A stretch of DNA of 64,000 nucleotides, taken from an uncultured Candidatus Saccharibacteria bacterium. GTDB lineage: Bacteria > Patescibacteriota > Saccharimonadia > CAILAD01 > BJGX01. The DNA lies in the NCBI GenBank assembly GCA_964610335.1, contig CAZSVP010000001.1, positions 351,442-415,441 of the forward strand. The letters run 5' to 3'. The notes beneath the pieces were generated by a model that was given only the letters and a program-made list of their open reading frames with translations, did not search any database and had not been told where the DNA came from. Below are positions 1-64,000 of the stretch, one piece after another (within the stretch, counting starts at the first letter, position 1; every line of letters starts with the position of its first letter). The position numbers and the translations under genes were made by a program.

Positions 1-64
1 CAAGCTAATCTATTCTCTGAAAGTAAGTTTAAAGATGCTTTGGCCCGAGCGATAGACAGTTGTT

Positions 65-1489
65 ATGACAACGCCTAACCCCAGTCGGCTTTATTGGAGC
101 GTATTGATAGGTATTGGGTTGCTGATGGTCTTGGTATTAAGCCGCTTAGTCGTAATGAAGTTGCAAAATCTTAATAACAAGAACAATAGCAATAGTGTTC
201 TGAGCAATCTGGCTCAAGTAATTGGGCAAGAAGATCGGCATATCCTGGTAGTTTTTCTTAACAACAATGAGATTCGCTATGGGGGAGGTTTTGTCGGTTC
301 GCTCGGATATATTAGTGTAAAGTCGGGTAAGGTTGATATCCAACCAATTAAGAACGTTTATTACTATGATCGTCTTGCCAAACCACTCGACCAAAATTTA
401 GCGGAACTAGCGCCTCTGGGTAGTCAAGGAGTTTATATGAGAGATGCAGCCTACTCACTAGCATGGAGTGAGAATGCATTAAGGCTTTCATCGATGTTTA
501 CTCAAGCCACTGGTCAGCCTGTCGATACCGTTATAGCCATCACCCCTGATTTAATCAAAGAGCTAATTGCTCAAACTGGCCCAATTCGGCTTGATGATGC
601 CAATAAAGAGGTTACCGCACAAAACTTTTTTGAAGTCGTCCAACAGGAAGTTGAATCTGGTGAAGTAGCCAAGTCTGGTAAGGACTCCAAAGGAACAATC
701 TTTGCTGAAATAGCCAATAAACTCGTTTCTAGAATACAGACTATGCATCCTAACCAGTTGGCAAATTTTGAAAAGCTGTTTGCAAATGTGATAGAAAAGA
801 AACAATTTGCGCTGTTTAGTACAGATCAAAATCTACAGCAATTTGCAAAAGACAATCGCTTGGATCAACCGCAGAAGTGTATAGAAGTTGACTGCATACT
901 GCTAGCTGAAGCCAACGGTGGTGCCGACAAAAGCAGTAACTACTTGAGTAATGACGTTCATAAGAAGGTAGATGTACAAGATAATGGTGATGTAATTAAT
1001 ACTATAACTATTCATCGTAAACACACTGCCAAAGAGTTCTTGTTTCCCTATATTGAAGCTAAGGGCGGATTACAGAATTGGTTAGTTAAGCGCAACATTA
1101 CAAGACTAAAAATAGGAGTACCTAAAGGTAGCAAGTTGATTAGTTCGAAAGGCGGTGAGGGGGATGTTCAACAGCAGGATGATGGAGATCTCACAACATA
1201 TTCAGTTTGGAAGACACTTGACCCTGGCCAAGAGGCAGATATATATATTCAATATCAACTACCAAATAAGCTGCCATTGGGGGAGCAGGTGGTATATACA
1301 GAGAGTGTATTAAAGCAATTCGGATCACAGCCGTATACTCTTCAGACAGAGGTAAAACTTCCTCAAGCCTTTAAACTAACTTTAACGAACAATAAAAGTA
1401 TTCTTATGACAGATGATGGTGTTGTAATCTGGAAAATTGATGTTGATAGTAATAATACACTACAATTGAGTTATGAAAAGTATCGCTGA
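65..1489 (+). CDS. membrane-anchored hypothetical protein with a single N-terminal TM helix and a large extracytoplasmic domain
   Basis: 474-aa ORF. Hydrophobic N-terminus (LYWSVLIGIGLLMVLVLS). No recognisable catalytic motif. Translationally coupled to the downstream ABC ATPase by a 17-nt overlap. Confidence 0.55.
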   Translation: MTTPNPSRLYWSVLIGIGLLMVLVLSRLVVMKLQNLNNKNNSNSVLSNLAQVIGQEDRHILVVFLNNNEIRYGGGFVGSLGYISVKSGKVDIQPIKNVYYYDRLAKPLDQNLAELAPLGSQGVYMRDAAYSLAWSENALRLSSMFTQATGQPVDTVIAITPDLIKELIAQTGPIRLDDANKEVTAQNFFEVVQQEVESGEVAKSGKDSKGTIFAEIANKLVSRIQTMHPNQLANFEKLFANVIEKKQFALFSTDQNLQQFAKDNRLDQPQKCIEVDCILLAEANGGADKSSNYLSNDVHKKVDVQDNGDVINTITIHRKHTAKEFLFPYIEAKGGLQNWLVKRNITRLKIGVPKGSKLISSKGGEGDVQQQDDGDLTTYSVWKTLDPGQEADIYIQYQLPNKLPLGEQVVYTESVLKQFGSQPYTLQTEVKLPQAFKLTLTNNKSILMTDDGVVIWKIDVDSNNTLQLSYEKYR

Positions 1490-2171
1490 GCCCCAGGTTG
1501 TTGTAGGTCTTTATGATGTTAGTAAGAAGTACGACGATGAAGCAGGTGTGTATGATGCCCTTAAAAACATTCACTTAGAAATAAAACAGGGTGAATTTGT
1601 GGCGATCATGGGACCATCTGGCTCTGGCAAGTCGACCCTTATGAATATAATTGGTTTACTCGACAATCCTACCAAGGGTGTATACTTGCTCGACGGGATA
1701 GATACTACTTGTATGAAAGAGCGCAAACTAGCCAAGTTTCGTCGCGATAAGATAGGATTTGTATTCCAAAACTTCAACTTGTTGCCACGTATGAATATAT
1801 TGCGTAATGTCGAATTACCTCTGATATACAAACGTGTTAGTACTAGAGCACGCCGGGAGCAAGCCAGGAGGGTACTGAATAAGGTTGGACTGGGTGAGAA
1901 ACTCAAGAATCGTACTAATCGCTTATCTGGTGGACAAGTCCAGCGTGCGGCAATAGCAAGAGCCTTAGTGAATAACCCAAGCTTATTGCTAGCCGATGAG
2001 CCAACAGGTAACCTTGATAGTAAAACAAGTGATGACATAATGCGCTTACTTCAGAAGTTGAATCAAAAAGGCATGACCATAGTGGTGGTAACCCATAGCC
2101 AAGAAATAGCAAGATACGCAAAGCGTACCATTCATATGCTAGATAGCGCTATAAAGGGGCAGAAATTATGA
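1473..2171 (+). CDS. ABC transporter ATP-binding protein (MacB/LolD-type)
   Basis: Walker A GPSGSGKST, ABC signature LSGGQVQR, Walker B LLLADEPTGNLD, H-loop VTHS. Confidence 0.9.
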   Translation: MKSIAEPQVVVGLYDVSKKYDDEAGVYDALKNIHLEIKQGEFVAIMGPSGSGKSTLMNIIGLLDNPTKGVYLLDGIDTTCMKERKLAKFRRDKIGFVFQNFNLLPRMNILRNVELPLIYKRVSTRARREQARRVLNKVGLGEKLKNRTNRLSGGQVQRAAIARALVNNPSLLLADEPTGNLDSKTSDDIMRLLQKLNQKGMTIVVVTHSQEIARYAKRTIHMLDSAIKGQKL

Positions 2172-3418
2172 TCTGGCAGAATATCAAAAGTGCTTTGGGA
2201 AGTATTGTTGGTGCAAAGCTTAGATCAGTGCTTACAATGCTTGGAATAGTTATAGGAGTTTTTGCGGTACTGGTGATGATTGGTATTGGTGATGGTGTGA
2301 AAGCCGAAGTCGGAGGTCAAATCAACAGTCTTGGTAGCAACATACTAACCATAACACCTGGACAACTTGGTCAAAGTAGCAGTACCGCCCGCAACGGTCA
2401 GCAACAGCAGCAAAAAGGTGCCGGACCAAATTTTGGCAGCAGTTTTGGTAGTACCACTCTTAGCCAAAAAGATGTTAAGACAGCTGAGGAGACCCCAAAT
2501 GTATCAGAAACAGCACCATTTGGGATAATTTCGTCTGTAGTGACCCAGGCGAGTCTCAGTAGCAATACGGCTTATATCGTCAGTACGGAGCCAAGTTACT
2601 TTAGTATTAGGGATATTAAGCTTGAAAACGGGGGTATATTTAGCAGCGCCGATAACCAAGAGAAGAAGTATGTAGCTGTGATTGGAGCAGATACCAAACA
2701 AAACCTATTTGGAGATAGTGAAGCGGTGGGTAAAACCATCGGTATTCGAGGCAAGAACTTTACAGTAGTAGGAGTTACAAAGAAGTCTGAATCTGGGTTG
2801 AACCTTGGGGCTAGTTCAGACGATATAGTTTATATACCTTACCAAACTGGCGTAGATCTTACAGGTAGTGACCAGGTCTTCAGAATATTAATACAAGTTA
2901 ACGATGCCAAGAACATCGATAGTGTGAAAAGATCTTTGGAATCGAGTATCAAAGCCAATCACGGTGGTGCTCAGGACTTTAGCGTGCTGACCCAAGAGGA
3001 GCTACTTAGCACGTTCAACAGCATTCTGGACATTCTAAGCTCCTTTGTTGTAGCGATCGCTGCCATAAGCCTACTTGTGGGTGGTATTGGTATTATGAAT
3101 ATCATGCTCGTAACAGTCAGTGAACGAACCCGTGAGATAGGTATTCGCAAAGCTGTCGGTGCAACATTTTGGAACATACTTGGGCAATTTTTGACAGAGG
3201 CGGTGATAATATCTTTGATAGGTGGGCTAATTGGACTAGGTTTGGCTTACTTAGCCGGATTGTTGATTAAGAAGTTTGCCAACATTACACCTGTATACTC
3301 AGTGAAATCACTGGCGCTTGCTGTTGGCGTGTCATTGTTCGTGGGTATCGTGTTTGGTGTAGCTCCAGCCATCAAGGCCGCACGTAAACGACCTATACAG
3401 GCCCTCAAGGCACTGTAG
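2168..3418 (+). CDS. ABC transporter permease, MacB/FtsX family
   Basis: Start overlaps the upstream stop (ATGA). N-terminal TM helix, a large periplasmic domain containing a low-complexity Q/G-rich insert (NGQQQQQKGAGPNFGSSFGS), and three C-terminal TM helices typical of FtsX-domain permeases. Confidence 0.85.
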   Translation: MIWQNIKSALGSIVGAKLRSVLTMLGIVIGVFAVLVMIGIGDGVKAEVGGQINSLGSNILTITPGQLGQSSSTARNGQQQQQKGAGPNFGSSFGSTTLSQKDVKTAEETPNVSETAPFGIISSVVTQASLSSNTAYIVSTEPSYFSIRDIKLENGGIFSSADNQEKKYVAVIGADTKQNLFGDSEAVGKTIGIRGKNFTVVGVTKKSESGLNLGASSDDIVYIPYQTGVDLTGSDQVFRILIQVNDAKNIDSVKRSLESSIKANHGGAQDFSVLTQEELLSTFNSILDILSSFVVAIAAISLLVGGIGIMNIMLVTVSERTREIGIRKAVGATFWNILGQFLTEAVIISLIGGLIGLGLAYLAGLLIKKFANITPVYSVKSLALAVGVSLFVGIVFGVAPAIKAARKRPIQALKAL

Positions 3419-3490
3419 TTGACACTAGTTGTTAATCCGCTTATACTTTCAAAGAATGTGTAACAAACCTGATCATATCACCAGGCATTA

Positions 3491-3516
3491 GCCGCCCACG
3501 AGGGCGGTTTTTTTGT
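3491..3516 (+). terminator. rho-independent terminator after the ABC exporter operon
   Basis: GC stem gccgccc/gggcggt followed by a T7 run. Confidence 0.5.
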
Positions 3517-3548
3517 GCTCATTCAATTCGACCCTTGAAAGGAAAAAA

Positions 3549-3929
3549 ATGATTCTGATTGGTATACAGCTATGCGTTGTCTTTGATCAAAAACAACGTC
3601 AATTTACCCAAGTAGCTCCAGCTCTTGAAGCACAGTTTAGCCTTCAGTGTTTGCTGTGTGGTCACGTGCACCAGCTAGCCACTCCTACGGTTTACAAACT
3701 GAAAGAGGGCGAACGGCCACATGTCTATATCCACCCGATAGCGACAGTGGTGAAACAAACTCGAAGCTGCGACAACTGCGGCATGCTATCAACTCTTCCG
3801 AAGCTTGACGAAGAAAGACTGCAAAAGACTCTTGAGAAACATGTATCTCAAGAGTTTATAGATCGGCATAGTGCTGACCAGCCGCCATTCTTGGCACAAC
3901 GACTCTTGGAAAGGTCCAAGTTAATATAG
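3549..3929 (+). CDS. hypothetical protein with a Cys-rich zinc-ribbon-like motif
   Basis: ATG at 3549 lies just after the upstream terminator. The ORF-track start at 3513 would sit inside the terminator T-run. Motifs CLLCGHVH and CDNCG are present. Confidence 0.4.
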   Translation: MILIGIQLCVVFDQKQRQFTQVAPALEAQFSLQCLLCGHVHQLATPTVYKLKEGERPHVYIHPIATVVKQTRSCDNCGMLSTLPKLDEERLQKTLEKHVSQEFIDRHSADQPPFLAQRLLERSKLI

Positions 3930-3960
3930 CTCCCGAAGGGGGCAGAGCTTCTTCGGGAGC
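3929..3960 (+). terminator. perfect 10-bp hairpin immediately after the stop codon
   Basis: gctcccgaag / cttcgggagc with a 12-nt loop. The downstream U-tract is weak. Confidence 0.35.
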
Positions 3961-3982
3961 TCTGTAATTATCACTGACAAAC

Positions 3983-4010
3983 AAAAAAAGACCTATTGTA
4001 GGCCTTTTTT
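3983..4010. terminator. bidirectional rho-independent terminator, likely serving rplT on the minus strand
   Basis: A-run, an imperfect stem (aagacct...aggcctt) and a T-run. Located 16 nt downstream of the rplT stop on the minus strand. Confidence 0.5.
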
Positions 4011-4025
4011 GTCTGAAGAAGAGCG

Positions 4026-4367
4026 CTATTTAGTAGCTTTGATTACTTCGGCAAAAGCTTCGGGGTAGCGTGCGGCTACTTCAGATAGCATCTTACGATT
4101 GAGAGTGATCTTGGACTTAGTAAGATCGTTCATGAGTACACTATAGCTAGTGCCATTAAGCTTGGCGGCTGCAGAAATACGTGTAATCCAAAGACTTCGG
4201 AAGTCACGTTTACGGTTGCGGCGATCGCGATATTGATAGGCGAGTGCCTTAGTAACAGCCTCATTGGCTTTGCGATAACTACTACGACGAGCCTTGCTAT
4301 AACCTTTGGCTAGTTTGAGGATCTTCTTATGTCGAGCTCTGGCTGTAACACCACGTTTAACACGCAT
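4026..4367 (-). CDS. rplT: 50S ribosomal protein L20
   Basis: N-terminus [23 protein letters not shown]... is diagnostic for the L20 family. Confidence 0.95.
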
Positions 4368-4368
4368 C

Positions 4369-4566
4369 TTAGTTTGCTCCTACCATTTTCTTAGCTGTTT
4401 TGCCGTCAGTATGCGCCATGGCGTGTTCGAGGCTGTAGCCGCGCTTACGAGCAGGGGATTTGCCGCTCAGTTTGTGAGCACGTCCGGCACGCAAATGCAA
4501 AGCCTTGCCAGTGCTACTGACCTTGATGCGTTTGGACATGGTTTTATTGTTTTTCTGCTTTGGCAT
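4369..4566 (-). CDS. rpmI: 50S ribosomal protein L35
   Basis: 65-aa basic protein [21 protein letters not shown]... Conserved infC-rpmI-rplT operon order. Confidence 0.9.
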
Positions 4567-5115
4567 CTAATCTTCCTTAGTTGTTGATGGTTCCACTATA
4601 GCTGCTTTAGCTGTTGATGCTACGACGATTGACATGTCACGTCCTGCCATAGATGGTTCTTGCTCGATTTGACTGATATCAGCCAATGGTTCGAGAAAAC
4701 GCATCAGAACAGGTGGTCCAAGCTCTTTACGGGCCATTTCTCGGCCTTTGAAGCGAGCTGTGATCTTGACCTTGTTGCCCGCTTCCAGAAACTTGCGGAC
4801 CTGACGTCTTTTGACATCCATATCGTGTTCACCGATTTTCAAACCCATGCGAACTTGCTTTACTTCGATACTCTTCTGGTTCTTGCGAGCCCGAGATTCT
4901 TGTTTGGCTTGTTCGTACTGGTACTTACCCCAGTCGATCATCTTGATCACTGGCGGCTTGGCATCGGGTGAAACCTCGGCTAGGTCGTATCCTTCGTCTT
5001 CTGCTTTGCGGCGAGCTGTTTGTATATCGACAATGCCGACTTGCTCACCATCCACTCCCAGTAGACGAACAGTGGGAGCTTTTATTTCATGATTGAGACG
5101 AAAACGTTTTTTTAT
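4567..5115 (-). CDS. infC: translation initiation factor IF-3; start likely a non-AUG codon upstream of the ORF-track GTG
   Basis: C-terminal domain is IF3-like (KQVRMGLKIGEHDMDVKRRQVRKFLEAGNKVKITARFKGRE). The conserved N-terminal motif ...NHEIKAPTVRLLGVDGEQ is encoded upstream of the GTG at 5055 with no in-frame stop. The probable start is ATA at 5115-5113 (or a nearby AUU/AUA). Unusual IF3 start codons are a known autoregulatory feature. Confidence 0.8.
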   Translation of the reverse strand: MKKRFRLNHEIKAPTVRLLGVDGEQVGIVDIQTARRKAEDEGYDLAEVSPDAKPPVIKMIDWGKYQYEQAKQESRARKNQKSIEVKQVRMGLKIGEHDMDVKRRQVRKFLEAGNKVKITARFKGREMARKELGPPVLMRFLEPLADISQIEQEPSMAGRDMSIVVASTAKAAIVEPSTTKED

Positions 5116-5184
5116 TGAGGTTTCTCCAAATTGCTGATGGCTATTGTAGCATGATCTGTTGAGACAATCAAGGGTATATGGGTG

Positions 5185-5961
5185 TTACTGGTGTAAATTC
5201 TGAGGTGCATCTTTGGGTGTTATAAGCCGAAGTTTAATCTGGCTTAACTGGATTGTAATGGGCAAGCTGTAGCGAAACCCAGATGGTGTTTCCAGGTCTA
5301 CATTTGGAGATTGTATAGTGGCGGTTTCTGCAGGAAGTCGGAATAATAACTTTGTCTCATTATTATCACGAAGTGGGAAAGGAAGGTTTAGTGGGTTCTT
5401 AGGTGTATTTTGTTCAATCGCTGTAGTTACAAATCCCTCAACCTCAAATTGGTGGGCGTTGGCAAACGGGTGACTGGGGTGATAAAGGGTAACTAGCTTC
5501 TGTATATCAGCCTGGACTTGGAGTTGTTTATCTAGACGTAGTTGAAGTAGCTGGGGTTTTCCATGTGGGCTTGTTAGCTCCAATCTAAATAGTACGTAGC
5601 TGTTGTTGACTTGCATCGGTTGATAGGGCATGATTTTTCGGGCCTTGATGGTATTGATGGCAATACCCAAGTTCAGAAGTTTTAGATCTTGGGCGATAGG
5701 TGAGTTAAAATCTGCTGGCACATAGCCAAAACCAAGACTTGTCTGATTACGGTAGTGCCAGAGAGCATTTTCAAAAAAGAAATCGCTGCCTATAAGAACT
5801 AGGGTATTGGTGTCGGCATCAAGTTTGGGGAAAGCCAGGTTGAGCTTCTTATCAGCAATGTCAAAACGTACTCCTTGCAAACCAGCTTTTTTACATCTAT
5901 CAAAGATCTCAGTTAGTTGGTTATTATCTGTCTTTCCAGACTGAACTAAATAGTAATACAT
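5185..5961 (-). CDS. hypothetical protein
   Basis: 258-aa ORF with no diagnostic motif. Co-oriented with, and abutting, the bactofilin gene. Confidence 0.45.
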   Translation of the reverse strand: MYYYLVQSGKTDNNQLTEIFDRCKKAGLQGVRFDIADKKLNLAFPKLDADTNTLVLIGSDFFFENALWHYRNQTSLGFGYVPADFNSPIAQDLKLLNLGIAINTIKARKIMPYQPMQVNNSYVLFRLELTSPHGKPQLLQLRLDKQLQVQADIQKLVTLYHPSHPFANAHQFEVEGFVTTAIEQNTPKNPLNLPFPLRDNNETKLLFRLPAETATIQSPNVDLETPSGFRYSLPITIQLSQIKLRLITPKDAPQNLHQ

Positions 5962-6342
5962 CTAGTTGTCAGTCCTGGTGGTAATTTTGGCGAGAACGAC
6001 GGAGTCCTTATTTATTTCTATACTACGGGCATCGGCACTACCACGTATTTCGCCGCCTCCTTCTACAACAATCTCAGATGCCGCATGTAGATCACCTTTA
6101 AACTTTCCGCTAACGCGAATAGCTCGACACTTTAGATCACCATTGGCTTGACCGTTGCTACCTAGTTTAATGTATCCCTTGGTTGTAACACTTCCGTGAT
6201 ATGATCCGTCAATAAATACATCACGATCTGTATTGAGGTTACCAGTGGCGGTTGCGCCACTTGCAATAACGATCTCATTGGCCGACAAATCTACAGGTGT
6301 TGGATGGCGCTTTTTCTTGAAGTTTGAAAAGATACTACTCAT
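5962..6342 (-). CDS. bactofilin-family polymer-forming cytoskeletal protein (DUF583-like beta-helix)
   Basis: Gly-punctuated repeats (VFIDGSYHGSVTTKGYIKLGSNGQANGDLKCRAIRVSGKFKGDLHAASEIVVEGGGEIRG) typical of the bactofilin beta-helix core. Confidence 0.7.
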   Translation of the reverse strand: MSSIFSNFKKKRHPTPVDLSANEIVIASGATATGNLNTDRDVFIDGSYHGSVTTKGYIKLGSNGQANGDLKCRAIRVSGKFKGDLHAASEIVVEGGGEIRGSADARSIEINKDSVVLAKITTRTDN

Positions 6343-6793
6343 GGCTGTGAACAGCCTGTTCTATAGCTTGTTGCTCTTCTTGTGATAGGTTGTACTTGCT
6401 TTTCCCTTCGCTAATAGCTTTTGAGTATACTCTTGTAGTGCTGCGGCCATGTACACTTGATATCACCACACCATTGTCACTGTTGTCTAGTAGCGCTAGA
6501 CAAAAGCTTTGGTCGCCGCCAGTGTCACCGAACGGGTTAAAACGGATTAGCCCAACCTGTGAGATAGCTTGTTGTTGTTTTCGAATTAGCTTGGCACAAA
6601 AGTCGGCTAGCTCTTCGAGCTTATTTTGTGCATCATCTATTTGAGATATATATGACTTAATAAGTTCTTCTACGCTTTGAGCATCCGCACCTTTTAAGAA
6701 ACTGGCGTACTTGTGTTGTAACTGCCATAGCTGCCATTGGGTGAAACCAAGGCCTGCTACTAGAAGAATTAATACAATCACAATAACAATCAT
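6335..6793 (-). CDS. DUF4446-like protein with an N-terminal TM helix
   Basis: TM helix, a coiled-coil segment, and the motif GLIRFNPFGDTGGDQSFCLALLDNSDNGVVISSVHGR resembling DUF4446. 8-nt overlap with the bactofilin gene. Confidence 0.55.
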   Translation of the reverse strand: MIVIVIVLILLVAGLGFTQWQLWQLQHKYASFLKGADAQSVEELIKSYISQIDDAQNKLEELADFCAKLIRKQQQAISQVGLIRFNPFGDTGGDQSFCLALLDNSDNGVVISSVHGRSTTRVYSKAISEGKSKYNLSQEEQQAIEQAVHSHE

Positions 6794-6883
6794 ACTGGCT
6801 ATTATAGGTTTGATTGTTTTAGATTGGCAACCACTACCAGATTCTGTTAGTATGATCGTAAAGTATTAATGAGGTAATCTACT

Positions 6884-7180
6884 ATGTCCAAAAAGAAATC
6901 ACGCCGTCAAAGAAAAATGACCACAGGCGCCAGTAGCTCTAATAAGAAGGTGACAACAGCAAAAAAGCCTAATGACAACGCTGAATTGGAGACAAGTACT
7001 ACCGCCGATGCCAAAGTGAGTCAGCAAGATCATGTAGGGTTGGCTTACATTCGTAGTGATATACGCAAAACTATCTTGTTATCTGGATTTATTATTGTTT
7101 TTTACACACTGATGTACTATCTACTACAAAGAACTAGTTTACTTCAAAAGGCTACGCAGCTACTAGGGCTTGGCTCTTAA
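6884..7180 (+). CDS. small Lys-rich protein with a C-terminal TM helix (hypothetical)
   Basis: RBS gagg 8 nt upstream of the ATG. Basic N-terminus and hydrophobic C-terminus. Convergent with the end of comM. Confidence 0.4.
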   Translation: MSKKKSRRQRKMTTGASSSNKKVTTAKKPNDNAELETSTTADAKVSQQDHVGLAYIRSDIRKTILLSGFIIVFYTLMYYLLQRTSLLQKATQLLGLGS

Positions 7181-8681
7181 CAAAACGATACTGAAGAGCC
7201 TCGGCTAGGTGGTGGTGTTCGATTAATTGACTATTGTTATCCATGTCGGCTATTGTTCTGGACAGTTTGAGGGTGCGCATATACGATCTAGCACTTAAGT
7301 TAAGTGAATCAATAGCTGATTCGGCTAACGGCTCAGCAGCTTCACTAAGGATACAGTATTGTTTAATCTGCTGATTATTCATCTCGCTGTTAGTTAGAAT
7401 CTTTGTTCCACTAAAGCGTTTGGACTGAATACTGCGTGCTTTAATAACACGTCCACGAACCTGTTCAGAGCTTTCTGATTTAGTATTACTGGTGAGAAGG
7501 TGTTGTTTTTCAAGCCTAGCTACATTGACATGCAGGTCAATCCTATCCAGCAGCGGGCCAGACACTTTTTGCTGGTAGCGCTGAACTTGTGACATTGAGC
7601 AAGTACAATCCGTAAGATCATCTCCAAGGTAGCCACATGGGCATGGGTTTTGAGCAGCTACCATCAGGAATTGAGCAGGAAACTGCAAGCTAGCTTGAGC
7701 ACGAGCTATGCTAACGTAGCCTTCCTCAAGTGGTTGTCGCAATACTTCTAACACATGCCGCGGGAATTCAGGGAATTCGTCCATAAACAGCACGCCCCTG
7801 TGTGCTAAGCTGATCTCACCTGGTTTTGGCCATTGGCCGCCGCCAATCAATGCTATATCACTACTTGTATGATGTGGGGTACGAAATGGTCTAGAAGGAA
7901 CCAGCTGGTCAGGATTGGCACTAGCCAGACTGTGAATACGCGTAATCTCAATTTGCTCTTCATAGGTTGGAGGTGGCAAGATTCCAACCAGTGCCTTTGC
8001 AAGCATGGTTTTGCCTGCTCCGGGTGTACCAGAAAGTAAAATATTGTGATTGCCGCTAGCCGCAATCTCCAGCGCCCGTTTAGCATGTTGTTGCCCGTAT
8101 ATGTTTGACATGTCATATTGCTGATCTGTAATAGCGCTTATCGTAGTTTTCTCAACAACAGGCTCAATAATTACATCACCAACCAGGTGTTGAAACAGCT
8201 GTTTGAGATTATTGACGGGTATAACTTTCAGGCCGCGTACAAAACTGGCGATCCGGGCATCACCGCTCGCAAGGAAAAGTGTATCGATACCGGCCTGTTC
8301 GCAACCAATTGCTGTTGCAATGGCGCCACTGGTAGCACGAACTGAGCCATCTAGGCCTAGTTCACCAAAAAAAGCGGATTTGCGGCTTGGTTGTGGTATT
8401 TGACCTGAAGCGGCAAGAAGGCCTACTGCCATACCGAGATCAAAACCACTACTGTTCTTGGGAAGATCAGCAGGAGCGAGGTTGAGAGTAATGCGTCGCG
8501 GCGGCAGGGCCAATCCCGAATTTTTGAGACTAGATCGAATACGTTCTTTGGCCTCGTCGATAGCTTTGGAGCCCAACCCAACTATCACAAAGGCTGGTAG
8601 GCCATTGGATATATCAGATTGTATATCAATTAATTCGGCGTTCAAGCCGATGTGTATGAGTGATGTAGTGTGTGCAAGCAT
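7152..8681 (-). CDS. comM: YifB/ComM family Mg-chelatase-like AAA+ ATPase
   Basis: N-terminal Lon-like domain and an AAA+ core with Walker A LLSGTPGAGKTMLAKAL. C-terminal Mg-chelatase ChlI-like domain. Confidence 0.9.
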   Translation of the reverse strand: MLAHTTSLIHIGLNAELIDIQSDISNGLPAFVIVGLGSKAIDEAKERIRSSLKNSGLALPPRRITLNLAPADLPKNSSGFDLGMAVGLLAASGQIPQPSRKSAFFGELGLDGSVRATSGAIATAIGCEQAGIDTLFLASGDARIASFVRGLKVIPVNNLKQLFQHLVGDVIIEPVVEKTTISAITDQQYDMSNIYGQQHAKRALEIAASGNHNILLSGTPGAGKTMLAKALVGILPPPTYEEQIEITRIHSLASANPDQLVPSRPFRTPHHTSSDIALIGGGQWPKPGEISLAHRGVLFMDEFPEFPRHVLEVLRQPLEEGYVSIARAQASLQFPAQFLMVAAQNPCPCGYLGDDLTDCTCSMSQVQRYQQKVSGPLLDRIDLHVNVARLEKQHLLTSNTKSESSEQVRGRVIKARSIQSKRFSGTKILTNSEMNNQQIKQYCILSEAAEPLAESAIDSLNLSARSYMRTLKLSRTIADMDNNSQLIEHHHLAEALQYRFVKSQALVAA

Positions 8682-8767
8682 AAATTCCCCTTGTTATAAC
8701 AACAAGATAAACGAACAAAATAAGAACGTCAAGCACGAGAGTGAGTTAATTATTGTTGACGATTGGT

Positions 8768-9820
8768 CTAACTACGATACCACTCAGCGGCGCTCTCAGG
8801 TGGTACTGTATTGATAATCATATCTGTTGAAACCTCAAAGCCGCCCCATATACCAGTACGACCACATATTTTTAGAGCGAATCTATGATGCTCAGATATT
8901 CCTTCTTCCAGATAAAAATTGTAACTGAGATTGTGGTTACAAAGCTTGCTGATGGCGTGCTTGAGCATACCCGCGAGTTGTTCCAGCTCATCAGCATAGA
9001 ACTCAGTGATAGAGGAGGCGTTTCGCTTAGGTATGATCCAGAGCTCAAACGGCCAACGTGGTGCAAATGGACAAAAAGCTATGAATTTATCATTTTCTTC
9101 AACAATTCGTTTGTTGGCATTTTTCTCATAAGCAATAATATCTTCAAAAGGATCAGTTTTCTTTTGCGCAAAGTAGTCTTCAACCCGCTTTGACTCGGCC
9201 TGGATCTTCGGTGGCACCATAGGTAGAGCGAAGATTTGGCTATGAGCATGAGCTAGACTTGCTCCGGCGCTATATCCATCATTGTGGAAGCCTATGACGT
9301 ACTCAATGGCGTCTTGCTTGCCAAGACTCGCTATGCGGGCAGAAAAGGCCGTCAGCACTCGACTGAGCTGTTTGCGTGATAAACTTGCCAGGGTTTTGTT
9401 ACTAAGCGGAGTATCAATAATTATTTCTTGCATACCATACGCTTGCGGGTTCATAGGTGTAAGCGATGGATATTTGTTACCAACTACCTTTACCAGCCAA
9501 TTGTGGTGCTCATCTTCGATAGTATAAGTGGATGGCTGATCATCGAGCTTTGGTGATTGTACAGTCTCGGTTAGTCGTCGTTCTTCTGTTGTGGTATCAA
9601 ATGGTCGTTTTGATCTATTGGGAGAAATAATTACGTAGTATTCATGCAAGTAATCGCGGCGCAGTTCTGTTTCGATCCCTTCAAGATTGAGCTTGATCCC
9701 TTGGTGCTGTGGTGTAATACGCACAAAACAGACCTCTTCGGCAACATTTTTTTTGCCATGGCTAAGGTTTTGGTGCATGCGAGCAGCATGGACCGTATTG
9801 TTCATCTGCCGTCCAGTCAT
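8768..9820 (-). CDS. galactose-1-phosphate uridylyltransferase-like nucleotidyltransferase (HIT superfamily, GalT family)
   Basis: HxHxQ active-site motif (AHAHSQ) and a CPFAPRWP element, with a two-half GalT-like organisation. Confidence 0.65.
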   Translation of the reverse strand: MTGRQMNNTVHAARMHQNLSHGKKNVAEEVCFVRITPQHQGIKLNLEGIETELRRDYLHEYYVIISPNRSKRPFDTTTEERRLTETVQSPKLDDQPSTYTIEDEHHNWLVKVVGNKYPSLTPMNPQAYGMQEIIIDTPLSNKTLASLSRKQLSRVLTAFSARIASLGKQDAIEYVIGFHNDGYSAGASLAHAHSQIFALPMVPPKIQAESKRVEDYFAQKKTDPFEDIIAYEKNANKRIVEENDKFIAFCPFAPRWPFELWIIPKRNASSITEFYADELEQLAGMLKHAISKLCNHNLSYNFYLEEGISEHHRFALKICGRTGIWGGFEVSTDMIINTVPPESAAEWYRS

Positions 9821-9857
9821 AGTACTTATGGTAGCATATTAGTTCGAAAAAATCGTC

Positions 9858-10970
9858 TTATAACTGCTTGAGTAAGAATTGAGCAATCTGCTGATTTACA
9901 TCTGGGTTGGTGAGAGCGCGGCATCGATTCTGATAACCATCGTAGTCAGCTAAAATGTTGTTGATGGCGGCAGCCAAGTCCTTACTATTCAAACATACTT
10001 CACCAAGGCGGTTCTTTTCCACAAAGAGAGCATTACCAACCTCTTGTCCTGGTATAATCTTGGTGATTATCTGTGGTTTGGCGGCAGTAATGCATTCCAT
10101 AACCGTAGAGCCACCAGCTTTCGTGACTACTATATCACTAGCCAATATATAGTAGGGCATCTTATCACTCCATCCAACAATGTTAGCCAAACGACCGACT
10201 GAGTTTTTTGATAGGCTGTTTTTGAGCGATTGATTGCGGCCGCAGATGACAATTATGCCCCAATCTGGATACAGATTGTGAAGTCGCTTTACCATTCTTG
10301 TAGCAGTGATACTATTGTCACTGGCCGGTAGGTACAAAAAGTTTTTTTTGGATGGGTCTAAACCAGCTTGTTTTAAGAATTTAGATGGATTGAATGACTT
10401 GTTGAAAAACCGTTGGTCTACTGGATAACCAAAGCTATGTAGTTTATTACGTGCTACTCCCATCGAGTGTAAGACTTCGGCACTATCAACGTTCGGTACT
10501 AAGTACTGGTCAACACTACCCATCGTCCAAGATGTGTGTAGTGATATTGTATCTGTTACTAGAGTGACTACTGGTATGTTACCTATAATGGATTTACTAA
10601 GCAGACTAGCTAGGTAAACCCAGCCAGGAGCATTTATTAGGATCAGATCAGCTTGCTTGCCGGCGAAGAACCTATCGAGTCGATCCTTGTTGATTCTATA
10701 ACCAATTCGATTTAGTGCTCGTACCACAGACGGTCGATCAGTGGCATCAAAGAATACCTGGTAAAGAAGGGGTGTATATTTGGACCAATTGTCGTAGGTT
10801 TTCTTGGTAGTTTGGTTGAAATCCGCACCCACCACGTCACCAAAATCAACAATTTCAACCTTTGTCTTTGGTGAGTGCTTTGATAGGGCAGTAGTCACCG
10901 CCTTAGCAGTAGCAATATGTCCATTGCCGTATACTGAACTGAGTATCAATATAGTTTTGCTCATTAACAA
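9858..10970 (-). CDS. GT28/MGDG-synthase-like glycosyltransferase (diacylglycerol glycosyltransferase / MurG-like fold)
   Basis: N-terminal ILSSVYGNGHIATAKAV motif of the MGDG-synthase/GT28 N-domain. C-terminal GT-B nucleotide-binding half. Confidence 0.7.
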   Translation of the reverse strand: MLMSKTILILSSVYGNGHIATAKAVTTALSKHSPKTKVEIVDFGDVVGADFNQTTKKTYDNWSKYTPLLYQVFFDATDRPSVVRALNRIGYRINKDRLDRFFAGKQADLILINAPGWVYLASLLSKSIIGNIPVVTLVTDTISLHTSWTMGSVDQYLVPNVDSAEVLHSMGVARNKLHSFGYPVDQRFFNKSFNPSKFLKQAGLDPSKKNFLYLPASDNSITATRMVKRLHNLYPDWGIIVICGRNQSLKNSLSKNSVGRLANIVGWSDKMPYYILASDIVVTKAGGSTVMECITAAKPQIITKIIPGQEVGNALFVEKNRLGEVCLNSKDLAAAINNILADYDGYQNRCRALTNPDVNQQIAQFLLKQL

Positions 10971-11020
10971 TAAGTATAGCGCTTTTTGTCAGTATACTGT
11001 GAAGCTGCTAAAGTAAATAT

Positions 11021-11761
11021 ATGCCCAATAAATCACCAATTGTTTCTGTGGTAGTACCTACTTTCAACGAACAATCCAATCTCCAAGTATGCCTACAACA
11101 ATTTAATGGTATTGGTAAGGGAATTATTGAATTAGTTGTAAGTGATGATGGTAGTAGTGATGGCACTCTCAAAATTGCCCACAAACTGGCTGATGTGGTG
11201 GTGGAACGACCGAAACACATCGAGCTTCATACTATTGCCCGAAATCGCAATGCCGGTGCTCGCGCTGCCAGTGGCTTGGTGATTGTATTTATCGATGCCG
11301 ACACGATTGTCCGTGATCCGGCAGGATTTATTGAGATTGTCTCTGAACAGTTTGCACAACAATCAAACCTAGCTTCATTGGTTCCGCGTGTGGAAATAGA
11401 GCCCAAACAAGCTAAATTATCAGATCGGTTGGTACATGGCTATATCAATTTTCAGTATCGAGTACTTGTGGGGCTTGGAATGGCTGGAGGTGGTGGCCAA
11501 TGCCAGATAGTTCGTCGTGATGCTTTCAATTCAGTAGGGGGTTATCACGAGGCCTTAACTGCTAGCGAAGATGTCGAATTGATACGCCGCCTCAAGAAGA
11601 TTGGCAAAGTGAAGTTCAGTCCAAGCTTGGTAGTATACGAATCGCCCCGTCGCTACCGTGATCAGGGTTATGTCCGAACCCTGTGGCAATGGTTTGTTAA
11701 CTATATATCCGTCTTATTTAAGGGCCGAGCACACTCCAAACACTGGAAACGAGTGCGTTAG
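11021..11761 (+). CDS. family 2 glycosyltransferase
   Basis: VSVVVPTFNE, SDDGSSDGT, and a DAD DxD motif. Confidence 0.8.
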   Translation: MPNKSPIVSVVVPTFNEQSNLQVCLQQFNGIGKGIIELVVSDDGSSDGTLKIAHKLADVVVERPKHIELHTIARNRNAGARAASGLVIVFIDADTIVRDPAGFIEIVSEQFAQQSNLASLVPRVEIEPKQAKLSDRLVHGYINFQYRVLVGLGMAGGGGQCQIVRRDAFNSVGGYHEALTASEDVELIRRLKKIGKVKFSPSLVVYESPRRYRDQGYVRTLWQWFVNYISVLFKGRAHSKHWKRVR

Positions 11762-12987
11762 TCATCTATTAGTTCTTGATACTGATCAGCTAGCACCTTT
11801 GCCTGTCGCTCGATTGTTATAGATTGGGCTGCCTTATGGGCAGCTTCTTTCATCTCTATCGTATCTTGGGAGAGTATAGTTGTAACCTTGCTGGCGAAGT
11901 CTGTTATGGTCGGCTTACTTAACAAACCTGTTCTATGGTTGATAGTGACAGCTGATATGTCAGGATCACACCATATCATTGGCAACCTCATCATGGCTGA
12001 CTCATTGAGCACAAGTCCCTGGGTATCTGTCAACGATGGAAACACAAACACATCTGATTGGTTCATGGCTGCAAGTACTCGCGCGTGCGATTGCATACCC
12101 ATAAAATGTACTTGCTTGCCTATACCAAGCTCTTCGGCGAGATATCCTAGTTGATTGCGGTAAGGGCCATCACCAATAAGCACTACATGAGTGCTAGGAA
12201 GCTTCTTGGCGACATGAGCAAAAGACCTAATTGCTAGTTCGAGATTTTTTTCCTTACCAATCCTACCTGCAAACAGCACTATTTTGGCATCATCTTTTGC
12301 TAATATAGATTTTCGTAAATCCCAATTAGCTGGTTTCTCGTGTATATCAATTCCTGTTGGTATTACGACTACCTGTGACTTGGTGTGGTATGAGTGTAGT
12401 AGATTAGCAATTTTTTGAGATGGTGCAATTACCAAATCGCAGTAGTTGTGAAAGGTTGTAAGACCATTTTTTAGGAATTGTTTTGTGATCTGTCGAGAAC
12501 CCACAGAGTGGCGAAACTCGACTAAGATATTACGAATGGTTCGCAGGTCTTTTATGAAAAGTAACCCAGCGAAAGTAGCTGGCACCAATCCCCAGAAGAT
12601 ATGTTTGTAGACACTCAGGTACTGCACTAGGTCGGTATGATAAGTGCTAACAATCGGGATGTTGTCAGTTAGGGCTACTCGTAGGCCCAATATACCAATC
12701 TGTGCAGGTGTGTGAATATGCACTATATCCAGATCATATTCGCGTATCTTGTGAATATTGGCTGCAGTCCAAGGAAAAGTATCGCGGTAATCTTCATACC
12801 AGACGCTAGGGATTGAGCGAAATCTTACCACACCTGATTCATGCTTCTTCATACCAATAGGGGCCTGCGGGCAGAATATGGTTACCTCGTGACCGAGCTT
12901 ACGGAGTGCTTTTGCAAATAGATCTACAGATACAGCAACTCCATCAGTTTGCGGGAAGTATCGATCTGTAAAAAAGCCAATTTTCAT
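11758..12987 (-). CDS. family 4 glycosyltransferase (GT-B)
   Basis: C-terminal GT4 signature EKNLELAIRSF...FVFPSLTDTQGLVLNESAMMRLPMI. Confidence 0.85.
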   Translation of the reverse strand: MKIGFFTDRYFPQTDGVAVSVDLFAKALRKLGHEVTIFCPQAPIGMKKHESGVVRFRSIPSVWYEDYRDTFPWTAANIHKIREYDLDIVHIHTPAQIGILGLRVALTDNIPIVSTYHTDLVQYLSVYKHIFWGLVPATFAGLLFIKDLRTIRNILVEFRHSVGSRQITKQFLKNGLTTFHNYCDLVIAPSQKIANLLHSYHTKSQVVVIPTGIDIHEKPANWDLRKSILAKDDAKIVLFAGRIGKEKNLELAIRSFAHVAKKLPSTHVVLIGDGPYRNQLGYLAEELGIGKQVHFMGMQSHARVLAAMNQSDVFVFPSLTDTQGLVLNESAMMRLPMIWCDPDISAVTINHRTGLLSKPTITDFASKVTTILSQDTIEMKEAAHKAAQSITIERQAKVLADQYQELIDD

Positions 12988-14000
12988 GCTTCACCCTCAA
13001 TTATTTTAGTATAAATTTTTGTAATGCTGTTTAAGTAGTGTTCACTACCAAACCGTTCAGCAATGTCTTTGGCCTTCTGTGAGTATTCCTTTTGTAGTTT
13101 AGTGCTTTTTGATAATTCAACCAGTTTACTAGAGAATGTTTTGTCTGTTGCGTATATCACATCACCACCAAATGCGTCCTTGTACTCTGGTATATCCCGA
13201 AGTATTATTGGTAGTCCACAAGCCGCCGCTTCCAGTACTGCAAGCGGGTGATTCTCTTGGTTTGAAGGCAGAACAAATACATCTGCAGCAGAGTAGTACT
13301 GGTAAACTTGTTCAAGGGGGATTACACCTGTAATTAGCAGATTATCTGGTAGGTGAGTCATGTTTTGCTTGTTTTCTTTGCTATTTGCACCGAGCTTTTT
13401 AAATGGCATTCCGCCCACCCAGATAAACTGCATTTTTGGATTGTCTTTAGCCATCTTATGGAATACGTCAAAACGTTTGCGAGGTTGTATTTGGCCAACG
13501 CTAACTACCACGAATGCTGACTGATCTATACCAAGCTTGGAGCGCTTATCATGTTTGCTTCCTGCAGCCTTACGTATCTTATCGATATTGATTGCGTTTG
13601 GAACAACTGAAACTTTTTTGGTAATACCAATATCATGTTTCAAGCTATCAGCCACCATCTGAGAGACCGCAACCACATGGTCTGCTCGTTCATAAAAAAA
13701 GCGTAGATACTTCTCTGAAATTTTGTACCAGTGTTTTGCGCCTTTAAACGATCCTATGAAGGAATCAGGTATAACATGTGCTGTTACGCAGGTATTGTTA
13801 TTTCTGAGTAGCTTGGCAAGGCTATAAGGCCCAACGGTGTGAATGTGGCATATATCGGTTTTTTTGCTACTGTTAACATATACCTGGAAACTATTACTAC
13901 TTCGGAGTGCACTAACATGCTCCAGGTAGGCAGTGTGTACGCCGTGACCTTGAACGGTAAATTCACTCTCTGATATTACATTGACTGATATAGGCTTCAT
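12984..14000 (-). CDS. family 4 glycosyltransferase (GT-B)
   Basis: FVLPSNQENHPLAVLEAAACGLPII (the E-x7-E region). Overlaps the upstream GT4 gene by 4 nt. Confidence 0.85.
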   Translation of the reverse strand: MKPISVNVISESEFTVQGHGVHTAYLEHVSALRSSNSFQVYVNSSKKTDICHIHTVGPYSLAKLLRNNNTCVTAHVIPDSFIGSFKGAKHWYKISEKYLRFFYERADHVVAVSQMVADSLKHDIGITKKVSVVPNAINIDKIRKAAGSKHDKRSKLGIDQSAFVVVSVGQIQPRKRFDVFHKMAKDNPKMQFIWVGGMPFKKLGANSKENKQNMTHLPDNLLITGVIPLEQVYQYYSAADVFVLPSNQENHPLAVLEAAACGLPIILRDIPEYKDAFGGDVIYATDKTFSSKLVELSKSTKLQKEYSQKAKDIAERFGSEHYLNSITKIYTKIIEGEA

Positions 14001-14048
14001 TGCATATATTTTAACCTGTTAATCAAACTAATGCTATGGTGATATAAC

Positions 14049-14076
14049 TTGTAATGCCGCAATATTATGGTATAAT
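14049..14076 (+). promoter_or_regulatory. sigma70-like promoter for ssrA
   Basis: TTGTAA, a 16-nt spacer, and TGgTATAAT (extended -10), ending 9 nt before the tmRNA 5' end. Confidence 0.45.
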
Positions 14077-14085
14077 ATTCCTTAT

Positions 14086-14477
14086 GGGGCTGACTAGCTT
14101 CGACATGTGGATCTTGAAATGTACTGGCAAACCGGGTTGAGCTACACGTTAGCTGGCTCACCAAAACTTAAGTGCCAAATCACTTATGCGCGACCTCGTC
14201 AATGCCGTTAAGGTTAACGAGCTAGCACCAGCTTACGCTTAATTGCGCTAAGCCGTTCAATACCTGACATCAGATAGGGTTGCGAGCGACACTTTTCTGA
14301 TTGCTCTTGGTTAGTCCCTCCATGGCCAAGCTAAGCTGAAGACAGGGGAAGCGGAGTACTGTTTTTGTTTGATCTCTCGATGTACTTTGCTTTTAAAACC
14401 AATCAGATCTGACTATGTTTGTAGAAGGTACATTCAATGCCATGTGGACGAGGGTGCGATTCCCTCCAGCTCCACCA
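14086..14477 (+). ncRNA. ssrA: transfer-messenger RNA (tmRNA, one-piece)
   Basis: 5' end GGGGCUGACUAGCUUCGACAUGUGG matches the conserved tmRNA acceptor/D-arm. 3' end GGACGAGGGUGCGAUUCCCUCCAGCUCCACCA matches the tRNA-like T-arm and CCA tail. An internal tag reading frame ends ...NELAPAYA followed by TAA at 14240-14242. Confidence 0.85.
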
Positions 14478-14508
14478 AAAAAAGATCAGGTAAACTGGTC
14501 TTTTTTTG
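14478..14508 (+). terminator. rho-independent terminator of ssrA
   Basis: Stem aagaucag/cuggucuu (one G-U pair), loop guaaa, then T7. Confidence 0.6.
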
Positions 14509-14565
14509 ATTGTAGGTAAAAGATTTTGACTATATTTTTAGTATCATTGGCGATACAATCCAGAT

Positions 14566-15381
14566 ATGACTATGCCAATAAATATTGTGTTCGTGCGCCA
14601 CGGCCAGTCGGAGCAAAACCTAGCCTCACACAAGTCCAAGGCTGGAGATACGAGTTTTTATACCAAAGAATTTGCTGACCGACATAGCTCACGCCACCGT
14701 CTGACACACAAGGGTCGTGGTCAAGCTGAGGCAGCAGGTAAATGGCTCAAGGCAAACGACATGGAGATGTTCGATCGGCTCATAGTATCAGATTATATAC
14801 GCGCCAAAGAGACAGCTGCGTTGTTGGATTTACATGGCCCTGATTGGTTCGTAGAACCCATGCTACGTGAGCGCGAATGGGGCGAGCTCGACAACATGAG
14901 TTGGGAGGAGCGCCAAGAGAAGTCTAGTACGCTTATGAAACATCGCGATACTGACTCCTTCTACTGGATACCGCCCAATGGTGAGTCGATCGCGCACATG
15001 ACCTTGCGCTTGCGTAACGTACTCGACACCTTACACCGAGAGTGTAGCGACAAGAATGTAATCATAGTATGCCACGGTGAGGTGATGTGGGGATTTCGAT
15101 TCCTAATGGAGCGCATGTCGATTGGCCGCTGGATGGATTTGGAAGCTTCAGACGAACCAGGAGTAAAGATCTTCAACTGTCAGGTATTACACTACACCAG
15201 ACGCGATCCGGAAACAGGCGAGCTAGCCAGCCATCTCAACTGGTTGCGCTCGGTTAGCCCAGCCGATCCAAGCAATAACGGACCAGGCTGGCAACAGATA
15301 GAGCGCCGCAAATATAGCAACGAAGATTTGTTGAATGATGTTGATCAAGTCAAACCACTGTTCCCAGATCATAAAGATTAG
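14566..15381 (+). CDS. histidine phosphatase family protein (phosphoglycerate-mutase-like)
   Basis: N-terminal catalytic RHG motif (VRHGQSEQN) and a downstream His (CHGEV). GC content visibly higher than the flanks. Confidence 0.75.
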   Translation: MTMPINIVFVRHGQSEQNLASHKSKAGDTSFYTKEFADRHSSRHRLTHKGRGQAEAAGKWLKANDMEMFDRLIVSDYIRAKETAALLDLHGPDWFVEPMLREREWGELDNMSWEERQEKSSTLMKHRDTDSFYWIPPNGESIAHMTLRLRNVLDTLHRECSDKNVIIVCHGEVMWGFRFLMERMSIGRWMDLEASDEPGVKIFNCQVLHYTRRDPETGELASHLNWLRSVSPADPSNNGPGWQQIERRKYSNEDLLNDVDQVKPLFPDHKD

Positions 15382-15528
15382 TCCACGGGGGTGAGTTATT
15401 TTTACAACTATACCATATCAACCTGAAAACTCAATTCGCTTGATAGTGAATTTGAATACTCAGGCTGGTGGCCGAGCCTCCAGGATGTTATCCCATAGGC
15501 TCGGCCGACCCGCACGCTTGTTGACAGA

Positions 15529-16437
15529 TCAGACCACACCGACCGGCTCTTGCCCGGTGATCTTGCTGAAGGCTTCGATGTAACGACGACGCGTCAGATC
15601 GAAGAACTTCTGGTCGATTTCTGGCGCAGGCGCTGTCTTGTCCCACTTTCCCTCATCGCAGAGCTGCTGATAGACATCGCGCAGGATCTGCTTGTCGTAG
15701 CTGGGCGTGCTCTGCCCAGGCACCCACATATTGGCTGGCCAGAAACGGCTGCTGTCAGGTGTGAGAACCTCATCGCACAGCACCAACTCACCGTCGATCA
15801 GGCCGAGCTCGAACTTGGTGTCGGCGACGATGATGCCACACGAATCGAGAGCGTGGGCGGCACCACGTCTGTACAGATCGAAGCAGATCTCTGCTCCGGC
15901 ATCGACCAATTCATGTCCGCAGCCAGGGAACTGCTGCTCGATGATCGCGATGGCGTCTTCTATCGAGATGTTGATGTCGTGCTCACCATCTGGCGCCTTG
16001 GTGCTGGGTGTGAAGATCGGCTCGGGCAGCTGGCTGGCCTCGACCAACCCCTCGGGCAGTTGGATGCCACAGAGGTAGCCACCATCGCGCTTGTACTCCT
16101 TGAGCCCTGAGCCGGTCAGGTAGCCGCGCACGATGAACTCGATCTTGAGCATCTCTGCCATCCGCACCAGCACACCTCGACCGTACAGATCGGGGATGTC
16201 GTTGAGCTCAGGTGGGAAGCGGTTCTGGTTGGTGCTGATGTGCGCTCGCGGCACGTTCGGGAACAAATCGAGCCAGAACTCCGTGAACTGCGTCAGGATC
16301 TTGCCCCTGTCGCGTACCCGTTGGGGCAGTACCACATCGAACACACTGGTGCGATCGGTACGGACATGCAGCTGCTGGCCAGGTCCGGCGTCGTAGACGT
16401 CGCAGACCTTGCCTGTGTAGATTGGGGTGAGTGTCAT
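15529..16437 (-). CDS. purC: phosphoribosylaminoimidazole-succinocarboxamide synthase (SAICAR synthetase)
   Basis: N-terminus MTLTPIYTGKVCDVYDAG... Full-length 302-aa PurC-type architecture. Lies inside the high-GC island. Confidence 0.85.
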   Translation of the reverse strand: MTLTPIYTGKVCDVYDAGPGQQLHVRTDRTSVFDVVLPQRVRDRGKILTQFTEFWLDLFPNVPRAHISTNQNRFPPELNDIPDLYGRGVLVRMAEMLKIEFIVRGYLTGSGLKEYKRDGGYLCGIQLPEGLVEASQLPEPIFTPSTKAPDGEHDINISIEDAIAIIEQQFPGCGHELVDAGAEICFDLYRRGAAHALDSCGIIVADTKFELGLIDGELVLCDEVLTPDSSRFWPANMWVPGQSTPSYDKQILRDVYQQLCDEGKWDKTAPAPEIDQKFFDLTRRRYIEAFSKITGQEPVGVV

Positions 16438-16465
16438 CTGATCCTCCTGTTGGTTTGGGTTGAAC

Positions 16466-16969
16466 TCAGTCGGCGTTGATGTCGATGTCGAACTCGGCCG
16501 GCTTGGTGTTGGCCTTGATGTACCTGTCCAACCAATCTCCGACCGGAGCGCTCTTGAGGCGGTACATCTGCAGGCTGGCGATGGCGGCTCCGGTGATGCC
16601 GTGCTTGCCCACGCCGGTCGTGAGCACTGGCACTCCGGGAGCCATGCGCAGACAGCTGTCCAGGCCGAACTGGTCGAGGGGCACTGCGATCACTGGGTGG
16701 CTCATCATGTTGGCACCGGCCAATGCTCCTGGGAGCGCGGCTGCCAGGCCGGCGATACCGATGAAGATCGAGGGCTCGGACGTGGCCAGCTCGTGATCGA
16801 CGAAGGCTTGGAGATCTTTCGGGTTGCGGTGCGCCGAACAGGCGTGGTACTTCACGAACCCAGGGCCGATATCCAGATCGGCGCAGAGCTGGTCGTAGAT
16901 GCTCGGCATCTTCGACTCCTTGATGACAGGCAGGTCGGAATCCTTGCTGCCCATGACGACGTGGATCAT
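16466..16969 (-). CDS. purE: 5-(carboxyamino)imidazole ribonucleotide mutase
   Basis: MIHVVMGSKDSDLPV... and GIAGLAAALPGALAG motifs of PurE/AIR carboxylase. High GC. Confidence 0.9.
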   Translation of the reverse strand: MIHVVMGSKDSDLPVIKESKMPSIYDQLCADLDIGPGFVKYHACSAHRNPKDLQAFVDHELATSEPSIFIGIAGLAAALPGALAGANMMSHPVIAVPLDQFGLDSCLRMAPGVPVLTTGVGKHGITGAAIASLQMYRLKSAPVGDWLDRYIKANTKPAEFDIDINAD

Positions 16970-17064
16970 GGTATCTCTCTTTCAGTTGTCAATTTCGTGC
17001 GGGTCAGCGATCTAACGCTGCGGGTTATTTTATCTGAAAACTACCTAATTGGGTAGCATAAGCA

Positions 17065-17805
17065 TTATTTGCTGTGTTCGATGGTTGAACGGCGACGTTT
17101 GAAATACCGGTAAGTGCTGCGCGGCGATCTGTAAAGCTGGCGCATTTTGACAGCCACTATAAGCTTAGGGTCAAACAGGATTCTGCCACCAGCCTTGTAA
17201 ATTTGAATCGCTAAGTCGACATCTTCGTGGATTGTGCTATCGTCATCAGTAACTTTGGCACGTACTTGCTGCCACATGGCTCTAGTAATTGCCATGTTAG
17301 AGCCCCACAGGGTAGGTGAGCCCATCATTTGCTCTGTTCTGTGGAAGTAGAGCCGTGTATGCAGCCTAGTGATAGTAGGTCGCACAATTTGGTGGAAGTC
17401 GTAAAACTCAGCTGGTCCAGTGATTGCGTCGAGTTTCTTATCTGTAAAGGTACTCGTTACTTGCTTACACCAGCTCGGCGGAAGGATAGTATCAGCATCG
17501 ATGCGCCCAATGATGCTACATTTGGCAGCATTGAAGCCCGCTGTGCGGGCGTGGCCAATGCCTTGTTTTGGTTCGTGAATAATTCGTAATTGTTTAAGGC
17601 CAACATTTTGGGCTACTGCGATGGTATCGTCTTTTGAATTGTTGTCTACCAAAATTACTTCGTCGGGCGGCTGTGTTTGCGCGGCAATTGCGCGCAAACA
17701 CACGCCAATATATTTGGCTTCGTTGTGGGCGGGGATGACGATACTAAGGCTCATGACATTATTGTCGGCGAAGTTGATTACAAAAACAAATTCATTGTTG
17801 CGCAC
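17065..17805 (-). CDS. family 2 glycosyltransferase
   Basis: LSIVIPAHNEAKYI, VDNNSKDDT, and an IDAD DxD motif. Confidence 0.8.
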   Translation of the reverse strand: MRNNEFVFVINFADNNVMSLSIVIPAHNEAKYIGVCLRAIAAQTQPPDEVILVDNNSKDDTIAVAQNVGLKQLRIIHEPKQGIGHARTAGFNAAKCSIIGRIDADTILPPSWCKQVTSTFTDKKLDAITGPAEFYDFHQIVRPTITRLHTRLYFHRTEQMMGSPTLWGSNMAITRAMWQQVRAKVTDDDSTIHEDVDLAIQIYKAGGRILFDPKLIVAVKMRQLYRSPRSTYRYFKRRRSTIEHSK

Positions 17806-17841
17806 ACAAATTTTATGACAAAAATATTTTGGTATAAAAGA

Positions 17842-17873
17842 AGATCAGCCTCGACTTGCGTCTTGGCTGATCT
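17842..17873. terminator. 9-bp perfect hairpin, a candidate terminator between fba and the GT2 gene
   Basis: agatcagcc / ggctgatct with T-rich sequence downstream on the plus strand. Confidence 0.35.
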
Positions 17874-18006
17874 GTTGGAAGAGCTTTGTTTTTGTTTTTG
17901 AGTAATTTATGTGTGCAGCACTGAATTAATGATAACGCTTCAGCTTATGGTCTGTCAACAACTTTTTTGAAAAAAAATCAGACTTTTTTATAAAAACTTT
18001 TGTTTA

Positions 18007-19008
18007 TTATTGTGGAGCCAACTTGCCGCGCCGGGCCAGTGAGTTGGTGTGGAGCCAACGAGCAAACTCTTTTTGTGCGGCGGCGGCGTTCTTGGCTTCG
18101 CCAGCCCATACTTTCATAGCGGGGTCTTGCACGGCACGCGAGAACGAAAAAGTTATGGGCCACGGCTGAGTTCCTTGGCTGTCTATTGCATTGAGATTTT
18201 GACAGGCTTGTTCAGGGCTTTGACCACCACTTAAGAATACTATCCCGCCTAGTTCATTGGGTACTCTTAAGCGTAGTACATCGAGAGTATTTTGGGCCAC
18301 CTGATCTGGTGAAGACTGTTTTTTGGAGTCTTTGCCTGCCAATACCATACTGGTTTTAAGAATTACATTATCCAAATCTACTTTGTAGGCGCTAAGGATA
18401 TCAAATAAGATTCTCAGGACATTGCTGGTAACTTCGGCAGCTTGTTCGATGGTGTGGTCGCCGTCATATAGTATCTCTGGTTCTACAAGTGGAACTAGAT
18501 TATTACTTTGAGCCAGGGCTGCATAACGCGCCATAATATTGAGATTGGCGTGAATGGCAGCCATGCTAGGAAGGGAATTGGCTTGATTTATCTGAAATGC
18601 TGCTCGCCACTTGGTAAAACTTGCCCCAGCAGTAGCATATTTATGTAACCGCTGGTCCAACCCATCTAACCCCTCGGTAATTGTCTCGGGCTCAAAGTTG
18701 GTAAAAGGCACTAGTCCACAATCTACTTTTATGCCGGCAAGGATACCTTGAGAGGCAAGATACTCAACAAAACTCATGTTTTGGTCGTTCTTTTGCCAAA
18801 AAGTCTCGTCATGTAAGATCACACCACTAACATATTGTGCGAAATCAGGTGTTTCAAACAGTATTTGACGATAAGTACGACGTATTTCGGGAGTGGACGC
18901 AATATGTAGAGATTGTAGCCGCCCTGTAGCATTCTTCGGGCTTTCATCGGCTGCCAAGATTCCTTTGGGTTCAACAAATAGTTGTTGGATGGTCTTACTC
19001 ATGTTCAT
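18007..19008 (-). CDS. fba: class I fructose-bisphosphate aldolase
   Basis: GILAADESPKNATGRL motif of class I (Schiff-base) aldolases. Confidence 0.9.
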   Translation of the reverse strand: MNMSKTIQQLFVEPKGILAADESPKNATGRLQSLHIASTPEIRRTYRQILFETPDFAQYVSGVILHDETFWQKNDQNMSFVEYLASQGILAGIKVDCGLVPFTNFEPETITEGLDGLDQRLHKYATAGASFTKWRAAFQINQANSLPSMAAIHANLNIMARYAALAQSNNLVPLVEPEILYDGDHTIEQAAEVTSNVLRILFDILSAYKVDLDNVILKTSMVLAGKDSKKQSSPDQVAQNTLDVLRLRVPNELGGIVFLSGGQSPEQACQNLNAIDSQGTQPWPITFSFSRAVQDPAMKVWAGEAKNAAAAQKEFARWLHTNSLARRGKLAPQ

Positions 19009-19135
19009 AACTGTTATGGTAACACATCAGAACTAGGTTTTTAAACAGTAATTCATGCATTAATTCAGTGTGGCAGCACCGAGAATGCGTATCTAACCGA
19101 GTGATCTACAGGTATAGTACAAGAATTGTACTCAA

Positions 19136-19579
19136 CTATTTCTGTTTGACGTCGCGTTCTATATCGCGCTTAGTGGCTTTTTGACGAAGAGTTTCGCGCT
19201 TGTCGTGAAGCTTTTTACCGCGTCCGATGCCGATTTCCAGCTTTACCAGACCTCGTTCAACTCCAACCTTGAGTGGCACAGCGCTCATGCCTTGGGCACT
19301 GGCCTGCTCAATCAGATCTTCGATCTGTTTACGGTGGGCGAGCAGCTTGCGTTCGCGAGTCGGATCGTTATCCTCAGAGGGGGCAAACTTATATGGCGAG
19401 ATGTGGGCGTTTACCAGGTACAATTCTCCTGCTTTGTGGCGGACAAAGCTACCCTTGAGGCTAATTGAGCCTGACTTAACACTCTTGACTTCAGCGCCAG
19501 TTAATACCAAACCTACCACCAGAGTATGGTCTATCTGGTAGTCGTGACGGGCACGTCGATTGGTAGCTATCACTTTCAT
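19136..19579 (-). CDS. smpB: SsrA-binding protein
   Basis: MKVIATNRRARHDYQI... and the typical basic C-terminal tail. Confidence 0.9.
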   Translation of the reverse strand: MKVIATNRRARHDYQIDHTLVVGLVLTGAEVKSVKSGSISLKGSFVRHKAGELYLVNAHISPYKFAPSEDNDPTRERKLLAHRKQIEDLIEQASAQGMSAVPLKVGVERGLVKLEIGIGRGKKLHDKRETLRQKATKRDIERDVKQK

Positions 19580-19629
19580 AAGCTAGATTATAGCTGATTT
19601 AGGGTAGTTTCGGATATAATAGAGTCATT

Positions 19630-21336
19630 ATGGCATTCCAACTGTTTGAACAGATAGCAGAAGAGCTACGTCCGGCTTGTGAGTCGCTTGGTCTACCAGT
19701 CGAGGAGATTGTTGGTAGTTTGTCGTTTTGCGACATTGCCTTTGGTGATGTTAGTAGCAATATTGTTATGCGAAATGCTACAAAACTATCAGGAGCACCG
19801 ATGGATTTGGCCGAGGCACTGGCTGGAAAGATTAATACAAGTGGTGTAATAGCATCGGCGGAGGCCTACAAACCTGGCTTTGTGAACATACGTTTAACTA
19901 GCCAGTATTTGCTTGGGCAAATCAATAGTATATCTGAACAGGGTGTAGAGAAGTGGTACCAGACCAACATAGAGTTGGATGCCAGCAAGATTGTTATGGA
20001 CTATTCACATCCAAATATGGGCAAACCAATGGGTGTACATCATCTATTGAGCACAGTGATTGGTGATGCCATCAAGCGGATGTATCGTTATGCAGGGGCT
20101 GAAGTAATAGCTGATAATTTTATCGGTGACCTGGGGACACAGTTTGGCAAGTTGATCTGGGCCGTCAAACAATGGGGCGATATAGAAAAGATTGAGCAAG
20201 ATCCAATAGGCGAGCTGCTTAAGCTGTATGTGAAGTTTCATATTGAGGCAGACCAAGATGTGGAGCTTGATGACGCAGGGCGCGCGGAGTATCAGAAGCT
20301 TGAGTCAGGAGATCAGGAGAATCGAGCACTTTGGCAAAAGATCTGCGACTGGAGCATGGCAGATGTGACCAATCTGTATAAGCAACTCGATGTGTCTTTT
20401 GACCAGATACACGGTGAAAGCTTCTACGAAGATAAGATGGACCCGATAATTGAGGAAGGTATCAAAAAAGGCTACTTTGTAGAGAGCGATGGCGCATTAG
20501 TGGCATTTATGGATGATCCTAACCAGCCACCGGCTATCATTAAGAAAAAAGATGGCACAACACTATATTTAACCAGGGATTTAGCAAGAATTAAGTTTTG
20601 GGAACAGACTTGGCATCCGGACAAGATGCTAGTAGTAGTGGATAGCGCGCAAAGGTTGCATTTTCAGCAGGTTTTTGAAGTAGCCAACAGGTTGGGATTG
20701 ACCAAGGCTGAGAACATTCACGTAAGTTTTGGCCGCATGAGGTTCCGAGATGCCTCTATGAGCACTCGTAAGGGGAATATCCTTCAGCTAAGTGAATTGC
20801 TCAACGAGTCTAGGGAACGTGTCGCTACTGACATTGCTGACCGCGAAGTTGTGGCTGATGCAGATCTGATAGATAGTATAGCTATCGGTGCCGTCAAATA
20901 TGGAATTCTTCATCAAAACCGCAACAGTGACATGGTGTTTAGCTGGGATTCGGTGCTTTCTCTTGACGGCAACTCAGCCCCATACATCATGTATAGCTAT
21001 GCTCGAACGCAGTCTATTAGAGCTAAAGCAGGCTCGAAAAGCAAAAAACATTCGAGCGAAGTAGATGGCGAGCTATCTGAAGTTGAAAGGTCATTGGTAC
21101 TTGATACCCTGGCGATGCCTCTAAACCTACAAAAAGCCCTTATCGCATACGAGCCACAAGTGCTTTGTGATAATTGTTATAAGTTGGCCCAGAAATATAA
21201 TAGATTTTACAACAAGCATTCAGTATTGGGTGACGATGAAAAGGCTGGTTATAGGTTAGAGGTTAACAATAGCACCGGGCAAATATTACAACACAGTATG
21301 AATATGCTGGGCATTGATCTGCCTAACAAAATGTAG
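19630..21336 (+). CDS. argS: arginine--tRNA ligase
   Basis: HPNMGKPMGVHHL (the HIGH region), and a C-terminal DALK-type anticodon-binding domain with IMYSYARTQSI. Confidence 0.95.
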   Translation: MAFQLFEQIAEELRPACESLGLPVEEIVGSLSFCDIAFGDVSSNIVMRNATKLSGAPMDLAEALAGKINTSGVIASAEAYKPGFVNIRLTSQYLLGQINSISEQGVEKWYQTNIELDASKIVMDYSHPNMGKPMGVHHLLSTVIGDAIKRMYRYAGAEVIADNFIGDLGTQFGKLIWAVKQWGDIEKIEQDPIGELLKLYVKFHIEADQDVELDDAGRAEYQKLESGDQENRALWQKICDWSMADVTNLYKQLDVSFDQIHGESFYEDKMDPIIEEGIKKGYFVESDGALVAFMDDPNQPPAIIKKKDGTTLYLTRDLARIKFWEQTWHPDKMLVVVDSAQRLHFQQVFEVANRLGLTKAENIHVSFGRMRFRDASMSTRKGNILQLSELLNESRERVATDIADREVVADADLIDSIAIGAVKYGILHQNRNSDMVFSWDSVLSLDGNSAPYIMYSYARTQSIRAKAGSKSKKHSSEVDGELSEVERSLVLDTLAMPLNLQKALIAYEPQVLCDNCYKLAQKYNRFYNKHSVLGDDEKAGYRLEVNNSTGQILQHSMNMLGIDLPNKM

Positions 21337-21377
21337 GTTTTTGTAGACTAACATCCAAATAAGCTATACTGACTTAT

Positions 21378-24185
21378 ATGGAAGAGCGCCAGAATAGCTT
21401 GAATGTGGCTCAAAAAAGAGTTGTGGGGCATAGCAGTGGCCCGTTGTTGGTTGTTGCTGGTGCCGGAACTGGCAAAACTACGGTAATTGCCTCGAGAATT
21501 GCTAACCTTATAAGAAGTAAGGGAGTCAATCCAGCGGAGATACTGGCGCTAACATTTACCGACAAAGCTGCCAGTGAAATGCAGCAAAGAGTGGAAGACC
21601 TATTGGCACTTGGCGAGATAGAGTCTGAAATCTCTACATTTCATAGTTTTGGCGAGTCGGTACTAAGGTCTTATGCGGTTGACATTGGTTTGAGTAGTGA
21701 CTATCAGATCATATCTACTTTTCAGCAACAAGTGGTGCTCAATACTGTGGTAGACTCGCTCGATATTGAGTATCACCGACCACTCGGTCGTCCCACTACT
21801 TTTCTATACGGGCTTATACAGTTTATATCCAGGCTAAAAGATGAGAACATTCAGCCTGATGATCTCAAAGAATTCCATAGCTCTACCAAGTATGATGACA
21901 AGGTCGATAAACTCAGGGTAAAAGAGCTCTGCCAGATATACAATGGCTACCAATTATATTGCACTCAGCACAGTTTGCTAGACTATGGTGACTTACTGTG
22001 TGTGACTTACAAACTGTTAAGCAGCAAGCCTTCCATTCTAAGAGAATTCCAGTCCAAATATAGGTATGTGTTGGTAGATGAGTATCAAGACACTAACTAT
22101 GTACAAGCACAAATACTGGAGTTATTGTGTAATAAACATCATAATCTTATGGTTGTTGGGGATGATGACCAATCAATCTATCGTTTTCGAGGTGCCAACA
22201 TAAGTAACATACTTCGTTTTACTAAGCAGTTCCCAGATGCTAAGAAAATCTCGTTGGTACAAAACTATCGGAGTGGTCAGAGAATTCTTGACGCAGCCTA
22301 TCGATTAATAACTCACAACAATCCATACCGACTGGAGGTAGCTGAGAAGATAAACAAGAAACTGAAATCATCTATCAAAGGAAGCGACCCAATTGTAAGG
22401 TCATTTGCAGCTTATCATGATGAATTGTCATCAATTGCTACTAAAATAGTGGAGATGCACGGATCTGGTACACCTTATTCACAGATTGCAGTGCTGTTGC
22501 GCAAGAATAATCAATCGCAGGATATTGTAAGAGTGCTTGAGAAGCAAAAGATACCTTATCAACTTAGTGAGAGCAAAAAGCTATTTGAGCTCGAAGAAGT
22601 GCAAAATCTGCTGTTTTTTATTCGATATATATGTGATCAAAATGATTCTCAAGCTCTTTATGGCATATTGACATCTGAGATATATGGCTTACCTTTAGAA
22701 CAGATCATAAAGTGTTCAGCTCTTGCAAATCGATCTCATTTACCACTAGCAAGTTTTATTAAGCAATCAGATGAATACAGTGAACTGGCTGCTGTGGTCG
22801 ATGAATTGGAAGCATATAAATCTGAGTTGACCCAACTTCGAGCTGGAGAACTGATATATAGATTCTTTGAGCTAAGTGGATATCTTAAGATGCTATACAA
22901 TCAATCTAACCAAGATAATCTGGCTGCAATCAAACTACAAAATATTGCTACGTTCTTTGGTTTTATTAGAGATTACGAGTTGGTTAGTGATGACCATGGT
23001 ATGTATAGTCTATGGCAGTACTTGCAGGGAGTACTACGTGCTGAGGCTGCTCTCGAAGTAGACCAAGCGCCTCTCGATATCGATGCTGTACAGATTATGA
23101 CAGTCCATAGGGCAAAGGGACTAGAGTTTGATTATGTATTTGTGCCCAACATGATATCCAGGGTTTTCCCAGCACAACGAAGGGGTGAAGCTATTAGAGT
23201 ACCAGAAGGGCTATTTGAGGCCAAGCTTGATTCCCAGATAGACTGGCATATTCATGAAGAACGGAGATTGTTTTACGTTGCTGTTACTAGGGCCAAAAAA
23301 GAGCTTATACTCAGTTGGTCACAGAACCATGGCGGCAAATTACTACGAAAGCCATCAGTATTCATTGAAGAGCTGAGTGGTAAACCACCAGAAATACCAG
23401 ATGCAAGTAGCCAAACCAAGGTTGAGTTGAGTCAATTCCAGAAGCAGCCTAGATTGAGTTACGATCCGGTGCAAAATTTGATTGATCAAGAAGGTTATCT
23501 CCACCTTAGTGCCAACCAGCTGGTAAGTTTTGAAACTTCAGTTGAGGATTTCTGGTATTTCGACGTATTGAAGATGCCAAAAGGGCCATTTCATAGTCTA
23601 GTGTATGGGTCAGCGATACATGCTGCGCTTGAGCAGTACTATCAAGCCAAATTGGACAATAAGAAACCCAGCCTATCAAGCATGCTAAGCGCTTTTGACA
23701 GTGCATGGCGAAGTGAAGGGTTTGTATCTCTAAAACATGAGATGAGTCGATTTAAACGTGGTCACGAAGTAATTAAACAGTATTATGCGACTTATCAAGA
23801 CAGGCAGGAGGTTCCGTTGTTTGTTGAAAAGCCATTTAATCTGGTATTACCAGATATAAAATTAGTTATTAGGGGACGGTATGATGCAGTATTCACAACA
23901 GAAGAAGGTGTTGAGATCAGGGATTTTAAAACTAGTGAAGTAAAAGACGAAAAAACTGCATTAAAAAAAGTTCGAGATAGCCTGCAATTGCGTGTTTATG
24001 CACTAGCTTGGCAGAATCTACAAAAATCACCAGTTAATAAGGTGAGTTTGTCATTTGTGGAAAATAGTTTGACAGTTGGTATAGCTGCTCCTGATGCCTC
24101 TAGAACTATTGCAAAACTCAAAAGCATATCAGAGAGCATAATCACTGGTGAATTTCGATCTAAACTGGAAGGTCGGGCTCAATGA
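21378..24185 (+). CDS. UvrD/PcrA-family superfamily-1 helicase fused to a C-terminal PD-(D/E)xK (RecB/Cas4-like) nuclease domain
   Basis: Walker A AGAGTGKTT, helicase motifs DEYQDTN and VGDDDQSIY, and a C-terminal RGRYDAVFTTEEGVEIRDFKTSEV nuclease motif. Confidence 0.85.
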   Translation: MEERQNSLNVAQKRVVGHSSGPLLVVAGAGTGKTTVIASRIANLIRSKGVNPAEILALTFTDKAASEMQQRVEDLLALGEIESEISTFHSFGESVLRSYAVDIGLSSDYQIISTFQQQVVLNTVVDSLDIEYHRPLGRPTTFLYGLIQFISRLKDENIQPDDLKEFHSSTKYDDKVDKLRVKELCQIYNGYQLYCTQHSLLDYGDLLCVTYKLLSSKPSILREFQSKYRYVLVDEYQDTNYVQAQILELLCNKHHNLMVVGDDDQSIYRFRGANISNILRFTKQFPDAKKISLVQNYRSGQRILDAAYRLITHNNPYRLEVAEKINKKLKSSIKGSDPIVRSFAAYHDELSSIATKIVEMHGSGTPYSQIAVLLRKNNQSQDIVRVLEKQKIPYQLSESKKLFELEEVQNLLFFIRYICDQNDSQALYGILTSEIYGLPLEQIIKCSALANRSHLPLASFIKQSDEYSELAAVVDELEAYKSELTQLRAGELIYRFFELSGYLKMLYNQSNQDNLAAIKLQNIATFFGFIRDYELVSDDHGMYSLWQYLQGVLRAEAALEVDQAPLDIDAVQIMTVHRAKGLEFDYVFVPNMISRVFPAQRRGEAIRVPEGLFEAKLDSQIDWHIHEERRLFYVAVTRAKKELILSWSQNHGGKLLRKPSVFIEELSGKPPEIPDASSQTKVELSQFQKQPRLSYDPVQNLIDQEGYLHLSANQLVSFETSVEDFWYFDVLKMPKGPFHSLVYGSAIHAALEQYYQAKLDNKKPSLSSMLSAFDSAWRSEGFVSLKHEMSRFKRGHEVIKQYYATYQDRQEVPLFVEKPFNLVLPDIKLVIRGRYDAVFTTEEGVEIRDFKTSEVKDEKTALKKVRDSLQLRVYALAWQNLQKSPVNKVSLSFVENSLTVGIAAPDASRTIAKLKSISESIITGEFRSKLEGRAQ

Positions 24186-24649
24186 ATCCATCGTATCGTG
24201 ATCAAGAATGGCTAGAGAATATGCTGGCTGACATTTGGTACAAGTACTTTCCTGATCTTGAACAAAGTAATGATGTCCATATCAAGTATGGAAGAAGAGC
24301 AAAGTGGCGTCTTGGCTCTATCAAGATTGATCCGAAAGATGGTGAAAGTAGTATTATTACAATTAATCCACTATATCAAGACCTAACAATACCAGAGTAT
24401 GTAGTGGTGGCGACTATATTTCATGAATTATCTCACTATGCACATGGTTTTAATTCACCTCATGGGCAAAAATATCGCCATCCGCATAGCGGAGGTGTTA
24501 TCAGGGCCGAGTTTGCAGAACGTGGCTTAGAAGATTTGTATCTTAAACAAAGAAAATGGCTAAAGTCTAGTTGGCCAGAAATACTTGAAAAATATGGCAT
24601 GCTGAATCGTCGTGTAGTGCGCAAAAACACACGTTGGGTAGTGTGGTAA
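24182..24649 (+). CDS. SprT-like zinc metalloprotease-domain protein
   Basis: HExxH-type motif IFHELSHYAHGF. Start overlaps the helicase stop (ATGA), implying translational coupling. Confidence 0.5.
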   Translation: MNPSYRDQEWLENMLADIWYKYFPDLEQSNDVHIKYGRRAKWRLGSIKIDPKDGESSIITINPLYQDLTIPEYVVVATIFHELSHYAHGFNSPHGQKYRHPHSGGVIRAEFAERGLEDLYLKQRKWLKSSWPEILEKYGMLNRRVVRKNTRWVVW

Positions 24650-24768
24650 GTGATTTTTGTAAAATGCTTGTGAAATACAATCTATATAGAGCCTATTAAT
24701 TAGCATAAGTATTAGTTTATTAGTCACGAATACATTTTTTATCCATACAATTCTTGTTGGTAATACTA

Positions 24769-24797
24769 TTGACAAATACATACTAATATGATACATT
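24769..24797 (+). promoter_or_regulatory. sigma70-like promoter with an extended -10, ending about 7 nt before the ATG
   Basis: TTGACA, a 17-nt spacer, TGaTACATT, and ATG at 24804. This would give a leaderless or near-leaderless mRNA. Confidence 0.35.
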
Positions 24798-24803
24798 GTA
24801 AAC

Positions 24804-25136
24804 ATGAAATCCAAACAGCGCCAAGTCCGCAATAGTAAGGGTGTTGCTGTTAGCAACATACCGCAATCAGTGAAGTACCAGCGGGTAACACAATCTGTTG
24901 CCGCTACAGGTAAGTTTAAGCCAATACATTATGTGCTAATGGCTTTTAGTGTGCTAATAATTAGCCAGTTAATCAAAACACTCGTATATGCATTATTCTT
25001 TCCTGGTAACGAGTCTCCTGAAGGTTTAACCTTGTTACTGCTTATATATGCCCAATATGTTCTTTTTGCTGTATTTTTTGTGTTGATTGTTGTGGCAATT
25101 ATTCAGGCTCTGCGCCAAGCTATCAAGGAATTCTAA
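24804..25136 (+). CDS. small membrane protein (hypothetical)
   Basis: 110 aa with two predicted TM helices. Confidence 0.45.
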   Translation: MKSKQRQVRNSKGVAVSNIPQSVKYQRVTQSVAATGKFKPIHYVLMAFSVLIISQLIKTLVYALFFPGNESPEGLTLLLLIYAQYVLFAVFFVLIVVAIIQALRQAIKEF

Positions 25137-25183
25137 ATACCAACATTCATTAACTGGTAATTTCGGCTATAATAGGTCGAGTT

Positions 25184-26017
25184 ATGAAGAATATTGCGAT
25201 TCAAGGACAAGAAGGGTCCTACCATGCCTTGGCTGCCAGCCATATATTCGGCACAGATATTAATCTGATAGCGTGCGATTGGTTTGATAGTGTTTTCACC
25301 AGTGTTGAAGATGATCAGTCAGATTTTGCGATCGTGGCAATAGAGAACTCACTCTCTGGTAGTATTAGTGAAGTATATGATCTGTTACGTCGAGATAGTC
25401 TATCAATAGTGGGCGAGATTTATATGCAAATATCACTTAAGTTGATTGGCTTCCCAGGTACTCGGCTGCAAGATATCAGAAATGTGTACTCTCACCCTGT
25501 AGCAATACTGGAATCCAAGGATTTTTTGCATAGCAAACTTAGTCATGCCGATGTCCATGAGAGAAATGATACTGCCGAGAGTGTAGAGTATGTTGCAAAT
25601 GGCAAAGATAGCAGTTCGGCTGCAGTTGGTTCCAGCGCCGCCGCCAAACTGTATAATTTGGCAGTGTTAGCAGACGATATTGAGACTGATAAACATAACT
25701 ACACGCGGTTTATTGTGTTATCAAAAACCAAGTTAACAGATAAGACAACTAATAAAACCAGCTTACTATTGACTGTAAAAGATCAGCCCGGCGTACTTTA
25801 TAGCATCTTGGGAGTATTCGCGAATCGACATATCAATCTAAGTAAGATTGAGTCCAGGCCAATAATTGGCAAAACCTGGAATTACTACTTTTATCTGGAT
25901 TTTGATGCTGGGATGCAAGATGTAAACGCTAACGGAATATTAGAAGAGTTAAGCAAGTTTACAGATCAACTAACGGTTTTGGGTAGCTACCGTAAAGGTG
26001 AAGTTGTCGAAGACTAA
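25184..26017 (+). CDS. pheA: prephenate dehydratase
   Basis: PDT catalytic domain (IAIQGQEGSYHALAA...) with a C-terminal ACT regulatory domain. Confidence 0.85.
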   Translation: MKNIAIQGQEGSYHALAASHIFGTDINLIACDWFDSVFTSVEDDQSDFAIVAIENSLSGSISEVYDLLRRDSLSIVGEIYMQISLKLIGFPGTRLQDIRNVYSHPVAILESKDFLHSKLSHADVHERNDTAESVEYVANGKDSSSAAVGSSAAAKLYNLAVLADDIETDKHNYTRFIVLSKTKLTDKTTNKTSLLLTVKDQPGVLYSILGVFANRHINLSKIESRPIIGKTWNYYFYLDFDAGMQDVNANGILEELSKFTDQLTVLGSYRKGEVVED

Positions 26018-26044
26018 CTAATTTCGTGTTGTGTTCGTACTAGT

Positions 26045-27139
26045 TTGGTGGTTATAATAGTACTCATGATTACTTTGCTGGTGGTGCTAATATTAATAAT
26101 GGTTATAGGCTTTGGGCTTGTAATTTACTTCTTGAATCGGAAAACCACTACACCTGTAGATGACACTGGTTTACAGATGCTAAAGACTGATTTGCAGGGT
26201 TTGAACGCGCTGATGGGCCAAACACACGCCCAGGTCAGCGAGAGGCTGGACCGTAACAATGAGAGTATGCAAGCAAGCCTGCAAAAGCAGATTGGACAGT
26301 CAGCTCAGTTGATAGCTGATGTGACAGAGCGGCTCACTAAGCTTGATGAAACTAATCGTAGGGTAGTAGATGTTGCTGATGAGCTTAAGACGTTGCAGAA
26401 TGTACTACAAAATCCTAAGCAGCGTGGTGTTTTAGGTGAATACTATCTTGATTCAGTGCTGAAGAACGTCCTACCACCAGATGGGTACGTACTTCAATAC
26501 AAATTTAAAGATGGTGAAGTGGTAGATGCAGTTATACGCCTTGAAAAGGGTAAGATACTGCCAGTTGATTCAAAGTTTAGTTTAGAAAATTACAACAGAT
26601 TGGTCGATGAAAAGGATAAAACAAGACGAGAACAGCATATTAAATCGTTTAAGCAAGATCTAAAGGCAAGGATCGATGAAACGAGTAAGTACATAAGGCC
26701 GGACGAGGGTACAATGGACTTTGCATTTATGTTTATTCCATCAGAAGCTATCTACAATGATCTGTTGATAAATAAGATCGGACTTGCTGATACAAGCTCA
26801 CGTGATCTGATAGAATACGCCTTTCGTGATAAACAAGTAATTATAGTTAGCCCTACTACATTTATGGCGTACTTACAGACTGTGATGCAGGGGTTGCGTA
26901 GCCTCCAGATAGAGGAGCAAGCCAAGGAAATCCAAAAAAGAGTTGGTCAGTTGGGAGCTCACATCAAGACATATGATCAGTTTATGCAAAAACTAGGCAG
27001 CTCGCTTGGCACTACTGTAAATCACTATAATAATGCACATAAGGAACTAAAGAAGATAGATAAGGATGTGGTAAAAATTGCCGGGTCTGATCCAGTAATC
27101 GAGCCAATGCTTGTCGACAAACCACAAGTTGATGATTGA
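26045..27139 (+). CDS. rmuC: DNA recombination protein RmuC
   Basis: N-terminal TM helix, a long coiled coil, and the RmuC nuclease-like core (RGVLGEYYLDSVL...DAVIRLEKGKILPVDSKF). Confidence 0.85.
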   Translation: MVVIIVLMITLLVVLILIMVIGFGLVIYFLNRKTTTPVDDTGLQMLKTDLQGLNALMGQTHAQVSERLDRNNESMQASLQKQIGQSAQLIADVTERLTKLDETNRRVVDVADELKTLQNVLQNPKQRGVLGEYYLDSVLKNVLPPDGYVLQYKFKDGEVVDAVIRLEKGKILPVDSKFSLENYNRLVDEKDKTRREQHIKSFKQDLKARIDETSKYIRPDEGTMDFAFMFIPSEAIYNDLLINKIGLADTSSRDLIEYAFRDKQVIIVSPTTFMAYLQTVMQGLRSLQIEEQAKEIQKRVGQLGAHIKTYDQFMQKLGSSLGTTVNHYNNAHKELKKIDKDVVKIAGSDPVIEPMLVDKPQVDD

Positions 27140-27156
27140 TCTGATATAATAGTGGT

Positions 27157-28140
27157 ATGAAAAGATTCTTCTCTGGTATCCAAGCTACTGGCAATTTGCA
27201 TATAGGTAACTACTTGGGCGCGGTTAAGCCTTGGGTTGACTACCAATCCGAAGGTGAAACTATATATTTTGTGCCTGACCTACATTCACTTAATGTTAGG
27301 CCACAACCAGAGCTGTTAAGACAAGAGACACTCGCTAACGTGGCATGGATGGTAGCAGCAGGCATGGATACTGAAAAAACAGTGTTATTCGTGCAATCAG
27401 CAATTCCTGCTCATGCTGAACTCTGTTGGATACTCAATAATTATGTGACAATGGGTGAGTTATCACGCCAAACTCAGTACAAAGATAAAAGTTCTAAAAG
27501 AGGTGCAGACGGGCAGATAGTCGCACTATTCACATACCCAGTTTTGATGGCGGCAGATATATTACTATACAGTCCGACCCATGTCCCAACAGGACAAGAT
27601 CAAAAACAACATGTGGAGCTTGCTCGTGATATTGCAGAGCGGTTCAATAATATATATGGGGAAACGTTTGTGGTACCCGAAGCGCTTGTTCGTGAAATAG
27701 GTGCAAGAATCATGAGTTTACAGTCTCCAGAGAGTAAGATGAGCAAGAGTGATGATCAGCAAGGTGGCAATGTGCTGCTACTAGATAGCGAAGATGTAAT
27801 TAGATCAAAATTCCAGCGTGCCGTAACTGATTCTGGGTCAACGATTGAGGCAAGTGATGATAAGCCTGCAATTACTAATTTGTTACAAATTTACGCGGCT
27901 TTCTCAGACCAGACAGTGCCAGAAGTGGAAAGTGAGTTTGTTGGAAAAGGTTACGGAGCCTTCAAACAAGCACTTGGTAGCTTGGTGGTCGATAAATTAG
28001 TACCAGTGCAGCAGAAATACAATGAACTAATGAATAACCAAGGTGAATTAATGGCAATTATTGAGCGAGGTAATGAAAAAGCCCGTGAGATAGCCAATAA
28101 TAAACTATCAGAAATAAAAGAGAAGATAGGTTTGTTGTAA
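27157..28140 (+). CDS. trpS: tryptophan--tRNA ligase
   Basis: GNLHIGNYLG (the HIGH region) and KMSKS. Confidence 0.95.
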   Translation: MKRFFSGIQATGNLHIGNYLGAVKPWVDYQSEGETIYFVPDLHSLNVRPQPELLRQETLANVAWMVAAGMDTEKTVLFVQSAIPAHAELCWILNNYVTMGELSRQTQYKDKSSKRGADGQIVALFTYPVLMAADILLYSPTHVPTGQDQKQHVELARDIAERFNNIYGETFVVPEALVREIGARIMSLQSPESKMSKSDDQQGGNVLLLDSEDVIRSKFQRAVTDSGSTIEASDDKPAITNLLQIYAAFSDQTVPEVESEFVGKGYGAFKQALGSLVVDKLVPVQQKYNELMNNQGELMAIIERGNEKAREIANNKLSEIKEKIGLL

Positions 28141-28712
28141 TTAAGTACACAAACTTCTCTCGAAGCAATAGCTCAAATTACTACAAAACTATTGACTTAA
28201 GCATAAGCACTGTGCTATACTTGAGTCAAAGTTTAGTACATTCACAAAAACAAAAACAAAACTTGCCACAAGCCAAAAAATATTTGCAGCTGAACTCTTA
28301 AAGCTGCTACCGGATAGAGCCTCTACTACAGTAGGGAGACTTCGGCACTAAGAACAGCCCCCTTGTTTTTAGCGCCGAATTTTCCCTACTGTTCTAGGAG
28401 TGGTGTTGCCAACGACCTTGAGTTGGTGCCATGTCTTTTCCATTCTGCCGGAGCTGGCCAGGACTGGCGTCTCGAACATTCGGGGCGCTCGATCTGGCTG
28501 GCTGCCACACGAATGGTTGGGAAGCCAGTCGGATGATCTACAACACTTAATCGCCAGGAGGGTATTACACAGAAGTGAAATAGAACGACCGACATCTCTC
28601 TATGACTTTCAGCTCCCAGTTGAGAGTTATGCTCCGGGCCGATGCCCGCTAATGTTGTTTCTTAACATCTATAAAGAGTGGATGCGTCGGCCCGTAACCA
28701 AGAATTTATCTA

Positions 28713-28738
28713 CCACCTACATAAGTAGGTGGTTTTTG
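28713..28738 (+). terminator. rho-independent terminator at the end of an unassigned noncoding region
   Basis: 8-bp stem ccacctac/gtaggtgg, loop ataa, then T5. Confidence 0.5.
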
Positions 28739-29092
28739 TATACATGCACTATTCGCAACCATTTTACGTATGTCGCACATTGAACTACATAGTATTTATA
28801 TGCCTATTGGTCAGCGGTGATCCGTAAATTGTAAATCGCATGATAGCTGAACCCCTGAGTGTTATTGGTATATCAATATTATTCGAATATTAGTGGGCTA
28901 GATTTAGTAAACTACGTTGTTGCGAAAAGAGAGGTGGTAGTCAAAATAATGTGTTCACATTAATAGAGTATATATTGTGTACAATAGCGCACTATTTAGC
29001 ACCATATTTATATATGTGTTCAATATTAGAATAAGTGAGATACTCATTGCTCATGGCATTCAAATTATCACAAAATATGCGATAATATATAT

Positions 29093-29488
29093 ATGAGTAT
29101 TCACAAGCCAATAGTATCAATTATTCTAGCCGAGGCTGCTACTTTAATAGTTAGTAGCTGTGTTTTGGCTTACTTAATAGTATCAACTAGCCCAAAACAG
29201 TTGGGACCAGTCGGGGTAACCATCTGGTTTTTGGCATTCTTCGTGGCTTTGTTGAGTCTGGTTAGTTTGGTGACTTTCTCTTGGAGAGTACGTAAAACAT
29301 CACAAAGAGACCGCGCTATATATCATTGGAAGGAGAGTTTAAGGTTTGGTTTGTTAGTGTCGTTTTGTGGGACTGTACTACTTGGTTTGATGAGTTTGAA
29401 GAGCCTTACTATACGTGATATGATCTTATTTATCTTAACTGTAGTATTGATAGAACTGTATTTTCGAACACGTAAGTCAGAAGTATAA
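29093..29488 (+). CDS. small polytopic membrane protein (hypothetical)
   Basis: 131 aa with four hydrophobic segments. Ends 5 nt before pheS. Confidence 0.5.
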   Translation: MSIHKPIVSIILAEAATLIVSSCVLAYLIVSTSPKQLGPVGVTIWFLAFFVALLSLVSLVTFSWRVRKTSQRDRAIYHWKESLRFGLLVSFCGTVLLGLMSLKSLTIRDMILFILTVVLIELYFRTRKSEV

Positions 29489-29492
29489 CCAC

Positions 29493-30476
29493 ATGAATAA
29501 TACTCACGACAATCTGGTCAAAGTGGCCAGCCAAGAGTTGGACAAAGCAAAAAATCGCAACGAGTTGCTAAACTTGAAGAGCAAGTATATAGGAGCTGAT
29601 AGTGCTGTAGCGCAGGCTGTCAGGAATCTGGCCAAAGCGGAGCCTAGTGAGCGCGCACAGCTTGGCAAAGCACTAAATAATGTCAAAAAACAACTGGAAG
29701 AGATGTTTAAAAAAAGACTGGCTGAGTTGGAACTCAAAACTAGTTTCAGCAGCATTGATGTTAGCGCACCAGGCAGAATAGTAGGCCATACCAAAGCTAG
29801 CTTACACCCAACAACCCAGATGTTAGATGAGACATACCAAGTTTTTACAGAACTGGGGTTTGCAATAGTGGACAGTAATGAGATTGAAACTGATTGGTAT
29901 AACTTTGAAGCACTAAACCTACCACCTGAACACCCAGCTCGAGATATGCAAGATACATTCTACATAGACACTGGCAAGCTAGATATGTTGCCGCGAACTC
30001 ATACTTCAGGTATGCAAGTACGATTTATGGAGAATAACGAACCGCCGTTTAAGATTATTGTACCAGGAAAAGTATTTCGCAACGAAGACGAGGATGCCAC
30101 TCATTCGTGGGAATTTTATCAGGTTGAGGGCTTAGTGGTGGGTGAGGACGTAAGTATGTCTGATCTAAAAGGAACTTTGCGAAGGGTAATGCAACGCCTA
30201 CTTGGAGATGATGCCAAAATACGTTTTAGAGCCAATTACTTCCCATACACTGAACCTTCGGTGGAGTTTGATGGCTGGCATAATGGAAAGTGGTTGGAAC
30301 TAGGAGGAGCTGGCATGGTACACCCGCAAGTATTGCGAAATGGGGGAATAGACCCAGATAAGTATAGGGGTTTTGCTTTTGGGTGGGGGCCAGAGAGATT
30401 TGCAGCAATCAAGTTTGGTTTAACCGATATCCGTCAATTGTGGCGGCCAAATCTGCGTTACTTAAGCCAATTTTAA
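29493..30476 (+). CDS. pheS: phenylalanine--tRNA ligase alpha subunit
   Basis: Class II aaRS motifs and the FRANYFPYTEPSVEFD signature. Confidence 0.95.
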   Translation: MNNTHDNLVKVASQELDKAKNRNELLNLKSKYIGADSAVAQAVRNLAKAEPSERAQLGKALNNVKKQLEEMFKKRLAELELKTSFSSIDVSAPGRIVGHTKASLHPTTQMLDETYQVFTELGFAIVDSNEIETDWYNFEALNLPPEHPARDMQDTFYIDTGKLDMLPRTHTSGMQVRFMENNEPPFKIIVPGKVFRNEDEDATHSWEFYQVEGLVVGEDVSMSDLKGTLRRVMQRLLGDDAKIRFRANYFPYTEPSVEFDGWHNGKWLELGGAGMVHPQVLRNGGIDPDKYRGFAFGWGPERFAAIKFGLTDIRQLWRPNLRYLSQF

Positions 30477-30488
30477 CCTGGAACTATT

Positions 30489-33224
30489 ATGAAAGTAAGT
30501 ATTCAATCGCTCAATCAATATCTTAAGCCAAAGCTTAGTACAACAGAGATAACTGTAGCCATAGAGCGAACAGAAATCGAACTAGAGGAGGTCATAACAG
30601 GTCCAACATGGGATAAGTCAATTGTTGTAGCTCGTGTACTTGAAGTACTCCCACACCCCAATGCTGATCGACTCAAATTGGTACTGGTAAGTGATGGTAA
30701 GAAAACATACACTGTTGTGTGCGGAGCTCCAAATGTAAAAGCTGAAATGACGGTGGCTTTGGCACAGCTAGGATCTGTTATGCCAGATGGAACAAATATA
30801 GAAGCAGCTACTATTCGTGGCGAGAAAAGTAACGGTATGCTTTGTTCGGCAGCTGAGTTAGGTATTAGCGATGGCCATAGTGGAATTATGGAGCTTTCCC
30901 CTGACCTACTCTTAGGACAATCATTGTGCGACATAGAGAATTTTGGCGATATCTTAGACATTAAGACCCACCCAAATCGTTGGGACACTATGTCTTTGGT
31001 CGGTTTGGCGCGGGAAATTGCTGCCAATGCATCTAAACCTGTAAAACTGTTAGAGCCAAAATTACAGCAGGTGAGTTATAGTGACAAGGGGAAGGTTAAA
31101 TTAACAAGCACCGCAGAGTGCAGTCATTTTGTGAGTGCGAAGCTGAGTGTCGATAATTCTGGGAAAAGCCCGCAATGGCTTGTGGATAACTTGGAATCCA
31201 ATGGGCTACGTAGTATTAATCCAGTTGTAGATATATCAAACTACGTAATGCTTGAATATGGTCAGCCAAGCCACAGTTATGATGCCGCAAAACTCAATGG
31301 CCAACTATGTGTACGTAGGGCCAAAAAAGCTGAATCACTTCCCTGCTTGGATGGAAAAACTAGGCAGCTTACTGAAGACGACATAGTGATAGCTGATAAT
31401 GCGTCGGTAGTGGGTATTGCAGGTGTAATGGGAGGTGCAACAACCGAAACAAAACCGAACACTAGCGAAATTGTTATGGAGGTAGCGGTATTTGATAAAA
31501 CACTGGTGCGCAAGACAGCACAACGTCATGGTATTCGTACTGAAGCAAGTGCACGATTTGAGCGAGGTTTACCACTCCCCTTGCAGACGCTAGCTTTCGA
31601 GCGCTTAGTTTATTTGTTGCAAGAAATATGCGCAGCCAAATTTGTCGATGGGCCATTTGACCAATTGTATGCTTGGCCATGGATACAATATGTCGGCTTG
31701 AGACTGAGATATGCTGAGAGTGTGTTGGGTATGGATCTTGATGAGAAGATCGTGATCGATGGTTTGCGAAGGCGTGGATTTGAGGTCGAACACTTTTCAC
31801 TCAGTAGTGAAGCTAAGGAGCATATAGGTAAGCCGTACAAGTATGGCGCTAGTTTTCGGATTGATGGTGAGGCTGCATTTGACTGTTCGTATTTGACGGA
31901 ACGCATATATTGCAAGATAGGGATACAGATCGGGCATACGGCTGCGCAACAGTACAAGAACGGGTCAGAAATCGATGATTCAAATCTAAAACCTGGTGAT
32001 TTATTGTTTGTGAAGGGTGGTATTAAAGACACCAAGCTTGCCAAAGCTCGCAACAATATTGGGCATGTTGGCATGTATATGGGCGGCAACAAAGTTCTTG
32101 AAGCAAAACAATCAGTTGGAAAGGTGGCCTTCACTACCCTTTCTGAGTTTCAGAAGCGAAAAGGCTACATAGGTGCACGACGGTTTGTTCCCAGCTTTAA
32201 TCATATCCTTGCTGTGGTGGTGCCATGGTGGCGCGCAGATATAGTGCTTGAAGAAGATCTAATAGAAGAGGCTGCCAAAATTGTAGGTTACGATAGTATG
32301 CCCGACACACTATCACTGTTGCCACCCACACCCACTGGCGATCATCAACAACTTCTGCGACTACTAGAGCTAAAGAAACAGTTGGTAGCAATCGGAGCCC
32401 AGGAAGTTGCTACTTACTCATTTGTGAGCGTTGATGCACTGAAACTGGTTGGTGGAGATGTGGTGAATGCTATAGAAATTGTCAATCCACTGCAAAAAGA
32501 GCAGGCGCTAATAAGGACAGAAACCCTACCAAGCCATTTGCAGGTGGTGCGCAATAACCAAAGTGATATGGACCAAAGCATCTTTTTTGAGATTACCAAA
32601 CTTCAAACTTGGTCCAAAAAACCTTCAATTGTAGACGAACAGTGGTACTTGGCTATAACCGCTATGGGTGAACAAAGCTATGCTCAGGTGAAGGCAGTGG
32701 TAGATTCGTTGGAATCATTTTGGGGGATGGAGTTTCTGGTAAGCCGTTGTAGCATACCTACACTGATTGAGGGTCGGCAGGCTAGTTTGGGCGTAGATGG
32801 CAAACCAGTAGGGACTATTGGGCAGATCCACCCCACTGTGCTCACGGAATTTGGTATCAAAAGAGAAGTATCACATGCGCAGGTATGCCTGAGTAAGATG
32901 CTTGAGACTGAGATATTGAAAACAGTGCAACCACTTCCCTCTTATCCTTTGATTGTGCGATCATTGACTGTTGAATGCAATGAAGCTTGTTTGTGGCAGC
33001 CAATCCAAAAATCCTTACAAAAGCATGATTTTGTTGTTTCGGCTGAGTATGTTGGCGAATACCAAGACGAACAACTAGCCAAACAATCAACCAAGCGTAT
33101 CAGCATGAAGCTATTGATGGACTTGGGTGACAAGGCAGAACAAGTTGCTATAGACCAAGCACTGTCCAAAGCAATTGATGGATTGCGTAAGCTCACTGGT
33201 ATGTCTGATTTGAAAATTTGCTAG
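30489..33224 (+). CDS. pheT: phenylalanine--tRNA ligase beta subunit carrying an internal NlpC/P60-like domain insertion
   Basis: tRNA-binding OB domain, B3/4, B5, the PWWRADI...EEDLIEEAAKIVGYD block and an FDX-like C-terminus. Between the B5 domain and the PWWRADI block (about nt 31800-32190) there is an extra segment with NlpC/P60 Cys-His signatures (FDCSYLTERIY ... NIGHVGMYMGGNKVLEA). Confidence 0.85.
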   Translation: MKVSIQSLNQYLKPKLSTTEITVAIERTEIELEEVITGPTWDKSIVVARVLEVLPHPNADRLKLVLVSDGKKTYTVVCGAPNVKAEMTVALAQLGSVMPDGTNIEAATIRGEKSNGMLCSAAELGISDGHSGIMELSPDLLLGQSLCDIENFGDILDIKTHPNRWDTMSLVGLAREIAANASKPVKLLEPKLQQVSYSDKGKVKLTSTAECSHFVSAKLSVDNSGKSPQWLVDNLESNGLRSINPVVDISNYVMLEYGQPSHSYDAAKLNGQLCVRRAKKAESLPCLDGKTRQLTEDDIVIADNASVVGIAGVMGGATTETKPNTSEIVMEVAVFDKTLVRKTAQRHGIRTEASARFERGLPLPLQTLAFERLVYLLQEICAAKFVDGPFDQLYAWPWIQYVGLRLRYAESVLGMDLDEKIVIDGLRRRGFEVEHFSLSSEAKEHIGKPYKYGASFRIDGEAAFDCSYLTERIYCKIGIQIGHTAAQQYKNGSEIDDSNLKPGDLLFVKGGIKDTKLAKARNNIGHVGMYMGGNKVLEAKQSVGKVAFTTLSEFQKRKGYIGARRFVPSFNHILAVVVPWWRADIVLEEDLIEEAAKIVGYDSMPDTLSLLPPTPTGDHQQLLRLLELKKQLVAIGAQEVATYSFVSVDALKLVGGDVVNAIEIVNPLQKEQALIRTETLPSHLQVVRNNQSDMDQSIFFEITKLQTWSKKPSIVDEQWYLAITAMGEQSYAQVKAVVDSLESFWGMEFLVSRCSIPTLIEGRQASLGVDGKPVGTIGQIHPTVLTEFGIKREVSHAQVCLSKMLETEILKTVQPLPSYPLIVRSLTVECNEACLWQPIQKSLQKHDFVVSAEYVGEYQDEQLAKQSTKRISMKLLMDLGDKAEQVAIDQALSKAIDGLRKLTGMSDLKIC

Positions 33225-33261
33225 CATAGCTTAAGCCCAAGCAGTATAATAAGTTTATCTT

Positions 33262-34749
33262 ATGACGGAGTCGACTAAATATAAACATTTTTTGAGTTTG
33301 CCCAAAGGACTGAGTAAATCTGGCCAAAAACCAAATGCTTATGCCCGTATTGGGTTTGTGTTGGTTGGTATAGTTTTGGCTGTGTTAAGCCTAAATACTT
33401 TGGTTGCAGCAGTGACAGAGGGGGTGATATATCCGGGGGTTAGTGTGGCCGGCACCGACCTGAGCTTCAAAACTCGAGCTCAGGCATTGGAAATCCTACG
33501 TCAGAAGAGTGGTAGTCGCAGTGTAACCGTCAAGATCGGACAAGACAAAAGTATCACGGCCGGCAATAATGATTTTGGGGCAAGTTACGACCCTATTGAG
33601 ACGGTAGAGGTTGCCTATAGCGTTGGTCGAAACAGCCCTATAGCGTTACTAGGAATGTTGGATGCTCAGAAGAGAGGCACTCTAGGATTGGCATACCGCT
33701 TTGATCAAGCTCAACTTAAGAAGTTTGCTGCTGAGGCGGTAGGTAGCAATGGCAAAGATCCGGTCAATGCGACCATTGCAATTACTGATGGGGTGGCGGC
33801 AGTAGTTGATGATCAGCCAGGCGTACAGCTCGACCCCAATAAGTTGGCAGCGGTTCTTACTCAGGCAATGAGTGATGGTCAAGATACTGTGGTAAGCATT
33901 GAGCCAAGCCCTGTAGCTGCCCCTATCCAGAGGCAACAGGCGGCAGCAGTGTTAGGTAAAGTCGAAGACTTACTGAATCGTTCTATAACACTCAATTATC
34001 AAGGCAAGGTGTTTAGCCCAAGTAAAGTCGATATTGGGCACTGGCTGATATTTCAACCAGTTGTGGACGGAGGAAACAAAGAGTTACGTGTAGAGATTTC
34101 TCGAGCCCAGATACAAGGCTATCTACAATCAGTTGCCAATCAGGTAGATGTAGCTCCCACGAATCGCAAAGTGACAGTACTTAACGGTCAAGAGTCTGAA
34201 ACTCAGCCCGGCAAGGACGGCTCGGCAATCAATCAGCAATCAGCCACTGATGCTATTTATACCGCTATGTCAAACAATCAAAACACCACAGTTGCCTTGA
34301 CGAGTGGCCCAATTCCATTCAAAACTGAGTACAAACGTGTTGGTGGTGCAATCGGTGGCTTGGACGCGGCACAGTATATCGAGATCAACTTGAGCACGCA
34401 GCAGCTGTTTGCATGGCAAAATGGGCAAGTCGTGTTTACGTCTCCTGTGGTGACTGGCAAAGACTCTGCGCCCACGGTCACCGGTGTGTTTGCTATCTAT
34501 GCCAAAGAGCGCAATCGCTATCTCAATGGTGCTCCATATGGGTATGATTACAATGTATTTGTAAGCTATTGGATGCCGTTCGTGGGAGGCTATGGCTTAC
34601 ATGATGCTACCTGGCGACCACCTTCTTGGTTTGGCACACAGGCATTTCACTACAATGGGAGCCATGGCTGTGTAAATATGCTGACTGGTGCTGCGGCATT
34701 CATATGGAGTTGGGCTCCGGTTGGCACACCAGTATGGGTTCATAACTAG
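33262..34749 (+). CDS. L,D-transpeptidase (YkuD domain) with an N-terminal membrane anchor
   Basis: C-terminal YkuD catalytic motif (YNGSHGCVNM), an N-terminal TM helix, and a middle peptidoglycan-binding-like region. Confidence 0.8.
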   Translation: MTESTKYKHFLSLPKGLSKSGQKPNAYARIGFVLVGIVLAVLSLNTLVAAVTEGVIYPGVSVAGTDLSFKTRAQALEILRQKSGSRSVTVKIGQDKSITAGNNDFGASYDPIETVEVAYSVGRNSPIALLGMLDAQKRGTLGLAYRFDQAQLKKFAAEAVGSNGKDPVNATIAITDGVAAVVDDQPGVQLDPNKLAAVLTQAMSDGQDTVVSIEPSPVAAPIQRQQAAAVLGKVEDLLNRSITLNYQGKVFSPSKVDIGHWLIFQPVVDGGNKELRVEISRAQIQGYLQSVANQVDVAPTNRKVTVLNGQESETQPGKDGSAINQQSATDAIYTAMSNNQNTTVALTSGPIPFKTEYKRVGGAIGGLDAAQYIEINLSTQQLFAWQNGQVVFTSPVVTGKDSAPTVTGVFAIYAKERNRYLNGAPYGYDYNVFVSYWMPFVGGYGLHDATWRPPSWFGTQAFHYNGSHGCVNMLTGAAAFIWSWAPVGTPVWVHN

Positions 34750-34751
34750 AT

Positions 34752-34780
34752 TTTTACGCATTCAGCATAACTGGTATAAT
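34752..34780 (+). promoter_or_regulatory. promoter with an extended -10 upstream of the 34.8-57 kb surface/ATPase block
   Basis: TTTTAC, a 17-nt spacer, TGgTATAAT, and an AGGAG RBS 7 nt before the ATG at 34801. Confidence 0.45.
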
Positions 34781-34800
34781 AGTAGATTAGGAGTATTCAG

Positions 34801-35238
34801 ATGCCCCCAGTAACGCCTGCTGAAAAAAAACCAAATCAACCACCTGTAGAAAGGCAGCCAGCAGCGCTTCCTACTGAACAGTTGCCCAAAACAGAGCAGC
34901 AGCCTTCTGGTGCAGAACAGGCACCAGCTGCCGCCGAGCAACCGCAGAGCGCACCGGCTGCACCAGTCCAACAGCCTGCCCAGATAGCACAGCCAGTCCA
35001 ACAGCCTGTGTCGCTGCAAACACCGCCGGACGATCCAGTGGCTGCTGTGATTCAACAAAAGACCGCCAATCTTACTGCCGATGATGTCGACTTGATTGAG
35101 AAAGAATGGGTTGATGTAGTTGATGATACCATTGAGAAAACCAAGGACGATCCAGAAATTGAAGAACGTGCTCAACAGGAGCTCAACAAGGCATACCTCA
35201 AAAAGCGCTTTAATCTAGATGTGGACTCAAGTGAATGA
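34801..35238 (+). CDS. Pro/Gln/Ala-rich acidic protein (hypothetical)
   Basis: 145 aa. PAxxQP-type low-complexity N-terminus and an acidic C-terminus. Overlaps the start of the downstream ATPase by 4 nt. Confidence 0.5.
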   Translation: MPPVTPAEKKPNQPPVERQPAALPTEQLPKTEQQPSGAEQAPAAAEQPQSAPAAPVQQPAQIAQPVQQPVSLQTPPDDPVAAVIQQKTANLTADDVDLIEKEWVDVVDDTIEKTKDDPEIEERAQQELNKAYLKKRFNLDVDSSE

Positions 35239-37739
35239 ATGATTTTGTGATATTTATGAGCATATTGTTCGCGTTGTTCGTGATAGCAGTTATATTTGTG
35301 GCGTTTTTTATATATCGCAAGATAGTGCGACGCAGTAAGCAGGTTGAGCGCTCACTCAAATTCGTACCGCTTCTTATCAAACTACCCCCGCAAGAAGTCA
35401 ATGAAGCCCAGAATCGTGATGAACGCGAGATGATGAAAGAAAATATTTCCAAGGCTGAGCAAGTTTTCAATTTGCTATCTGGAATAGTAAGTGAGAAAGC
35501 TGAGGTTTACGGTCGTCGCTACATTAGTTTTGAAATTATCGCTGAGGCTAAGAGGATATATTTCTATGTCTCTGTGCCGGCTAGTCTGATTTCAACTGTA
35601 TCGAAGGCTTTGGCTGCCGGTTATCCAGGTGTCCAAGTGATCCGTAAGGAAGAAATCAACTTATTTTCACAGGTTAGCAAGATTGCTGGTGTAGCAGGTG
35701 GTGAGCTCAAGCTGGCCAAAGATAGCATCATGCCGATCAATACTTACAAAAACGCCGAACGTGACGCGATGTCTGGTATGTTGGCGGGTTTGTCGAACCT
35801 TTCTGAGGGTGATGCTGCAGCTATTCAGATGTTGGTCCGTCCTGCCCCCTATCGCTGGGTAAAACGAGCCCACAGGCGTGCCAAATACTACTATACAAAC
35901 AAGAAGACTGGCTTTGCCCCCAAGGCCATGGACTTTGCTGGCGAAGCAATTCGCTCACCGCTTGGTACCAAAGATACTGAACAGAAAGATTACGTACCAA
36001 ACGAGCTAGACAAGAAGAAGGCTGAACTAGTAGAAGAGAAGGTAAAAGTACCTGCTTTTGAAACCACCATACGACTAGTTGCGAGTTCAGACGACCCATC
36101 ACGATCCAAACTAATTTTGCAAGATATGCTGCTGGGGTTTGCTCAGCTAGCCCAAAACGATGCCAACCGGTTTAAATTTGTCAAAGCTGATTCACCACAG
36201 GAGCTTGCGACCAACTTTATTTTTCGGTTTTTCAAGGAGAATACCTTCTTTGCTCATCAGATGATACTTAACTCCACTGAGTTGGCAACAATATTTCATC
36301 TACCAAGCGAACTACTCGACTTGGCTACGCCGATTGAGCGCAAGGGTAGCAAGGAGGTTCCTGCACCGACTGGGATGCCAGCTGCTGGGCTGTTGTTGGG
36401 AACCAATGTCTATCGGGCTACCCAAACGCCTATATATTTGAGTGAAAACGACCGTCGACGACACCTGTACTTCATTGGTCAAACTGGTACAGGTAAATCA
36501 ACCTTCTTGGAGAACTTGATGCTGCAAGATGCCATAGCCGGTCGAGGCTTTGCATTTATCGACCCGCATGGCGACACTGCTGAAAAGATGCTTGGCATGA
36601 TACCACCCGAACGTGCCGAGGATGTAATTTACTTTAGTCCAGGTGACACCGAGGTACCGCTTGGGTTCAATATGATGGAATACGACCCAGATAAGCCAGA
36701 GCAAAAAGACTTCTTGATCCAAGAAGCTATTCAGATGCTTTACAAACTCTATGATCCTCAGCATCAGGGTATCATCGGTCCACGCTATGAACACTGGTTT
36801 CGTAACGCTGCATTGACTGTTATGGCTGATCCCGAGGGTGGTACTTTTATAGAAATACCCAAGGTGTTTACTGACGATGAATATCTCAAGAAGAAGTTCC
36901 GATTTGTGACAGACCCAACCGTCCAAGACTTTTGGACTGGCGAGATGGCACAGACCGATGCCCATAGCAAGAGTGAGATGCTTGGCTGGTTTGTGAGTAA
37001 GTTTGGTGCTTTTGCCAACAACGAGATTATGCGTAACATCATTGGTCAGAAGCACTCGGCATTTAAGTTTCGCGATGTGATGGATAGTAACAAGATCTTG
37101 CTTGTGAACCTCAGTAAGGGTTTGCTTGGTGATCTCAATGCCAAGTTGCTTGGTATGATCATGGTGATTAAGTTCCAGATGGCAGCTATGAGCCGAGCTG
37201 ATACGCCAGAAGAAGAGCGACCAGATTTCAGTGTATATGTCGATGAGTTTCAAAACTTCAGTACTGATAGCTTTGCTACTATTCTTTCTGAGGCCCGCAA
37301 ATACCATCTCAACTTGATTGTTGCCAATCAGTTTATCTCTCAGCTCGACGAACAAGTAAGAGATGCCGTGTTTGGCAATGTTGGCTCTCTAATATCATTT
37401 AGAGTTGGTGCCGACGATGCTGAGTATATGGAGAAGCAATTCCAGCCCCAGTTTGATAAACACGATCTCATAAATATACCCAACTTCAAGGTTGTGTCTA
37501 AGATCATGGCCAACAATGTACCGACCACACCGTTCTCGATGGACTGTCTACCTGCGATAGGTACACCCAATGCTGAGATTTTGCAGGCTATGAAAGACTT
37601 GTCACGTAGTAAGTATGGGCGTCCTAAGAGCGAGGTAGCGGCTGAGATTATTCATAGTCTCGACTCTGGTAGCTATGGTGATCCTCAGGTGGGTCAAACA
37701 GTTTCTACTGGTATGGGACGAGACAATTCACATAACTAG
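35235..37739 (+). CDS. type IV secretion-type P-loop ATPase (VirB4/VirD4/TraG superfamily) with an N-terminal TM anchor
   Basis: N-terminal TM helix. Walker A FIGQTGTGKST followed by IDPHGD. Walker B VYVDEFQNF. C-terminal ANQFISQL...FRVGADDAEY block typical of conjugative coupling/VirB4 ATPases. Confidence 0.7.
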   Translation: MNDFVIFMSILFALFVIAVIFVAFFIYRKIVRRSKQVERSLKFVPLLIKLPPQEVNEAQNRDEREMMKENISKAEQVFNLLSGIVSEKAEVYGRRYISFEIIAEAKRIYFYVSVPASLISTVSKALAAGYPGVQVIRKEEINLFSQVSKIAGVAGGELKLAKDSIMPINTYKNAERDAMSGMLAGLSNLSEGDAAAIQMLVRPAPYRWVKRAHRRAKYYYTNKKTGFAPKAMDFAGEAIRSPLGTKDTEQKDYVPNELDKKKAELVEEKVKVPAFETTIRLVASSDDPSRSKLILQDMLLGFAQLAQNDANRFKFVKADSPQELATNFIFRFFKENTFFAHQMILNSTELATIFHLPSELLDLATPIERKGSKEVPAPTGMPAAGLLLGTNVYRATQTPIYLSENDRRRHLYFIGQTGTGKSTFLENLMLQDAIAGRGFAFIDPHGDTAEKMLGMIPPERAEDVIYFSPGDTEVPLGFNMMEYDPDKPEQKDFLIQEAIQMLYKLYDPQHQGIIGPRYEHWFRNAALTVMADPEGGTFIEIPKVFTDDEYLKKKFRFVTDPTVQDFWTGEMAQTDAHSKSEMLGWFVSKFGAFANNEIMRNIIGQKHSAFKFRDVMDSNKILLVNLSKGLLGDLNAKLLGMIMVIKFQMAAMSRADTPEEERPDFSVYVDEFQNFSTDSFATILSEARKYHLNLIVANQFISQLDEQVRDAVFGNVGSLISFRVGADDAEYMEKQFQPQFDKHDLINIPNFKVVSKIMANNVPTTPFSMDCLPAIGTPNAEILQAMKDLSRSKYGRPKSEVAAEIIHSLDSGSYGDPQVGQTVSTGMGRDNSHN

Positions 37740-37810
37740 AGTAGATGCTACTTGCAACAGAGTAGTGATTCGTACTACAATCGATAGCAAATGATAATGA
37801 GGGTACCAAC

Positions 37811-40132
37811 TTGATAAACTTCCAGGATATTGTAACTTCTGTTTCGACCGGCAAACTTTCGCCAGGTAGAATTGGCTACTATGTAAAACGTCTCGCGGCC
37901 GAGACTGCTACCCGCAGGATAGCCAGCATTTTTATTATCGGTCTTCTGGTATTCCAGATTTTTACATTCTTGGCCCCACCAAAGCCAAGCTTTGCGGCTA
38001 GTCCTGGGTTTGACTTAATATCTGGTGCGCCATTTAGTAAAGATTCTCTTATAAGTGCTGTTTGGGATCAGAACCGTGATGGTATTCAACAGGTCTTCAA
38101 CAGGCTAGGTATTTCAAGGCAGAAGATGGAAGCTGCTGGTGTTGGTCCTTGTGCAGCAGAGGGTGACAATTGGATATCGATGGGGCGCAGCCAAGATGGT
38201 GCTGGTAGCTCAGTCCAGTGGCAAGAGGGTATCTGGGTTGGATCATCTATAAACAGATGGGGTAATGCTTATACAAACGATGGTAACTGTATCCAGGCGC
38301 TGCGTGGGCTAGGAGACAAAGTTTATGTATCCGATGGCGGACCTGGTATACCAGCTGGTTGGTATGAATGGGGCGTATTGCTCGATTGCGGTAATATTGT
38401 GCTTAAACCTACTGAGCCACCTCCTAATCCCAAGAGCTTTAGTTGCCAGTCTGTAAACATATCTGCAACAAGTGTAGTAGTAGGACAACCAGTTGTGGTG
38501 GCAGGTTATGCTCATGGTGAGAACGTCTCACAAGGTGAGAGAGTAGACATGGTATACGGATCATATAGTGGAGGTAATCTGCTCGCTACTCAGTCTTCGG
38601 CTGGCGTAGGCCCCCCAGACGGTAACAACAACTTTATAGATGATAGCGGTAAGTCATTTACTTTTAACGATCCAGGAACTTACGAAATAGCGTTAGTGGT
38701 ATTCTACGATGTCGACGGTACAAAATACTTCGCATCAGGTAGTGGAAATGGCGAATGTAAAAGAACTATTACTGTTACACCTCAGCCTAAGCCGCATACA
38801 CTAGTTTGTGGAGGCTTAGATATGGTAAATAGTGGCGGTAACTTCACTTATCAAGCACCGCATACACCGCTCATCAAAGGTACTGCATTGCAAGAAGGTG
38901 ATTCTGGTCCAGAAGTGTATGCCAAACGATTTCTATACCTGTTGCTCAAGGAAGTGCCAAGTGGAGGGTCTGTGCAACATGGTGGGAAGCAGTACATAGA
39001 GATCAATGCCAACAATCGCATACTGCACTCATATCCAACACAGAATACTCGTGTAGATCCGCTTGCTAGTGCACCCAACCCAGCGGCCTTTGCCGCAACC
39101 CAGTTTGCCCAGAATAGCGCTGGAAGTTTCTTGATCCTGCTGCGAGTATCTTCTGAAAACTCTGGCGACAACAACTTCGCTCCAGACACAAACAGTTGTG
39201 CCGTGCCGTTTGTAGTAACCCCTCAACCCAAGGACATCATGTGTGTTGACTTGACTGCTAGCCCACTCACTGGCGACACAGTACCAGTAGAGGTAACATT
39301 CAATGCCAAAGGTGGTGCACAAAACACTACGATCAAGGAATACCAATTTGACTTCGGTGATGGTAACAAACAAACAGTAACAAGTGGCAAGTTTGCTGAA
39401 ACGCTCAAACACACTTATCAAAGTGGTGGCAAATATACTGCTAAGGTTACAGTTGTGGGCACCGACCCGGGTGTGACATCGAGCAAGCCAAGCTGTACTG
39501 TGCAACTTAAGTTTGAACAACACGTGTTCCGCAAGACAGTCAAGAATCTAACAATTCTTACACAAGATGGTAAACCAACCGATGCCAATGGCGCGACTGC
39601 ACGGCCAGGAGATAAGCTAACCTACACTATAGGCATTGCCAACATAGGAAGTGCTCCTATAAAAGACTATGTGTTTAAGGACGACATATCTGATATATCA
39701 CTTTATGCTGATGTAATAGACAAAGGTGGTGCTGAGCTCTCGGTAGAAGCAACTCACGTGTTACTAACCTGGCCAGCGGTGGATATCCCAGTTACGACCG
39801 ATCCGAACAATCCTACTTATGTTACCAAAAGCTTTACTGTACAGGTAAAAGATCCAGTTCCAACCAATGCACAGAAGCCTACTGACAATAAGAACTATGA
39901 TTGTCAGATGGAAGACCAGTTTGAAGGTAATATAGTGATCACACCAATTAGTGTAAACCCAGCTAAGCGGCTAGAGTGTGTTGTGGCTCCTCTGCCACAG
40001 ACTGGTGCTGCCACTAGCCTAATAGTGATGGGATTGCTTGCTGCCCTATCAGTATTCTTACTACTACGCAATCGACTTATGAAACGCGAACTTGATCTAT
40101 TGGAAACACTAAATGAAGGAGCTAAAAGCTAA
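37811..40132 (+). CDS. LPxTG-anchored cell-surface protein with PKD-like and DUF11-like repeat domains
   Basis: N-terminal signal/TM helix. PKD-like motif YQFDFGDGNKQ...HTYQSGGKYTAKVTV. DUF11-like motif GDKLTYTIGIANIGSAPIKDY. C-terminal LPQTG, a hydrophobic helix and an RNRLMKR tail (sortase sorting signal). TTG start inferred. Confidence 0.8.
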   Translation: MINFQDIVTSVSTGKLSPGRIGYYVKRLAAETATRRIASIFIIGLLVFQIFTFLAPPKPSFAASPGFDLISGAPFSKDSLISAVWDQNRDGIQQVFNRLGISRQKMEAAGVGPCAAEGDNWISMGRSQDGAGSSVQWQEGIWVGSSINRWGNAYTNDGNCIQALRGLGDKVYVSDGGPGIPAGWYEWGVLLDCGNIVLKPTEPPPNPKSFSCQSVNISATSVVVGQPVVVAGYAHGENVSQGERVDMVYGSYSGGNLLATQSSAGVGPPDGNNNFIDDSGKSFTFNDPGTYEIALVVFYDVDGTKYFASGSGNGECKRTITVTPQPKPHTLVCGGLDMVNSGGNFTYQAPHTPLIKGTALQEGDSGPEVYAKRFLYLLLKEVPSGGSVQHGGKQYIEINANNRILHSYPTQNTRVDPLASAPNPAAFAATQFAQNSAGSFLILLRVSSENSGDNNFAPDTNSCAVPFVVTPQPKDIMCVDLTASPLTGDTVPVEVTFNAKGGAQNTTIKEYQFDFGDGNKQTVTSGKFAETLKHTYQSGGKYTAKVTVVGTDPGVTSSKPSCTVQLKFEQHVFRKTVKNLTILTQDGKPTDANGATARPGDKLTYTIGIANIGSAPIKDYVFKDDISDISLYADVIDKGGAELSVEATHVLLTWPAVDIPVTTDPNNPTYVTKSFTVQVKDPVPTNAQKPTDNKNYDCQMEDQFEGNIVITPISVNPAKRLECVVAPLPQTGAATSLIVMGLLAALSVFLLLRNRLMKRELDLLETLNEGAKS

Positions 40133-40758
40133 TGGCGGACAACGAAGAAAAACTGATTGATTCAGAGGAATCAGAAGCGAAAGTAGCCAAGCGTAGTTCC
40201 GAATCTCTTGAGCGCAATAAATCTGCCGAGAAGTCAAAGTCAGAGATGAAGCGCGACGAGGCCGACCTAGCTCGTAAAGGTGAGGCTGCTGAGCGTAAGA
40301 TAAAAGCAGAGTTGGAGAAAAAAGAGGCTGACCTAGCTCGCAAACAGGAGAAGTCCAAAGAAGCTGAAGAAAAGAAAGCAGAGAAGGAAAAAGAGCTTTC
40401 TGAGAAGAAGGAACCCAAGGGACCACTAACCAAGACAGAGAAAAAGCGAGTTTACAAGAAGGAATTGAGCAAGATTCAATCTCAACTACCTGCCGGGAGC
40501 CGGGCTTTCTCCAAGGTAGTACACAATCCAGTAGTTGAAACTGTTAGCAACGCTGCTGAGAAAACTGTATTGCGTCCATCCGTGCTAATAGGTGGCGCAG
40601 TAGTAGGTATAGGTCTAGGTATAGTAATCTACGTAGCAGCACGTGTTTATGGCTATATCATCCCCAACTGGATGCTGTTAGCACTACTTGTTATAGGTGG
40701 TGTGCTGGGTGTATTGATTGAAATGGTTCTCAAGCTTGCCGGCCGATCTAAATCGTAG
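40132..40758 (+). CDS. Lys/Glu-rich coiled-coil protein with a C-terminal membrane hairpin
   Basis: About 120 aa of KE-rich predicted coiled coil, then two TM helices (GGAVVGIGLGIVIYVAA ... LLALLVIGGVLGVLIEMVLKLAG). The second helix contains a buried Glu. Confidence 0.6.
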   Translation: MADNEEKLIDSEESEAKVAKRSSESLERNKSAEKSKSEMKRDEADLARKGEAAERKIKAELEKKEADLARKQEKSKEAEEKKAEKEKELSEKKEPKGPLTKTEKKRVYKKELSKIQSQLPAGSRAFSKVVHNPVVETVSNAAEKTVLRPSVLIGGAVVGIGLGIVIYVAARVYGYIIPNWMLLALLVIGGVLGVLIEMVLKLAGRSKS

Positions 40759-40814
40759 TGATTGAGTGCTGACATACCTAGCCAATTGAGCATAAAACGT
40801 GTAGCATAAGTAGT

Positions 40815-41669
40815 ATGCGTGACGCGATACGGGGTTCACTAAAAAAGGTGTTCCGAGGTTTTCATAGTTGGACGGCAGCTATTGTGGCTACCTTGTGTTT
40901 TGGGTTGCTTAGCTTACCCGCTCTGGCAGCCTATGTATCTCAAGGCTATACTACAAAAAGTTCAATACCGGCTGGCTCAATCGTGGCTGTGACAAGAGAT
41001 GATCAAACAGTGGTTGAACTAGCATCACTAGGTAGTGAGAACCCAATTGTGGGTGTGGTAAGTACCGTCAACCAAGGAGTTGTGTCGGTCAATCCAAGCA
41101 GTAGCAATACCCAGGTAATTAGCTCGGGTACTGCCAAAATACTCGCTAGCGACATCAATGGCAAAATCAATCCTGGCGATAGTCTGACGCTGTCACCCAT
41201 TGACGGGGTTGCGATGAAGGCTACCGCCAGCGGCAGCTTGGTAGGGGTGGCTCGCGACAGCAGTGATCAGCTTGAGAATCGAGTGTCACGCCAAATGACC
41301 GACAACACTGGTAAGATTCAGAGTTACAGTATTGGTCTACTCAATAGCGATGTGCAATTGGGCCAGTTTCAGCCGACAGCGAGCCAGAGCGGTTCCAATG
41401 TAGTGACGGGCTTGCAGGCTCTCAGCTCGAATCTTGCTGGCAAGAAACTTACGCCAGTACGAGCTGCTGCTGCGTTTGCCTTGGTGATAATCGCTACAGT
41501 GGCGGCTATGGTAGTGTTGTTCTCGGCAGTTACCTCAAGCATACGCTCAATTGGACGTAACCCACTTGCCAAGCACGCTGTACTGCGTAGTCTGGGCCAA
41601 GTAATACTGGCAGTAGTAATAATAATATTTGCGGCATTCGCCGGCGTGTACATAATAATAGGTGTGTGA
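40815..41669 (+). CDS. membrane protein with an N-terminal signal-anchor, a Ser/Thr/Val-rich ectodomain and a C-terminal hairpin bearing an RNP loop
   Basis: The C-terminal roughly 75 aa (AFALVIIATVAAMVVLFSAV..SIGRNPLAKH..LGQVILAVVIIIFAAFAGVYIIIGV) resemble an ATP-synthase c-subunit hairpin (R-N/Q-P polar loop) but lack a TM2 carboxylate. 4-nt overlap with the alpha-like gene. Confidence 0.55.
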   Translation: MRDAIRGSLKKVFRGFHSWTAAIVATLCFGLLSLPALAAYVSQGYTTKSSIPAGSIVAVTRDDQTVVELASLGSENPIVGVVSTVNQGVVSVNPSSSNTQVISSGTAKILASDINGKINPGDSLTLSPIDGVAMKATASGSLVGVARDSSDQLENRVSRQMTDNTGKIQSYSIGLLNSDVQLGQFQPTASQSGSNVVTGLQALSSNLAGKKLTPVRAAAAFALVIIATVAAMVVLFSAVTSSIRSIGRNPLAKHAVLRSLGQVILAVVIIIFAAFAGVYIIIGV

Positions 41670-43057
41670 TGGAACAGCAAGAATCAGCTAAAATCAAAGG
41701 TATTAATGGATACGCACTCGATGTAGAGCCGATTGATGGTATTCACTTACACGCTACTGTTAGCACTAACTCCGAGCAGCCCGGGCTGGTATATAACGCT
41801 AGTGAAAAAAACATGCGAGTGTTGTCGCTGGAAAGCAGTGAGGTAATAGCTGCTGATAGTTTGCAGCCGCAATTTAGAAGTTTGCAAGTAGCAGTAGAAG
41901 AGAACACTCTCGGCAAGACCCACGCTGTTGGTGAACTATTGCAAAAACAAACCGTCAGTAAATCAGATAAAGTGCATTTACGCCCGGTATTCGGCGACGC
42001 ATTGCCTCTCAACAATCGGGCAGTTGTCAACGAGCAGTTGGAAACTGGTGTTGTGGTAGTGGATTCCCTATTCCCTATCGTAAAAGGTCAGCGTATAGCG
42101 GTGATTGGTGATGCCAAAGCTGGTAAGTCATCTTTTTTGACACAGACTGCGATACACCACCTTACTACTACTAAATCAATAGCTGTATTTGTGGAGATTG
42201 CTAAGCGTAAGCAGGATGTCGAAAGGCTAGCCTTTCGACTCTACCAGGCAGGCGTGATTGATAGAGCAGTAATAGTAGTGGCTGATGCACTCGACAACAT
42301 TGTATTGCAGTACTTGGCACCATTTGTTGGCTGTGCGGTGGCCGAACATTTTTGGGACCAGGGACAAGATGTGCTGTTGGTATATGATGATCTCGCCACG
42401 CATGCCAAAGTATATCGTGAGATGTCATTGCAGCTAGGTCAGCAGCCCGGTCGCGAAAGCTATCCAGCAGACCTGTTTTATATTCACGCTAGTTTACTGG
42501 AGCGTGCCGGTAGGCGAGCCGATACCGGCAAGAGCTTGACTGCTTTCGCAGTGGGGACTACCCCCAACGATGACCTGACCGGGTATTTCCCTACCAATAT
42601 GATATCTACTTCGGATGGGCAGCTTGTATTTGACCTCAAGACTATGCGTTCTGGGATTCGTCCGGCGCTAAATATCGGTTTGTCAGTAAGCCGTGTGGGT
42701 GGAAGAGCTCAAAGCGCCTACTATCAAAATATGTCAGAGCAAATACTACAGTCATTATCCAACTACTCGGCTGTTGAAACTTACGCACGGTTTAATACTA
42801 AGCTGTCTGTAACATCACAGAAGAACTTGGCTATTGGCAAGAAACTGTTTGAATTGTTTTTGCAAGATCAAGCTAGTAGTTTTACATTGGCAATGCAGCG
42901 GGTGATGCTAGAAACAGTTTTCATGAGTGAGCAACCAGAAAAACTCAATATCGCTTGGCTCAAAGACGTGATTGCTGATGTGGTAAAGCCCGAGACAATA
43001 GAGAAAGATTTTCGAGCGCTGGCCAAAGACTTACTTAAGAGTAATCCGGTGGTATAG
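41666..43057 (+). CDS. F1-ATPase alpha-subunit-like protein (divergent)
   Basis: GQRIAVIGDAKAGKSS (the alpha-type non-catalytic P-loop). The block LQYLAPFVGCAVAEHFWDQGQDVLLVYDDLATHAKVYREMSLQLGQQPGRESYPADLFYIHASLLERAGR and IRPALNIGLSVSRVGGRAQ align with canonical AtpA. Confidence 0.8.
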   Translation: MMEQQESAKIKGINGYALDVEPIDGIHLHATVSTNSEQPGLVYNASEKNMRVLSLESSEVIAADSLQPQFRSLQVAVEENTLGKTHAVGELLQKQTVSKSDKVHLRPVFGDALPLNNRAVVNEQLETGVVVVDSLFPIVKGQRIAVIGDAKAGKSSFLTQTAIHHLTTTKSIAVFVEIAKRKQDVERLAFRLYQAGVIDRAVIVVADALDNIVLQYLAPFVGCAVAEHFWDQGQDVLLVYDDLATHAKVYREMSLQLGQQPGRESYPADLFYIHASLLERAGRRADTGKSLTAFAVGTTPNDDLTGYFPTNMISTSDGQLVFDLKTMRSGIRPALNIGLSVSRVGGRAQSAYYQNMSEQILQSLSNYSAVETYARFNTKLSVTSQKNLAIGKKLFELFLQDQASSFTLAMQRVMLETVFMSEQPEKLNIAWLKDVIADVVKPETIEKDFRALAKDLLKSNPVV

Positions 43058-43059
43058 CT

Positions 43060-45215
<2,156 letters not shown>

Positions 45216-45216
45216 T

Positions 45217-45468
45217 ATGGAAGAAGAACGATTCTTGGTAAAAGTATTCTCGCCTTTTGAAGTGTATTATGAGGGCGAAGCATTTAGCTTGTCGGCCACC
45301 AACTCACAGGGGCCATTTGATGTATTGCCTGAGCATGCCAACTTCATAAGTCTGGTTAGCCGTGGCAATGTTACTATTGATACTCCATTTGGGAAGCGAC
45401 AATTTGCTCTAGAGCGCGGCATACTGCGTATCCGTAGCGGTCAAGCGACACTTTTTGCCAACGTATAA
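45217..45468 (+). CDS. F1-ATPase epsilon-subunit-like protein (N-terminal beta-sandwich only)
   Basis: 83 aa. FLVKVFSPFEVYYEGEAFSLSATNSQGPFDVLPEHANFISLV matches the epsilon N-domain pattern. No C-terminal helical hairpin. Confidence 0.5.
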   Translation: MEEERFLVKVFSPFEVYYEGEAFSLSATNSQGPFDVLPEHANFISLVSRGNVTIDTPFGKRQFALERGILRIRSGQATLFANV

Positions 45469-45480
45469 GATGTATCTCGG

Positions 45481-45509
45481 TTGCATTGACTAACCATAAG
45501 CGTTACAAT
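45481..45509 (+). promoter_or_regulatory. sigma70-like promoter upstream of the first fibre-protein gene
   Basis: TTGCAT, a 17-nt spacer and TACAAT. RBS GAGGGAAAAGGG, then GTG at 45543. Confidence 0.45.
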
Positions 45510-45542
45510 TGTTGTAAGAAAACACACAAGTGAGGGAAAAGG

Positions 45543-47882
45543 GTGGACGGACAAACAAACACGCAAAATGTTTCTGTTGAACAGGCTACGTTTTCTGGTC
45601 AGTTGCAAAACCAATCTAGTGGGGCAACGGCTTCAGTTGATAATACTGAGATAGCCAGACTACATCGCCGTAATCGTTTTTTTCAAGCGCTTTGGATAGC
45701 GGCGGGTATTTTATTACTTCTGCTATTTGCGACGGCGTCAATATTGATATGGCGAAATCGCTCGCAAGTATCCCAGCTGACCAATGCATCGGAGCGCTAT
45801 AAGCCTGTAAATCTCAATCTTTCTGGCCAGCCATTGCAAACTGGTTTGCAAGGTGTACTGGCGGTCAATGGCGATATTACGGCTACTGGTACTGTTAGCG
45901 CTGCTAACTTGCAGGGTAGTGGTAGCGGTATTACTGACTTGCAGGCCAACAACATCGTCGGTGTACTTCAACCAGGTCAGCTTGATCCATTTATAGCCTA
46001 CACCAACAAGAACTTCCAGGCCTTCACAGGTACCAATCAAGTATTTCGTAACAGTTCCAACTCAGTATCGGCATTTTCTGTCCAAAACGCATCGGCCGCA
46101 CCAGTTTTGAGCGTGAGTACGGCCAGTAACTTTGTAGGAGTTAATACAAGTGTGCCATCTGTTACAGGCCTAAGCCTGGAGGTGAATGGTACTGCCAAAG
46201 TTGATAACTATCTATTGGTGGGGGCACAGTCAACACCAAACACATCAATTCTTGATACTGGTCCACTATTCTCAAACGATGATATACAAAGAATCCTAGC
46301 CGTTCAACAAATATCATCAAACAATCCAAATGCAAACAGCATATTTGTGGGTACTGCCAATGAGCTACTAGCCAACCCCCAATACGATCCCGTTATTCTG
46401 GGCTCTTTTCTTGGGTTTACTACCGTAGCTGGTGGTAACAAAAATATATATGCAGGCAGCTATTCTGCTTTGCAAACAGATAAGACAAATTCCAAGGATT
46501 TCTATCTAAATGGTGGTGTTATGAACTCAGTTACTCATTCAGGTAGCGGAACCGTATTTATGCAAGCTGCTCAACTCAATACTGTTGCCAATCTCGGTGC
46601 GGGGGAAATCGCTTATGCTTTTGGTAGTGCGACTATCCCAGTTACTTACAATGGCCCAGGTACTCCTGTAAACTATATGCAATTCTACTCAGGCAATACT
46701 ATTGTTGATCCTCAAGATCCCTCACTTGGTTTTCTAGGTTTTCCCACCATATACCAAGCTGGCTCAATTGGTCGACAAGTAGGTATAGATATCCAATATC
46801 AACAAAGCGGTACAATAGGAAGCGCCAATCTAGTATCTGAAGGATATTTGAGTAAGAATTACTTTGAAGGGAATGTGTCTATTGGCTCTTGTGCAGCCAA
46901 TCTTACACCGAGTTCAATTCTTGGGACTACTGCTTGTATAACTGGTCTCGATCCAATTCCAGGGGGTAATAAGTTGTCAGTGAACACTTCGGCGCCTTCG
47001 ACTGCCTCAGCTCACATTAATACTGCTGTAGCATCAGATAAGGCGTTGGTGGTCAAAGGAGTTACCAGCCAAACAGGTAATCTTACTGAGTGGCAAAACT
47101 CATCTGGGACAGCACTTAGTAGAGTAACTGCCGACGGGTCATTTAATATTGGCTCAGGCGCGCCGACTAATCGGCTTAGTGTTGTTGATACTTCCGACGA
47201 TACAGTAGCTAACTTCACAGGTTTTACCCAAACCTGTACCGTAGATACATCAGGCGCTGGTGGCTGGTCTTGTTCTTCAGACGAGCGTCTCAAAGAGAAT
47301 ATCGTGAAATTGGATGGTGGCCTCGATACGATTATGCAACTGCGAGGGGTCACATATAACTTCAAGAGCAATCCAGACGGAGACGCAATTGCTGGATTTG
47401 TTGCTCAGGAGGTTGAGAAAATACTGCCTGGGTTAGTTGCTACCGGAGCTGATGGTTATAAATCTCTCAATAAGGACGGTCTAATCCCCTACCTTGTCAG
47501 TGCTATCCAGGATCAACAAAAACAAATTGATACTCTTAAGAATCCGGCCGGAGGAGTAAGTGTGGATGTGCTCAAGACTCTCGCCGACAGCAAAGCCGTG
47601 GAATTTGGTGGTGACTTGACTGTGAATGGTAGCGTGATTATTAAGGGTACATTGGCTGGCAATGTCAATACTCGTGGTACGGTAGTGATTCCGGCTGGCC
47701 AGACATCTGGTGGCTATAGTTTTACTACTGCGTACTCGAAGACTCCAAATATAGTAGTAAGCCCAAGCTCTGATACCGGTGGTCGGTATTGGCTTAAGAG
47801 TAAATCTGCTAGTGGATTTACAGTAGAGCTCGAAGCCGCTCAAGCTACAGATGTAAAATTCGATTGGCAAGCCCAAGAATAG
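45543..47882 (+). CDS. membrane-anchored tail-fibre-like surface protein with a C-terminal intramolecular-chaperone (peptidase S74-like) domain, paralog 1
   Basis: N-terminal signal-anchor (FFQALWIAAGILLLLLFATASILIW). Long Gly/Asn/Thr/Ser-rich repeats. C-terminal SCSSDERLKENIVKLDGGLDTIMQLRGVTYNFK...GFVAQEVEKILPGLV, matching the self-cleaving chaperone domain of phage tail fibres/tailspikes. Confidence 0.8.
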   Translation: MDGQTNTQNVSVEQATFSGQLQNQSSGATASVDNTEIARLHRRNRFFQALWIAAGILLLLLFATASILIWRNRSQVSQLTNASERYKPVNLNLSGQPLQTGLQGVLAVNGDITATGTVSAANLQGSGSGITDLQANNIVGVLQPGQLDPFIAYTNKNFQAFTGTNQVFRNSSNSVSAFSVQNASAAPVLSVSTASNFVGVNTSVPSVTGLSLEVNGTAKVDNYLLVGAQSTPNTSILDTGPLFSNDDIQRILAVQQISSNNPNANSIFVGTANELLANPQYDPVILGSFLGFTTVAGGNKNIYAGSYSALQTDKTNSKDFYLNGGVMNSVTHSGSGTVFMQAAQLNTVANLGAGEIAYAFGSATIPVTYNGPGTPVNYMQFYSGNTIVDPQDPSLGFLGFPTIYQAGSIGRQVGIDIQYQQSGTIGSANLVSEGYLSKNYFEGNVSIGSCAANLTPSSILGTTACITGLDPIPGGNKLSVNTSAPSTASAHINTAVASDKALVVKGVTSQTGNLTEWQNSSGTALSRVTADGSFNIGSGAPTNRLSVVDTSDDTVANFTGFTQTCTVDTSGAGGWSCSSDERLKENIVKLDGGLDTIMQLRGVTYNFKSNPDGDAIAGFVAQEVEKILPGLVATGADGYKSLNKDGLIPYLVSAIQDQQKQIDTLKNPAGGVSVDVLKTLADSKAVEFGGDLTVNGSVIIKGTLAGNVNTRGTVVIPAGQTSGGYSFTTAYSKTPNIVVSPSSDTGGRYWLKSKSASGFTVELEAAQATDVKFDWQAQE

Positions 47883-47904
47883 TTGTTTTAGTCTTCCAAA
47901 GCCC

Positions 47905-48504
47905 TTATACTACTAACATAACAGCTTTGGAAGAGCGTGGAACAACAGAGTAATACAACACAACAACCCCAATACGAGGAAGTAGATAAGAAGTCACATT
48001 GGCTCATCTGGCTATTAGTCGGTTTAGCAGCCCTCTTTCTTGTAATCATAATTATCTTACGTGGTCTCTGTACTGATGTATGGTATATCCGGATGCTTGG
48101 TCTCAATGATCGCTGGTGCCCATCACCTGCTAGTAGTTTGGTCGGTAAGACAGATCTTGCTGATGGTAGTGTGACTGGTAAGAAGGTAGCCTCTGAGACT
48201 ATTACTGTCAGCAACCTTTCTCAACCCATCCAGCAGTTCATTACCAACACCGAGCAAACACTTCAGCAAATAACTCAACAAATCTCTCAGGTATCCAATG
48301 TCCCTGGCCCTGCTGGCCCAGTCGGTGCCACTGGTTTGCAAGGTGCTACCGGTCCAACTGGAGCTACCGGTGCAACTGGTGCCACTGGCCCTCCCGGACC
48401 AGCTGAGCCGATTACTTCCAATGTTCTCAACTCAGCTGGCAACTCTCTAGACTCTACTGTCAATGGAGTGGGCTCTAATGTAGTGAGTATTATTAATTCG
48501 AATA
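47905..48504 (+). repeat. direct repeat copy A (about 600 bp, near-identical to 51289-51888): leader plus the 5' 190 codons of a fibre paralog
   Basis: Direct reading shows matching sequence from atactactaacataacagctttggaagagcgtggaacaac... through ...gtgagtattattaattcgaata at an offset of 3384 bp. Confidence 0.85.
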
Positions 48505-51269
48505 CCGCCACCCTGACCCAAGCCGGTGGCCTTACTTCAACCGTCAACGGTGTAGTTGCCAATCAAACCATTGGTGCTGGTACTACTGCTCAGCTTCTTG
48601 GTTACGATGGTGCCGGTAATGCAGTTTACCAGTCTGTTGCTGGTATTTTATCTGGCAATACTACCAATTCACTAGCTTGGGCACAGGGCACAGCAACTCT
48701 TACTAGTACGGTCAATGGTGTAGCTAGCAACGTGGTACTTAGTTGCCCTACTACCACTACTTTCATATGTCAAAACGGTAACTCACTAGCAGGTACTATA
48801 ACAGTCGGAAGCAATGACTCTAACTCCCTGGCTTTTGAAACTGCTGGCCTTACACAGGCAAGTATTGCAGTGGGTGGAGCTACTTCCTTCCAAAACACCA
48901 CCAACTCTACAAATGCCTTCCGAGTCATTAATGCCGCTGGCACCAATACACTTCTTACAGTAGATACTACCAACAATCGTGTAATCATTAGTTCAGGGAC
49001 ATCCATTACTAGTCCAGGTACTGGTAGTAACTCTGAGAAGTTTGGCCTCAATGCAAGTGTGGGGGCAAATGATAATGCTGTGGCAGTTGGTAATGCGGCA
49101 ACAGCTGCCGGTATAGAATCTGTTGCGATTGGTAGAAGTACTAGTGCAGGCACTGGAAGTGTGGTGATTGGCTTCGGCACATCCACTGCTAGCACTAATA
49201 GTGTCACTATTGGACATAGCTTAACAGCAAGTGGTTCAAATACGGTCACAATTGGATCTTCAAACACTGTGGGCAACAACAATAATGGTGTAGTGGTAGG
49301 GTATAACAATACTACCTCGCCAAGTGGCGGGTACGCGATAGCGGTGGGCCGAGATAACACCTGTCTAAATGCTTGTTTTGGAGCATTCAATATTGTCTCA
49401 GATCTTGGGGCAAATAACCGAACGACGATTGGATTTAACAACACTGTCTCACAGTCTTCAAACGCTATCACTGCTGGGTATTTGAATACTATGTCATCGG
49501 GCACCAATGCTCAGATTTATGGTACTAGCAATGACTACACCGGCAATGGTTCGAATGGTTTTGGTGGAATCTTCGGGTATAACAACACGATTGATGGCAG
49601 TGGTGTAAATACAGGAGTAGGTTCTTACGCGGTGGGTATAGGTAATAGTATTGTAGTTACATCTAGTGGTGATGGTGACGCATTTGCATTTGGCAAAAAT
49701 AACAATATCACCGCACCAGGCGCAATTGCCCTTGGGGATACCAATACAGTAGCAGCGCAAAATGGAATATCGCTTGGAATGAACAATAGTGCAACTTCAA
49801 ACAATTCCAATGCTATTTCCATAGGGCAGGGCAATACTCATGCTCAAAATCGAGACAACTTTACACTGATTGGTTTCAATAATGTGGCTGGCGGCACCAA
49901 CTCTACTGACGGATTAGCTATCGGCACAGGCAACACTGCTCAAGATCGAGGCGCATCTATTGGACGTAATAACACGCCAGGTGGTGAAGATAGCTACGTA
50001 TTCGGTAATGGTAATACCCCATTTGGTCAATTTAGTTATATCTTTGGTGGATCCAACACTGGTAGCGGTGGAAACAATAGCGGCACTACAGCACTGTTAG
50101 GGTTTAGTAACAACATCGTTCAAAACTCTACGCAAGCCGACGACGTTTTGGTGGGTAGTGACAACAATGTCACTATTAATTCCGCGAACAATGTAAATTA
50201 TATCTTCGGCGAGAATAATACAATGAACCACACGATCGTTAACGGTAACGGCTATATTATTGGTGGCAATAACACCATCAGTGCAGCTGGGTCTTCAGAA
50301 GATTTTGCTATGGTTATAGGCAACGGCATAACCAACTCAACCTCACAAACTATACAAATCGGGCTTTCCAACGCGGGCAAGGTTACTTTCACTAGCGGCG
50401 GATCAGTAGATATAGGTGCGGCTACGACACCAACACACAAGCTTACGGTAACCGATACCACCACCACTGATGTTGCTCGTTTCAATGGTAGCGCCGGCAC
50501 TCAGTGTACTGTAGTCGCGGGTACTGGCTGGAGCTGTACTAGTGACGACTCGCTTAAAGCCAACGAAGTAAGTATGGATGTGATAGGAACACTCGCCAAG
50601 CTAGGCGCCTTGCGCCCTGTAACCTATCAATGGCAGGGTGATTATGACCAGTGGGTGGCAAATGGCTCAATTCCTGGTGACGAGCCAGATATGCAATACG
50701 GCTTTATAGCCCAAGAGGTAGAAAGCATTTTCCCTGAAGTGGTCAGTACTGATGCTGTCACTGGATTGAAATCGATTAATTACGGCCGACTCAATACATT
50801 TATGATCGCAGCACTCAAAGAAAATTATGGTCTTATCAGTAACTTCCAGAATACATTTACATTTCCAGACGCCTCTACCGTACAAGTTTCGCGTAAGTTA
50901 ATTGCCGACGGTGGTATTGAAGTACCTGGTACAACTGAGCTTAACGGCGCCACAACTGTGAATGCCTTACTAACCATCAACGGTGCAGTGCAGTTCAATG
51001 GTGCGGCTACATTTGATAGTACTAGCAGGTTCAATGGCCGGGCAGAGTTTGGATCCAACAATACTGGTACCACTACTATTACGGCTGGTGCAACCAGCGT
51101 GTCTGTGCCATTCCCCACCACGTTTACATCAGTGCCTACAGTAACAGTAACTCCTGCTAACTTTATTACCGGCCAGTATCGATACACGGGAGTTACAACC
51201 TCCGGTTTTACTATTGAGCTAGATACACCCCAAGCTGCAAACACTACCTTTAGTTGGCAAGCCTTCTAG
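47937..51269 (+). CDS. membrane-anchored collagen-like / tail-fibre-like surface protein with a C-terminal S74-like chaperone domain, paralog 2
   Basis: GTG start. TM anchor [21 protein letters not shown]. Gly-X-Y tract [32 protein letters not shown] (nt 48304-48402). About 700 aa of GN/NT-rich repeats. C-terminal [13 protein letters not shown]...[16 protein letters not shown]. Confidence 0.8.
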
Positions 51270-51288
51270 ATATCATACGCAGTAGTTG

Positions 51289-51888
51289 TTATACTACTAA
51301 CATAACAGCTTTGGAAGAGCGTGGAACAACAGAGTAATACAACACAACAACCCCAATACGAGGAAGTAGATAAGAAGTCACATTGGCTCATCTGGCTATT
51401 AGTCGGTTTAGCAGCCCTCTTTCTTGTAATCATAATTATCTTACGTGGTCTCTGTACTGATGTATGGTATATCCGGATGCTTGGTCTCAATGATCGCTGG
51501 TGCCCATCACCTGCTAGTAGTTTGGTCGGTAAGACAGATCTTGCTGATGGTAGTGTGACTGGTAAGAAGGTAGCCTCTGAGACTATTACTGTCAGCAACC
51601 TTTCTCAACCCATCCAGCAGTTCATTACCAACACCGAGCAAACACTTCAGCAAATAACTCAACAAATCTCTCAGGTATCCAATGTCCCTGGCCCTGCTGG
51701 CCCAGTCGGTGCCACTGGTTTGCAAGGTGCTACCGGTCCAACTGGAGCTACCGGTGCAACTGGTGCCACTGGCCCTCCCGGACCAGCTGAGCCGATTACT
51801 TCCAATGTTCTCAACTCAGCTGGCAACTCTCTAGACTCTACTGTCAATGGAGTGGGCTCTAATGTAGTGAGTATTATTAATTCGAATA
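51289..51888 (+). repeat. direct repeat copy B (about 600 bp)
   Basis: See copy A. The two copies diverge immediately after aattcgaata. Confidence 0.85.
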
Positions 51889-54326
51889 GTTTGGTAAATA
51901 ATGGGGTGAATACTCTCACTTCTACTATCAATGGTGTGGCCGACTCGGATCCAATAGTTAACACAGTTTCTAACTCCTCGGCAGTGAACACACTGACCAC
52001 TACCGTAAATGGAGTAGCTGGCGTAGGTGTATCAATAATTAACAGCAATAGTCTTTCGTTGATCGGCAATAACTTAACATCAACGGTCAATGGCATAGCA
52101 AGCTCAGCACTGGACCTAAGTACTGTCCAGCCTACTACTTGCTCGAGCTCGAGTCAGTACTTCTGTCAAAACGGTAACTCGTTTGGGTCTACTGCGGTGA
52201 TAGGCACCAACGATGCTAACGCCTTGAGGTTTGAGACCGCAGGCACTAGCCGTATCGAGCTTACAACTGCTGGCCACCTTACACCACTTGTAGATGATGC
52301 TCAAGATCTTGGTAGCAGCGTACTGCGTTGGCGCGACTTATACTTAGGACCCGGCACGCTAAATATCGGCTCAAATGCTAGCAACTATGGCATCTCGTTT
52401 GATACTACTGGAGTTGGTAGCTTGGTCTTCAACGAGAATGGCGACGATACCGATGTGCGAATAGAGGGTGACACTGAGGCCAATCTGGTATTTGTTGATG
52501 CTTCTGCTGGTAGAGTTGGCATAGGTACTAACGCACCAGCGGCTTCACTTCATGTTGTGGGTAATATTACTAGTCCGGGCACTGGTAGTAACTCTGAAAA
52601 GTTTGGATTGAACGCGAGTGTTGGAGCAAATGACAACGCTGTTGCGATTGGTAATGCTGCGACAGCGGGAGCTATAAGTAGTACTGCCTTAGGTAGGAGC
52701 GCTAACGCGTCTGGCTCTGGTGCAATAGCAATTGGACAGGGAGCATCTACTGGTTCTGCACAGGCGATTGCAATTGGCCAGGGTCAGGGCGCTGGAGCAA
52801 ACTCTATCCAGATTGGGACAGGGAATAGTAGTTCCAATAATAGTGTAATTTTGGGTACTAGCAATTCAACCAATCGTCACTCACAAATTATTCTAGGTAA
52901 TTCCAATAGTAGCTTTGCTAACGATAGCGTGACAATTATTGGTCACAGCAGCTCCGCAAACTCTGGAGTTGTAATTGGTGATTCTAACACTGGTGGCCGA
53001 GGAGCAATTATAGGCGCTAGTAACACAAATGATACAAATTCTGGTATTAGCTATATATTTGGTGCTAGCAACACAACCAGTGGTATACAAAATGGCCTTC
53101 TACTCGCTGGCCAATTAAATAGTATTACTTCAGCTTATAATTCTACTGCCGTCGGTTTTTCCAACACTGTTACCGGTGCTGGCTCCAATGCCTCAAACGG
53201 TGCATTTGGAAGAAGCAATGTGGTAGATACTTCACTTAATGGCAACAATGGTGGCGGATCGTTTGCATTTGGTTTTAGTAATAATATAACTGATGATGGG
53301 ACAGTCTTGGGTGGCACCAACTCATTTGCTTTTGGTGGCAGTAATTCTATCACCAAAAGCAACGCGTTCGTAGTTGGAAGGAATATTACTAATTCTACTA
53401 ACAACAATATGGAGATAGGGCTGAGCAATGCTGGCAAAATCAGCATCACTAGTGGTGGTTCAGTCGATATCGGTGGTGCAACCGCTCCTACAAATAAGCT
53501 AACCGTTACAGATACTACTACTACCAACGTTGCTCGGTTCAACGGCAGTGCCGGTACCCAGTGTACAGTTGTGGCAGGAACAGGACTGAGTTGTACTAGT
53601 GATGTATCACTAAAAGCTAATGTTTTAGACATGAATATAGTTGGTAGCCTAGCCAAGCTCGGTGCACTTAAGCCAGTCACTTACCAATGGAAAGGAGACT
53701 ATGATCAGTGGGTAGCTAATGGTTCAATCCCTGCATATGAGCCTGGTACTCAATATGGTTTTGTTGCTCAAGATGTTGAGACCGTTCTACCCGAGGCTGT
53801 CGAGACGGACCCTATCACTGGGCTTAAAATGATTAACTATGGCAAGCTCAATACATTTATGGTAGCTGCACTTAAGGAAAACTATGGCTCGATCCAGGCA
53901 TTTCAATCTACGTTTGATCTTTCTAGCCCTACTGTTGTGGGTATAAACCGCAACATTGTTGCTTCAGGCTCACTTGCAGTAGATGGTGCTGCTGTATTCA
54001 ATGGAGCAGTTACTCAAAATGGTTTAAACACCTTCAACTCTTCAGTTAGTTTTGTTGGTACTGCCAACTTTGATGGAACGACTAACGTAAACGGTCGCTT
54101 GCAACTTAGTAATAACAATACTGGATCTGCTACTGTCACAACTGGCAATAGTAGTGTTCATGTGAATTTTCCTACCTCGTTTGCTAGTGCGCCAAATGTA
54201 AATCTTACCCCTCAAGATTTTGTTAATGGCCAGTATAGAGTGACCAATGTTGGCGCTGCTGGCTTTGATATTGAGCTAAGCCAGGTACAAGCAGGCAATA
54301 CGTCGTTTTACTGGCAAGCTTTCTAG
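51321..54326 (+). CDS. membrane-anchored collagen-like / tail-fibre-like surface protein with a C-terminal S74-like chaperone domain, paralog 3
   Basis: First roughly 190 aa are identical to paralog 2. Divergent central repeats. C-terminal SCTSDVSLKANVL...YGFVAQDVETVLPEAV. Confidence 0.8.
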   Translation: MEQQSNTTQQPQYEEVDKKSHWLIWLLVGLAALFLVIIIILRGLCTDVWYIRMLGLNDRWCPSPASSLVGKTDLADGSVTGKKVASETITVSNLSQPIQQFITNTEQTLQQITQQISQVSNVPGPAGPVGATGLQGATGPTGATGATGATGPPGPAEPITSNVLNSAGNSLDSTVNGVGSNVVSIINSNSLVNNGVNTLTSTINGVADSDPIVNTVSNSSAVNTLTTTVNGVAGVGVSIINSNSLSLIGNNLTSTVNGIASSALDLSTVQPTTCSSSSQYFCQNGNSFGSTAVIGTNDANALRFETAGTSRIELTTAGHLTPLVDDAQDLGSSVLRWRDLYLGPGTLNIGSNASNYGISFDTTGVGSLVFNENGDDTDVRIEGDTEANLVFVDASAGRVGIGTNAPAASLHVVGNITSPGTGSNSEKFGLNASVGANDNAVAIGNAATAGAISSTALGRSANASGSGAIAIGQGASTGSAQAIAIGQGQGAGANSIQIGTGNSSSNNSVILGTSNSTNRHSQIILGNSNSSFANDSVTIIGHSSSANSGVVIGDSNTGGRGAIIGASNTNDTNSGISYIFGASNTTSGIQNGLLLAGQLNSITSAYNSTAVGFSNTVTGAGSNASNGAFGRSNVVDTSLNGNNGGGSFAFGFSNNITDDGTVLGGTNSFAFGGSNSITKSNAFVVGRNITNSTNNNMEIGLSNAGKISITSGGSVDIGGATAPTNKLTVTDTTTTNVARFNGSAGTQCTVVAGTGLSCTSDVSLKANVLDMNIVGSLAKLGALKPVTYQWKGDYDQWVANGSIPAYEPGTQYGFVAQDVETVLPEAVETDPITGLKMINYGKLNTFMVAALKENYGSIQAFQSTFDLSSPTVVGINRNIVASGSLAVDGAAVFNGAVTQNGLNTFNSSVSFVGTANFDGTTNVNGRLQLSNNNTGSATVTTGNSSVHVNFPTSFASAPNVNLTPQDFVNGQYRVTNVGAAGFDIELSQVQAGNTSFYWQAF

Positions 54327-54378
54327 ACATCTGCATCTGGTAGCTGCTATACTACTACCATAACAACTTTGGAAGAGT

Positions 54379-57036
54379 GTGGAACAGAATAACAATACAA
54401 TACAAAACCAGCAAGGGCCTCAATATGAGGAAACTACCAAACAATCACATTGGCTGATTTGGCTACTCATAGGCTTAGCTTTTCTCTTCTTAATCATCAT
54501 AATAATCTTACGAGGCCTCTGTACTGATGTCTGGTATATCCGGATGCTCGGACTCAATGACAAGTATTGTAGTAGTGCAACTAGCTTACCTAATGCCAAC
54601 AACCAAACTAATCCTAGACTGTCTCTTTCTGGAGCCACTCTTACAGTATCTACCAGTGGTGGTAACCAAAGTATGGTAGACCTCTCTAGTTTGTTACAGC
54701 CAGGTGCCACCGGCCCTGCTGGTCCGGCTGGTGCCAATGGGTTTAACGGCTTCAATGGTAGTACTGGTGCGACAGGTGCAACTGGGGCAACAGGACCTGC
54801 TGGCCCCACCGATCCGTGTGTGAGTGCTGGTACTTACTTCTGTCAAGGTGGAAACACTTACGGTACCACAGCCTTACTAGGCACCAATGACGCACAGGAT
54901 TTGCAAGTGCGTACGGCTGGGACGAGTTCGCTCAACATAGACACACTAGGCAACTTAGTTGCTAACAAAGTCGCGACCCTCGGTGCTTATGGGCAGGCCA
55001 CATTTACGGGGCTGTCTGGTAGCAATATAGTTATTCCTACTGGCGATTTGGCACCAGGAGTTTCAACCTTTACTGATTCCAGCGCGAATATTTTACAGAC
55101 TGAGTCAGCTACACTCATCGGCTCCAACCACAACATGGGTTGGGCCATTAATTCAACCTTGACTGATACCAACAATAATCTAATGTACGCCATAGGCAGT
55201 AATATAAATGGTGGCTATGGGTTTGTGGGGCAATTCGTGGGAGCTTCGATTAGTGGGTCTAGTAATTTGCTAGGTCAATTTGGTAGTCCTGGATTTTTGC
55301 CCACAGTGGTTACTAATAGTAGTAATATTCTTGGTAGTGCAAAATCCGGCACTAGTATTACCAATAGCAGTGATGCATTTCTTAGCTTACAAAATAGCAG
55401 CACAGTAAATCTAGTCACAAATAGCATACTGCGCTTAGACAATGGTACAGCAAATGTTGTTGATCGCTCGATTATTCAAGATGATAATGGTAGTTTTACA
55501 AATGTTCTTGCGGCAGTAGCAAACGGTAGCAATATATCACTAACCAATGTTTTTAATGGTGCTTATTTGGGGACAGGCCTAACAGTAACTGATGCCGATC
55601 GATCTGCTATTACAGGAGTTGGTGTGACCGCAAATGACCTGGTAAACACTAACGCTACAGGTTTTGGGTTGGGTCTGAACAATGTTCACTGGAGTAATAT
55701 CAACGGTTTCAACGCTGATCTTACTGATGTAACTTGGAGTAATTTATTGATTGACGGGGGCTTAGGTGGAACTACCATTCTTGATGTGAGCCACTATACA
55801 GGAGAATTTCTAGGAGACAATACTATTTCTGGTATTTATACAGGTACTGGTATAGTTAGCGACTCTACTGTCAACAATAGTGGTGGCCTTACCGGCATGT
55901 TTACTTTGGCAAATGTAGATAATACAGAAAACATTGTTGGTCATTTTGGTGGGTATTGTAATGGTACGGCTCCTGACGGCCCATTTGGATGTAATGTTGG
56001 TTACAATATCGAGTTTGATCTTCATGATAGCGGCGGCATTGTAGGAATTGCTAGGTGGACTAACATATACAACTCCGGTAGTAGCTTTTTCAACTTGGAT
56101 TCAGCCGACCCGCTTGTATTTGCCTCAGGCGTTACTGGAGTTAATAATAGCTACGTAAATGGTACGGATTTAACACTTGATACTGTAAACTCCAGTATTT
56201 TGGCATCTAGCTTTTCGAGTATTCAACAGTCTACTAGCTTGTTGGCTCTCGGCTCAGACTTGGATCTTAATGGCCTAGACCATGCAATCTTCACAGGCGA
56301 GAATGCGACTATCTCGGATGTCGGTGTAGGCAACTACGACTACTCATTCATCGGCACAGATAGTGCCGGAAATATTAACACACGAATCGGCAACAAAGGC
56401 CAGGACTCGTGGACAAATCTCAGTGGCGGCAACGTCGGTATTGGCACCAACACTCCTACCAGTACCGCTGCTTCTGGAAACCTTGAAGTAGCCGGTAATA
56501 TAAGAGTAGATGGTATAGGTGGTGGCCCATCAGCCAGTACAGTTTGTGTTAATGGCACCAACGATCTCGTACTTTGTTCTTCCTCGGCTCGCTACAAAGA
56601 GAATGTCCAAGAATTATCACTTGGCCTAGAGACATTGATGCAACTCAAAGCTGTTTCATATGATTGGAAAGAAGACGGTACTCATGATCTAGGATTCATA
56701 GCCGAAGACACAGCTGCTATTAGTAGCTTACTTGCTACCTACAATAACCAAGGTGAGATTCAGGGTGTTAAATACGACAAGCTAACAGCAGTAATCACCA
56801 ATGCTGTCCAGCAGCAACAAGGCAAGATTGAAGATATTAACAAACAACTTGCAGCTCAAGGGTTGAGTATTGATGAGTTGAGCGACGAGCTTAAGAAAGT
56901 TATTGGCCGAGTTGATACGCTAGAATCTGAAGTTCAAGACCTCAAGGACCAGGTTAAACAGTTACAAAAACAGGTCAATATCTCGACTGACTCAACAACA
57001 ACACCCAAGAACCCCAACCCTACCACTACTCCTTAG
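54379..57036 (+). CDS. membrane-anchored collagen-like / tail-fibre-like surface protein, paralog 4, with a C-terminal S74-like domain plus a coiled-coil tail
   Basis: Related N-terminus ([23 protein letters not shown]). Gly-X-Y tract [65 protein letters not shown]...GFIAEDTAA. Terminal coiled coil and a TTTPKNPNPTTTP tail. Confidence 0.8.
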   Translation: MEQNNNTIQNQQGPQYEETTKQSHWLIWLLIGLAFLFLIIIIILRGLCTDVWYIRMLGLNDKYCSSATSLPNANNQTNPRLSLSGATLTVSTSGGNQSMVDLSSLLQPGATGPAGPAGANGFNGFNGSTGATGATGATGPAGPTDPCVSAGTYFCQGGNTYGTTALLGTNDAQDLQVRTAGTSSLNIDTLGNLVANKVATLGAYGQATFTGLSGSNIVIPTGDLAPGVSTFTDSSANILQTESATLIGSNHNMGWAINSTLTDTNNNLMYAIGSNINGGYGFVGQFVGASISGSSNLLGQFGSPGFLPTVVTNSSNILGSAKSGTSITNSSDAFLSLQNSSTVNLVTNSILRLDNGTANVVDRSIIQDDNGSFTNVLAAVANGSNISLTNVFNGAYLGTGLTVTDADRSAITGVGVTANDLVNTNATGFGLGLNNVHWSNINGFNADLTDVTWSNLLIDGGLGGTTILDVSHYTGEFLGDNTISGIYTGTGIVSDSTVNNSGGLTGMFTLANVDNTENIVGHFGGYCNGTAPDGPFGCNVGYNIEFDLHDSGGIVGIARWTNIYNSGSSFFNLDSADPLVFASGVTGVNNSYVNGTDLTLDTVNSSILASSFSSIQQSTSLLALGSDLDLNGLDHAIFTGENATISDVGVGNYDYSFIGTDSAGNINTRIGNKGQDSWTNLSGGNVGIGTNTPTSTAASGNLEVAGNIRVDGIGGGPSASTVCVNGTNDLVLCSSSARYKENVQELSLGLETLMQLKAVSYDWKEDGTHDLGFIAEDTAAISSLLATYNNQGEIQGVKYDKLTAVITNAVQQQQGKIEDINKQLAAQGLSIDELSDELKKVIGRVDTLESEVQDLKDQVKQLQKQVNISTDSTTTPKNPNPTTTP

Positions 57037-57054
57037 TTTTTCAGGTTAAAATGC

Positions 57055-57083
57055 TTGCTTCCAACCTGTTGAGTAGGTATAAT
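57055..57083 (+). promoter_or_regulatory. sigma70-like promoter for gyrBA
   Basis: TTGCTT, a 17-nt spacer and TATAAT, 72 nt upstream of the gyrB ATG. Confidence 0.45.
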
Positions 57084-57149
57084 AGTAGTATAACTGAGAG
57101 CTAACTATAGCTTATGTTTTATTTGTCTAAATGTAGGGTGATATACTAG

Positions 57150-59219
<2,070 letters not shown>

Positions 59220-59227
59220 GGAATACC

Positions 59228-61756
59228 ATGAGTGAATTACCAGAAGAGAAAATAAAGGCCTTCGACAACGAGAACTTTGAACCGCAAAAAACAGAGTTTG
59301 GTTTGATTGCGCCAAAGACAGTTGAGTCTGAGATGGAGAAGAGTTATCTCGATTATGCTATGAGCGTAATTGTTTCTCGTGCTTTGCCTGACGTACGTGA
59401 TGGTATGAAACCGGTACATCGTCGCATCATGTACACCATGCTACAAGAGGGGTTGCGCTCCAACTCCAAGTATCGTAAGAGTGCCAACACTGTTGGTGTA
59501 GTAATGGCTAAATACCATCCTCATGGTGATGCTGCTATCTACGATTCTATGGCTCGCATGGCGCAATATTGGTCGATGCGCTACATGCTGGTAGATGGTC
59601 AAGGTAACTTTGGTTCAATGGATGGCGATGCACCAGCTGCTATGCGATACACCGAAGCACGTATGACCAAGGTGGCAGAGGAAATGCTTCAAGATATCGA
59701 GAAAGAAACTGTAGACTTTGCACCCAACTACGATGGCAGTCAACGTGAGCCAAAGGTATTGCCAGCCAAGCTGCCAAACTTGTTGCTCAATGGTGTGCAG
59801 GGTATCGCTGTTGGTATGGCCACCAATATCCCAACTCACAACCTTAGTGAAGTGATTGATGGTGTGATTTGTTTGATCGATACTCCCGAGGCAGGTGTGC
59901 TGGAACTCACCAAGATAATCAAAGGGCCAGACTTCCCTACCGGTGGAATTATTTTTGATGATGGCTCTATAGCCCAGGCTTATGGCACTGGTAAGGGTAG
60001 TATTGTAATGCGAGCAGTTGCAGAAATAGAAGAGGATAAGAAAGGCCGTGAGCGGATTGTAATTACTGAGATCCCCTATCAAGTAAATCGCGCAACATTG
60101 ATCGAGAAGATAGCAGAACTGCATCGCGACAAGAAAGTAATGGGTATTGCCGACCTTCGTGATGAGTCTGCCAAAGAAGATGTTCGTATAGTCATAGAAC
60201 TCAAAAAAGATGCTTACGCCAACAAGCTGCTCAATCAGCTATACAAGCTTACACCAATGCAGACAGCTTTCCATGTCAATATGCTGGCTTTGGTAGATGG
60301 TATCCAGCCCCGCGTATTGAATCTCGAAATGGTACTACGTGAGTATCTAAAGCATCGTCAAGCAGTGGTTCGACGTCGAACCGAGTTTGAGTTACGCAAA
60401 GCCAAAGATCGCGCTCATATACTAGAAGGCTTACGAATTGCTCTGGACCAAATCGACAAAGTAATCTCAACTATTCGAGAATCTGATACTCAAGACGAGG
60501 CTCGAGCAAACTTGATGAGCCGGTTTAAACTTACTGAGATCCAAGCCAACGCAATTCTCGCCATGCAGCTACGTACACTGGCTGGGCTAGAGCGTAAGAA
60601 GATTGAAGACGAATACGAAGAGCTTCAAAAACTTATTAAGCAGCTCGAGGGTATATTAAGTAGTGAAGCCAATATTCTCAAAGTTATTCGTGAAGAATTG
60701 GTTGAGATGAAAGAAAAGTACGGCGACAAGCGACGTACTCAGATTATCAAAAAAGCAATTGGCAACTTTAGCGACGAAGACCTTATACCCGATGAAGAAG
60801 TAATAATTACTCTTACCAAAGGTAACTATATCAAGCGAATTCCAGCCAATACTTATGCCAGCCAGGGACGTGGCGGCAAAGGTAAGATGGGCATGACCAC
60901 CAAGGAAGAGGATGTCGTAGAGCACTTAGTACACGCTAACTCTCACAATACTATCTTGTTCTTTACCTCAGCAGGTAGAGTGTTCAAACTCAAGGCCTAC
61001 GAGCTTCCACCTGCCTCACGAGTAGCTAAGGGTGCTTCGATCATGAATGTTCTCAACCTCAGCCCAGACGAAAAAGTCACTGCTCTAGTAGGCCTAACCA
61101 AGGATGACCCAACTCAGTATTTGTTTATGGCAACTCGTGGTGGTACTATCAAAAAAACAGCTCTCAAAGATTTTGCGAATATTCGTACCAATGGCATAGT
61201 GGCTATCAAACTTGACCAGGGCGATGAGCTACGTTGGGTGAAGAAGACAACTGGCAAAGACGAAGTGATTATCTCAACCGCTATGGCCCAGGCAATTCGC
61301 TTTAAGGAAACTGATGTTCGTCCAATGGGTCGAGCCACTCGTGGTGTTCGTGGCATACGTTTGCGAAGCGAGGATAGCGTGGTGGGAGTAGATGTGATTG
61401 GTAGTACAGAGGCTGTTATGCTTGTTGTTATGAAGAATGGTTATGGTAAGCGTACCAGTTCTTCACAATTTACTACTCACAATCGTGGTGGTGTTGGCAT
61501 CCGGGCTGGCGTGGTGACCAAGAAGACTGGCAAGGCGCTTGATGTTCGTATCACCAACAATGATAACGCCGATGTGCTGCTTATATCCAAGCAAGGTCAA
61601 GTAATTCGTCTGCATCTCAAGGCAATTCCTAAGATAGGACGTTCAACTCAGGGCGTACGAATCATGCGACTAAACGAAAACGATGAGATTGCCTCAGTGG
61701 CTGTACTTGAAGAAGTAGAAGAGATTGCAGAAAAGGAAACTTCGGCCAAAGAATAA
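59228..61756 (+). CDS. gyrA: DNA gyrase subunit A
   Basis: N-terminal YAMSVIVSRALPDVRDGMKPVHRR (the QRDR region), the catalytic Tyr region, and a C-terminal beta-pinwheel with a GyrA-box-like QGRGGKG. Confidence 0.95.
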   Translation: MSELPEEKIKAFDNENFEPQKTEFGLIAPKTVESEMEKSYLDYAMSVIVSRALPDVRDGMKPVHRRIMYTMLQEGLRSNSKYRKSANTVGVVMAKYHPHGDAAIYDSMARMAQYWSMRYMLVDGQGNFGSMDGDAPAAMRYTEARMTKVAEEMLQDIEKETVDFAPNYDGSQREPKVLPAKLPNLLLNGVQGIAVGMATNIPTHNLSEVIDGVICLIDTPEAGVLELTKIIKGPDFPTGGIIFDDGSIAQAYGTGKGSIVMRAVAEIEEDKKGRERIVITEIPYQVNRATLIEKIAELHRDKKVMGIADLRDESAKEDVRIVIELKKDAYANKLLNQLYKLTPMQTAFHVNMLALVDGIQPRVLNLEMVLREYLKHRQAVVRRRTEFELRKAKDRAHILEGLRIALDQIDKVISTIRESDTQDEARANLMSRFKLTEIQANAILAMQLRTLAGLERKKIEDEYEELQKLIKQLEGILSSEANILKVIREELVEMKEKYGDKRRTQIIKKAIGNFSDEDLIPDEEVIITLTKGNYIKRIPANTYASQGRGGKGKMGMTTKEEDVVEHLVHANSHNTILFFTSAGRVFKLKAYELPPASRVAKGASIMNVLNLSPDEKVTALVGLTKDDPTQYLFMATRGGTIKKTALKDFANIRTNGIVAIKLDQGDELRWVKKTTGKDEVIISTAMAQAIRFKETDVRPMGRATRGVRGIRLRSEDSVVGVDVIGSTEAVMLVVMKNGYGKRTSSSQFTTHNRGGVGIRAGVVTKKTGKALDVRITNNDNADVLLISKQGQVIRLHLKAIPKIGRSTQGVRIMRLNENDEIASVAVLEEVEEIAEKETSAKE

Positions 61757-61953
61757 CAAATCGCTATTGCTTGACTTACTTAGTTGCAAAGGCGTATAAC
61801 AACAATCATACCGAAAAAAGTTTGGTAAAAAACAAAGAATTATTGGAAATTGTATTGCACCTTTTTTAAGACCTTTGGTATAGTCAGTATAGACATGGTT
61901 GATTTCTTTCTAGGAAGGGCGGCTCAATCAATGTTTTCACTAAGGAGTAATTT

Positions 61954-62787
61954 ATGTTTGTACGCTCGGTTCGTTTCGTACTTTTGCTACTGCTAGTGGT
62001 CGCCGCTTTTGGCGCCAGTGCTGTTCGCGCTCATGCAGCCGCAGAAGTACGCAACGAAGAATCGTCCACATCTTCTAGCCAATCCGAATCCAGCTCACAA
62101 GTCTCAGTTCAGCAAACTGTGGTTGAAGAACACGCTATTCAGACAAGTGGCTCAGCGTTATCACAAGGAGAGACTGACGGAGGTGGTTTACAAACAAAGC
62201 CAGAAGAGCTAGTAAGCCAATCTAATCAAATTGTGGAGTCCACTCAGCGGGCTGCGTTGGTTACTAGTGACACTGTAGAAACAAAAGAAACTTCCAGCAG
62301 GGCTACGGCAAAACAGTATTCTAATTACGCCGCAAATAAGCATGTGGTATTGGCTGCAGAGAGTCATACCACTCCAGTGCAGTTGCAGCCAACTCCAGCT
62401 ACACAAACAACACCACAGCCCAATGATCCAGTATCCAATAGCTCCAACCCGTTGATGGTACTATTGTCGGCAACTTCGAATGCTATCTTTACAATTTCTG
62501 GTAGCTTATTACACATGCTAAATGCAGTGGTACCGCTAAGCACTAGCTACATGCTTGTAGGGTTAGTACTTACCACTCTTATGGTTTTGCTACTTGCTAG
62601 CGTTGTGGTAACTTACCTTAAGCGCATGGGTTTTGCCCACGGTGCACGTTCCAATCCTGTAGCACAAGCTACTATCTTTCTTTTTGTAAAATCGAGTTCA
62701 AAATGGTTTGCCAAACAGGACTCGGTTTTTTCGTATTTGGTTTCAAACAAAATAATGAAATTACATAATGTAGGAGGAATACTATGA
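61954..62787 (+). CDS. secreted Ser/Thr-rich protein with a signal peptide and a C-terminal TM helix (hypothetical)
   Basis: AAGGAG RBS. Signal peptide ...GASAVRAHA. Low-complexity S/T/Q-rich body. C-terminal hydrophobic helix followed by a KR tail. Confidence 0.5.
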   Translation: MFVRSVRFVLLLLLVVAAFGASAVRAHAAAEVRNEESSTSSSQSESSSQVSVQQTVVEEHAIQTSGSALSQGETDGGGLQTKPEELVSQSNQIVESTQRAALVTSDTVETKETSSRATAKQYSNYAANKHVVLAAESHTTPVQLQPTPATQTTPQPNDPVSNSSNPLMVLLSATSNAIFTISGSLLHMLNAVVPLSTSYMLVGLVLTTLMVLLLASVVVTYLKRMGFAHGARSNPVAQATIFLFVKSSSKWFAKQDSVFSYLVSNKIMKLHNVGGIL

Positions 62788-63365
62788 GAAAAGCAAAATT
62801 AATCGCAGCAGCTAGTTTGTTGGTAAGCTTGGCAACTGCAGGTGTTGCCCACGCCGATAGCACAGTTATTACTGGTACTGGTGCAGGCAGCACAAACAGC
62901 GCGAATATTACTAACACTTATGTCGAGACAGTAGTGAACACTGACACAGTAGTCGCTAACAACGTCAATGGCCAAGGTGGCAACACTGGTAATGGTCAAG
63001 TCAACGGTAATACTACTGGTGGCGATGCTGTCAGCGGCAGTGTCAACAACAGCAACTCATTTGTAACAACCGTTGCTATTAGCAATATTGGTGGCCAAGG
63101 TGGAAGCTCTACAACAGTTGTTCCAGCTTCAACTGAAGAAACCACAGTTGCTCAACTACCACGTACTGGTGGTGGTTTGGTAGATATGCGCTTGCTAGAT
63201 GCCTTAATGCGAGCCCGACAAGGTGTACTTAGCCAGGCACCGATGAGCTTGCCGCAGTGGAGTTGGGGCATGACAGCTCTAGCTGCCGCAGTTGCGCTTG
63301 GTAGCACGTATGGCTATGGCCGACTTATGAGTCGACGCATTAACAAACTCGCCGCTACTGTCTAA
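62784..63365 (+). CDS. secreted Gly/Asn/Thr-rich repeat protein with an LPRTG motif
   Basis: Signal peptide ...AGVAHA. Repeats NGNTTGGDAVSGSVNNSNSF. LPRTGGG followed about 35 aa later by a hydrophobic segment and a basic tail. Confidence 0.55.
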   Translation: MRKAKLIAAASLLVSLATAGVAHADSTVITGTGAGSTNSANITNTYVETVVNTDTVVANNVNGQGGNTGNGQVNGNTTGGDAVSGSVNNSNSFVTTVAISNIGGQGGSSTTVVPASTEETTVAQLPRTGGGLVDMRLLDALMRARQGVLSQAPMSLPQWSWGMTALAAAVALGSTYGYGRLMSRRINKLAATV

Positions 63366-63465
63366 CAGTACTGGACCCTTCGTGGGTCCATCTCGGTGAT
63401 GTCAATCATCGAGATGGGCTCGAGAAAAGCCCAAGAAAATAATTAATGATAGGAGGTGAAAACCT

Positions 63466-64000
63466 ATGAAAAAAGTATTACGTTATGCAGCTGTTGCAGT
63501 AGCAAGTCTTGGTATGACTGCAGGTGTAGTTTCAGCCAGTTCGGCAGTTATCGGCACAACCGGTCCTAGCTCGAACAATCAAGTAACTGAGACCAACACT
63601 TGGACGTCTACCCGTACCAACAACAACACTGGTGTTGCTACAAACACCAATGCACAAAATGGTGCGACTGGAAATGCTCAAGTCAACAACAACACTACTG
63701 GCGGCTCTGCCATGAGTGGTAATGTTACCAACAGCGCTTCCAGCTCTACTAGCTTTGCATTCAGCAACGTTGGTGGTGGCTTGGTATTGCCTGTCTTGGG
63801 CAACAACAGCTCGACTATCTCAGTAACTGGTCCAAACTCGAACAACCAGGTGTTCTTTACAAACAACGTTAACTCTGTTGTGACTAACAACAACAATGTT
63901 GTCGTTACTAATGTAAACAACCAAACAGGGACCACTGGTAATGCTCACGTGAACAACAACACCACTGGCGGCTCAGCCGTTAGCGGAAGTGTCACTAACA
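63466..64000 (+). CDS. secreted Gly/Asn/Thr-rich repeat protein, paralog of the 62784-63365 gene (3' end truncated by the window edge)
   Basis: AGGAGGTG RBS 8 nt upstream. Signal peptide MKKVLRYAAVAVASLGMTAGVVSA. Repeats NNNTTGGSA(M/V)SG(N/S)VTNS occur at least twice. The open frame runs to the end of the window. This gene is not in the supplied ORF track because no stop codon is reached. Confidence 0.55.
   Translation, partial: MKKVLRYAAVAVASLGMTAGVVSASSAVIGTTGPSSNNQVTETNTWTSTRTNNNTGVATNTNAQNGATGNAQVNNNTTGGSAMSGNVTNSASSSTSFAFSNVGGGLVLPVLGNNSSTISVTGPNSNNQVFFTNNVNSVVTNNNNVVVTNVNNQTGTTGNAHVNNNTTGGSAVSGSVTN

Follow-up and report, generated by a model that had tools for sequence, protein, structure and literature searches.

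A GC-rich purE-purC pair of probable horizontal origin, with purE replaced in situ among strains, in a Saccharibacteria-type chromosome

We analysed a 64-kb stretch of a Saccharibacteria-type chromosome (hereafter the window) that contains two adjacent genes for purine synthesis, a purE homologue encoding 167 amino acids (16466..16969) and a purC encoding 302 amino acids (15529..16437). Both ORFs lie on the minus strand, where a preliminary description of the sequence had placed them, and a 28-nt spacer (16438..16465, minus strand) separates them, with a GGAGGA ribosome-binding site 7 nt ahead of the purC ATG. Upstream of purE is a leader/promoter region (16970..17064, minus strand) that was delimited by composition, conservation, and junction alignment. 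Past the purC stop, a GC-rich stem-loop (15470..15506, identified as an inverted repeat and by its fold and conservation) stands between the convergent purC and histidine-phosphatase genes, the latter matching His_Phos_1 in Pfam (14566..15381, plus strand). Farther out lies the tmRNA gene, ssrA (14086..14477, plus strand; ARAGORN and Rfam), one end of an ssrA-to-aldolase interval in which gene content varies across the family. No riboswitch or known RNA was found upstream of purE, as an Rfam search of 14000-18100, at the gathering threshold and at E <= 1, returned the tmRNA only; PADLOC detected no defence system in the four genes.

The two genes fill a 1.5-kb block of foreign composition (15463..16964) with 60.6% GC compared with 44% in the surroundings. 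A three-segment change-point fit placed its edges at 15463 and 16964 (GC of 0.437, 0.606, and 0.449 in the successive segments), which correspond to the hairpin past the purC stop on one side and the purE start codon on the other. The purC (59.5%) and the purE homologue (62.5%) jointly reach 60.4% GC, where the whole window has 44.7% and other windows of 1441 bp have 44.2 +/- 2.4% with a maximum of 49.9% (z = 6.85); in tetranucleotide usage, 15501-17000 is equally far from the window mean (z = 6.9). Over 42 ORFs, the divergence in synonymous codon usage has a median of 0.064 (MAD 0.023), whereas purE stands at 0.435 and purC at 0.378, and the GC3 values of 0.84 and 0.76 contrast with 0.36-0.55, about 0.40, in the remaining genes. 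The ATP synthase, gyrase, and aldolase genes of the same window show no rise in GC3. The GC jump with sharp ends that had been read by eye is thus confirmed by computed GC, the change-point fit, and z values of about 6.9, and the sliding GC, codon-usage, and tetranucleotide checks then proposed all set the purE-purC block apart as an outlier. The pair is compositionally foreign, and its horizontal origin is well supported.

PurC matches Pfam PF01259 with 188.6 bits (cut-off 20; residues 6-263) and NCBIfam NF010568 with 313 bits (cut-off 251; residues 3-296). It is of the long (PRK13961) type, passes both thresholds, and is predicted from these matches to be a SAICAR synthetase (EC 6.3.2.6), as in the first annotation. 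The hairpin downstream of it, also noted earlier, is real: its outer stem is a perfect 10 bp, the 91-nt hairpin region has a predicted fold of -37.5 kcal/mol (z = -4.4), and the structure is kept in four relatives (L092, L006, L001, and L002). A U-tract is absent, and the hairpin probably serves to terminate or stabilise the transcript. The leader on the other side has native composition (43% GC) and is conserved to 3-6 nt before the ATG, even across strains with non-homologous purE genes. A promoter scan of the purE strand gave a sole strong match that overlaps the start codon and was hence not relied on.

The purE product matches Pfam AIRC with 75 bits but scores 71.1 bits against TIGR01162, below the equivalog cut-off of 149.6 bits. 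It belongs to a divergent "CPR-type" subfamily. The proteins of L006 (86.6 bits) and L013 (119.8 bits) also fall short, while the canonical PurE proteins of L001 (172.3 bits) and L088 (177.9 bits) exceed the cut-off. The window PurE retains SAHRNP with the catalytic S-A-H-R (E. coli His45), which is invariant across 75 homologues; 27 residues in all are invariant among them. The N-terminal phosphate/ribose loop G-S-x-S-D appears as GS..SD with a one-residue insertion, and there are two loop deletions. Its 70s loop reads AGLAAALPG, with AAALPG where class I has AAHLPG, and the alanine in place of the loop histidine (E. coli His75) occurs throughout the subfamily. The AlphaFold model shows a confident PurE fold (pLDDT 93), and Foldseek aligned it with the class-I structures 3trh, 2ywx, 3kuu, and 1u11 at TM 0.72-0.78. 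The original call of an N5-CAIR mutase therefore stands as regards the AIRC domain and the fold but fails the curated TIGR01162 threshold. All 34 PDB sequence matches at E <= 0.001 are named N5-CAIR mutase or prokaryotic PurE catalytic subunit, and none is a PAICS chain. The class-II PurE motif is SAHK. Assignment to class II (AIR carboxylase) was rejected, given that the PDB matches are all prokaryotic PurE and the motif is SAHR. The nearest relatives beyond its own clade are only 45-53% identical, and the subfamily members with a named source (four of the 120 matches listed) come from Patescibacteria, Saccharibacteria, Dormibacteraeota, and a "Binatia" MAG. Judged by sequence, the window purE is not actinobacterial but a member of a divergent PurE subfamily that many Patescibacteria share. 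We found no paper on the purE-purC locus or on this subfamily.

The GC-rich pair occupies the same slot in L001, L002-L005, L006, L007, and L092. It does so even in relatives whose core proteins are only 62-76% identical, so that the block is not a recent or strain-specific insertion. At about 60% core identity, L009 and L088 show a variant arrangement. L088 is a MAG labelled "Candidatus Saccharibacteria" at NCBI; its synteny with the window, and 55-60% identity in two proteins, are the basis for the putative assignment of the window to Saccharibacteria. In both L009 and L088, the pair is inverted and accompanied by three extra small GC-rich ORFs; in L002, Gmk and a 136-aa ORF are added in the ssrA-to-aldolase interval. 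None of the small GC-rich ORFs next to the pair in L009, L088, and L002 has a Pfam match. The purE and purC ORFs are intact in every relative, and the GC3 of the pair stays at 0.74-0.87 in all of them. A 321-aa ORF opposite purC in L007 is a gene-calling artefact; purC is intact there. A scan of genome contigs with the aldolase protein returned only relatives of 44-46% identity (Saccharimonadales and WWE3).

Within this conserved slot, the purE ORF and the 28-nt spacer form a segment (16438..16965, minus strand) that is swapped as a unit, as defined by blastn breakpoints, sliding identity, and junction alignments. L092 and L001 carry a canonical Acidimicrobiia-type class-I purE there, and L006/L007 carry a second CPR-type allele. 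The flanks of the window and L092 are 98.5-98.9% identical, but their PurE proteins share about 28% identity (BLASTP), and only that of L092 exceeds the TIGR01162 cut-off; the canonical PurE of L001, near-identical to that of L092, shares 30% with the window in the multiple alignment, and the L006 protein shares 60%. Homology breaks off 3-6 nt before the purE ATG and starts again at the purC ATG, and the first ~25 nt of the L092 purC carry L001-type SNPs. The window and L092 thus hold distant homologues in the same slot between conserved flanks, i.e., an in-situ xenologous displacement, for which the leader upstream of purE is the left homology arm. The neighbouring genes are also mosaic. Core-gene dS among these strains is 0.15-0.28, whereas the dS of purC is 0.06 against L006 and 0.39 against L001, and that of the phosphatase alleles is 0.62-0.88. 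Near-conspecific strains carry shuffled combinations of three phosphatase alleles, two purC alleles, and, besides the canonical purE, two other purE alleles, which we ascribe to homologous recombination via the flanks. Since near-identical strains hold very different purE versions, gene import at the slot appears to be still ongoing, and because the forms are interchanged in situ with canonical PurE, they are likely to be equivalent in function.

Outside its own clade, PurC has its nearest relatives in Acidimicrobiales/Acidimicrobiia, which makes Acidimicrobiia (Actinomycetota) the best match as its putative source; because the identity to any Acidimicrobiia protein is only 50-57%, the transfer would be old or from an unsampled lineage. 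In a neighbour-joining tree, the saccharibacterial PurCs fall into three separate groups, with monophyly in 0-3 of 100 bootstraps, and this tree cannot give the direction of transfer. Proteins of Acidimicrobiales and Rhabdothermincola match the canonical PurE of L001 and L092 at 82-88% identity, and the purE product of L090, a contig of 70.6% GC with a full pur operon, matches it at 88%; by sequence affinity, the Acidimicrobiia source of the canonical purE in the sister strains is unmistakable. The proposed origin in high-GC Actinobacteria accordingly survives for PurC and for the sister-strain purE but not for the window's own purE, and the suggested BLASTP check divides in the same way, PurC leading to Acidimicrobiales and PurE to the Patescibacteria-type subfamily.

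The substitutions run from GC to AT. Between L090 and L001, the purE differences comprise 52 GC>AT and 4 AT>GC; in purC, polarised GC>AT changes outnumber AT>GC changes by 33 to 8 in the window lineage and by 21 to 6 in L001, counts in which parsimony polarisation with a GC-richer outgroup inflates GC>AT. At four-fold sites, core genes of the window and L002 are saturated (identity of 0.28-0.38, with 0.26 expected), whereas purC (0.52), purE (0.56), GT2 (0.48), and the phosphatase gene (0.43) retain more identity. Outlier composition therefore coincides at this locus with affinity to a distant phylum and conflict with the core genes, and the initial suggestion of a likely horizontal acquisition is upheld by the foreign composition, the PurC affinity, the 4:1 flux from GC to AT, and the low synonymous divergence. 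A GC3 of 0.76-0.87 exceeds what simple amelioration would leave if the pair had been resident since the split at ~60% core identity. Later re-imports or exchanges would explain this surplus, and they are shown only in part.

As for function, the window PurE should convert AIR, via N5-CAIR or directly, to CAIR, and PurC should convert CAIR, aspartate, and ATP to SAICAR, as predicted from their sequences. No other pur gene, including purK, was found among the window ORFs of at least 150 aa, as had been stated, and the pair could be a dead end of two middle purine steps. The accompanying statement that Patescibacteria typically lack purine synthesis overstates the case: other Patescibacteria lineages repeatedly have purE-purC(-purB) operons, and published surveys credit some members with partial or complete purine pathways (PMC7786006 and PMC11608272), although the supplementary tables of PMC7786006 hold no list of purine enzymes per genome.

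We regard the locus as probably a horizontally derived purE-purC operon in a Saccharibacteria-type chromosome, with continued exchange between strains. Transcription would start from the native-composition leader upstream of purE and end at the GC-rich hairpin, and PurE followed by PurC would run two middle steps of purine synthesis on AIR from a presumed supply. The pair may have come from GC-rich donors, with the PurC lineage and the canonical purE pointing to Acidimicrobiia, and may have entered the ssrA-to-aldolase interval in an ancestor within the family. It would then decay slowly toward the AT-rich host composition while moving between lineages and strains by homologous recombination with the flanking genes as arms; in some strains, a xenologous Acidimicrobiia class-I purE would have displaced the purE ORF in situ.

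Other explanations account for parts of these observations. The abrupt composition change at both ends could mark DNA of some GC-rich organism wrongly assembled into a contig of low GC, but the same junctions recur in at least six assemblies obtained independently, from different samples and with different pipelines (L001, L002-L005, L006, L007, and L092), and the flank DNA is 95-99% identical across them; the recurrence excludes a chimeric contig, a concern raised at the outset, for practical purposes. The position of the block, which begins 986 bp downstream of the tmRNA gene (about 0.9 kb in the preliminary description), and the differing gene content of the ssrA-to-aldolase interval in L002, L009, and L088 would suit a degraded phage- or ICE-like element that had brought purE-purC into the ssrA 3' end before losing integrase and att sites. 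However, Pfam scans of all ORFs of at least 150 aa found no integrase, recombinase, or phage gene in the window; the 32-nt ssrA 3' end, with up to three mismatches, occurs once in the window, and no plausible border in the window, L001, L002, L006, or L009 has a repeat of at least 11 nt. The earlier remark that no integrase or att repeats are visible is thus borne out, as opposed to the insertion at an ssrA hotspot that it accompanied. All retrieved relatives carry the pair, none showing an empty site. PurE has no phage match and only 35-40% matches in IMG/VR, where PurC has none, and PurC reaches at most 46% identity against gut phage contigs; a phage or viral vehicle was rejected for this lack of close matches. 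The phosphatase gene, moreover, stands between ssrA and the block. It has 49.9% GC, a GC3 of 0.55, and a codon-usage divergence of 0.091, which is no outlier, and a metagenome scan with its protein gave 71 homologous loci (<= 61% identity), none with synteny or with purE, purC, or ssrA nearby. Because of these loci and its normal codon usage, it is not part of the module: it was described as a GC-elevated member of the island, of which only the intermediate GC stands, and it is a native neighbour rather than cargo, yet part of the recombination mosaic. Integration at ssrA is in our judgement quite improbable.

A single ancient acquisition followed by strictly vertical descent, with the GC content kept by selection or GC-biased gene conversion, would agree with a slot conserved across lineages whose core dS is saturated, with the high GC3 of the pair in all of those lineages, and with frequent recombination at the locus. 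Yet the net 4:1 flux runs opposite to any GC-maintaining force, purE and purC differ much less at synonymous sites between the window and L002 than core genes do, the ATP synthase, gyrase, and aldolase genes share no GC3 rise, and purE alleles only 30% and 60% identical occur in strains otherwise 95-99% identical, so we hold this explanation to be unlikely. We give a similarly low weight to a non-functional or re-purposed remnant, in which orphan steps without substrate drift to loss or another use. The solitary pair in the 64-kb window, the raised dN/dS of the window purE (0.38-0.48 against relatives), and its score far under the curated PurE threshold speak for such a remnant; nevertheless, these dN/dS values remain below 0.5, those of purC are 0.16-0.29, both ORFs are intact in every relative, and the catalytic motifs are invariant across the PurE subfamily. 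The pair is also conserved across the family and linked to purB in other lineages, and the recruitment of a canonical purE to the same slot implies selection for activity.

Starting from the preferred reading, a horizontally derived and still exchanged operon, a broader one can be drawn, which we consider unlikely. The slot would act as a permanent landing pad for host DNA in a lineage that lives on Acidimicrobiia and captures their purine genes again and again. The purE forms would be a balanced polymorphism with differing needs for CO2 or PurK, the form without the 70s-loop histidine possibly being a third, PurK-independent PurE class and the other a host-type class-I mutase. The GC-rich purE-purC beside a native-composition purB in the unrelated Patescibacteria L013, L091, L009, and L088 would be the mark of a cassette of two genes that travels widely. 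Acidimicrobiia are not so far known as hosts of Saccharibacteria.

Omelchenko et al. are reported to have described, in 2003, mosaic operons in which a gene is displaced in situ by a xenologue. As there, a distant foreign homologue takes an operon slot while neighbours and regulatory context remain unchanged; unlike there, both states coexist here in strains ~99% identical around the site, with nucleotide-resolution breakpoints and at least three purE alleles, i.e., as a polymorphism and not as an event inferred from distant genomes. The locus resembles tmRNA-associated islands in its foreign-composition DNA near ssrA and in an interval that varies among relatives, but it differs from them in lacking integrase, att duplication, and mobility genes, in the native gene in between, and in its movement by homologous recombination of flanks. 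The arginine deiminase system of Saccharibacteria is another acquired metabolic module (PMC8764695), in which a reduced epibiont likewise gained a small metabolic operon horizontally. In the present case, the operon serves purine steps, the donor would be Acidimicrobiia and not oral Actinomycetes or Firmicutes, and purE-purC is still far from host composition and repeatedly exchanged. Gene transfers have been used to guess hosts, according to work cited in PMC11659515. The hosts of most environmental Saccharibacteria are unknown, and a gene 82-88% identical to those of Acidimicrobiia that keeps much of the donor GC bias is therefore a testable clue to a host or close neighbour. The displacement appears to be caught in progress, with both states and their junctions in natural populations, which is rarely available, and the coexisting purE states let the renewal of metabolic genes in reduced genomes be studied directly.

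Metabolic reconstructions should not automatically dismiss an orphan pair of purine steps in a reduced genome as noise, nor take Patescibacteria to be uniformly devoid of purine genes. Class-I PurE occurs without PurK in methanogens and other archaea, where PurE alone can make CAIR at high CO2 (PMC3261824). The window PurE is class-I-like (SAHR) and has no purK nearby, but it differs from those enzymes in the missing 70s-loop histidine, in two loop deletions, and in failing the curated model, and it represents a bacterial subfamily, mostly of Patescibacteria, known from sequence. Such a divergent subfamily, linked or fused to PurC, could explain CAIR synthesis without PurK. PurE-PurC fusions of the CPR-type subfamily are present in metagenomes (P0419, P0420, and P0427), with PurE at the N-terminus. 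The domain order of PAICS is the opposite. The same two steps are coupled in these fusions and in eukaryotic PAICS, which joins SAICAR synthetase and AIR carboxylase (PMC9376930), whereas the window has purE and purC as separate genes with 28 nt between them, and the PurE part is not class II.

The purE homologue (16466-16969, minus strand) and purC (15529-16437, minus strand) have GC contents of 62.5% and 59.5%, respectively, in a window whose overall GC is 44.7%. Taken together, the two genes lie 6.85 SD above the remaining 1441-bp windows, none of which exceeds 49.9%. In a three-segment likelihood fit, the block begins at 15463 and ends at 16964, corresponding to the GC-rich hairpin directly past the purC stop and the purE start codon, respectively. 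This segment also stands out from the rest of the window in its tetranucleotide composition (z = 6.9). Relative to a median codon-usage divergence of 0.064 (n = 42 ORFs), purE and purC reach 0.435 and 0.378 and are by far the strongest outliers; their GC3 values are 0.84 and 0.76 vs. 0.36-0.55 in the other window genes. The GC-rich island with purC and purE that the preliminary description proposed is thus borne out, since GC, codon usage, and tetranucleotides all single out this stretch, and GC3 agrees. The described GC hairpin (15470-15506) does exist, folds stably, and is conserved in relatives; likewise, no further purine genes occur among the window ORFs of at least 150 aa. The phosphatase gene (14566-15381), which had been included in the island, is indeed GC-elevated (49.9%), but its codon usage is ordinary.

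The gene order glycosyltransferase, purE, purC, phosphatase, and ssrA (the tmRNA gene, 14086-14477 in the window) is the same in contigs from independent samples and assemblers, which rules out an assembly chimera, and the pair is equally GC-rich in all contigs with that arrangement. Four of these contigs (L001, L006, L007, and L092) are near-conspecific with the window, with flank proteins 95-100% identical, and L002-L005 represent another species, with core proteins 62-76% identical to those of the window and saturated four-fold sites. The presence of the same pair in both groups excludes a strain-specific block, and its presence in the second speaks against a recent acquisition. In two more distant contigs, L009 and L088, of which the second belongs to an NCBI MAG labelled 'Candidatus Saccharibacteria', the pair is inverted and adjoins the same aldolase-smpB genes; core proteins of both are ~45-60% identical to those of the window, excluding the poorly matching ArgRS, and ssrA lies 2.7 kb upstream of purE in L009. 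No empty site was found among the relatives retrieved.

Directly upstream of purE, L009 (8621-9805) and L088 (7847-9073) carry three extra small GC-rich ORFs of ~80, 108, and 126-137 aa with a GC3 of 0.59-0.84, which are homologous between both lineages, have no Pfam match, and may be extra cargo of the same acquisition. The ssrA-to-purC interval of L002 (11023-13027) additionally encodes a guanylate kinase (GC 55%) and has a 136-aa ORF (GC 60%), neither of which is in the window. In L007 (7601-8566), the public gene call is a 321-aa ORF opposite purC, which is intact there with 98% identity; gene callers can be misled by high-GC segments in low-GC genomes.

Polarised substitutions in purC comprise 33 GC-to-AT vs. 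8 AT-to-GC changes in the window lineage and 21 vs. 6 in L001, a ratio that is large even though parsimony with a GC-richer outgroup inflates the GC-to-AT excess. The composition of the genes is therefore eroding towards the resident one, and a high GC is not being maintained. Between the window and L002, the four-fold identity of core genes is 0.28-0.38, with 0.26 expected from composition, whereas it reaches 0.52 in purC, 0.56 in purE, 0.48 in the adjacent glycosyltransferase gene, and 0.43 in the phosphatase gene. It follows that the locus was exchanged between the two lineages after their genomes had diverged.

Outside its own clade, the window PurC best matches proteins named Acidimicrobiales, Acidimicrobiia, or Actinomycetota (50-57% identity), and its identities to PurC from the other Patescibacteria compared here are just 35-50%. 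In a neighbour-joining tree, which suffers from sampling and method bias and gives no direction of transfer, the Saccharibacterial PurCs form three separate groups, with L009 and L088 adjoining the Acidimicrobiia pool, and 0-3 of 100 bootstraps recover them as monophyletic. The sister strains L001 and L092 provide stronger evidence for a horizontal origin, as they carry a canonical class-I purE in place of the window purE. This canonical PurE passes the equivalog cut-off (172 bits) and shares 82-88% identity with many proteins, among them those of Acidimicrobiales MAGs and Rhabdothermincola. Its closest match (88%) is on L090, a contig with a GC of 70.6% and the gene order purA-purD-purE...purB-purC-purS-purQ, which has the look of a donor-type genome; relative to the L090 gene, the L001 purE has 52 GC-to-AT changes vs. 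4 in reverse. The preliminary interpretation is supported in part: the horizontal origin and an actinobacterial link hold. The proposed acquisition from high-GC Actinobacteria fits PurC, but not this particular purE, which is not actinobacterial. Acidimicrobiia are implicated as donor and therefore possibly as a host, which appears to be new.

The preliminary description had further placed the insertion at an ssrA hotspot. In favour of this idea, the gene content of the ssrA-to-aldolase interval differs across the family. However, the window ORFs of at least 150 aa include no recombinase, the ssrA 3' end is not repeated in the window or in four relatives, and the phosphatase gene sits between ssrA and the block. 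Searches for close relatives of the pair among phages and viral contigs found none. The phosphatase gene is resident rather than cargo: at 71 other metagenomic loci of its family, purE, purC, or ssrA was never found nearby. An element integrated at ssrA is therefore not supported. Window and L002 share 88% identity in the phosphatase protein (core proteins, 62-76%), yet near-conspecific strains share only 92%; the history of this protein has thus not followed that of the genome. Members of its 90% cluster are called 'NAD+ kinase' by JGI, a name backed by no domain match, and among solved structures the protein is closest to fructose-2,6-bisphosphatase domains (E = 2e-6).

The window PurC is an ordinary long-type SAICAR synthetase that passes the curated NCBIfam model. 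The PurE homologue matches Pfam AIRC but scores only 71 bits against the PurE equivalog cut-off of 149.6. It retains the catalytic SAHR motif, has AAALPG where class-I enzymes have AAHLPG, and lacks six residues in the loops preceding the MPxGxPV motif; all these features are invariant across 75 homologues. In structure comparison, its AlphaFold model (pLDDT 93) matches class-I PurE at a TM of 0.72-0.78. We name this subfamily 'CPR-type' PurE and found no description of it in the literature. Its named members come from Patescibacteria, Saccharibacteria, Dormibacteraeota, and one 'Binatia' MAG, a source name being given for only 4 of the 120 matches listed. In the contexts examined, CPR-type purE is directly followed by purC and sometimes purB. 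Three metagenome proteins of 434-456 aa (P0419, P0420, and P0427) are natural fusions of an N-terminal CPR-type PurE with PurC, which is of the long type in P0419 (51% identical to the window PurC) and of the short type in P0420 and P0427.

Core-gene dS among the compared strains is 0.15-0.28, and the three locus genes deviate from it differently. The purC dS is 0.06 between the window and L006 and 0.39 between the window and L001, and that of the phosphatase gene is 0.62-0.88. The PurE of L006/L007 is 60% identical to that of the window and 84% identical to that of L002 from the other species, and the canonical PurE of L001/L092 is 30% identical to that of the window. With letters marking distinct alleles, the window combines purE CPR-1, purC a, and phosphatase a; L092 canonical purE, purC a, and phosphatase a; L006/L007 purE CPR-2, purC a, and phosphatase b; and L001 canonical purE, purC b, and phosphatase c. 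The sharpest case is L092, whose DNA is 98.5% identical to the window over 18093-16966 and 98.9% over 16437-13900, with no alignment in between. Homology ends 3-6 nt before the purE ATG and restarts at the purC ATG, and the first ~25 nt of the L092 purC carry L001-type SNPs. Such a pattern is the mark left by homologous recombination in which an L001-like strain was the donor and the conserved leader and purC served as arms. In-situ xenologous displacement is a known phenomenon; what appears new is a live displacement whose two states and junctions all occur in natural populations, as well as a divergent PurC-linked PurE subfamily interchangeable with the canonical class-I enzyme.

The two genes most likely form one operon, in which a leader of native composition (16970-17064) would precede purE, a 28-nt spacer containing GGAGGA would separate purE from purC, and the conserved hairpin, which lacks a U-tract, would close the unit. 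Judged by enzyme family, PurE is predicted to convert AIR to CAIR, and PurC to produce SAICAR. Because no purK is in view, PurE would use spontaneously formed N5-CAIR or CO2 directly, a mode of action proposed for class-I-like PurE of archaea lacking PurK (PMC3261824). Both L013 (10001-13652), from the unrelated Saccharibacteria MAG GCA_016187175.1, and L091 (4924-7840), from a MAG labelled Binatia (GCA_035510275.1), contain purE-purC-purB operons with purB directly after purC. The L091 contig has 43.5% GC with CHAP and ricin-lectin genes and may be mis-binned. In both operons, the GC3 of purE-purC is 0.56-0.79 and that of purB is at the genome level (0.40-0.43); GC-enriched purE-purC beside native purB thus recurs in unrelated Patescibacteria. 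This arrangement suggests that the pair may bridge missing steps in a partial lower half of purine synthesis. Partial and complete purine pathways have been reported in some Saccharibacteria and other CPR (PMC7786006, PMC11608272), and Saccharibacteria are known to acquire small metabolic modules horizontally (PMC8764695).

Elsewhere in the window, the 911-aa PheRS beta chain (30489-33224, plus strand) has an NlpC/P60 cell-wall hydrolase domain at residues 447-564, inserted inside or adjoining the B5 domain, an odd domain combination. Four tandem large paralogous ORFs (45543-57036, plus strand) of 779, 1110, 1001, and 885 aa each contain a Peptidase_S74 (endosialidase chaperone) domain; three of the four have collagen-like repeats, with likeness to phage tail-fibre or surface-fibre proteins. 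At 35235-40132 (plus strand), an 834-aa protein with weak matches to T4SS-DNA_transf and TraG-D_C (type IV secretion coupling) is followed by a PKD-domain protein. This locus may belong to the type IV machinery of Patescibacteria that is the subject of bioRxiv 10.1101/2025.01.22.634366, with possible relevance to DNA uptake.

Follow-up and report, generated by a model that had tools for sequence, protein, structure and literature searches.

A putative NlpC/P60 cysteine peptidase domain inserted into the B5 domain of the phenylalanyl-tRNA synthetase beta subunit of Candidatus Saccharibacteria

The 64,000-nucleotide stretch of DNA analyzed here (the window) encodes a beta subunit of phenylalanyl-tRNA synthetase (PheRS), PheT, in which, judging from profile matches and predicted fold, a papain-like NlpC/P60 cysteine peptidase domain is embedded. 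The fusion occurs across a whole clade and is old. We consider it most plausible, with a probability of about 0.55, that the insert is an active cytoplasmic gamma-D-glutamyl amidase carried by a normal PheRS, that its activity is accessory and that it acts on murein peptides. A published description of an NlpC/P60 domain in PheT was not found in the literature searched, and we know of no report of a cell-wall-type peptidase within an aminoacyl-tRNA synthetase (aaRS). The features of the locus and of the protein are listed in Table 1.

Table 1. Features of the pheT locus and of the encoded protein (nucleotide positions refer to the window)
Feature	Position	Strand	Details and basis
pheS, PheRS alpha subunit	29493..30476	+	327 aa; Pfam tRNA-synt_2d 308 bits, Phe_tRNA-synt_N
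pheT, PheRS beta subunit including the inserted domain	30489..33224	+	911 aa; TIGR00472, Pfam, AF2
Pfam domains of PheT			tRNA_bind aa 45-144; B3_4 aa 220-381; NLPC_P60 aa 447-564; Pfam
Pfam domains of PheT, C-terminal part			B5 aa 572-601; CLM aa 605-799; Pfam
B3/B4 editing domain, canonical editing residues	31146..31631	+	alignment to E. coli beta
B5, N-terminal half	31680..31793	+	aa 398-435, last strand GFEVEH; E. coli beta alignment to residue 438; AF2
Inserted NlpC/P60 (C40) domain	31794..32204	+	aa 436-572, ~137 aa; Pfam PF00877, Foldseek, AF2
Tyr450, GKPY motif, equivalent to YkfC Tyr226	31836..31838	+	motif mapping to PMC2954226
Asp465-Cys466-Ser467, predicted nucleophile Cys466 (TGT, 31884-31886) with S1-site Asp and Ser	31881..31889	+	PDB alignment
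His483-Thr484-Ala485, equivalent to YkfC Arg255-Asp256-Ser257 (LPRDS motif)	31935..31943	+	motif mapping, roles from PMC2954226
His526, predicted catalytic His, GHVG motif	32064..32066	+	aligned to catalytic His of PDB matches
Glu538, predicted third triad residue, 12 residues after His526	32100..32102	+	PDB alignment, RipA spacing
B5, C-terminal half	32205..32291	+	aa 573-601, ILAVVVPWWRADIVLEEDLIEEAAKIVGY; Pfam B5 profile; E. coli beta from residue 446
L,D-transpeptidase, downstream of pheT	33262..34749	+	PG_binding_4 + YkuD; Pfam

With regard to the host protein, a score of 543 bits against TIGR00472 (pheT_bact, cutoff 402.65) identifies it as a bacterial PheRS beta subunit. The gene starts 12 nt downstream of pheS, an adjacency that is kept in all related loci, and ends with a TAG stop codon (33222-33224). 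The AF2 model of the whole PheT has a mean pLDDT of 89, and according to Pfam the full set of PheT domains is present, with B5 being interrupted. His262 (31272-31274), Glu331 (31479-31481) and Ala353 (31545-31547) align with the editing residues His265, Glu334 and Ala356 of E. coli beta; among 63 insert-bearing relatives the His is invariant, while the Glu and the Ala are kept in at least 90%. With all its domains present and the B3/B4 editing residues intact, the synthetase is canonical as far as its sequence tells. The length of 911 aa given in an earlier note on this DNA was confirmed, as were all peptides quoted there: IVIDGLRRRGFEVEH corresponds to aa 421-435, FDCSYLTERIYCKIG to aa 464-478, NIGHVGMYMGGNKVLEAKQ to aa 523-541, PWWRADI to aa 579-585 and EEDLIEEAAKIVGYD to aa 588-602.

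The insertion point was fixed by alignment with E. coli beta, which lacks the module. Residues 434 and 576 of the window protein align with E. coli residues 438 and 446, so that about 141 residues replace a hairpin loop of about seven residues inside B5. The earlier note had placed a module of about 130 aa at 31800-32190 (equivalent to aa 438-568) behind B5; its extent was nearly right, falling slightly short of the actual one, but the module interrupts B5 itself instead of occupying a linker. The predicted N-terminal half of B5 consists of a strand (400-405), two helices (406-413 and 419-428) and a further strand (432-435), and positions 38-67 of the Pfam B5 profile match aa 572-601. The stretch PWWR...EEDLIEE, previously regarded as a conserved block after B5, is thus the second half of that domain. 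The junctions of the insert, (E)HFSL... and ...GARRFxxSFNH, are conserved; they read EH/FSL and NFNH/ILA, with FDI and LDDY in other lineages. Their conservation is stricter than that of the catalytic residues and extends to degenerate inserts, which hints at a structural contribution as well. An intein was considered and rejected: the junctions possess neither an N-terminal Cys/Ser nucleophile nor a C-terminal His-Asn followed by Cys/Ser/Thr, and the fold is NlpC/P60, not Hint.

The NlpC/P60-like nature of the domain, as proposed in the earlier note, was borne out by Pfam, by sequence matches in the PDB and by the predicted fold. Pfam NLPC_P60 (PF00877) scores 63.5 bits with the full protein and 69 bits with the segment alone (cutoff 23). 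A sequence search of the PDB yielded 33 NlpC/P60 chains (best 2.7e-14), with the Cys and the His of the insert aligning to catalytic residues. For B5 plus insert, AF2 returned a pLDDT of 93.5 and a pTM of 0.86, the insert region itself reaching a pLDDT of about 92-96. Comparison of this model with the PDB by Foldseek gave 62 matches at E<=1e-3, the best 50 of which are all NlpC/P60 structures; the top matches are without exception peptidoglycan DL-endopeptidases or autolysins. The best one, 7cfl, has an E of 4e-10, a TM(target) of 0.84 and an rmsd of 2.6, and single-domain targets show a TM(target) of 0.7-0.84 and an rmsd of about 2-2.6 A. Profile match, Cys context, His with third residue, papain-like fold and S1 pocket all agree with membership in NlpC/P60 (MEROPS C40). 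No SH3b, LysM or other cell-wall-binding module was detected by Pfam in the window PheT, nor did the window protein match LRAT/H-REV107 (PF04970) at E<=1; PF04970 is listed for one distant relative, P0301.

A triad of Cys466, His526 and Glu538 is predicted. In alignments with CD1368, Acd24020 and further enzymes, Cys466, set in the D-C-S context expected at the start of the core helix, coincides with the catalytic Cys, and among 121 aligned sequences the Cys is present in 101 and the catalytic His in 102. The triad is intact, though its third residue is neither the His nor the Asn that had been suggested earlier: Glu538 lies opposite the third His in the CD1368 alignment (VLEAKQ vs. FLHAPQ), and its spacing from His526 equals that between His432 and Glu444 of RipA, positions named in the mutant entries 4q4n and 4q4t. 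Gln, Glu or His occupies the third position in 79 of the 121 sequences and Met or Thr in 27; roughly one in four inserts that are otherwise intact has one of the latter two. Roles of further residues were taken from the YkfC complex containing L-Ala-gamma-D-Glu, in which Tyr226 contacts the transition state and gamma-D-Glu, and in which the S1 pocket for gamma-D-Glu is built from Tyr226, Trp228, Asp237 and Ser239 together with a small residue in position 257 (PMC2954226). The equivalents in the window protein, mapped by motif position only, are Y450, Y452, D465, S467 and A485; residue 452 is Trp in most relatives. Among the 100 inserts with intact Cys and His, Tyr, Asp, the hydrophobic and the small residue are present in all 100 and Ser in 93, the equivalent of position 257 always being A, C, S or T, while all these positions decay in 21 degenerate inserts. 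About 83% of the close relatives keep Cys and His together with the residues of the gamma-D-Glu pocket and the rest lose them together; across intact inserts the active site is evidently conserved as one unit. On the other hand, the equivalent of YkfC Arg255 is His in 78 and Arg in 16 of the 100 intact inserts, a change typical of those from Saccharimonadia. Replacement of this highly conserved network Arg suggests that the pocket has been remodeled and that something other than a classical stem peptide may be the substrate. In YkfC, Asp256 and a tyrosine of the SH3b domain bind L-Ala's free amine (PMC2954226). Assignment to the YkfC/DPP VI subfamily, whose members are murein tripeptide peptidases specific for free L-Ala, was rejected, given Thr484 instead of Asp256 (Thr in 81 of the 100) and no match to SH3b.

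The insert is present at the B5 site in 120 of 120 closest PheT proteins (90%-identity clusters; 41-99% identity, Candidatus Saccharibacteria) and in 35 of 147 scorable 50%-identity PheT representatives, which answers the question about related genomes raised in the earlier note, and 43 species-level genome loci with the fusion all stem from Saccharibacteria, Saccharimonadia or Patescibacteria metagenome-assembled genomes (MAGs). An HMM of the closer inserts gave 78-114 bits for distant inserts vs. 33-67 bits for the best free-standing NlpC/P60 proteins. Divergence of insert and synthetase core is correlated (Mantel r = 0.45, a value reached by 0 of 2000 permutations), and conservation is slightly higher in the insert (39%) than in the core (36%). 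These data point to a single family of inserts that descended vertically, and the term "domain shuffle" used in the earlier note is an apt description. Patchy presence and absence at one exact site might also be expected if the assembly were chimeric, if the gene had been mis-joined, or if an intein or a recently inserted mobile sequence were involved. We attach practically no weight to any such artefact or selfish element, since it is refuted by a single uninterrupted ORF in which B5 resumes in frame, by recurrence of the same architecture in over 100 independent clusters and in 43 genomes that come from many projects, by a GC content of the insert equal to that of the gene, by junctions without intein signatures and by co-divergence with the host protein; no repeats flanking the insert were found. 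Some fusion copies are annotated as "C40 family peptidase" or "PheT-related protein", which are annotation errors.

Comparison with an 89%-identical relative gave a dN/dS of 0.061 in the insert; the flanks had 0.065-0.068 and the editing domain 0.076. The insert is thus under strong purifying selection, level with the synthetase core. About 17% of the close relatives have lost Cys and His and retain an insert of 106-161 aa. A 106-aa remnant (P0118) and a protein without insert (P0148) form a sister pair in all 100 bootstraps, and mixed sister groups with and without insert have 78-99% support. Synteny around pheT is kept at locus level in the 43 fusion-bearing loci as well as around insert-less orthologues, which occupy the same block and from which the domain has been lost cleanly. 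The sequences thus record at least about six inactivations and several clean deletions at the same orthologous locus, and the activity, having been lost repeatedly, would be accessory to aminoacylation.

The same observations bear on the question whether the insert is an enzyme at all. It could be a non-catalytic module, i.e., a brace, an interaction surface or a muropeptide-sensing domain, its Cys and His being kept by inertia or for binding. This would fit the retention of a folded-size insert without Cys/His in some relatives, the (near-)invariant junction motifs EHFS and GARRYxxNFNH even in degenerate inserts, the rigid mounting on B5 suggested by the pTM and the Met or Thr that some 27 of the 121 sequences have at the third triad position. 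In addition, the structure of RipD (4jxb), a non-catalytic NlpC/P60 protein, is among the fold matches. We nevertheless consider a non-catalytic role unlikely, because nucleophile, His, Tyr and S1 residues are 93-100% co-conserved over deep divergence and decay jointly once Cys and His are gone, because degenerate inserts shrink, in one lineage to full deletion, as expected after loss of catalysis, and because dN/dS of the insert is at the level of the essential core. The "inactivated structural insertion" entertained in the earlier note applies to the degenerate relatives but is not supported for the window, where triad and pocket are intact.

As an explanation we propose that pheT is an ordinary, single-locus housekeeping gene here, in a genome of the Saccharibacteria (Patescibacteria/CPR), and that an ancestor gained a complete NlpC/P60 domain in a surface hairpin of B5, the synthetase remaining otherwise unchanged. 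Held rigidly on B5, the insert would provide a second, independent active site, as we infer from the retained triad, Tyr450 and S1 residues (Asp465, Ser467, aromatic 452, small 485), and would work as a cytoplasmic thiol amidase that cuts the gamma-D-glutamyl-X bond. Peptidoglycan stem peptides or sugar- or nucleotide-linked forms thereof would be the likeliest substrates, and, without the Asp256 and SH3b features of YkfC, a free N-terminal L-Ala should be unnecessary. The role may lie in turnover or salvage of murein peptides, as for the cytoplasmic YkfC of Chlamydia. Genes for recycling of murein peptides were not found near pheT. The downstream L,D-transpeptidase gene is kept in most of the 43 fusion-bearing loci, it also adjoins pheT in insert-less orthologues, and its presence does not correlate with the catalytic state of the insert.

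The amidase interpretation gives no reason why PheRS should be the host. A hydrolase or transferase linked to translation, in which the papain-like Cys acts on an activated phenylalanyl or non-cognate aminoacyl ester, would be in line with a host that is always PheT and a site that is always the same, with the rigid setting in the beta subunit and highly conserved junctions, and with the conserved His in place of the pocket Arg, which is compatible with a changed substrate. The NlpC/P60 superfamily moreover includes the LRAT acyltransferases, which work via a thioester. In one conceivable variant the domain would edit or deacylate aminoacyl-tRNA or aminoacyl-AMP at an additional site, in another it would form an LRAT-like acyl-enzyme that hands the aminoacyl group on to an acceptor. 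Such a function is rather improbable, however, as the intact B3/B4 editing residues leave no need for a replacement editing site, the pocket retains exactly those residues that define recognition of gamma-D-Glu, the domain is repeatedly inactivated or deleted in orthologues with an otherwise unchanged synthetase, and the window protein lacks an LRAT match. The "editing-related" module suggested in the earlier note is disfavored on the first two of these grounds. Very improbable is a chemical coupling of the two active sites in which Cys466 takes over the activated aminoacyl group of Phe-AMP or Phe-tRNA, binding it as a thioester, and then either hydrolyzes this or passes the group on to the amine of a murein precursor that contains gamma-D-Glu. 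It would account for the constant PheT host, the rigid junction conservation and the change of the pocket Arg to a conserved His. Its hydrolysis branch would amount to a new kind of aaRS proofreading site and its transfer branch to non-ribosomal, Fem-like peptidoglycan aminoacylation by the synthetase itself.

The nearest relatives of the insert in sequence and fold are secreted autolysins and endopeptidases, and Saccharibacteria are an epibiotic lineage that attacks host envelopes. PheRS freed by lysis, in vesicles or by unconventional export might accordingly moonlight as a lysin that cuts peptidoglycan of the host (Actinobacteria) or of the cell itself from outside. This seems very improbable for a domain internal to a subunit of about 100 kDa of a heterotetramer that shows no sign of export and carries neither SH3b nor LysM; the N-terminus aligns with E. 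coli beta from residue 1 without extension, so that no signal peptide is apparent.

If the insert is indeed a cytoplasmic gamma-D-glutamyl amidase, it would be a candidate for a missing enzyme of murein-peptide salvage or turnover in Saccharibacteria/Patescibacteria, which are ultra-small epibionts and must scavenge building blocks from their hosts, and a reduced genome would have made use of a permissive loop in a constitutively expressed protein to accommodate an accessory enzyme. An essential synthetase subunit is predicted to stably host an apparently active cell-wall-peptide hydrolase in a fusion that extends over much of the Saccharibacteria, as well as some other Patescibacteria, and that could act as a lineage marker. 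A single orthologous locus at which the insert may be intact, inactivated, shrunken or deleted constitutes a natural comparative series, and the state of the insert could be correlated with peptidoglycan chemistry, diamino-acid biosynthesis and host range to find its function.

Among known systems, the secreted NlpC/P60 proteins compared comprise Acd24020 (7cfl) from C. difficile, the diffocin hub-hydrolase CD1368 (8v3w), E. coli MepS, B. subtilis CwlO and LytE, and M. tuberculosis RipA. With these C40 gamma-D-glutamyl-diamino-acid endopeptidases and autolysins the insert shares the fold (TM to target as high as 0.84, with 30-35% identity), a Cys-His-polar triad with Glu as third residue as in RipA (entries named for C383, H432 and E444 mutants), the catalytic Tyr and the S1 Asp/Ser pocket. 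The C40 endopeptidases are lipoproteins or secreted proteins that either stand alone or are modular at the N-terminus, their partners being SH3b, LysM or coiled-coil regions, whereas the PheT insert is internal to a cytoplasmic aaRS subunit, has no wall-binding module and carries His in place of the network Arg. The best functional analogy is probably provided by the cytoplasmic YkfC enzymes of Bacillus and Chlamydia, papain-like NlpC/P60 proteins with soluble L-Ala-gamma-D-Glu-diamino-acid peptides as substrates, that of Chlamydia trachomatis being a murein-tripeptide peptidase in a reduced genome (PMC9928106). With Thr484 and without SH3b, the insert does not belong to the YkfC subfamily and may accept a different range of substrates. 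Glutathionylspermidine synthetase/amidase combines an ATP-dependent ligase and a CHAP-domain cysteine amidase of the NlpC/P60-CHAP superfamily in one cytoplasmic polypeptide; there the amidase is an N-terminal fusion that reverses the reaction of its own ligase, unlike in PheT, where the insert is internal and its presumed activity bears no evident chemical relation to that of the synthetase. Bacterial aaRSs are usually held to be architecturally conservative; their known inserted catalytic domains serve the editing of aminoacyl-tRNA, while appended ones, e.g., EMAPII/tRNA_bind, GST-like and WHEP, bind RNA or protein. As in these cases, the synthetase described here hosts an extra, independently folding domain, the CP1 domain of LeuRS being an example of an editing insertion (PMC13114784). 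Around B5, insertions occur in PheT of human, yeast, H. pylori and archaea, and pheT is split in Altiarchaeales (PMC4975002). The same permissive region of PheRS beta has thus been remodeled by lineage, in those cases by short insertions or gene fission without a new catalytic domain, but here by a foreign enzyme domain of about 137 aa whose predicted active site is intact.

The pheT and pheS genes of the window, which encode the beta and alpha subunits of phenylalanyl-tRNA synthetase (PheRS), were recognized by profile searches, and PheT in addition gave an NLPC_P60 match (see table). The segment for which the earlier note had claimed an NlpC/P60-like domain inserted in PheT scored 69 bits with the same Pfam profile when scanned by itself and in NCBIfam matched nothing but NlpC/P60 endopeptidase models, while a sequence search of the PDB retrieved 33 NlpC/P60 chains, headed by the diffocin hub-hydrolase CD1368 (2.7e-14). 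With 63.5 and 69 bits against a cutoff of 23 and 33 PDB chains, the presence of this domain within PheT is confirmed, and the peptides quoted in its favor were all found where stated. The insertion of an NlpC/P60 domain in PheT is far beyond chance expectation. Its location required correction: an extra module does exist, but the alignment puts it inside and not after B5. Only positions 38-67 of the Pfam B5 profile (67 positions) matched, at PheT aa 572-601, and the PWWR...EEDLIEE block constitutes the second half of B5. In an alignment to solved PheRS beta chains, residues 434 and 576 of the window PheT pair with residues 438 and 446 of the Escherichia coli beta subunit, such that about 141 residues stand in place of a B5 hairpin loop of about seven residues.

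Features of the window and of PheT (aa, residue numbers of PheT; pocket residues were mapped by motif position onto YkfC, and fractions refer to close relatives with intact catalytic Cys and His)
Feature	Position	Strand	Details
pheT	30489-33224	+	uninterrupted 911-codon ORF; TIGR00472, 543 bits (cutoff 402.65)
pheS	12 nt upstream of pheT ORF		327 codons; Pfam tRNA-synt_2d, 308 bits
PheT tRNA_bind domain	aa 45-144		Pfam
PheT B3_4 domain	aa 220-381		Pfam
PheT insert	aa 436-572, nt 31794-32204	+	placed from B5 alignment
PheT NLPC_P60 match	aa 447-564		Pfam, 63.5 bits (gathering cutoff 23)
PheT CLM domain	aa 605-799		Pfam
Tyr226 equivalent	Y450		Tyr in 100/100
Trp228 position	Y452		aromatic or hydrophobic in 100/100; Trp in 63
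Asp237 equivalent	D465		Asp in 100/100
Ser239 equivalent	S467		Ser in 93/100
Arg255 equivalent	H483, nt 31935-31937
Asp256 equivalent	T484
Position-257 equivalent	A485		A, C, S or T in 100/100
Conserved gene block	29093-40132		membrane ORF to ATPase
Prephenate dehydratase with ACT domain	25184-26017	+	193 bits
Peptidase_S74 ORFs	45543-47882, 47937-51269, 51321-54326, 54379-57036	+	779-1110 aa
tmRNA gene	14086-14477	+	full-length Rfam match, 114 bits
Antisense ORF	31474-31800	-	108 codons
Antisense ORF	31610-32134	-	174 codons

AlphaFold2 modelling of the whole PheT with 63 homologues resulted in a mean pLDDT of 89, with about 92 for the insert, and low-confidence linkers at the insert junctions were absent from this model. 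For the piece comprising B5 and the insert, a pLDDT of 93.5 and a pTM of 0.86 were obtained, the latter implying that the two would be held in a fixed mutual orientation. The best Foldseek matches in the PDB were exclusively NlpC/P60 peptidoglycan hydrolases, with Clostridioides difficile Acd24020 first (E 4e-10, TM to target 0.84, rmsd 2.6 Å) and CD1368, MepS, CwlO, LytE, RipA/B, YkfC and the non-catalytic RipD among the other top matches. Every sequence and fold feature tested for NlpC/P60 and for PheT was found, and judged by these features the insert qualifies as a bona fide NlpC/P60 member and its host as a bona fide PheT; tests for membership in the YkfC subfamily, the inteins and the LRAT branch failed.

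In the sequence alignment, the FDCS and GHVG motifs of PheT pair with the catalytic Cys and His of PDB NlpC/P60 chains. Cys466 and His526 of the anticipated triad are thus present, while Glu538 occupies the third position instead of the His/Asn that had been expected; it resides in VLEAKQ, opposite FLHAPQ of CD1368, and its distance of 12 residues from His526 equals that between His432 and Glu444 of RipA (positions named in 4q4n and 4q4t). Of 121 aligned sequences (the window and the 120 relatives listed), 101 retain Cys466 and 102 retain His526; at the third position, 79 have Gln, Glu or His and 27 have Met or Thr. These 27 mostly represent a variant of 170 residues that forms a large subgroup (relatives P0024, P0030, P0034, P0046 and others; loci L010-L018) and features an additional loop of about 27 residues directly before the catalytic His; Met or Thr replaces the polar third residue in many members of this subgroup. 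In this variant, either a Cys-His dyad suffices or another residue substitutes.

In YkfC bound to L-Ala-gamma-D-Glu, catalytic Tyr226 is accompanied by a gamma-D-Glu S1 pocket of Trp228, Asp237, Ser239 and a small residue 257, Arg255 belongs to a conserved network, and the subfamily-specific Asp256 together with an SH3b tyrosine binds the free L-Ala amine (PMC2954226). The catalytic tyrosine and the pocket are retained in close relatives with intact Cys and His (see table), and in the 21 degenerate inserts, which have lost Cys/His, the tyrosine and the pocket features all decay together, the Tyr226 equivalent being deleted in 14. In the lineage of the window, comparison with an 89%-identical relative gave dN/dS values of 0.061 (insert), 0.065 and 0.068 (its flanks) and 0.076 (editing domain) at a dS of about 0.85. 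Conservation, joint decay and dN/dS together point to a functional active site that would be retained or lost as a whole; the window insert is on the "kept" side, its active site apparently preserved. In 78% of close relatives, the window among them, His stands at the equivalent of Arg255. The canonical LPR(D/T)S arginine is replaced in Saccharimonadia inserts by a conserved His in the motif GHTA, and Arg is still present in 16% of close inserts and in the distant patescibacterial ones, which suggests a lineage-specific alteration of the pocket. Two antisense ORFs over the insert have no support as genes and are regarded as mechanical ORFs in a plus-strand coding region with dN/dS around 0.06.

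When the protein database was queried with B5 plus insert alone, only free-standing NlpC/P60 proteins were returned, a word-index effect, and fusions were obtained via the full-length query. This yielded at least 120 clusters (90% identity) that are 41-99% identical to the window PheT; among those listed, nearly all comprise 870-950 aa, most exhibit PF00877 besides PheT domains, and named members are Candidatus Saccharibacteria. A MAFFT alignment revealed 106-171 residues at the insert site in all 120 listed relatives. Automated annotation detected the Pfam domains, yet some copies are named "C40 family peptidase" or "PheT-related protein". A pattern derived from a five-sequence alignment was run against a single genome for each GTDB species and detected the complete B5-NlpC/P60-B5 arrangement at 43 loci. 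All but one, labelled Nanoarchaeia, come from Saccharibacteria, Saccharimonadia or Patescibacteria MAGs; one Micrococcales locus matched by its normal C-terminal B5 motif only. The exception, locus L035 (DATIHE010000064.1, titled 'Candidatus Nanoarchaeia archaeon'), contains a bacterial, Saccharibacteria-type block of membrane ORF, pheS and pheT with NlpC/P60, and the title of this public record probably reflects an error in binning or taxonomic labelling.

An exhaustive HMMER search covered 1.84 billion 50%-identity representatives. Among the best 150 PheTs, which were scored, 35 have an insert longer than 100 residues, 112 a loop of 5-28 residues and three an incomplete site. Insert junctions fall into three classes: EHFSL...NFNHI, to which the window belongs, FDI...LDDY, also from Saccharimonadia, and a more distant class with other junctions, which has mainly PheTs without insert, named Patescibacteria, Parcubacteria or Moranbacteria, as its neighbours. 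Two distant insert-bearing PheTs, P0300 (1006 aa) and P0301 (1049 aa), exceed the others by 70-140 residues and may carry larger or duplicated inserts; one lists an LRAT (PF04970) match beside NLPC_P60.

An HMM of the first two junction classes assigned 78-114 bits to the distant inserts and 33-67 bits to the best free-standing NlpC/P60 proteins among 5.8 billion sequences. Pairwise identities of insert and PheT core are correlated (Mantel r = 0.45, reached by 0 of 2000 permutations), with a slightly higher mean for the insert (39% vs. 36%). An intein, a mobile element or a recent transfer was rejected in view of junctions without intein motifs, level GC content across the insert, the absence of flanking repeats around it and its co-divergence with the host protein. 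Losses were traced in bootstrapped neighbor-joining trees of the PheT core with insert columns taken out; as internal branches of the first tree, built from 50%-identity representatives, were very short, only bootstrapped groupings were used. PheTs with and without insert are sisters in P0165/P0253 (99%), P0156/P0209 (96%), P0148/P0149 (97%), a five-member group (92%) and P0197/P0288 (78%), and the insert-less P0148, P0253 and P0170 as well as the insert-bearing P0165 share the syntenic block of the window gene. Mixed sister groups and shared synteny thus show that a single orthologous housekeeping locus is polymorphic for the presence or absence of the insert, and repeated clean loss is the best explanation. 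Degenerate inserts are shorter (mostly 106-135 residues), and since they are scattered over at least about six separate positions of the tree, one loss event for all of them was rejected. Erosion of the insert is most advanced in P0118 (106 aa), which is sister to P0148, where the deletion is complete, in 100 of 100 bootstraps, and some recent losses (P0115, P0117, P0121, P0122) adjoin the intact P0086. The B5 neighbourhood of PheT is known to be variable and even splittable (PMC4975002). As far as these comparisons reach, the inserts appear to form one family, vertically inherited and many times lost.

The conserved block consists of a small membrane ORF, pheS, pheT, a YkuD L,D-transpeptidase with PG_binding_4, a small ORF (about 145 aa) and an ATPase (about 830 aa, DUF8128/T4SS-coupling-protein-like), followed in the window by a PKD-domain protein. 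It also occurs in loci L001-L043, L045 and L049-L051 and persists to about 34% PheT identity, with or without insert. A functional link between the insert and the downstream L,D-transpeptidase was considered and rejected: the transpeptidase is equally present beside insert-less pheT, and four loci without this neighbour have intact Cys and His, its absence thus not tracking their loss. The adjacency looks like general synteny. Within the window, neither a supporting gene context for insert function nor a free-standing NlpC/P60 paralogue was found, the remainder being ordinary housekeeping. A few genes upstream of pheST lies a prephenate dehydratase with ACT domain, a step of phenylalanine biosynthesis; the lineage is generally described as lacking amino-acid biosynthesis. 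Peptidase_S74 is an intramolecular chaperone of endosialidases and tail fibres, and a single such domain near the C-terminal end is the only Pfam match in each of four tandem ORFs, which appear to encode paralogous fibre-like surface proteins that might attach an epibiont to its host. A tmRNA is the sole Rfam family above threshold in the window.

A full-text literature search found no description of a PheT-NlpC/P60 fusion. The novelty lies in the architecture: a bacterial aminoacyl-tRNA synthetase subunit contains a cell-wall-type cysteine amidase domain with an apparently preserved active site, and this arrangement is maintained across a large uncultivated lineage. The fusion is robust, surprising and testable, and its function is what we infer. 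The window PheT has the equivalents of E. coli beta His265, Glu334 and Ala356, and the editing residues are conserved among insert-bearing relatives, so that the PheRS part looks fully canonical and the insert would not replace a degenerate B3/B4 editing site. Since the alignment to solved PheTs begins at residue 1, without N-terminal extension or signal peptide, and Pfam detects no wall-binding module in PheT, the insert should act in the cytoplasm. As the simplest reading, PheRS would serve as host because it is abundant and made constitutively and has a surface hairpin that tolerates insertions. Given its rigid mounting and the extreme conservation of the junction motifs among insert-bearing relatives, the insert may also contribute structurally or be coupled to PheRS chemistry.

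Conservation of the pocket speaks for a gamma-D-glutamyl-X amide as substrate, in the cytoplasm most plausibly murein stem peptides or precursor-linked peptides. Having Thr where YkfC has Asp256 and lacking SH3b, the insert does not belong to the YkfC subfamily; in view of this and of the change of Arg255 to His, the exact substrate may differ. The best precedent is the YkfC of Chlamydia, a cytoplasmic NlpC/P60 protein that, as peptidoglycan is recycled, frees mDAP from the tripeptide in another organism with a reduced genome (PMC9928106).

Follow-up and report, generated by a model that had tools for sequence, protein, structure and literature searches.

The closest described systems are the F1-like X0 ATPases of mycoplasmas, of which Type 2 is the G1-ATPase of Mycoplasma mobile and Type 3 is the MIB-MIP-associated MSC_0618/0619 family (PMC3369863, PMC12994834, PMC11864180). 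Their seven genes encode a 12-TM Protein 1, a cytosolic Protein 2, a gamma-like and an epsilon-like protein, Protein 5, and alpha-like and beta-like proteins, with no b or delta, and Protein 5 has a signal peptide followed by two C-terminal TM helices (PMC3369863). The membrane proteins were reported to be non-homologous to Fo subunits (PMC3369863, PMC12994834, PMC11864180).

The stretch of DNA analysed here (the window; 64,000 nucleotides from an uncultured Candidatus Saccharibacteria bacterium) likewise carries an apparently extra alpha/beta/gamma/epsilon-like set uncoupled from canonical Fo. It lies in the second of two adjoining gene modules, module 1 (34801-40758) and module 2 (40815-45468), all genes of which are on the plus strand. 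Module 1 consists of a gene for a small acidic protein (34801-35238), which co-occurs with the other module 1 genes, genes for a membrane-anchored DUF8128/TraD/HerA-like P-loop ATPase (35235-37739) and a PKD/LPXTG surface protein (37811-40132), both assigned from domain matches, and ORF A (40132-40758, 208 aa), which encodes a KE-rich helical protein, predicted to be cytoplasmic, that ends in a TM hairpin. The LPXTG/PKD gene runs with its stop codon into the start codon of ORF A (TAATG at 40130-40134). Module 2 begins with ORF B (40815-41669, 284 aa), an apparently c-subunit-derived fusion protein, followed by genes for an alpha-like subunit (41669-43057; Pfam ATP-synt_ab, 1e-61), a gamma-like subunit (43060-43899; Pfam ATP-synt, 1e-24), a beta-like catalytic subunit (43896-45215) and an epsilon-like subunit (45217-45468; Pfam ATP-synt_DE_N), the last of only 83 aa and comprising the beta-sandwich alone. 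ORF B and the alpha-like gene are joined in a similar way, the stop codon of the former running into the likely ATG of the latter (TGATG at 41667-41671). The sequence-only reading had picked out ORF A and ORF B as two c-subunit-like hairpins fused to unusual soluble domains; both proved to be real, conserved genes with the features first described.

In each of the 12 F1-like clusters examined (window, L001, L003, L004, L006-L010, L090, L171 and L172), ORF B directly preceded (b-delta-)alpha-gamma-beta-epsilon; the clusters are of Saccharibacteria and Woesebacteria type and include some found from the beta side and some from the gamma side. Gene neighbourhood thus supports a link between ORF B and the F1-like gene set, which the sequence-only reading had considered. 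ORF B occupies the atpE position, and the gene order mirrors the canonical c-b-delta-alpha-gamma-beta-epsilon. The a-subunit HMM matched none of the 15 ORF B/F1-like loci, against 53 canonical loci matched, and no canonical c subunit was present in these 15 loci. The alpha-like protein scored below the cutoffs of all NCBIfam atpA-type models (288 against a cutoff of 484 for atpA), as did the beta-like protein for atpD (377 against 463). The beta-like proteins were 34-45% identical to canonical betas, which average 67% identity among themselves, and did not branch within the clade formed by the 76 canonical betas, those of Saccharibacteria included; in the seven clusters compared, the catalytic motifs were nevertheless invariant, namely Walker A (GxxGxGKT), GERxRE and the Asp of Walker B. 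The gamma-like family profile aligned over its full length with canonical gamma (3e-29), and the delta-like profile matched canonical OSCP. The C-terminal helices of epsilon, which are inhibitory, were absent in all 11 clusters with an epsilon gene read. Proteins resembling b, with an N-terminal TM helix and a further helix, were encoded in L003, L006-L010, L090, L171 and L172. Two observations count against the main reading set out below: the b of L001 has no TM helix, and no b, delta or other stator was identified in the lineage of the window. The alpha-like protein of the window has no N-terminal extension of the kind seen in delta-containing lineages. The Woesebacteria-type operons contain an iPGM gene. 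Assignment of module 2 as a canonical F1Fo operon was rejected on the grounds that it has no a subunit, no carboxylate-bearing c, alpha- and beta-like proteins under the equivalog cutoffs and a beta only about 40% identical to canonical ones. A divergent ATP-synthase-like operon headed by ORF B occurs across ultrasmall (CPR) bacteria, and no published description of an ORF B-headed F1-like system was found in the literature.

The C-terminal TM hairpin of ORF B (41454-41663, residues 214-283) was compared with F-type subunit c (PF00137) by profile and by fold. Against 54 real c subunits, hhalign gave Prob 83-84% and P of 8-9e-6 over 63-66 columns with the loop in register, whereas the reversed control gave P = 0.23 and 30 column shuffles gave P of at least 0.067; the proteolipid similarity proposed from the sequence was thus detected for ORF B. 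When the ORF B HMM was searched over the 7,791 ORFs of the window and 88 loci (89 sources in all), the matches beyond its own family were canonical c subunits only, the best being the c subunit of Saccharibacteria locus L019 (3.5e-6), and in hmmsearch of the PDB the c subunit 9itj_H was the sole sequence below E = 0.1. In Foldseek superpositions on c subunits, the hairpin reached TM 0.83-0.88 at an rmsd of 1.3-1.6 A. The I-G-R-N-P cytoplasmic loop (41550-41564, I246-P250) was invariant in all 96 aligned homologues, on which the conservation counts for ORF B are based, and the claim of a c-type R-N-P loop therefore held. The IGRNP core is also found in canonical CPR c subunits, namely those of L019 and L013 (both SIGRNPE) and L012 (AIGRNPN), and that of L055 reads MGRNPE. 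In canonical enzymes, gamma and epsilon dock onto this loop. The lack of a TM2 carboxylate was likewise confirmed, with D or E at TM2 positions 263-282 in 0/96 sequences; the column aligned to the canonical carboxylate holds V, L, F or I, and Q or E was found only at the cytoplasmic boundary, six residues off the canonical site. Against the main reading, the TM1 columns show an Ala/Ser/Gly stripe without the GxGxGxG packing motif of c rings, and Pfam ATP-synt_C matched only 2/96 members, at E of about 0.05, leaving the family under the Pfam threshold. Taken together, profile and fold comparisons indicate detectable homology of the ORF B hairpin to F-type subunit c, in particular the CPR type with the IGRNPE loop, and the ion-binding site has been lost. 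The predicted N-out, cytoplasmic-loop, C-out arrangement of two helices and the gene position before b-delta-alpha-gamma-beta-epsilon are also those of subunit c. Unlike subunit c, ORF B has no partner a subunit and carries about 210 extra N-terminal residues, predicted to form a signal peptide, an exported beta domain and an amphipathic helix.

The ORF B family is large, with 97 homologues from word search and 1,003 cluster representatives at E <= 1e-30. The AF2 model (mean pLDDT 87.7) comprised an N-terminal helix, a beta domain at residues 41-185 and the hairpin at 214-248/250-283. A putative signal peptide (40815-40928, residues 1-38) was read off the sequence, in which a hydrophobic segment spans residues 21-39 and the N-terminal hydrophobic stretch closes with A-L-A|A, the presumed cleavage site. 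Because of this signal peptide and the exported domain, the N-terminus is predicted to lie outside. The Ser/Thr/Val-rich exported domain described upstream of the hairpin was recovered, Ser, Thr and Val making up 36% of residues 40-212. Its beta domain (40935-41369) resembles phage decoration, cement and appendage barrels in fold and, weakly, in sequence. PF23982 (XM1_gp53_minor_capsid) matched 37/96 members, at best 1e-6, and PF09956 (Phage_cement_2) matched 15/96, the ORF B of the window itself not falling below E = 1 for either. Foldseek against the PDB retrieved the capsid decoration proteins of T1, Sf11, FCWL1 and TW1 with prob of about 1.0, and the BFVD search gave 34 matches at E <= 1e-3, down to 8e-9, including preneck appendage proteins and large phage proteins matched in their N-terminal parts, two of them with a tail or tail-fibre annotation. 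Profile and fold thus assign residues 41-185 to the phage decoration/cement fold. In contrast to phage decoration proteins, ORF B is cellular, apparently exported and membrane-anchored through a c-type hairpin, and no close relatives of ORF B were present in the viral contigs searched.

ORF A fared differently. Its KE-rich arm before the hairpin was confirmed, in that 56% of residues 1-118 carry a charge, 28 K and 26 E among them, and AF2 modelled a long helix at residues 12-89. AF2 also predicted a hairpin at 149-172/179-207 with pLDDT of about 90, within which the two strings quoted in the sequence-only reading begin at residues 154 and 182. The membrane-embedded Glu placed in this hairpin was upheld only in part: Glu197 is acidic in 86/86 relatives (E in 79, D in 7), but it sits four residues from the cytoplasmic end of TM2 and not in mid-membrane. 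The likeness to a proteolipid c subunit did not survive comparison, as hhalign against c subunits gave Prob 0.2%. ORF A has no R-N-P loop and no signal peptide, and because its 118 N-terminal residues are 56% charged without such a peptide, the loop is predicted to be outside and both termini inside, a topology opposite to that of subunit c. ORF A resembles F-type subunit b in having a long charged helical arm, predicted to be cytoplasmic, and a membrane anchor; however, the anchor is a C-terminal hairpin in ORF A and a single N-terminal TM helix in b. The suggestion that ORF A is a b-like stalk protein with a misplaced membrane part is contradicted by L090, where ORF A coexists with genuine b and delta, and identification as subunit b was rejected given the reversed order and a position upstream of ORF B, not between c and delta. 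Nor is ORF A tied to the F1-like set. The family comprised 18 homologues and 153 metagenome stretches, and in about 70 of 80 related loci ORF A belonged to a separate module with no F1-like gene nearby; the four genes of this module, for the small protein, the DUF8128/TraD-like ATPase, the PKD surface protein and ORF A, were together in about 70 metagenome loci. ORF A is thus, as judged from sequence and models, a member of the neighbouring module 1 and not an F-type subunit. It is predicted to be a membrane protein with both termini inside the cell and a charged, helical arm in the cytoplasm, and probably partners the TraD/HerA-like ATPase and the sortase-anchored PKD protein. Since ORF B is supported and ORF A is not, the two new membrane partners proposed for the F1-like head are reduced to one, ORF B.

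The locus and the mycoplasma systems have in common large surface proteins nearby and a proposed mechanical, not ion-pumping, output. In architecture, Protein 5/MMOB1650 is like ORF B, in that a signal peptide and an exported part are combined with two TM helices at the C-terminus. A glycolytic enzyme is linked to the motor in both cases (PGK in M. mobile, iPGM in the Woesebacteria-type operons). In contrast, the CPR clusters have neither the 12-TM protein nor Protein 2, differ in gene order, retain b and delta in most cases, and have in ORF B a putative membrane partner that can be traced to subunit c. The NCBIfam MSC_0618/0619 and MMOB1660/1670 models scored under their cutoffs on the alpha- and beta-like proteins of the window, and at E <= 0.1 the gamma- and epsilon-like proteins matched no mycoplasma model. 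Membership in mycoplasma Type 2/3 was rejected on gene set, gene order and these sub-cutoff scores. The beta-like protein reached 322 bits against canonical F1 beta and 263 bits against G1-beta; the CPR system thus appears to be analogous to the mycoplasma F1-like X0 ATPases and of independent origin.

We consider it reasonably probable that module 2 encodes an ATP-hydrolysing, non-ion-translocating F-type derivative, in which an oligomer of ORF B with exported domains carries mechanical work to the cell surface, ORF A belonging to a separate module. ORF B would be the only recognisable membrane rotor component, descended from subunit c and forming an oligomeric ring in contact with gamma and epsilon. 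ATP hydrolysis in alpha3beta3 would turn gamma-epsilon and the ORF B oligomer, and torque or torsion would cross the membrane to the exported domains and then pass to cell-surface structures; it is because the oligomer would bear extracellular domains that mechanical work is proposed to reach the surface. The stator would be membrane-anchored b with delta in most lineages, both having been lost in that of the window. Because there is neither an a subunit nor an ion-binding site, ion translocation would be impossible for such a complex. That the complex is instead an ordinary ion-translocating ATP synthase, with an a subunit and perhaps a second c encoded elsewhere and ORF B as an unusual functional c, is very improbable: the canonical subunit order, the retention of b and delta in most lineages and the annotation of gamma as an F0F1 subunit in the sources agree with it, but it conflicts with the absence of an acidic TM2 residue throughout the ORF B alignment, the absence of a from the 15 loci, when canonical CPR operons keep a beside c, the distance of beta even from Saccharibacterial canonical betas, and the truncated epsilon.

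It is less unlikely, though still doubtful, that ORF B acts on its own as a surface protein, with an exported domain of phage origin held in the membrane by the hairpin and no more than co-transcription linking it to the F1-like genes, the F1-like complex being soluble or having another partner. ORF B was present with no F1-like gene within 10 kb in L002 and L005, so that an F1-independent role may exist; in L005, which resembles the L001/L008 neighbourhood with b-to-epsilon missing, two ORF B paralogues flank a 3,132-aa gene, and giant surface proteins are recurrent neighbours of ORF B loci. However, the atpE position is held in every F1-like cluster, the hairpin is specifically c-like with an invariant gamma/epsilon-docking loop, and no membrane protein other than ORF B and b is conserved across the clusters. 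A role for ORF A as substitute peripheral stalk in the b/delta-less lineage, with its charged helix reaching the F1 head and the hairpin as anchor, is improbable, scarcely more credible than the ordinary synthase. In its favour, ORF A directly precedes ORF B where b and delta are missing (window, L004, L093), its helix has a stalk-like length (roughly 80 residues) and the alpha-like N-terminal extension has been lost, yet ORF A is found alongside b and delta in L090 and without F1-like genes in about 70 loci, its long form also occurs outside the F1 context (L094, 206 aa), and its conserved motifs are common to copies unlinked to F1.

The preferred reading, of an F-type derivative working through ORF B, can be carried a step further, though only tentatively and with low confidence: Saccharibacteria, Woesebacteria and related CPR bacteria may possess an ATP-driven motor, rotary or torsional, whose c-ring has no carboxylate and is crowned by exported phage-like domains, so that torque from the F1-like head crosses the membrane and acts on giant surface proteins or fibres anchored by their N-termini. 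If true, the cells would have a surface machine of a new kind, serving to adhere, to move or to attach to a host, and the motor would be convergent with the gliding motor of M. mobile even in having a glycolytic enzyme, iPGM, encoded within some of the operons.

The features listed in the sequence-only reading for ORF A (40132-40758, 208 aa) and ORF B (40815-41669, 284 aa) were all present, and both products belong to conserved families. For ORF B, a word-indexed search returned 97 homologues; in an exhaustive profile search 1,003 cluster representatives reached E <= 1e-30, or 6,251 when the threshold was relaxed to E <= 1e-10. The AF2 model of ORF B (96 input sequences) was confident, with a pLDDT of 87.7, and comprised an N-terminal signal-type helix, a beta domain (residues 41-185), an amphipathic helix (195-208) and a C-terminal hairpin (214-248/250-283). 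As the N-terminal part is exported, the topology of ORF B is N-out, loop-in, C-out, as in subunit c.

The same reading had proposed that both ORFs end in a hairpin resembling the c subunit of ATP synthase. For ORF B this was borne out by four tests, described as independent: a PDB search, hhalign, a reciprocal HMM search and Foldseek. When the whole-family profile was compared with all PDB sequences, the sole match below E = 0.1 was the Chloroflexus c subunit; the alignment spanned the first hairpin helix (TM1), the loop (SIGRNP versus AIGRNP) and the second helix (TM2) to its end, and the canonical c Glu faced a hydrophobic residue of ORF B. A profile of 54 genuine c subunits was built from canonical atp operons returned by a genome scan, and hhalign aligned the ORF B hairpin with it over 63-66 columns (Prob 83-84%, P 8-9e-6); the control P values were 0.23 for the reversed alignment and 0.067-0.81 for 30 column shuffles. 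The ORF B HMM, run against 7,791 ORFs from 89 sources (88 loci and the window), retrieved its own family and then canonical c subunits only, the best non-family match being the c subunit of a Saccharibacterium (L019, E = 3.5e-6). In Foldseek, the hairpin superposed on the c subunits of Chloroflexus, Bacillus PS3 and mycobacteria with an rmsd of 1.3-1.6 A and target TM-scores of 0.7-0.88. ORF B and canonical CPR c subunits have the IGRNP core in common (SIGRNPE in L019 and L013, AIGRNPN in L012), which points to an origin of ORF B from a CPR-type c; another canonical CPR c subunit (L055) has an MGRNPE loop.

No acidic residue was found in TM2 in any of the 96 family members; only at the boundary with the cytoplasm, six residues away from the canonical site, is there a Q/E position. 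The GxGxGxG motif is absent from TM1, and Pfam ATP-synt_C matched only 2 of 96 members, at E of about 0.05. Together with the homology to c, these features indicate that ORF B is c-derived but not a functional ion-binding c subunit. Neither ORF A nor ORF B had a match in PHROGs or PADLOC, and their NCBIfam matches were at chance level (E 0.04-0.05, far below cutoffs).

The exported domain of ORF B is phage-like. Pfam XM1_gp53_minor_capsid was detected in 37 of 96 family members and Phage_cement_2 in 15 of 96, and the model resembles capsid decoration proteins of phages T1, Sf11, FCWL1 and TW1. Among predicted viral structures, the domain matched preneck appendage proteins, with E down to 8e-9 in this set, as well as N-terminal portions of large phage proteins, of which two are annotated as tail or tail-fibre proteins. 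No close relative of ORF B was encoded in viral contigs.

The closest homologues of ORF A and ORF B are from Candidatus Saccharibacteria and Saccharimonadales, and the window resembles the genome of a Saccharibacterium (CPR). Both ORFs lie in a tightly packed row of + strand genes extending from ~34.8 kb to 45.5 kb. The row starts with genes for a small acidic protein (34801-35238), a membrane-anchored P-loop ATPase of the TraD/VirD4/HerA type (35235-37739; Pfam DUF8128 in relatives) and a PKD-domain protein with an LPXTG sorting signal (37811-40132). ORF A and ORF B follow, and then alpha-like (41669-43057), gamma-like (43060-43899), beta-like (43896-45215) and epsilon-like (45217-45468) genes, the last encoding 83 aa that form only the beta-sandwich. 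Stop and start codons overlap at two junctions, between the LPXTG gene and ORF A (TAATG) and between ORF B and the alpha-like gene (TGATG, the ATG being the probable start). A consensus scan for promoters and terminators over 34500-46000 gave no more sites than shuffled sequence, and the operon boundaries therefore rest on overlaps and spacing only. Elsewhere in the window, a tmRNA gene was found at 14086-14477 (tag peptide AKSLMRDLVNAVKVNELAPAYA), and PheT, the phenylalanyl-tRNA synthetase beta chain (30489-33224), is long (911 aa), as is that of the related locus L090 (813-3590), which has an NlpC/P60 Pfam match.

Related loci from other genomes and metagenomes were read for synteny: ten ORF B-bearing loci reached through ORF B or ORF A homologues, two through the beta side and two through the gamma side. 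An ORF B homologue lies directly upstream in 12 of 12 complete F1-like clusters (the window, L001, L003, L004, L006-L010, L090, L171 and L172). The usual order is ORF B, b-like, delta-like, alpha, gamma, beta, epsilon, identical to the canonical c-b-delta-alpha-gamma-beta-epsilon with ORF B replacing c. The delta-like profile matched canonical OSCP/delta, and in 9 of the 10 clusters the b-like protein has a TM helix at its N-terminus. The exception is L001, where the b-like gene (10857-11552) lies 13 nt from ORF B. Both b and delta are lost in the window, L004 and the fragment L093, whose alpha-like proteins also lack the short N-terminal extension found in other clusters. This loss and the L001 protein suggest ongoing degeneration of the stator in part of the family.

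The genome scan with the beta-like alignment returned mostly canonical atpD, with only L009 and L010 F1-like among the matches listed, and its canonical loci were the source of the c- and a-subunit profiles. The a-subunit profile, built from 46 canonical loci, matched 53 canonical loci (Saccharibacteria, Minisyncoccia and Gottesmanbacteria among them) and none of the 15 ORF B/F1-like loci; no canonical c was found in the latter either. The gamma-like profile recovered 472 proteins. Many of the 120 listed are named Candidatus Woesebacteria or Patescibacteria, which places the system in at least two CPR lineages. MAGs with the cluster include GCA_964517285.1, GCA_040961665.1, GCA_035546935.1 and GCA_964530725.1. 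A Woesebacteria-type subtype carries a gene for cofactor-independent phosphoglycerate mutase (iPGM) between ORF B and the b-like gene in 3 of 3 loci (L003 10790-12460, L171 5622-7334, L172 5399-7126); it is absent in L007.

The F1-like set is catalytically intact, though strongly diverged. Walker A, the GERxRE catalytic motif and Walker B are retained in the beta-like proteins, and the inhibitory C-terminal helices are missing from every epsilon-like protein read. Identity is 32-81% within the beta-like group and 34-45% between this group and canonical betas, which, Saccharibacterial ones included, show a mean of 67% identity to each other. In a neighbour-joining (NJ) tree rooted on an F1-like sequence, the 76 canonical betas formed an exclusive clade containing none of the ten F1-like betas; the midpoint-rooted NJ tree was uninformative because of long branches. 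All NCBIfam equivalog models stayed below their cutoffs, and the gamma profile aligned end to end with canonical gamma. Kinship with the F1-like clusters of mycoplasmas was considered and rejected, since the mycoplasma models (MSC_0618/0619, MMOB1660/1670) scored no better than canonical ones and, in the PDB, the beta-like protein scored highest with F1 betas of canonical bacterial enzymes (up to 322 bits, against 263 bits for M. mobile G1-beta). Judged from these sequence comparisons, the F1-like set is an independent offshoot of the bacterial F1Fo enzyme.

The proposed c-subunit likeness did not hold for ORF A, whose hairpin gave an hhalign Prob of 0.2% against c subunits. The ORF A family comprises 18 homologues and 153 confirmed stretches in metagenome contigs, and Pfam gave only chance-level membrane-protein matches. 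As the N-terminal 118 residues are 56% charged and carry no signal peptide, both termini are predicted to be cytoplasmic with a short loop outside, the inverse of subunit c. An acidic residue at the cytoplasmic end of TM2 is conserved in 86 of 86 members. In about 70 of 80 metagenome loci, many of them human-associated, a gene for a PKD-like protein is followed by ORF A, convergent with genes for the DUF8128 ATPase and the small protein, and no ORF B or F1-like gene was within reach; L089 has the same arrangement. ORF A adjoins the F1-like operon in a few lineages only (the window, L004, L090 and L093), and in L090, where it precedes ORF B, b-like and delta-like proteins are also encoded. Recruitment of ORF A as a stalk after the loss of b and delta is unlikely, and an association of long ORF A with that loss was rejected, because L094 has a 206-aa ORF A without F1 context. 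The inverted topology, the lack of similarity to c and the ~70 loci without F1 show instead that ORF A is the fourth member of a separate gene module that is widespread and is common in human-associated Saccharibacteria. The four-gene module was observed at 34801-40758 in the window and at L089, L090, L094 and L097-L170; its ATPase matched phrog_5156 over the full length (E 4.7e-84) and PADLOC mad8 (2e-17).

In F-ATPases, the R-Q/N-P loop of the c ring seats the gamma/epsilon foot, and the N-terminus of c emerges at the outer face of the membrane. ORF B would most likely oligomerise like a c ring, and the gamma/epsilon foot would dock on a ring of IGRNP loops that lacks an ion site and bears the exported domains. 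The F1-like head would hydrolyse ATP and pass rotation or torsion on to a crown of exported beta domains; the truncated epsilon and the missing stator in some lineages argue against ATP synthesis. Two points weigh against this model: ORF B-only loci exist, where ORF B may act without the F1-like set, and the window lineage has no recognised stator. No F1-like gene was found within 10 kb of ORF B at L002 and L005. L005 corresponds to the L001/L008 neighbourhood without b-to-epsilon, and since its downstream genes match those after epsilon in L001 and L008, the block appears to have been lost and ORF B kept. An ORF B paralogue pair in L005 (41-490 and 9923-10834) brackets a 3,132-aa gene.

Giant (1,100-6,200 aa) Thr/Ser/Gly-rich proteins repeatedly flank ORF B, in most loci (L003 1-9391, L171 1-4207 and L172 1-3885, all on the - strand; also L002, L005, L001 and L090), and a run of large membrane-anchored proteins, fibre-like where read, is encoded 3' of the operon in the window (45543-47882, 47937-51269, 51321-54326 and 54379-57036), two of those read having collagen-like repeats. 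These neighbours make cell-surface structures the likely targets of the motor. The one downstream gene scanned (45543-47882) had a Peptidase_S74 (endosialidase-chaperone) match. The tandem pair 47937-51269 and 51321-54326 is identical over the N-terminal ~190 residues, which contain a collagen-like GxY run, and diverges beyond them; this suggests recent duplication or cassette variation; judged by eye, its C-terminal region is conserved with 45543-47882. A MerR/HTH_17-like DNA-binding motif stands at the start of the Woesebacteria-type giant proteins, which is unexpected if these are surface proteins, as presumed. Among the four Saccharibacterial ones, those of L002, L005 and L090 have an N-terminal cytoplasmic tail followed by a single TM helix, and that of L001 starts with a short hydrophobic segment.

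The nearest functional analogues are the mycoplasma F1-like X0 ATPases. Type 2 powers gliding in M. mobile and has phosphoglycerate kinase as a component (PMC11864180), and the MIB-MIP antibody-cleavage system depends on Type 3 (PMC12994834). The CPR system follows the same logic, but its origin, gene content and gene order are different; b and delta are kept in most CPR lineages, and the subunit c ancestry of the membrane partner is traceable. The iPGM of Woesebacteria-type operons is reminiscent of the phosphoglycerate kinase that forms part of the M. mobile gliding motor. A search of the accessible literature on F1-like sets, ATP synthase and DUF8128 in Saccharibacteria, Patescibacteria and Woesebacteria found no description of the system. 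It represents an independent and much more widespread case, with at least 1,000 ORF B sequence clusters and 472 gamma-like proteins, and the model is a concrete, testable proposal, in structural terms, of how an F1 head might be linked to the outside of the cell and do mechanical work there. Genes annotated as "ATP synthase" in CPR genomes should accordingly be interpreted with care, as such an alpha/beta/gamma/epsilon set is not evidence of proton-coupled energy conservation.

Follow-up and report, generated by a model that had tools for sequence, protein, structure and literature searches.

An exact 600-nucleotide repeat in a tandem array of S74 fibre genes of a Candidatus Saccharibacteria bacterium, a probable product of recent gene conversion

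A tandem array of fibre genes in a Saccharibacteria chromosome

Examination of the window, the stretch of 64,000 nucleotides that was analysed as a whole, reveals four tandem Peptidase_S74 fibre genes (F1 to F4) on a Candidatus Saccharibacteria chromosome, flanked by the ATP synthase operon upstream and by gyrB/gyrA downstream:

41666..45468, forward strand: upstream flank, genes for ATP synthase alpha, gamma, beta and epsilon (Pfam)
45543..47882, forward strand: F1, 779 aa, predicted TM-anchored S74 fibre protein, conserved first gene of the array
47937..51269, forward strand: F2, 1110 aa, with anchor/stalk, TVNGV repeats, YadA-like beta-roll head, S74 and H-lectin-like C-terminus
51321..54326, forward strand: F3, 1001 aa, of F2-like architecture with a different stalk and head
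54379..57036, forward strand: F4, 885 aa, with a diverged anchor module, a different head, S74 and a coiled-coil C-terminus
57156..61756, forward strand: downstream flank, gyrB and gyrA (Pfam)

This atp-fibre-gyr synteny recurs in other Candidatus Saccharibacteria MAGs: the ATP synthase flank is likewise found in L001, L005, L017, L019 and L020, and the gyrB/gyrA flank in L001, L016 and L018. F1 differs from the other fibre genes at its N-terminus, which is devoid of the LRGLC motif, and its homologues (43-96% identity) hold the same position in relatives. The window further encodes the housekeeping products L20, IF3, tmRNA, SmpB, aminoacyl-tRNA synthetases and aldolase; no virion genes occur in it, the flanks of the array being the atp operon and gyrBA. 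A phage or prophage origin of F1-F4 is ruled out by this gene content and by the synteny across Saccharibacteria, so that the genes, which had been described as fibre paralogues in the original prediction, are better understood as chromosomal and as coding, in all probability, for membrane-anchored surface proteins of the bacterium itself.

Domain architecture of the fibre proteins

The N-terminal part of F2 and F3 contains two features that recur at corresponding positions in both genes:

48000..48086, forward strand: TM helix (aa 22-41) and 10-residue juxtamembrane signature, copy 1 (copy 2 at 51384-51470)
48306..48404, forward strand: collagen-like run of 11 GXY triplets, copy 1 (copy 2 at 51690-51788)

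The modules would follow one another in the order short cytoplasmic tail, TM helix, 10-residue motif, helix, collagen-like triple-helix, TVNGV repeats, YadA-like head and S74, the last being followed by a predicted H-lectin-like end domain in F1-F3 and a coiled coil in F4. The juxtamembrane motif does not vary across family alignment A2, and the collagen-like run, which scores 22 bits with Pfam Collagen (below threshold), shows a TRF period of 9/18/27. The AF2 model, which is poor overall (mean pLDDT 52.8), places the TM helix at 22-43, a second helix at 96-117 and regular short strands at 430-700 (pLDDT 70-80).

Peptidase_S74 (PF13884) was detected in all four proteins with scores of 56.2 (F1), 41.5 (F2), 45.6 (F3) and 41.6 bits (F4) against a cutoff of 22. 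The Ser-Lys motif of this domain, defined as SDxxxK (PMC10769870), is seen as SDERLK at aa 579 of F1, SDDSLK at aa 869 of F2 and SDVSLK at aa 760 of F3, and F4 has SSARYK at aa 735, in which the Ser and Lys are retained and the Asp is replaced. Self-cleavage at these sites would give predicted C-terminal fragments of 201, 242, 242 and 151 aa for F1, F2, F3 and F4, respectively. A Foldseek search with the F3 model recovered the MyRF ICA domain and the ICA/ICD structures 7dc3 and 3gw6.

The head matches the YadA head (1p9h, E 6.5e-5) and UspA1 (3ntn, E 7.5e-3) in the PDB; it reaches 16.8 bits with Pfam YadA_head, under the cutoff of 25, and an NCBIfam YadA match of 25 bits stands against a family cutoff of 750 bits. 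Neither Pfam nor NCBIfam gave a match to a YadA-type C-terminal beta-barrel anchor, and NCBIfam assigned no family name to F1-F4. The H-lectin-like domain scores 19.0 and 17.0 bits with PF09458, under the cutoff of 24, and the C-terminal domain, modelled with a pLDDT of 82-93, is matched by Foldseek to the H-type lectins 4q56, 2ce6 and 3wmp (E 0.03-0.09). Given this domain content, F1-F4 are probably membrane-anchored, trimeric cell-surface fibre proteins; we infer from the same matches that they assemble as trimers, cleave themselves at S74, are displayed on the surface and take part in attachment to a host bacterium.

An exact repeat shared by F2 and F3

The most conspicuous feature of the array is a direct repeat that covers the leaders and 5' ends of F2 and F3, with a diverged relative at F4:

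47905..48504, forward strand: repeat copy 1, 32-nt leader and F2 codons 1-189
51289..51888, forward strand: repeat copy 2, identical leader and F3 codons 1-189
54348..54560, forward strand: diverged leader and 5' module of F4 (repeat family D2), 77% to 47906-48109 (BLASTN)

An ungapped comparison at an offset of 3384 shows that the two copies agree at 600/600 nucleotides with zero mismatches, and BLASTN of the window against itself likewise reports 100% over 600 nt. The first mismatches on either side of copy 1 lie at 47904 and 48505. The repeat is composed of a 32-nt leader, TTATACTACTAACATAACAGCTTTGGAAGAGC, followed from a GTG start by 568 coding nucleotides, and its coding share, residues 1-189 of both proteins, comprises the predicted cytoplasmic tail, TM helix, 10-residue juxtamembrane motif, helix, collagen-like GXY run and the first TVNGV..IINSN unit. 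Thus, what had been read from the sequence by eye as near-identity of the leader and roughly 570 coding nucleotides of the two genes is in fact complete identity; the RBS context common to both genes was correctly described, as was the point, ...ATTAATTCGAATA, after which they abruptly diverge, and the diverged leader of the fourth paralogue is recovered by BLASTN as well. Chance cannot account for an exact 600-mer within 64 kb. A diversity-generating retroelement target was also considered for the repeat and rejected: the copies are exact, with no adenine-differing pair, and no reverse transcriptase occurs in the Pfam-scanned ORFs.

Given that the window derives from a 420-kb metagenomic contig, and that exact repeats exceeding read length are difficult to resolve, the identity could have been produced by polishing that homogenised similar 5' modules, or F2 and F3 could be alleles of two co-existing strains joined in tandem. 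Two Logan contigs of run SRR14932608, each 100% identical to the window, bear on this: L017 stops at 47934, 30 nt inside copy 1, and L016 begins at 51859, 30 nt short of the end of copy 2. These contig ends fall 30 nt inside the outer boundaries because a k=31 assembly graph branches there and an overlap of k-1 is expected; hence the independent contigs establish the boundaries at read level, the reads holding two upstream and two downstream contexts. The risk of assembly collapse that had been foreseen for this locus is thereby borne out, an independent short-read assembly being broken exactly at the repeat boundaries. Furthermore, in the deposited contig the repeat abuts the unique 3' end of F2 and a 19-nt spacer (51270-51288), an arrangement that the allele model does not predict, and L001 carries on one contig tandem genes with common 5' modules at 84% identity, a level too low for collapse to occur. 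The Logan contigs cover the outer boundaries rather than the repeat interior, whose perfect identity has one assembly as its basis, and polishing may have removed a few true differences there. On balance we regard an artefactual origin of the repeat as very improbable.

Leader and spacer of the array

The left edge of the repeat falls within the spacer between F1 and F2:

47883..47945, forward strand: F1-F2 spacer with -10-like TATACT and a strong hairpin (promoter-like scan, sequence and RNA fold)

The -10-like TATACT at 47906-47911 marks the left edge of the repeat, and the hairpin is formed between 47892-47901, which lies outside the repeat, and the SD region CTTTGGAAGA, which belongs to it; the spacer RNA folds with -21.2 kcal/mol (z -4.05). 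Promoter and terminator scans compared with shuffles showed no enrichment (20 vs 23 and 8 vs 8.2), and the sole, suggestive promoter hint is the TATACT at a conserved position in each spacer. The promoter-like leader motif is kept in the leaders of relatives; a scan of metagenomes with the exact 38-nt leader pattern gave 0 matches. All four fibre genes are complete, each with its own start codon, SD and conserved leader.

The 3' block and the head junction

Beyond the repeat, F2 and F3 resemble each other again in two places:

49005..49105, forward strand: junction block in F2, start of the beta-roll head, 83% nt to 52566-52666
52566..52666, forward strand: junction block in F3, counterpart of F2 49005-49105
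50358..50830, forward strand: similar 3' block in F2 (neck plus S74 chaperone domain), 70.5% nt to 53415-53887
53415..53887, forward strand: similar 3' block in F3 (neck plus S74 chaperone domain), partner of F2 50358-50830

The 3' blocks are 70.5% identical over 474 nt and 74-86% at the protein level, so that the similarity claimed for the C-terminal S74-like regions exists, though "highly similar" was too strong a description. Identity at third-codon positions in this block is 0.30-0.34, i.e. saturated, and because of this the similarity reads as old homology under protein constraint rather than as recent exchange, the conserved 3' end being the predicted S74 chaperone module that this constraint has retained. 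At the amino acid level, the 3' module of F3 is 59% identical to that of F2, less than to genes of other genomes (68-71%).

The junction block is identical in 32 of its 33 amino acids, yet F2 and F3 use the same codon for only 17 of the 32, i.e. for about half of the identical residues, as against all 189 within the repeat. The block is therefore old, and a second recent conversion tract at 49005-49105 is ruled out, since 15/32 synonymous codons differ. It also coincides with a difference between strains: L020 changes head type at the junction block, and its collinearity with the window ends at 49102.

Evolutionary origin of the identical 5' module

Comparison with relatives shows that F2 changes its affinities at the right repeat boundary. 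Its residues 1-189 are 100% identical to F3 and 54-62% identical to P0002, P0003 and P0007; the next 101 residues, by contrast, show 75-82% identity to these three and 31% to F3. Related arrays offer milder versions of the same pattern: in L001 the 5' ends of genes 2 and 3 are 84.5% identical over 420 nt and their 3' modules 30% at the amino acid level, L007 and L008, which belong to one MAG, share 84% over 730 nt, and genes 3 and 4 of L003 share 71% over 558 nt. Generally, the 5' modules cluster by genome (window vs L001, 61-63%), and the heads and 3' modules cluster by type. The sharing of the 5' module among paralogues of the same genome elsewhere indicates that this module evolves in concert. 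The sister strain L020, whose atp operon is 94.7% identical to that of the window, has a 5' module matching the latter at 569/600 positions (94.8%), as against 600/600 between the two window copies; the homogenisation is therefore recent.

Together these observations lead us to favour, as the probable explanation, recent gene conversion or ectopic recombination within a mosaic adhesin array. Gene conversion between tandem paralogues is an ordinary mechanism, and we propose that such non-reciprocal homologous recombination, or an equivalent ectopic event, would have equalised the leader and the anchor/stalk module of F2 and F3, in either direction and later than the split from the sister strains. 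The same process could have homogenised the 5' modules of same-genome paralogues in other Saccharibacteria (three genomes, 71-84%), with the heads and 3' modules retaining their own histories and being shuffled at conserved junctions. The recombination between paralogues that had been predicted thus stands as the best explanation for the 5' identity and falls for the 3' similarity, whose synonymous sites are saturated.

One feature that sits less easily with conversion is that the repeat is bounded on both sides by barely alignable sequence, when a classical tract would lie in longer diverged homology. The same edges would suit a recent gene gain, by tandem duplication through unequal crossing-over between leaders or by integration of a foreign fibre gene via its 5' module after natural transformation, with the identical module as the footprint of the event that made the F2/F3 pair. 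Because F2 and F3 of the window correspond to a single gene in L020, located between F1 and an F4-type spacer, the window lineage could indeed have gained one recently. The F3 head, which has no close relative (best match 43%), the mosaic heads with their switch at 49005-49105, the shuffling of 3' modules in L018 and the natural competence reported in Saccharibacteria (PMC10633639) all accord with such a gain. Plain duplication, however, would leave whole genes identical rather than 600 nt, and because the 3' modules are saturated at synonymous sites and that of F3 is nearer to genes of other genomes, at least one further replacement step would be needed. Distant relatives, moreover, already possess multi-gene arrays with partly homogenised 5' modules, so that repeated conversion is the simpler account of the wider pattern, and we consider gene gain rather unlikely.

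A still less likely explanation, which we rate as distinctly doubtful, is programmed variation, in which the repeats would be kept identical and recombination would reversibly delete or amplify the 3384-nt unit or swap heads, so that the population would show phase or antigenic variation through differing fibre repertoires. Systems of this kind commonly act on surface adhesins, identical direct repeats at a spacing of 3.4 kb lend themselves readily to RecA-dependent deletion or duplication, and strains about 5% apart differ in gene number and head type. However, there are no silent cassettes, each paralogue being full length with a start, SD and promoter-like leader; no inverted repeats that would bound an invertible segment or support invertase-type switching were found, and no recombinase or reverse transcriptase is present among the Pfam-scanned window ORFs (most ORFs of at least 100 aa). 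The decay of shared 5' modules elsewhere to 71-84% argues that identity is not actively maintained, and since deletion of F2 would yield no new k-mer, the available data display no within-population variants. Antigenic variation by conversion, as originally suggested, also fits poorly with the position of the homogenised stretch, which is the invariant anchor/stalk module and not the variable region. Under the favoured conversion scenario, the converted stretch reflects concerted evolution of a conserved module and is not of the pilE/vlsE cassette type. The array does vary among related strains in gene number and head type, and variation in receptor specificity of the putative fibres is plausible.

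Relationship to known fibre systems and functional implications

The architecture invites comparison with several known systems. Phage receptor-binding proteins are classically built from an attachment module, a variable middle and a chaperone. The F proteins resemble phage tailspikes and tail fibres of the endosialidase K1F type in this conserved N-terminal attachment module, variable middle and conserved C-terminal chaperone, as well as in an S74 domain above the Pfam threshold, its Ser-Lys motif and the fold match to 7dc3/3gw6. They differ in that the N-terminus is a predicted membrane anchor with no baseplate adaptor, and in their housekeeping flanks without virion genes. Putative YadA-head-type repeats in the variable middle recall trimeric autotransporter adhesins (YadA, UspA1), but there is no C-terminal beta-barrel and the orientation is the opposite one, the predicted anchor lying at the N-terminus and the trimerisation chaperone at the C-terminus. 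Saccharibacteria are considered monoderm bacteria that have no outer membrane.

UspA1 and UspA2 are known for modular exchange between paralogues, and both streptococcal mrp-emm-enn and Moraxella uspA1/uspA2 are tandem surface-protein paralogues in concerted evolution by gene conversion. The window array is similar to these in its tandem fibrous adhesins, leader/anchor modules homogenised per genome, variable middles and chimeric genes; the protein family, anchoring mode and phylum are different, and the homogenised part here is the N-terminal membrane anchor and stalk. Neisseria pilE/pilS, Borrelia vlsE and Anaplasma msp2 also involve gene conversion among repeated surface-protein gene copies, but there the variable region of a single expressed gene receives sequence from promoterless silent cassettes, whereas in the window conversion would have affected the invariant module, and every copy appears capable of expression.

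Another close parallel is offered by the MAT (mosaic adhesive trimer) fibre proteins of Bdellovibrio bacteriovorus (Caulton et al. 2024, PMC10769870). Like the putative fibres of the window, these are chromosomal, phage-tail-fibre-like surface proteins of about 1000 aa in a bacterium living on other bacteria (PMC10769870), with one conserved end retained on the cell, diversified distal parts and several paralogues per genome; many end in an S74 chaperone/protease with SDxxxK, and lectin-type folds are found among their tips. MAT proteins start with a signal peptide, after which comes a conserved N-terminal domain, rich in beta structure and about 130 aa long, and neither is seen in the AF2 model and sequence of the F2/F3-type proteins; compared by description, the latter instead begin with an uncleaved-looking TM helix, the 10-residue motif, a helix and a collagen-like segment. 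Further differences are the YadA-like beta-roll head, the extra domain after S74 in F1-F3, the tandem gene arrangement with an anchor module in concerted evolution, and the organism, a monoderm CPR bacterium. Saccharibacteria are absent from the list of MAT-like proteins in PMC10769870. Literature searches for S74 or collagen-like fibres in Saccharibacteria found none described, and a protein-pattern scan of metagenomes recovered only two short loci, L014 and L015. In the recognition and binding of host bacteria by ultrasmall Patescibacteria, only type IV pili and a small number of predicted adhesins have so far been implicated (PMC11623550, PMC10633639).

We tentatively suggest, as a reading less probable than not, that the arrays form the host-recognition apparatus of an episymbiotic Saccharibacteria lineage. 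The membrane-anchored, phage-RBP-like fibres might bind host glycans through their YadA-like heads, and perhaps their lectin-like ends, with the uniform anchor and stalk serving as a common socket for head exchange between paralogues or strains at conserved junctions. If so, recombination would make the array a toolkit for host range, in the manner of Bdellovibrio MAT fibres and of module swapping in phage tail fibres, and the theme of phage-fibre-like adhesins in bacteria preying on other bacteria would extend from Bdellovibrio to CPR. A fast-evolving, mosaic S74 fibre array at a conserved chromosomal site would also supply candidate host-specificity determinants for one Saccharibacteria lineage. 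The repeat itself, which fragments short-read assemblies exactly at the F2/F3 locus and could recombine to delete or duplicate 3.4 kb, would be a clean natural example of conversion, dated relative to the strain split.

Genomic setting of the fibre-gene array

The four fibre genes F1-F4 lie in tandem, with the genes for ATP synthase alpha, gamma, beta and epsilon directly upstream of F1 and gyrB and gyrA directly downstream of F4. All 4 of the 4 ORFs match Peptidase_S74 above the Pfam cutoff.

Fibre genes of the window
45543-47882, forward strand, F1, Peptidase_S74
47937-51269, forward strand, F2, Peptidase_S74, 1110 aa
51321-54326, forward strand, F3, Peptidase_S74, 1001 aa
54379-57036, forward strand, F4, Peptidase_S74

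The window, part of an NCBI contig of 420,536 bp, further encodes ribosomal protein L20, IF3, tmRNA and SmpB; ArgRS, TrpRS, PheS and PheT; a UvrD-type helicase and RmuC; and a class I aldolase along with several glycosyltransferases. A phage identity for the window was ruled out by its housekeeping gene content. The atp-fibre-gyr order recurs in relatives: in the locus L001 atp is followed by genes of 788, 981 and 933 aa and then gyrB and gyrA, in L005 it is followed by fibre genes of 2342 and 930 aa, and in other relatives, such as L003, there are arrays of up to five or more fibre genes. In some relatives the first fibre gene is a giant version (L002, 2035-9933, 2632 aa; L005, 2901-9929, 2342 aa) that contains internal direct repeats of 70-95% and replaces the ~780-aa F1 type.

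Domain architecture of the fibre proteins

F2, F3 and F4 begin with a short polar tail that leads into a hydrophobic helix (aa 22-41) and then an invariant 10-residue motif, followed by a predicted helix (aa 96-117) and 11-12 collagen-like GXY triplets. Beyond these triplets are repeat units of the form TVNGV...IINSN and then a long glycine/asparagine-rich region, which matches the head structures of YadA (1p9h, E 6.5e-5) and UspA1 (3ntn, E 7.5e-3) and, weakly, the NCBIfam YadA model. Taken as a whole, the AF2 model of F3 is of poor quality (mean pLDDT 52.8). It displays regular short strands at residues 430-700 (pLDDT 70-80) and the S74 domain at 770-860, and it ends in a C-terminal beta-sandwich (930-1001) that is predicted with confidence. 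In Foldseek searches the S74 part retrieved the MyRF ICA domain and the chaperone of endosialidase; the hits of the end domain, to H-type lectins and R-pyocin fibre tips, had weak E-values. The Ser-Lys motif SDxxxK is retained in F1-F3 and takes the form SSxxxK in F4. Together, the domain layout and structure matches suggest that F2-F4 are membrane-anchored surface proteins, with both phage-fibre-like and adhesin-like features.

Out of 1.84 billion proteins, a profile of the N-terminal module recovered only 38 cluster representatives with E <= 1e-3. When a single genome of each species was searched with a pattern for the N-terminal signature, all matches were to MAGs of Candidatus Saccharibacteria or to MAGs that bear just the label 'bacterium'. 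By these searches the anchor module is rare and restricted to a lineage. No NCBIfam family covers F1-F4.

An exact 600-nt repeat at the start of F2 and F3

In an ungapped comparison of the deposited contig at an offset of 3384, 47905-48504 and 51289-51888 are identical at 600/600 positions, and the first flanking mismatches fall at 47904 and 48505; both the coordinates and the quoted sequences of the original prediction thus hold for this repeat. BLASTN comparison of the 43-62 kb region with itself likewise returned 100% over 600 nt. The repeat consists of a 32-nt leader (TTATACTACTAACATAACAGCTTTGGAAGAGC), a GTG start and a further 568 coding nt, its coding part specifying residues 1-189 of both proteins; it encodes the predicted anchor and stalk. 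Three weaker BLASTN matches accompany it: a short internal block (49005-49105 versus 52566-52666, 83%), a 3' block (50358-50830 versus 53415-53887) and the leader and 5' end of F4 (54348-54560 versus 47906-48109), the last of which, at 77%, bears out the earlier suggestion that F4 has a diverged version of the same leader. The similarity also claimed for the 3' ends of F2 and F3 is present, but to call it high was an overstatement, as the block has 70.5% nucleotide identity over 474 nt.

The two ends of these genes differ in the apparent age of their similarity. When F2 and F3 are aligned by codons, every position of residues 1-189 is identical, third positions included, whereas the best-conserved 3' block has 74-86% amino acid identity and a third-position identity of 0.30-0.34, which amounts to saturation. 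Similarly, in the 49005-49105 block 32 of 33 residues are identical, with the same codons in only 17 of these 32. The nearest relatives of F2 also change across the right boundary of the repeat: over residues 1-189, F3 is 100% identical and the homologous proteins P0002, P0003 and P0007 are 54-62% identical to F2, whereas over residues 190-290 these three proteins reach 75-82% and F3 has 31%. Furthermore, the 3' module of F3 resembles genes of other genomes (68-71% amino acid identity) more than it resembles F2 (59%). The identical third positions, the saturated 3' block and the switch of relatives at the boundary together argue that F2 and F3 are old paralogues, or differently derived genes, of which the 5' module alone was recently made identical; their 3' similarity does not stem from a recent recombination event. 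Judging from these sequence comparisons, homogenization of the anchor/stalk module by recent gene conversion or ectopic recombination is the best explanation of the repeat. The recombination mechanism itself is ordinary.

Assembly of the repeat

Two Logan contigs from the run SRR14932608, both 100% identical to the window, bear on whether the repeat was created by assembly. One (L017) spans 35543-47934 and stops 30 nt into the first copy; the other (L016) spans 51859-64000 and begins 30 nt before the end of the second. The same contigs are also present in a second sample. Logan contigs derive from k=31 unitigs, and if these do so, the 30-nt overlaps at the repeat edges are the k-1 overlaps of graph branch points, implying that two upstream contexts enter the repeat and two downstream contexts leave it within the reads. 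The shared leader is also where a contig of a third strain (L019) breaks off, again after 30 nt, at CATAACAGCTTTGGAAGAGCGTGGAACAAC. For L001, one contig carries the whole tandem arrangement at 84% identity, a level at which collapse is impossible.

Comparison with other strains and genomes

In L020, a locus from SRR23867504 with an atp operon 94.7% identical to that of the window, collinearity runs from the upstream genes across F1 and for 1.2 kb into F2, and ends at window position 49102, the end of the conserved junction block, beyond which a different head type is found. The stop codon of this gene is followed by a spacer 95% identical to the F3-F4 spacer of the window, leaving L020 with a single gene in place of the window's two. 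Sister strains are further represented in SRR31809889 and in the samples that carry P0061. The 5' module of L020 matches the window repeat at 569/600 positions, and the two window copies match each other at 600/600; homogenization, or the gain of the second copy, would be later than the split between these strains. Close relatives of F1 occur in other samples (92-96% identity). Between L020 and the window, whose atp operons share 94.7%, identity is only 84.1% for F1 (L020 10001-12337 versus 45543-47882) and 87.8% for the part of F2 beyond the repeat. Fibre genes thus seem to evolve markedly faster than their housekeeping flank.

In L018, with gyrB/gyrA 85% identical to those of the window, the best match to the 3' end of F4 (L018 1522-2119 versus 56271-56868, 80%) lies in the gene upstream of the F4 orthologue, while the orthologue itself gives no alignment to this end. 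The position of this nearest 3' module suggests that 3' modules have been shuffled too, with S74 and coiled-coil modules probably also exchanged between paralogues.

The signature of a shared 5' module is seen in other genomes as well. Genes 2 and 3 of L001 are 84.5% identical over 420 nt of leader and 5' end, with 3' modules of only 30% amino acid identity; L007 and L008, two contigs of one MAG, have 84% over 730 nt, and genes 3 and 4 of L003 have 71% over 558 nt. The 5' modules cluster by genome (window versus L001, 61-63% nucleotide identity), whereas the 3' modules cluster by type. We propose that the anchor module undergoes concerted evolution that is episodic and followed by decay. The array is a mosaic that differs from strain to strain.

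Intergenic spacers and leaders

The sequence TATACTACTAMCATAACARCTTTGGAAGAGYGTG is common to 3 of 3 spacers between the fibre genes of the window. A related motif, TATACT-N5-7-CATAA-N3-4-TTT(T)G(A/T)GAG, precedes each fibre gene in relatives and was found in most spacers examined across the window and distant relatives.

Occurrences of the leader motif
Window: 47906-47936, 51290-51320, 54348-54378
L001: 6864-6955, 9890-10009
L002: 9931-10009, 12800-12855
L003: 6659-6728
L005: 9927-10009

This shared motif, whose -10-like TATACT lies at the extreme left edge of the repeat, suggests that every fibre gene is preceded by a conserved promoter or leader of its own, possibly a regulatory element common to the family. 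The F1-F2 spacer (47883-47945) additionally contains a strong predicted hairpin (-21.2 kcal/mol, z -4.05), in which the Shine-Dalgarno region CUUUGGAAGA inside the repeat is base-paired to UCUUCCAAAG, which lies immediately outside it. In a read-through transcript from F1 this hairpin would mask the ribosome-binding site of F2. Folding of the window spacers gave no such strong hairpin for F2-F3 or F3-F4.

Relation to known systems

By analogy, the closest functional counterpart of the F1-F4 fibres would be the Bdellovibrio MAT family of trimeric fibres displayed on the cell surface, in which the proximal end is conserved, the tips are diversified and an S74 terminus carrying SDxxxK is often present (PMC10769870). 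That study's list of MAT-like proteins includes none from Saccharibacteria, and the defining N-terminal beta-rich domain of MAT proteins is absent from the window fibres. The S74 module and the modular logic also occur in phage receptor-binding proteins, but the window fibres lie outside any phage; trimeric autotransporters have head repeats that those of the window fibres may resemble, but the window fibres are without a beta-barrel anchor. Unlike in cassette-type antigenic variation, here it is the conserved module that would have been converted, and every copy is a complete gene. Searches for features of a DGR or an invertase gave no hits. The literature searched contained no description of S74-type fibres in Saccharibacteria; predicted adhesins of other kinds are mentioned for Southlakia in a Tn-seq study (PMC10633639). 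The family is apparently a variant of phage-fibre-like adhesins that has not been described before, and it may be relevant to how episymbiotic CPR bacteria recognise their hosts.

Other features of the window

Directly upstream of the ATP synthase genes, the region 35235-40132 encodes a homologue of VirD4/TraD-like coupling ATPases (834 aa; listed as DUF8128 in the precomputed annotation) and a surface protein with PKD/DUF11 repeats (773 aa), an arrangement kept in the sister strains L017, L019 and L020. The tmRNA gene (14086-14477) has the tag peptide AKSLMRDLVNAVKVNELAPAYA, with SmpB (19136-19579) ~5 kb from it. In the PheT ORF (30489-33224, 911 aa), the B3_4 and B5 domains are separated by an inserted NlpC/P60 cell-wall hydrolase domain (aa 447-564, E 2e-17), which is unusual in a tRNA synthetase.
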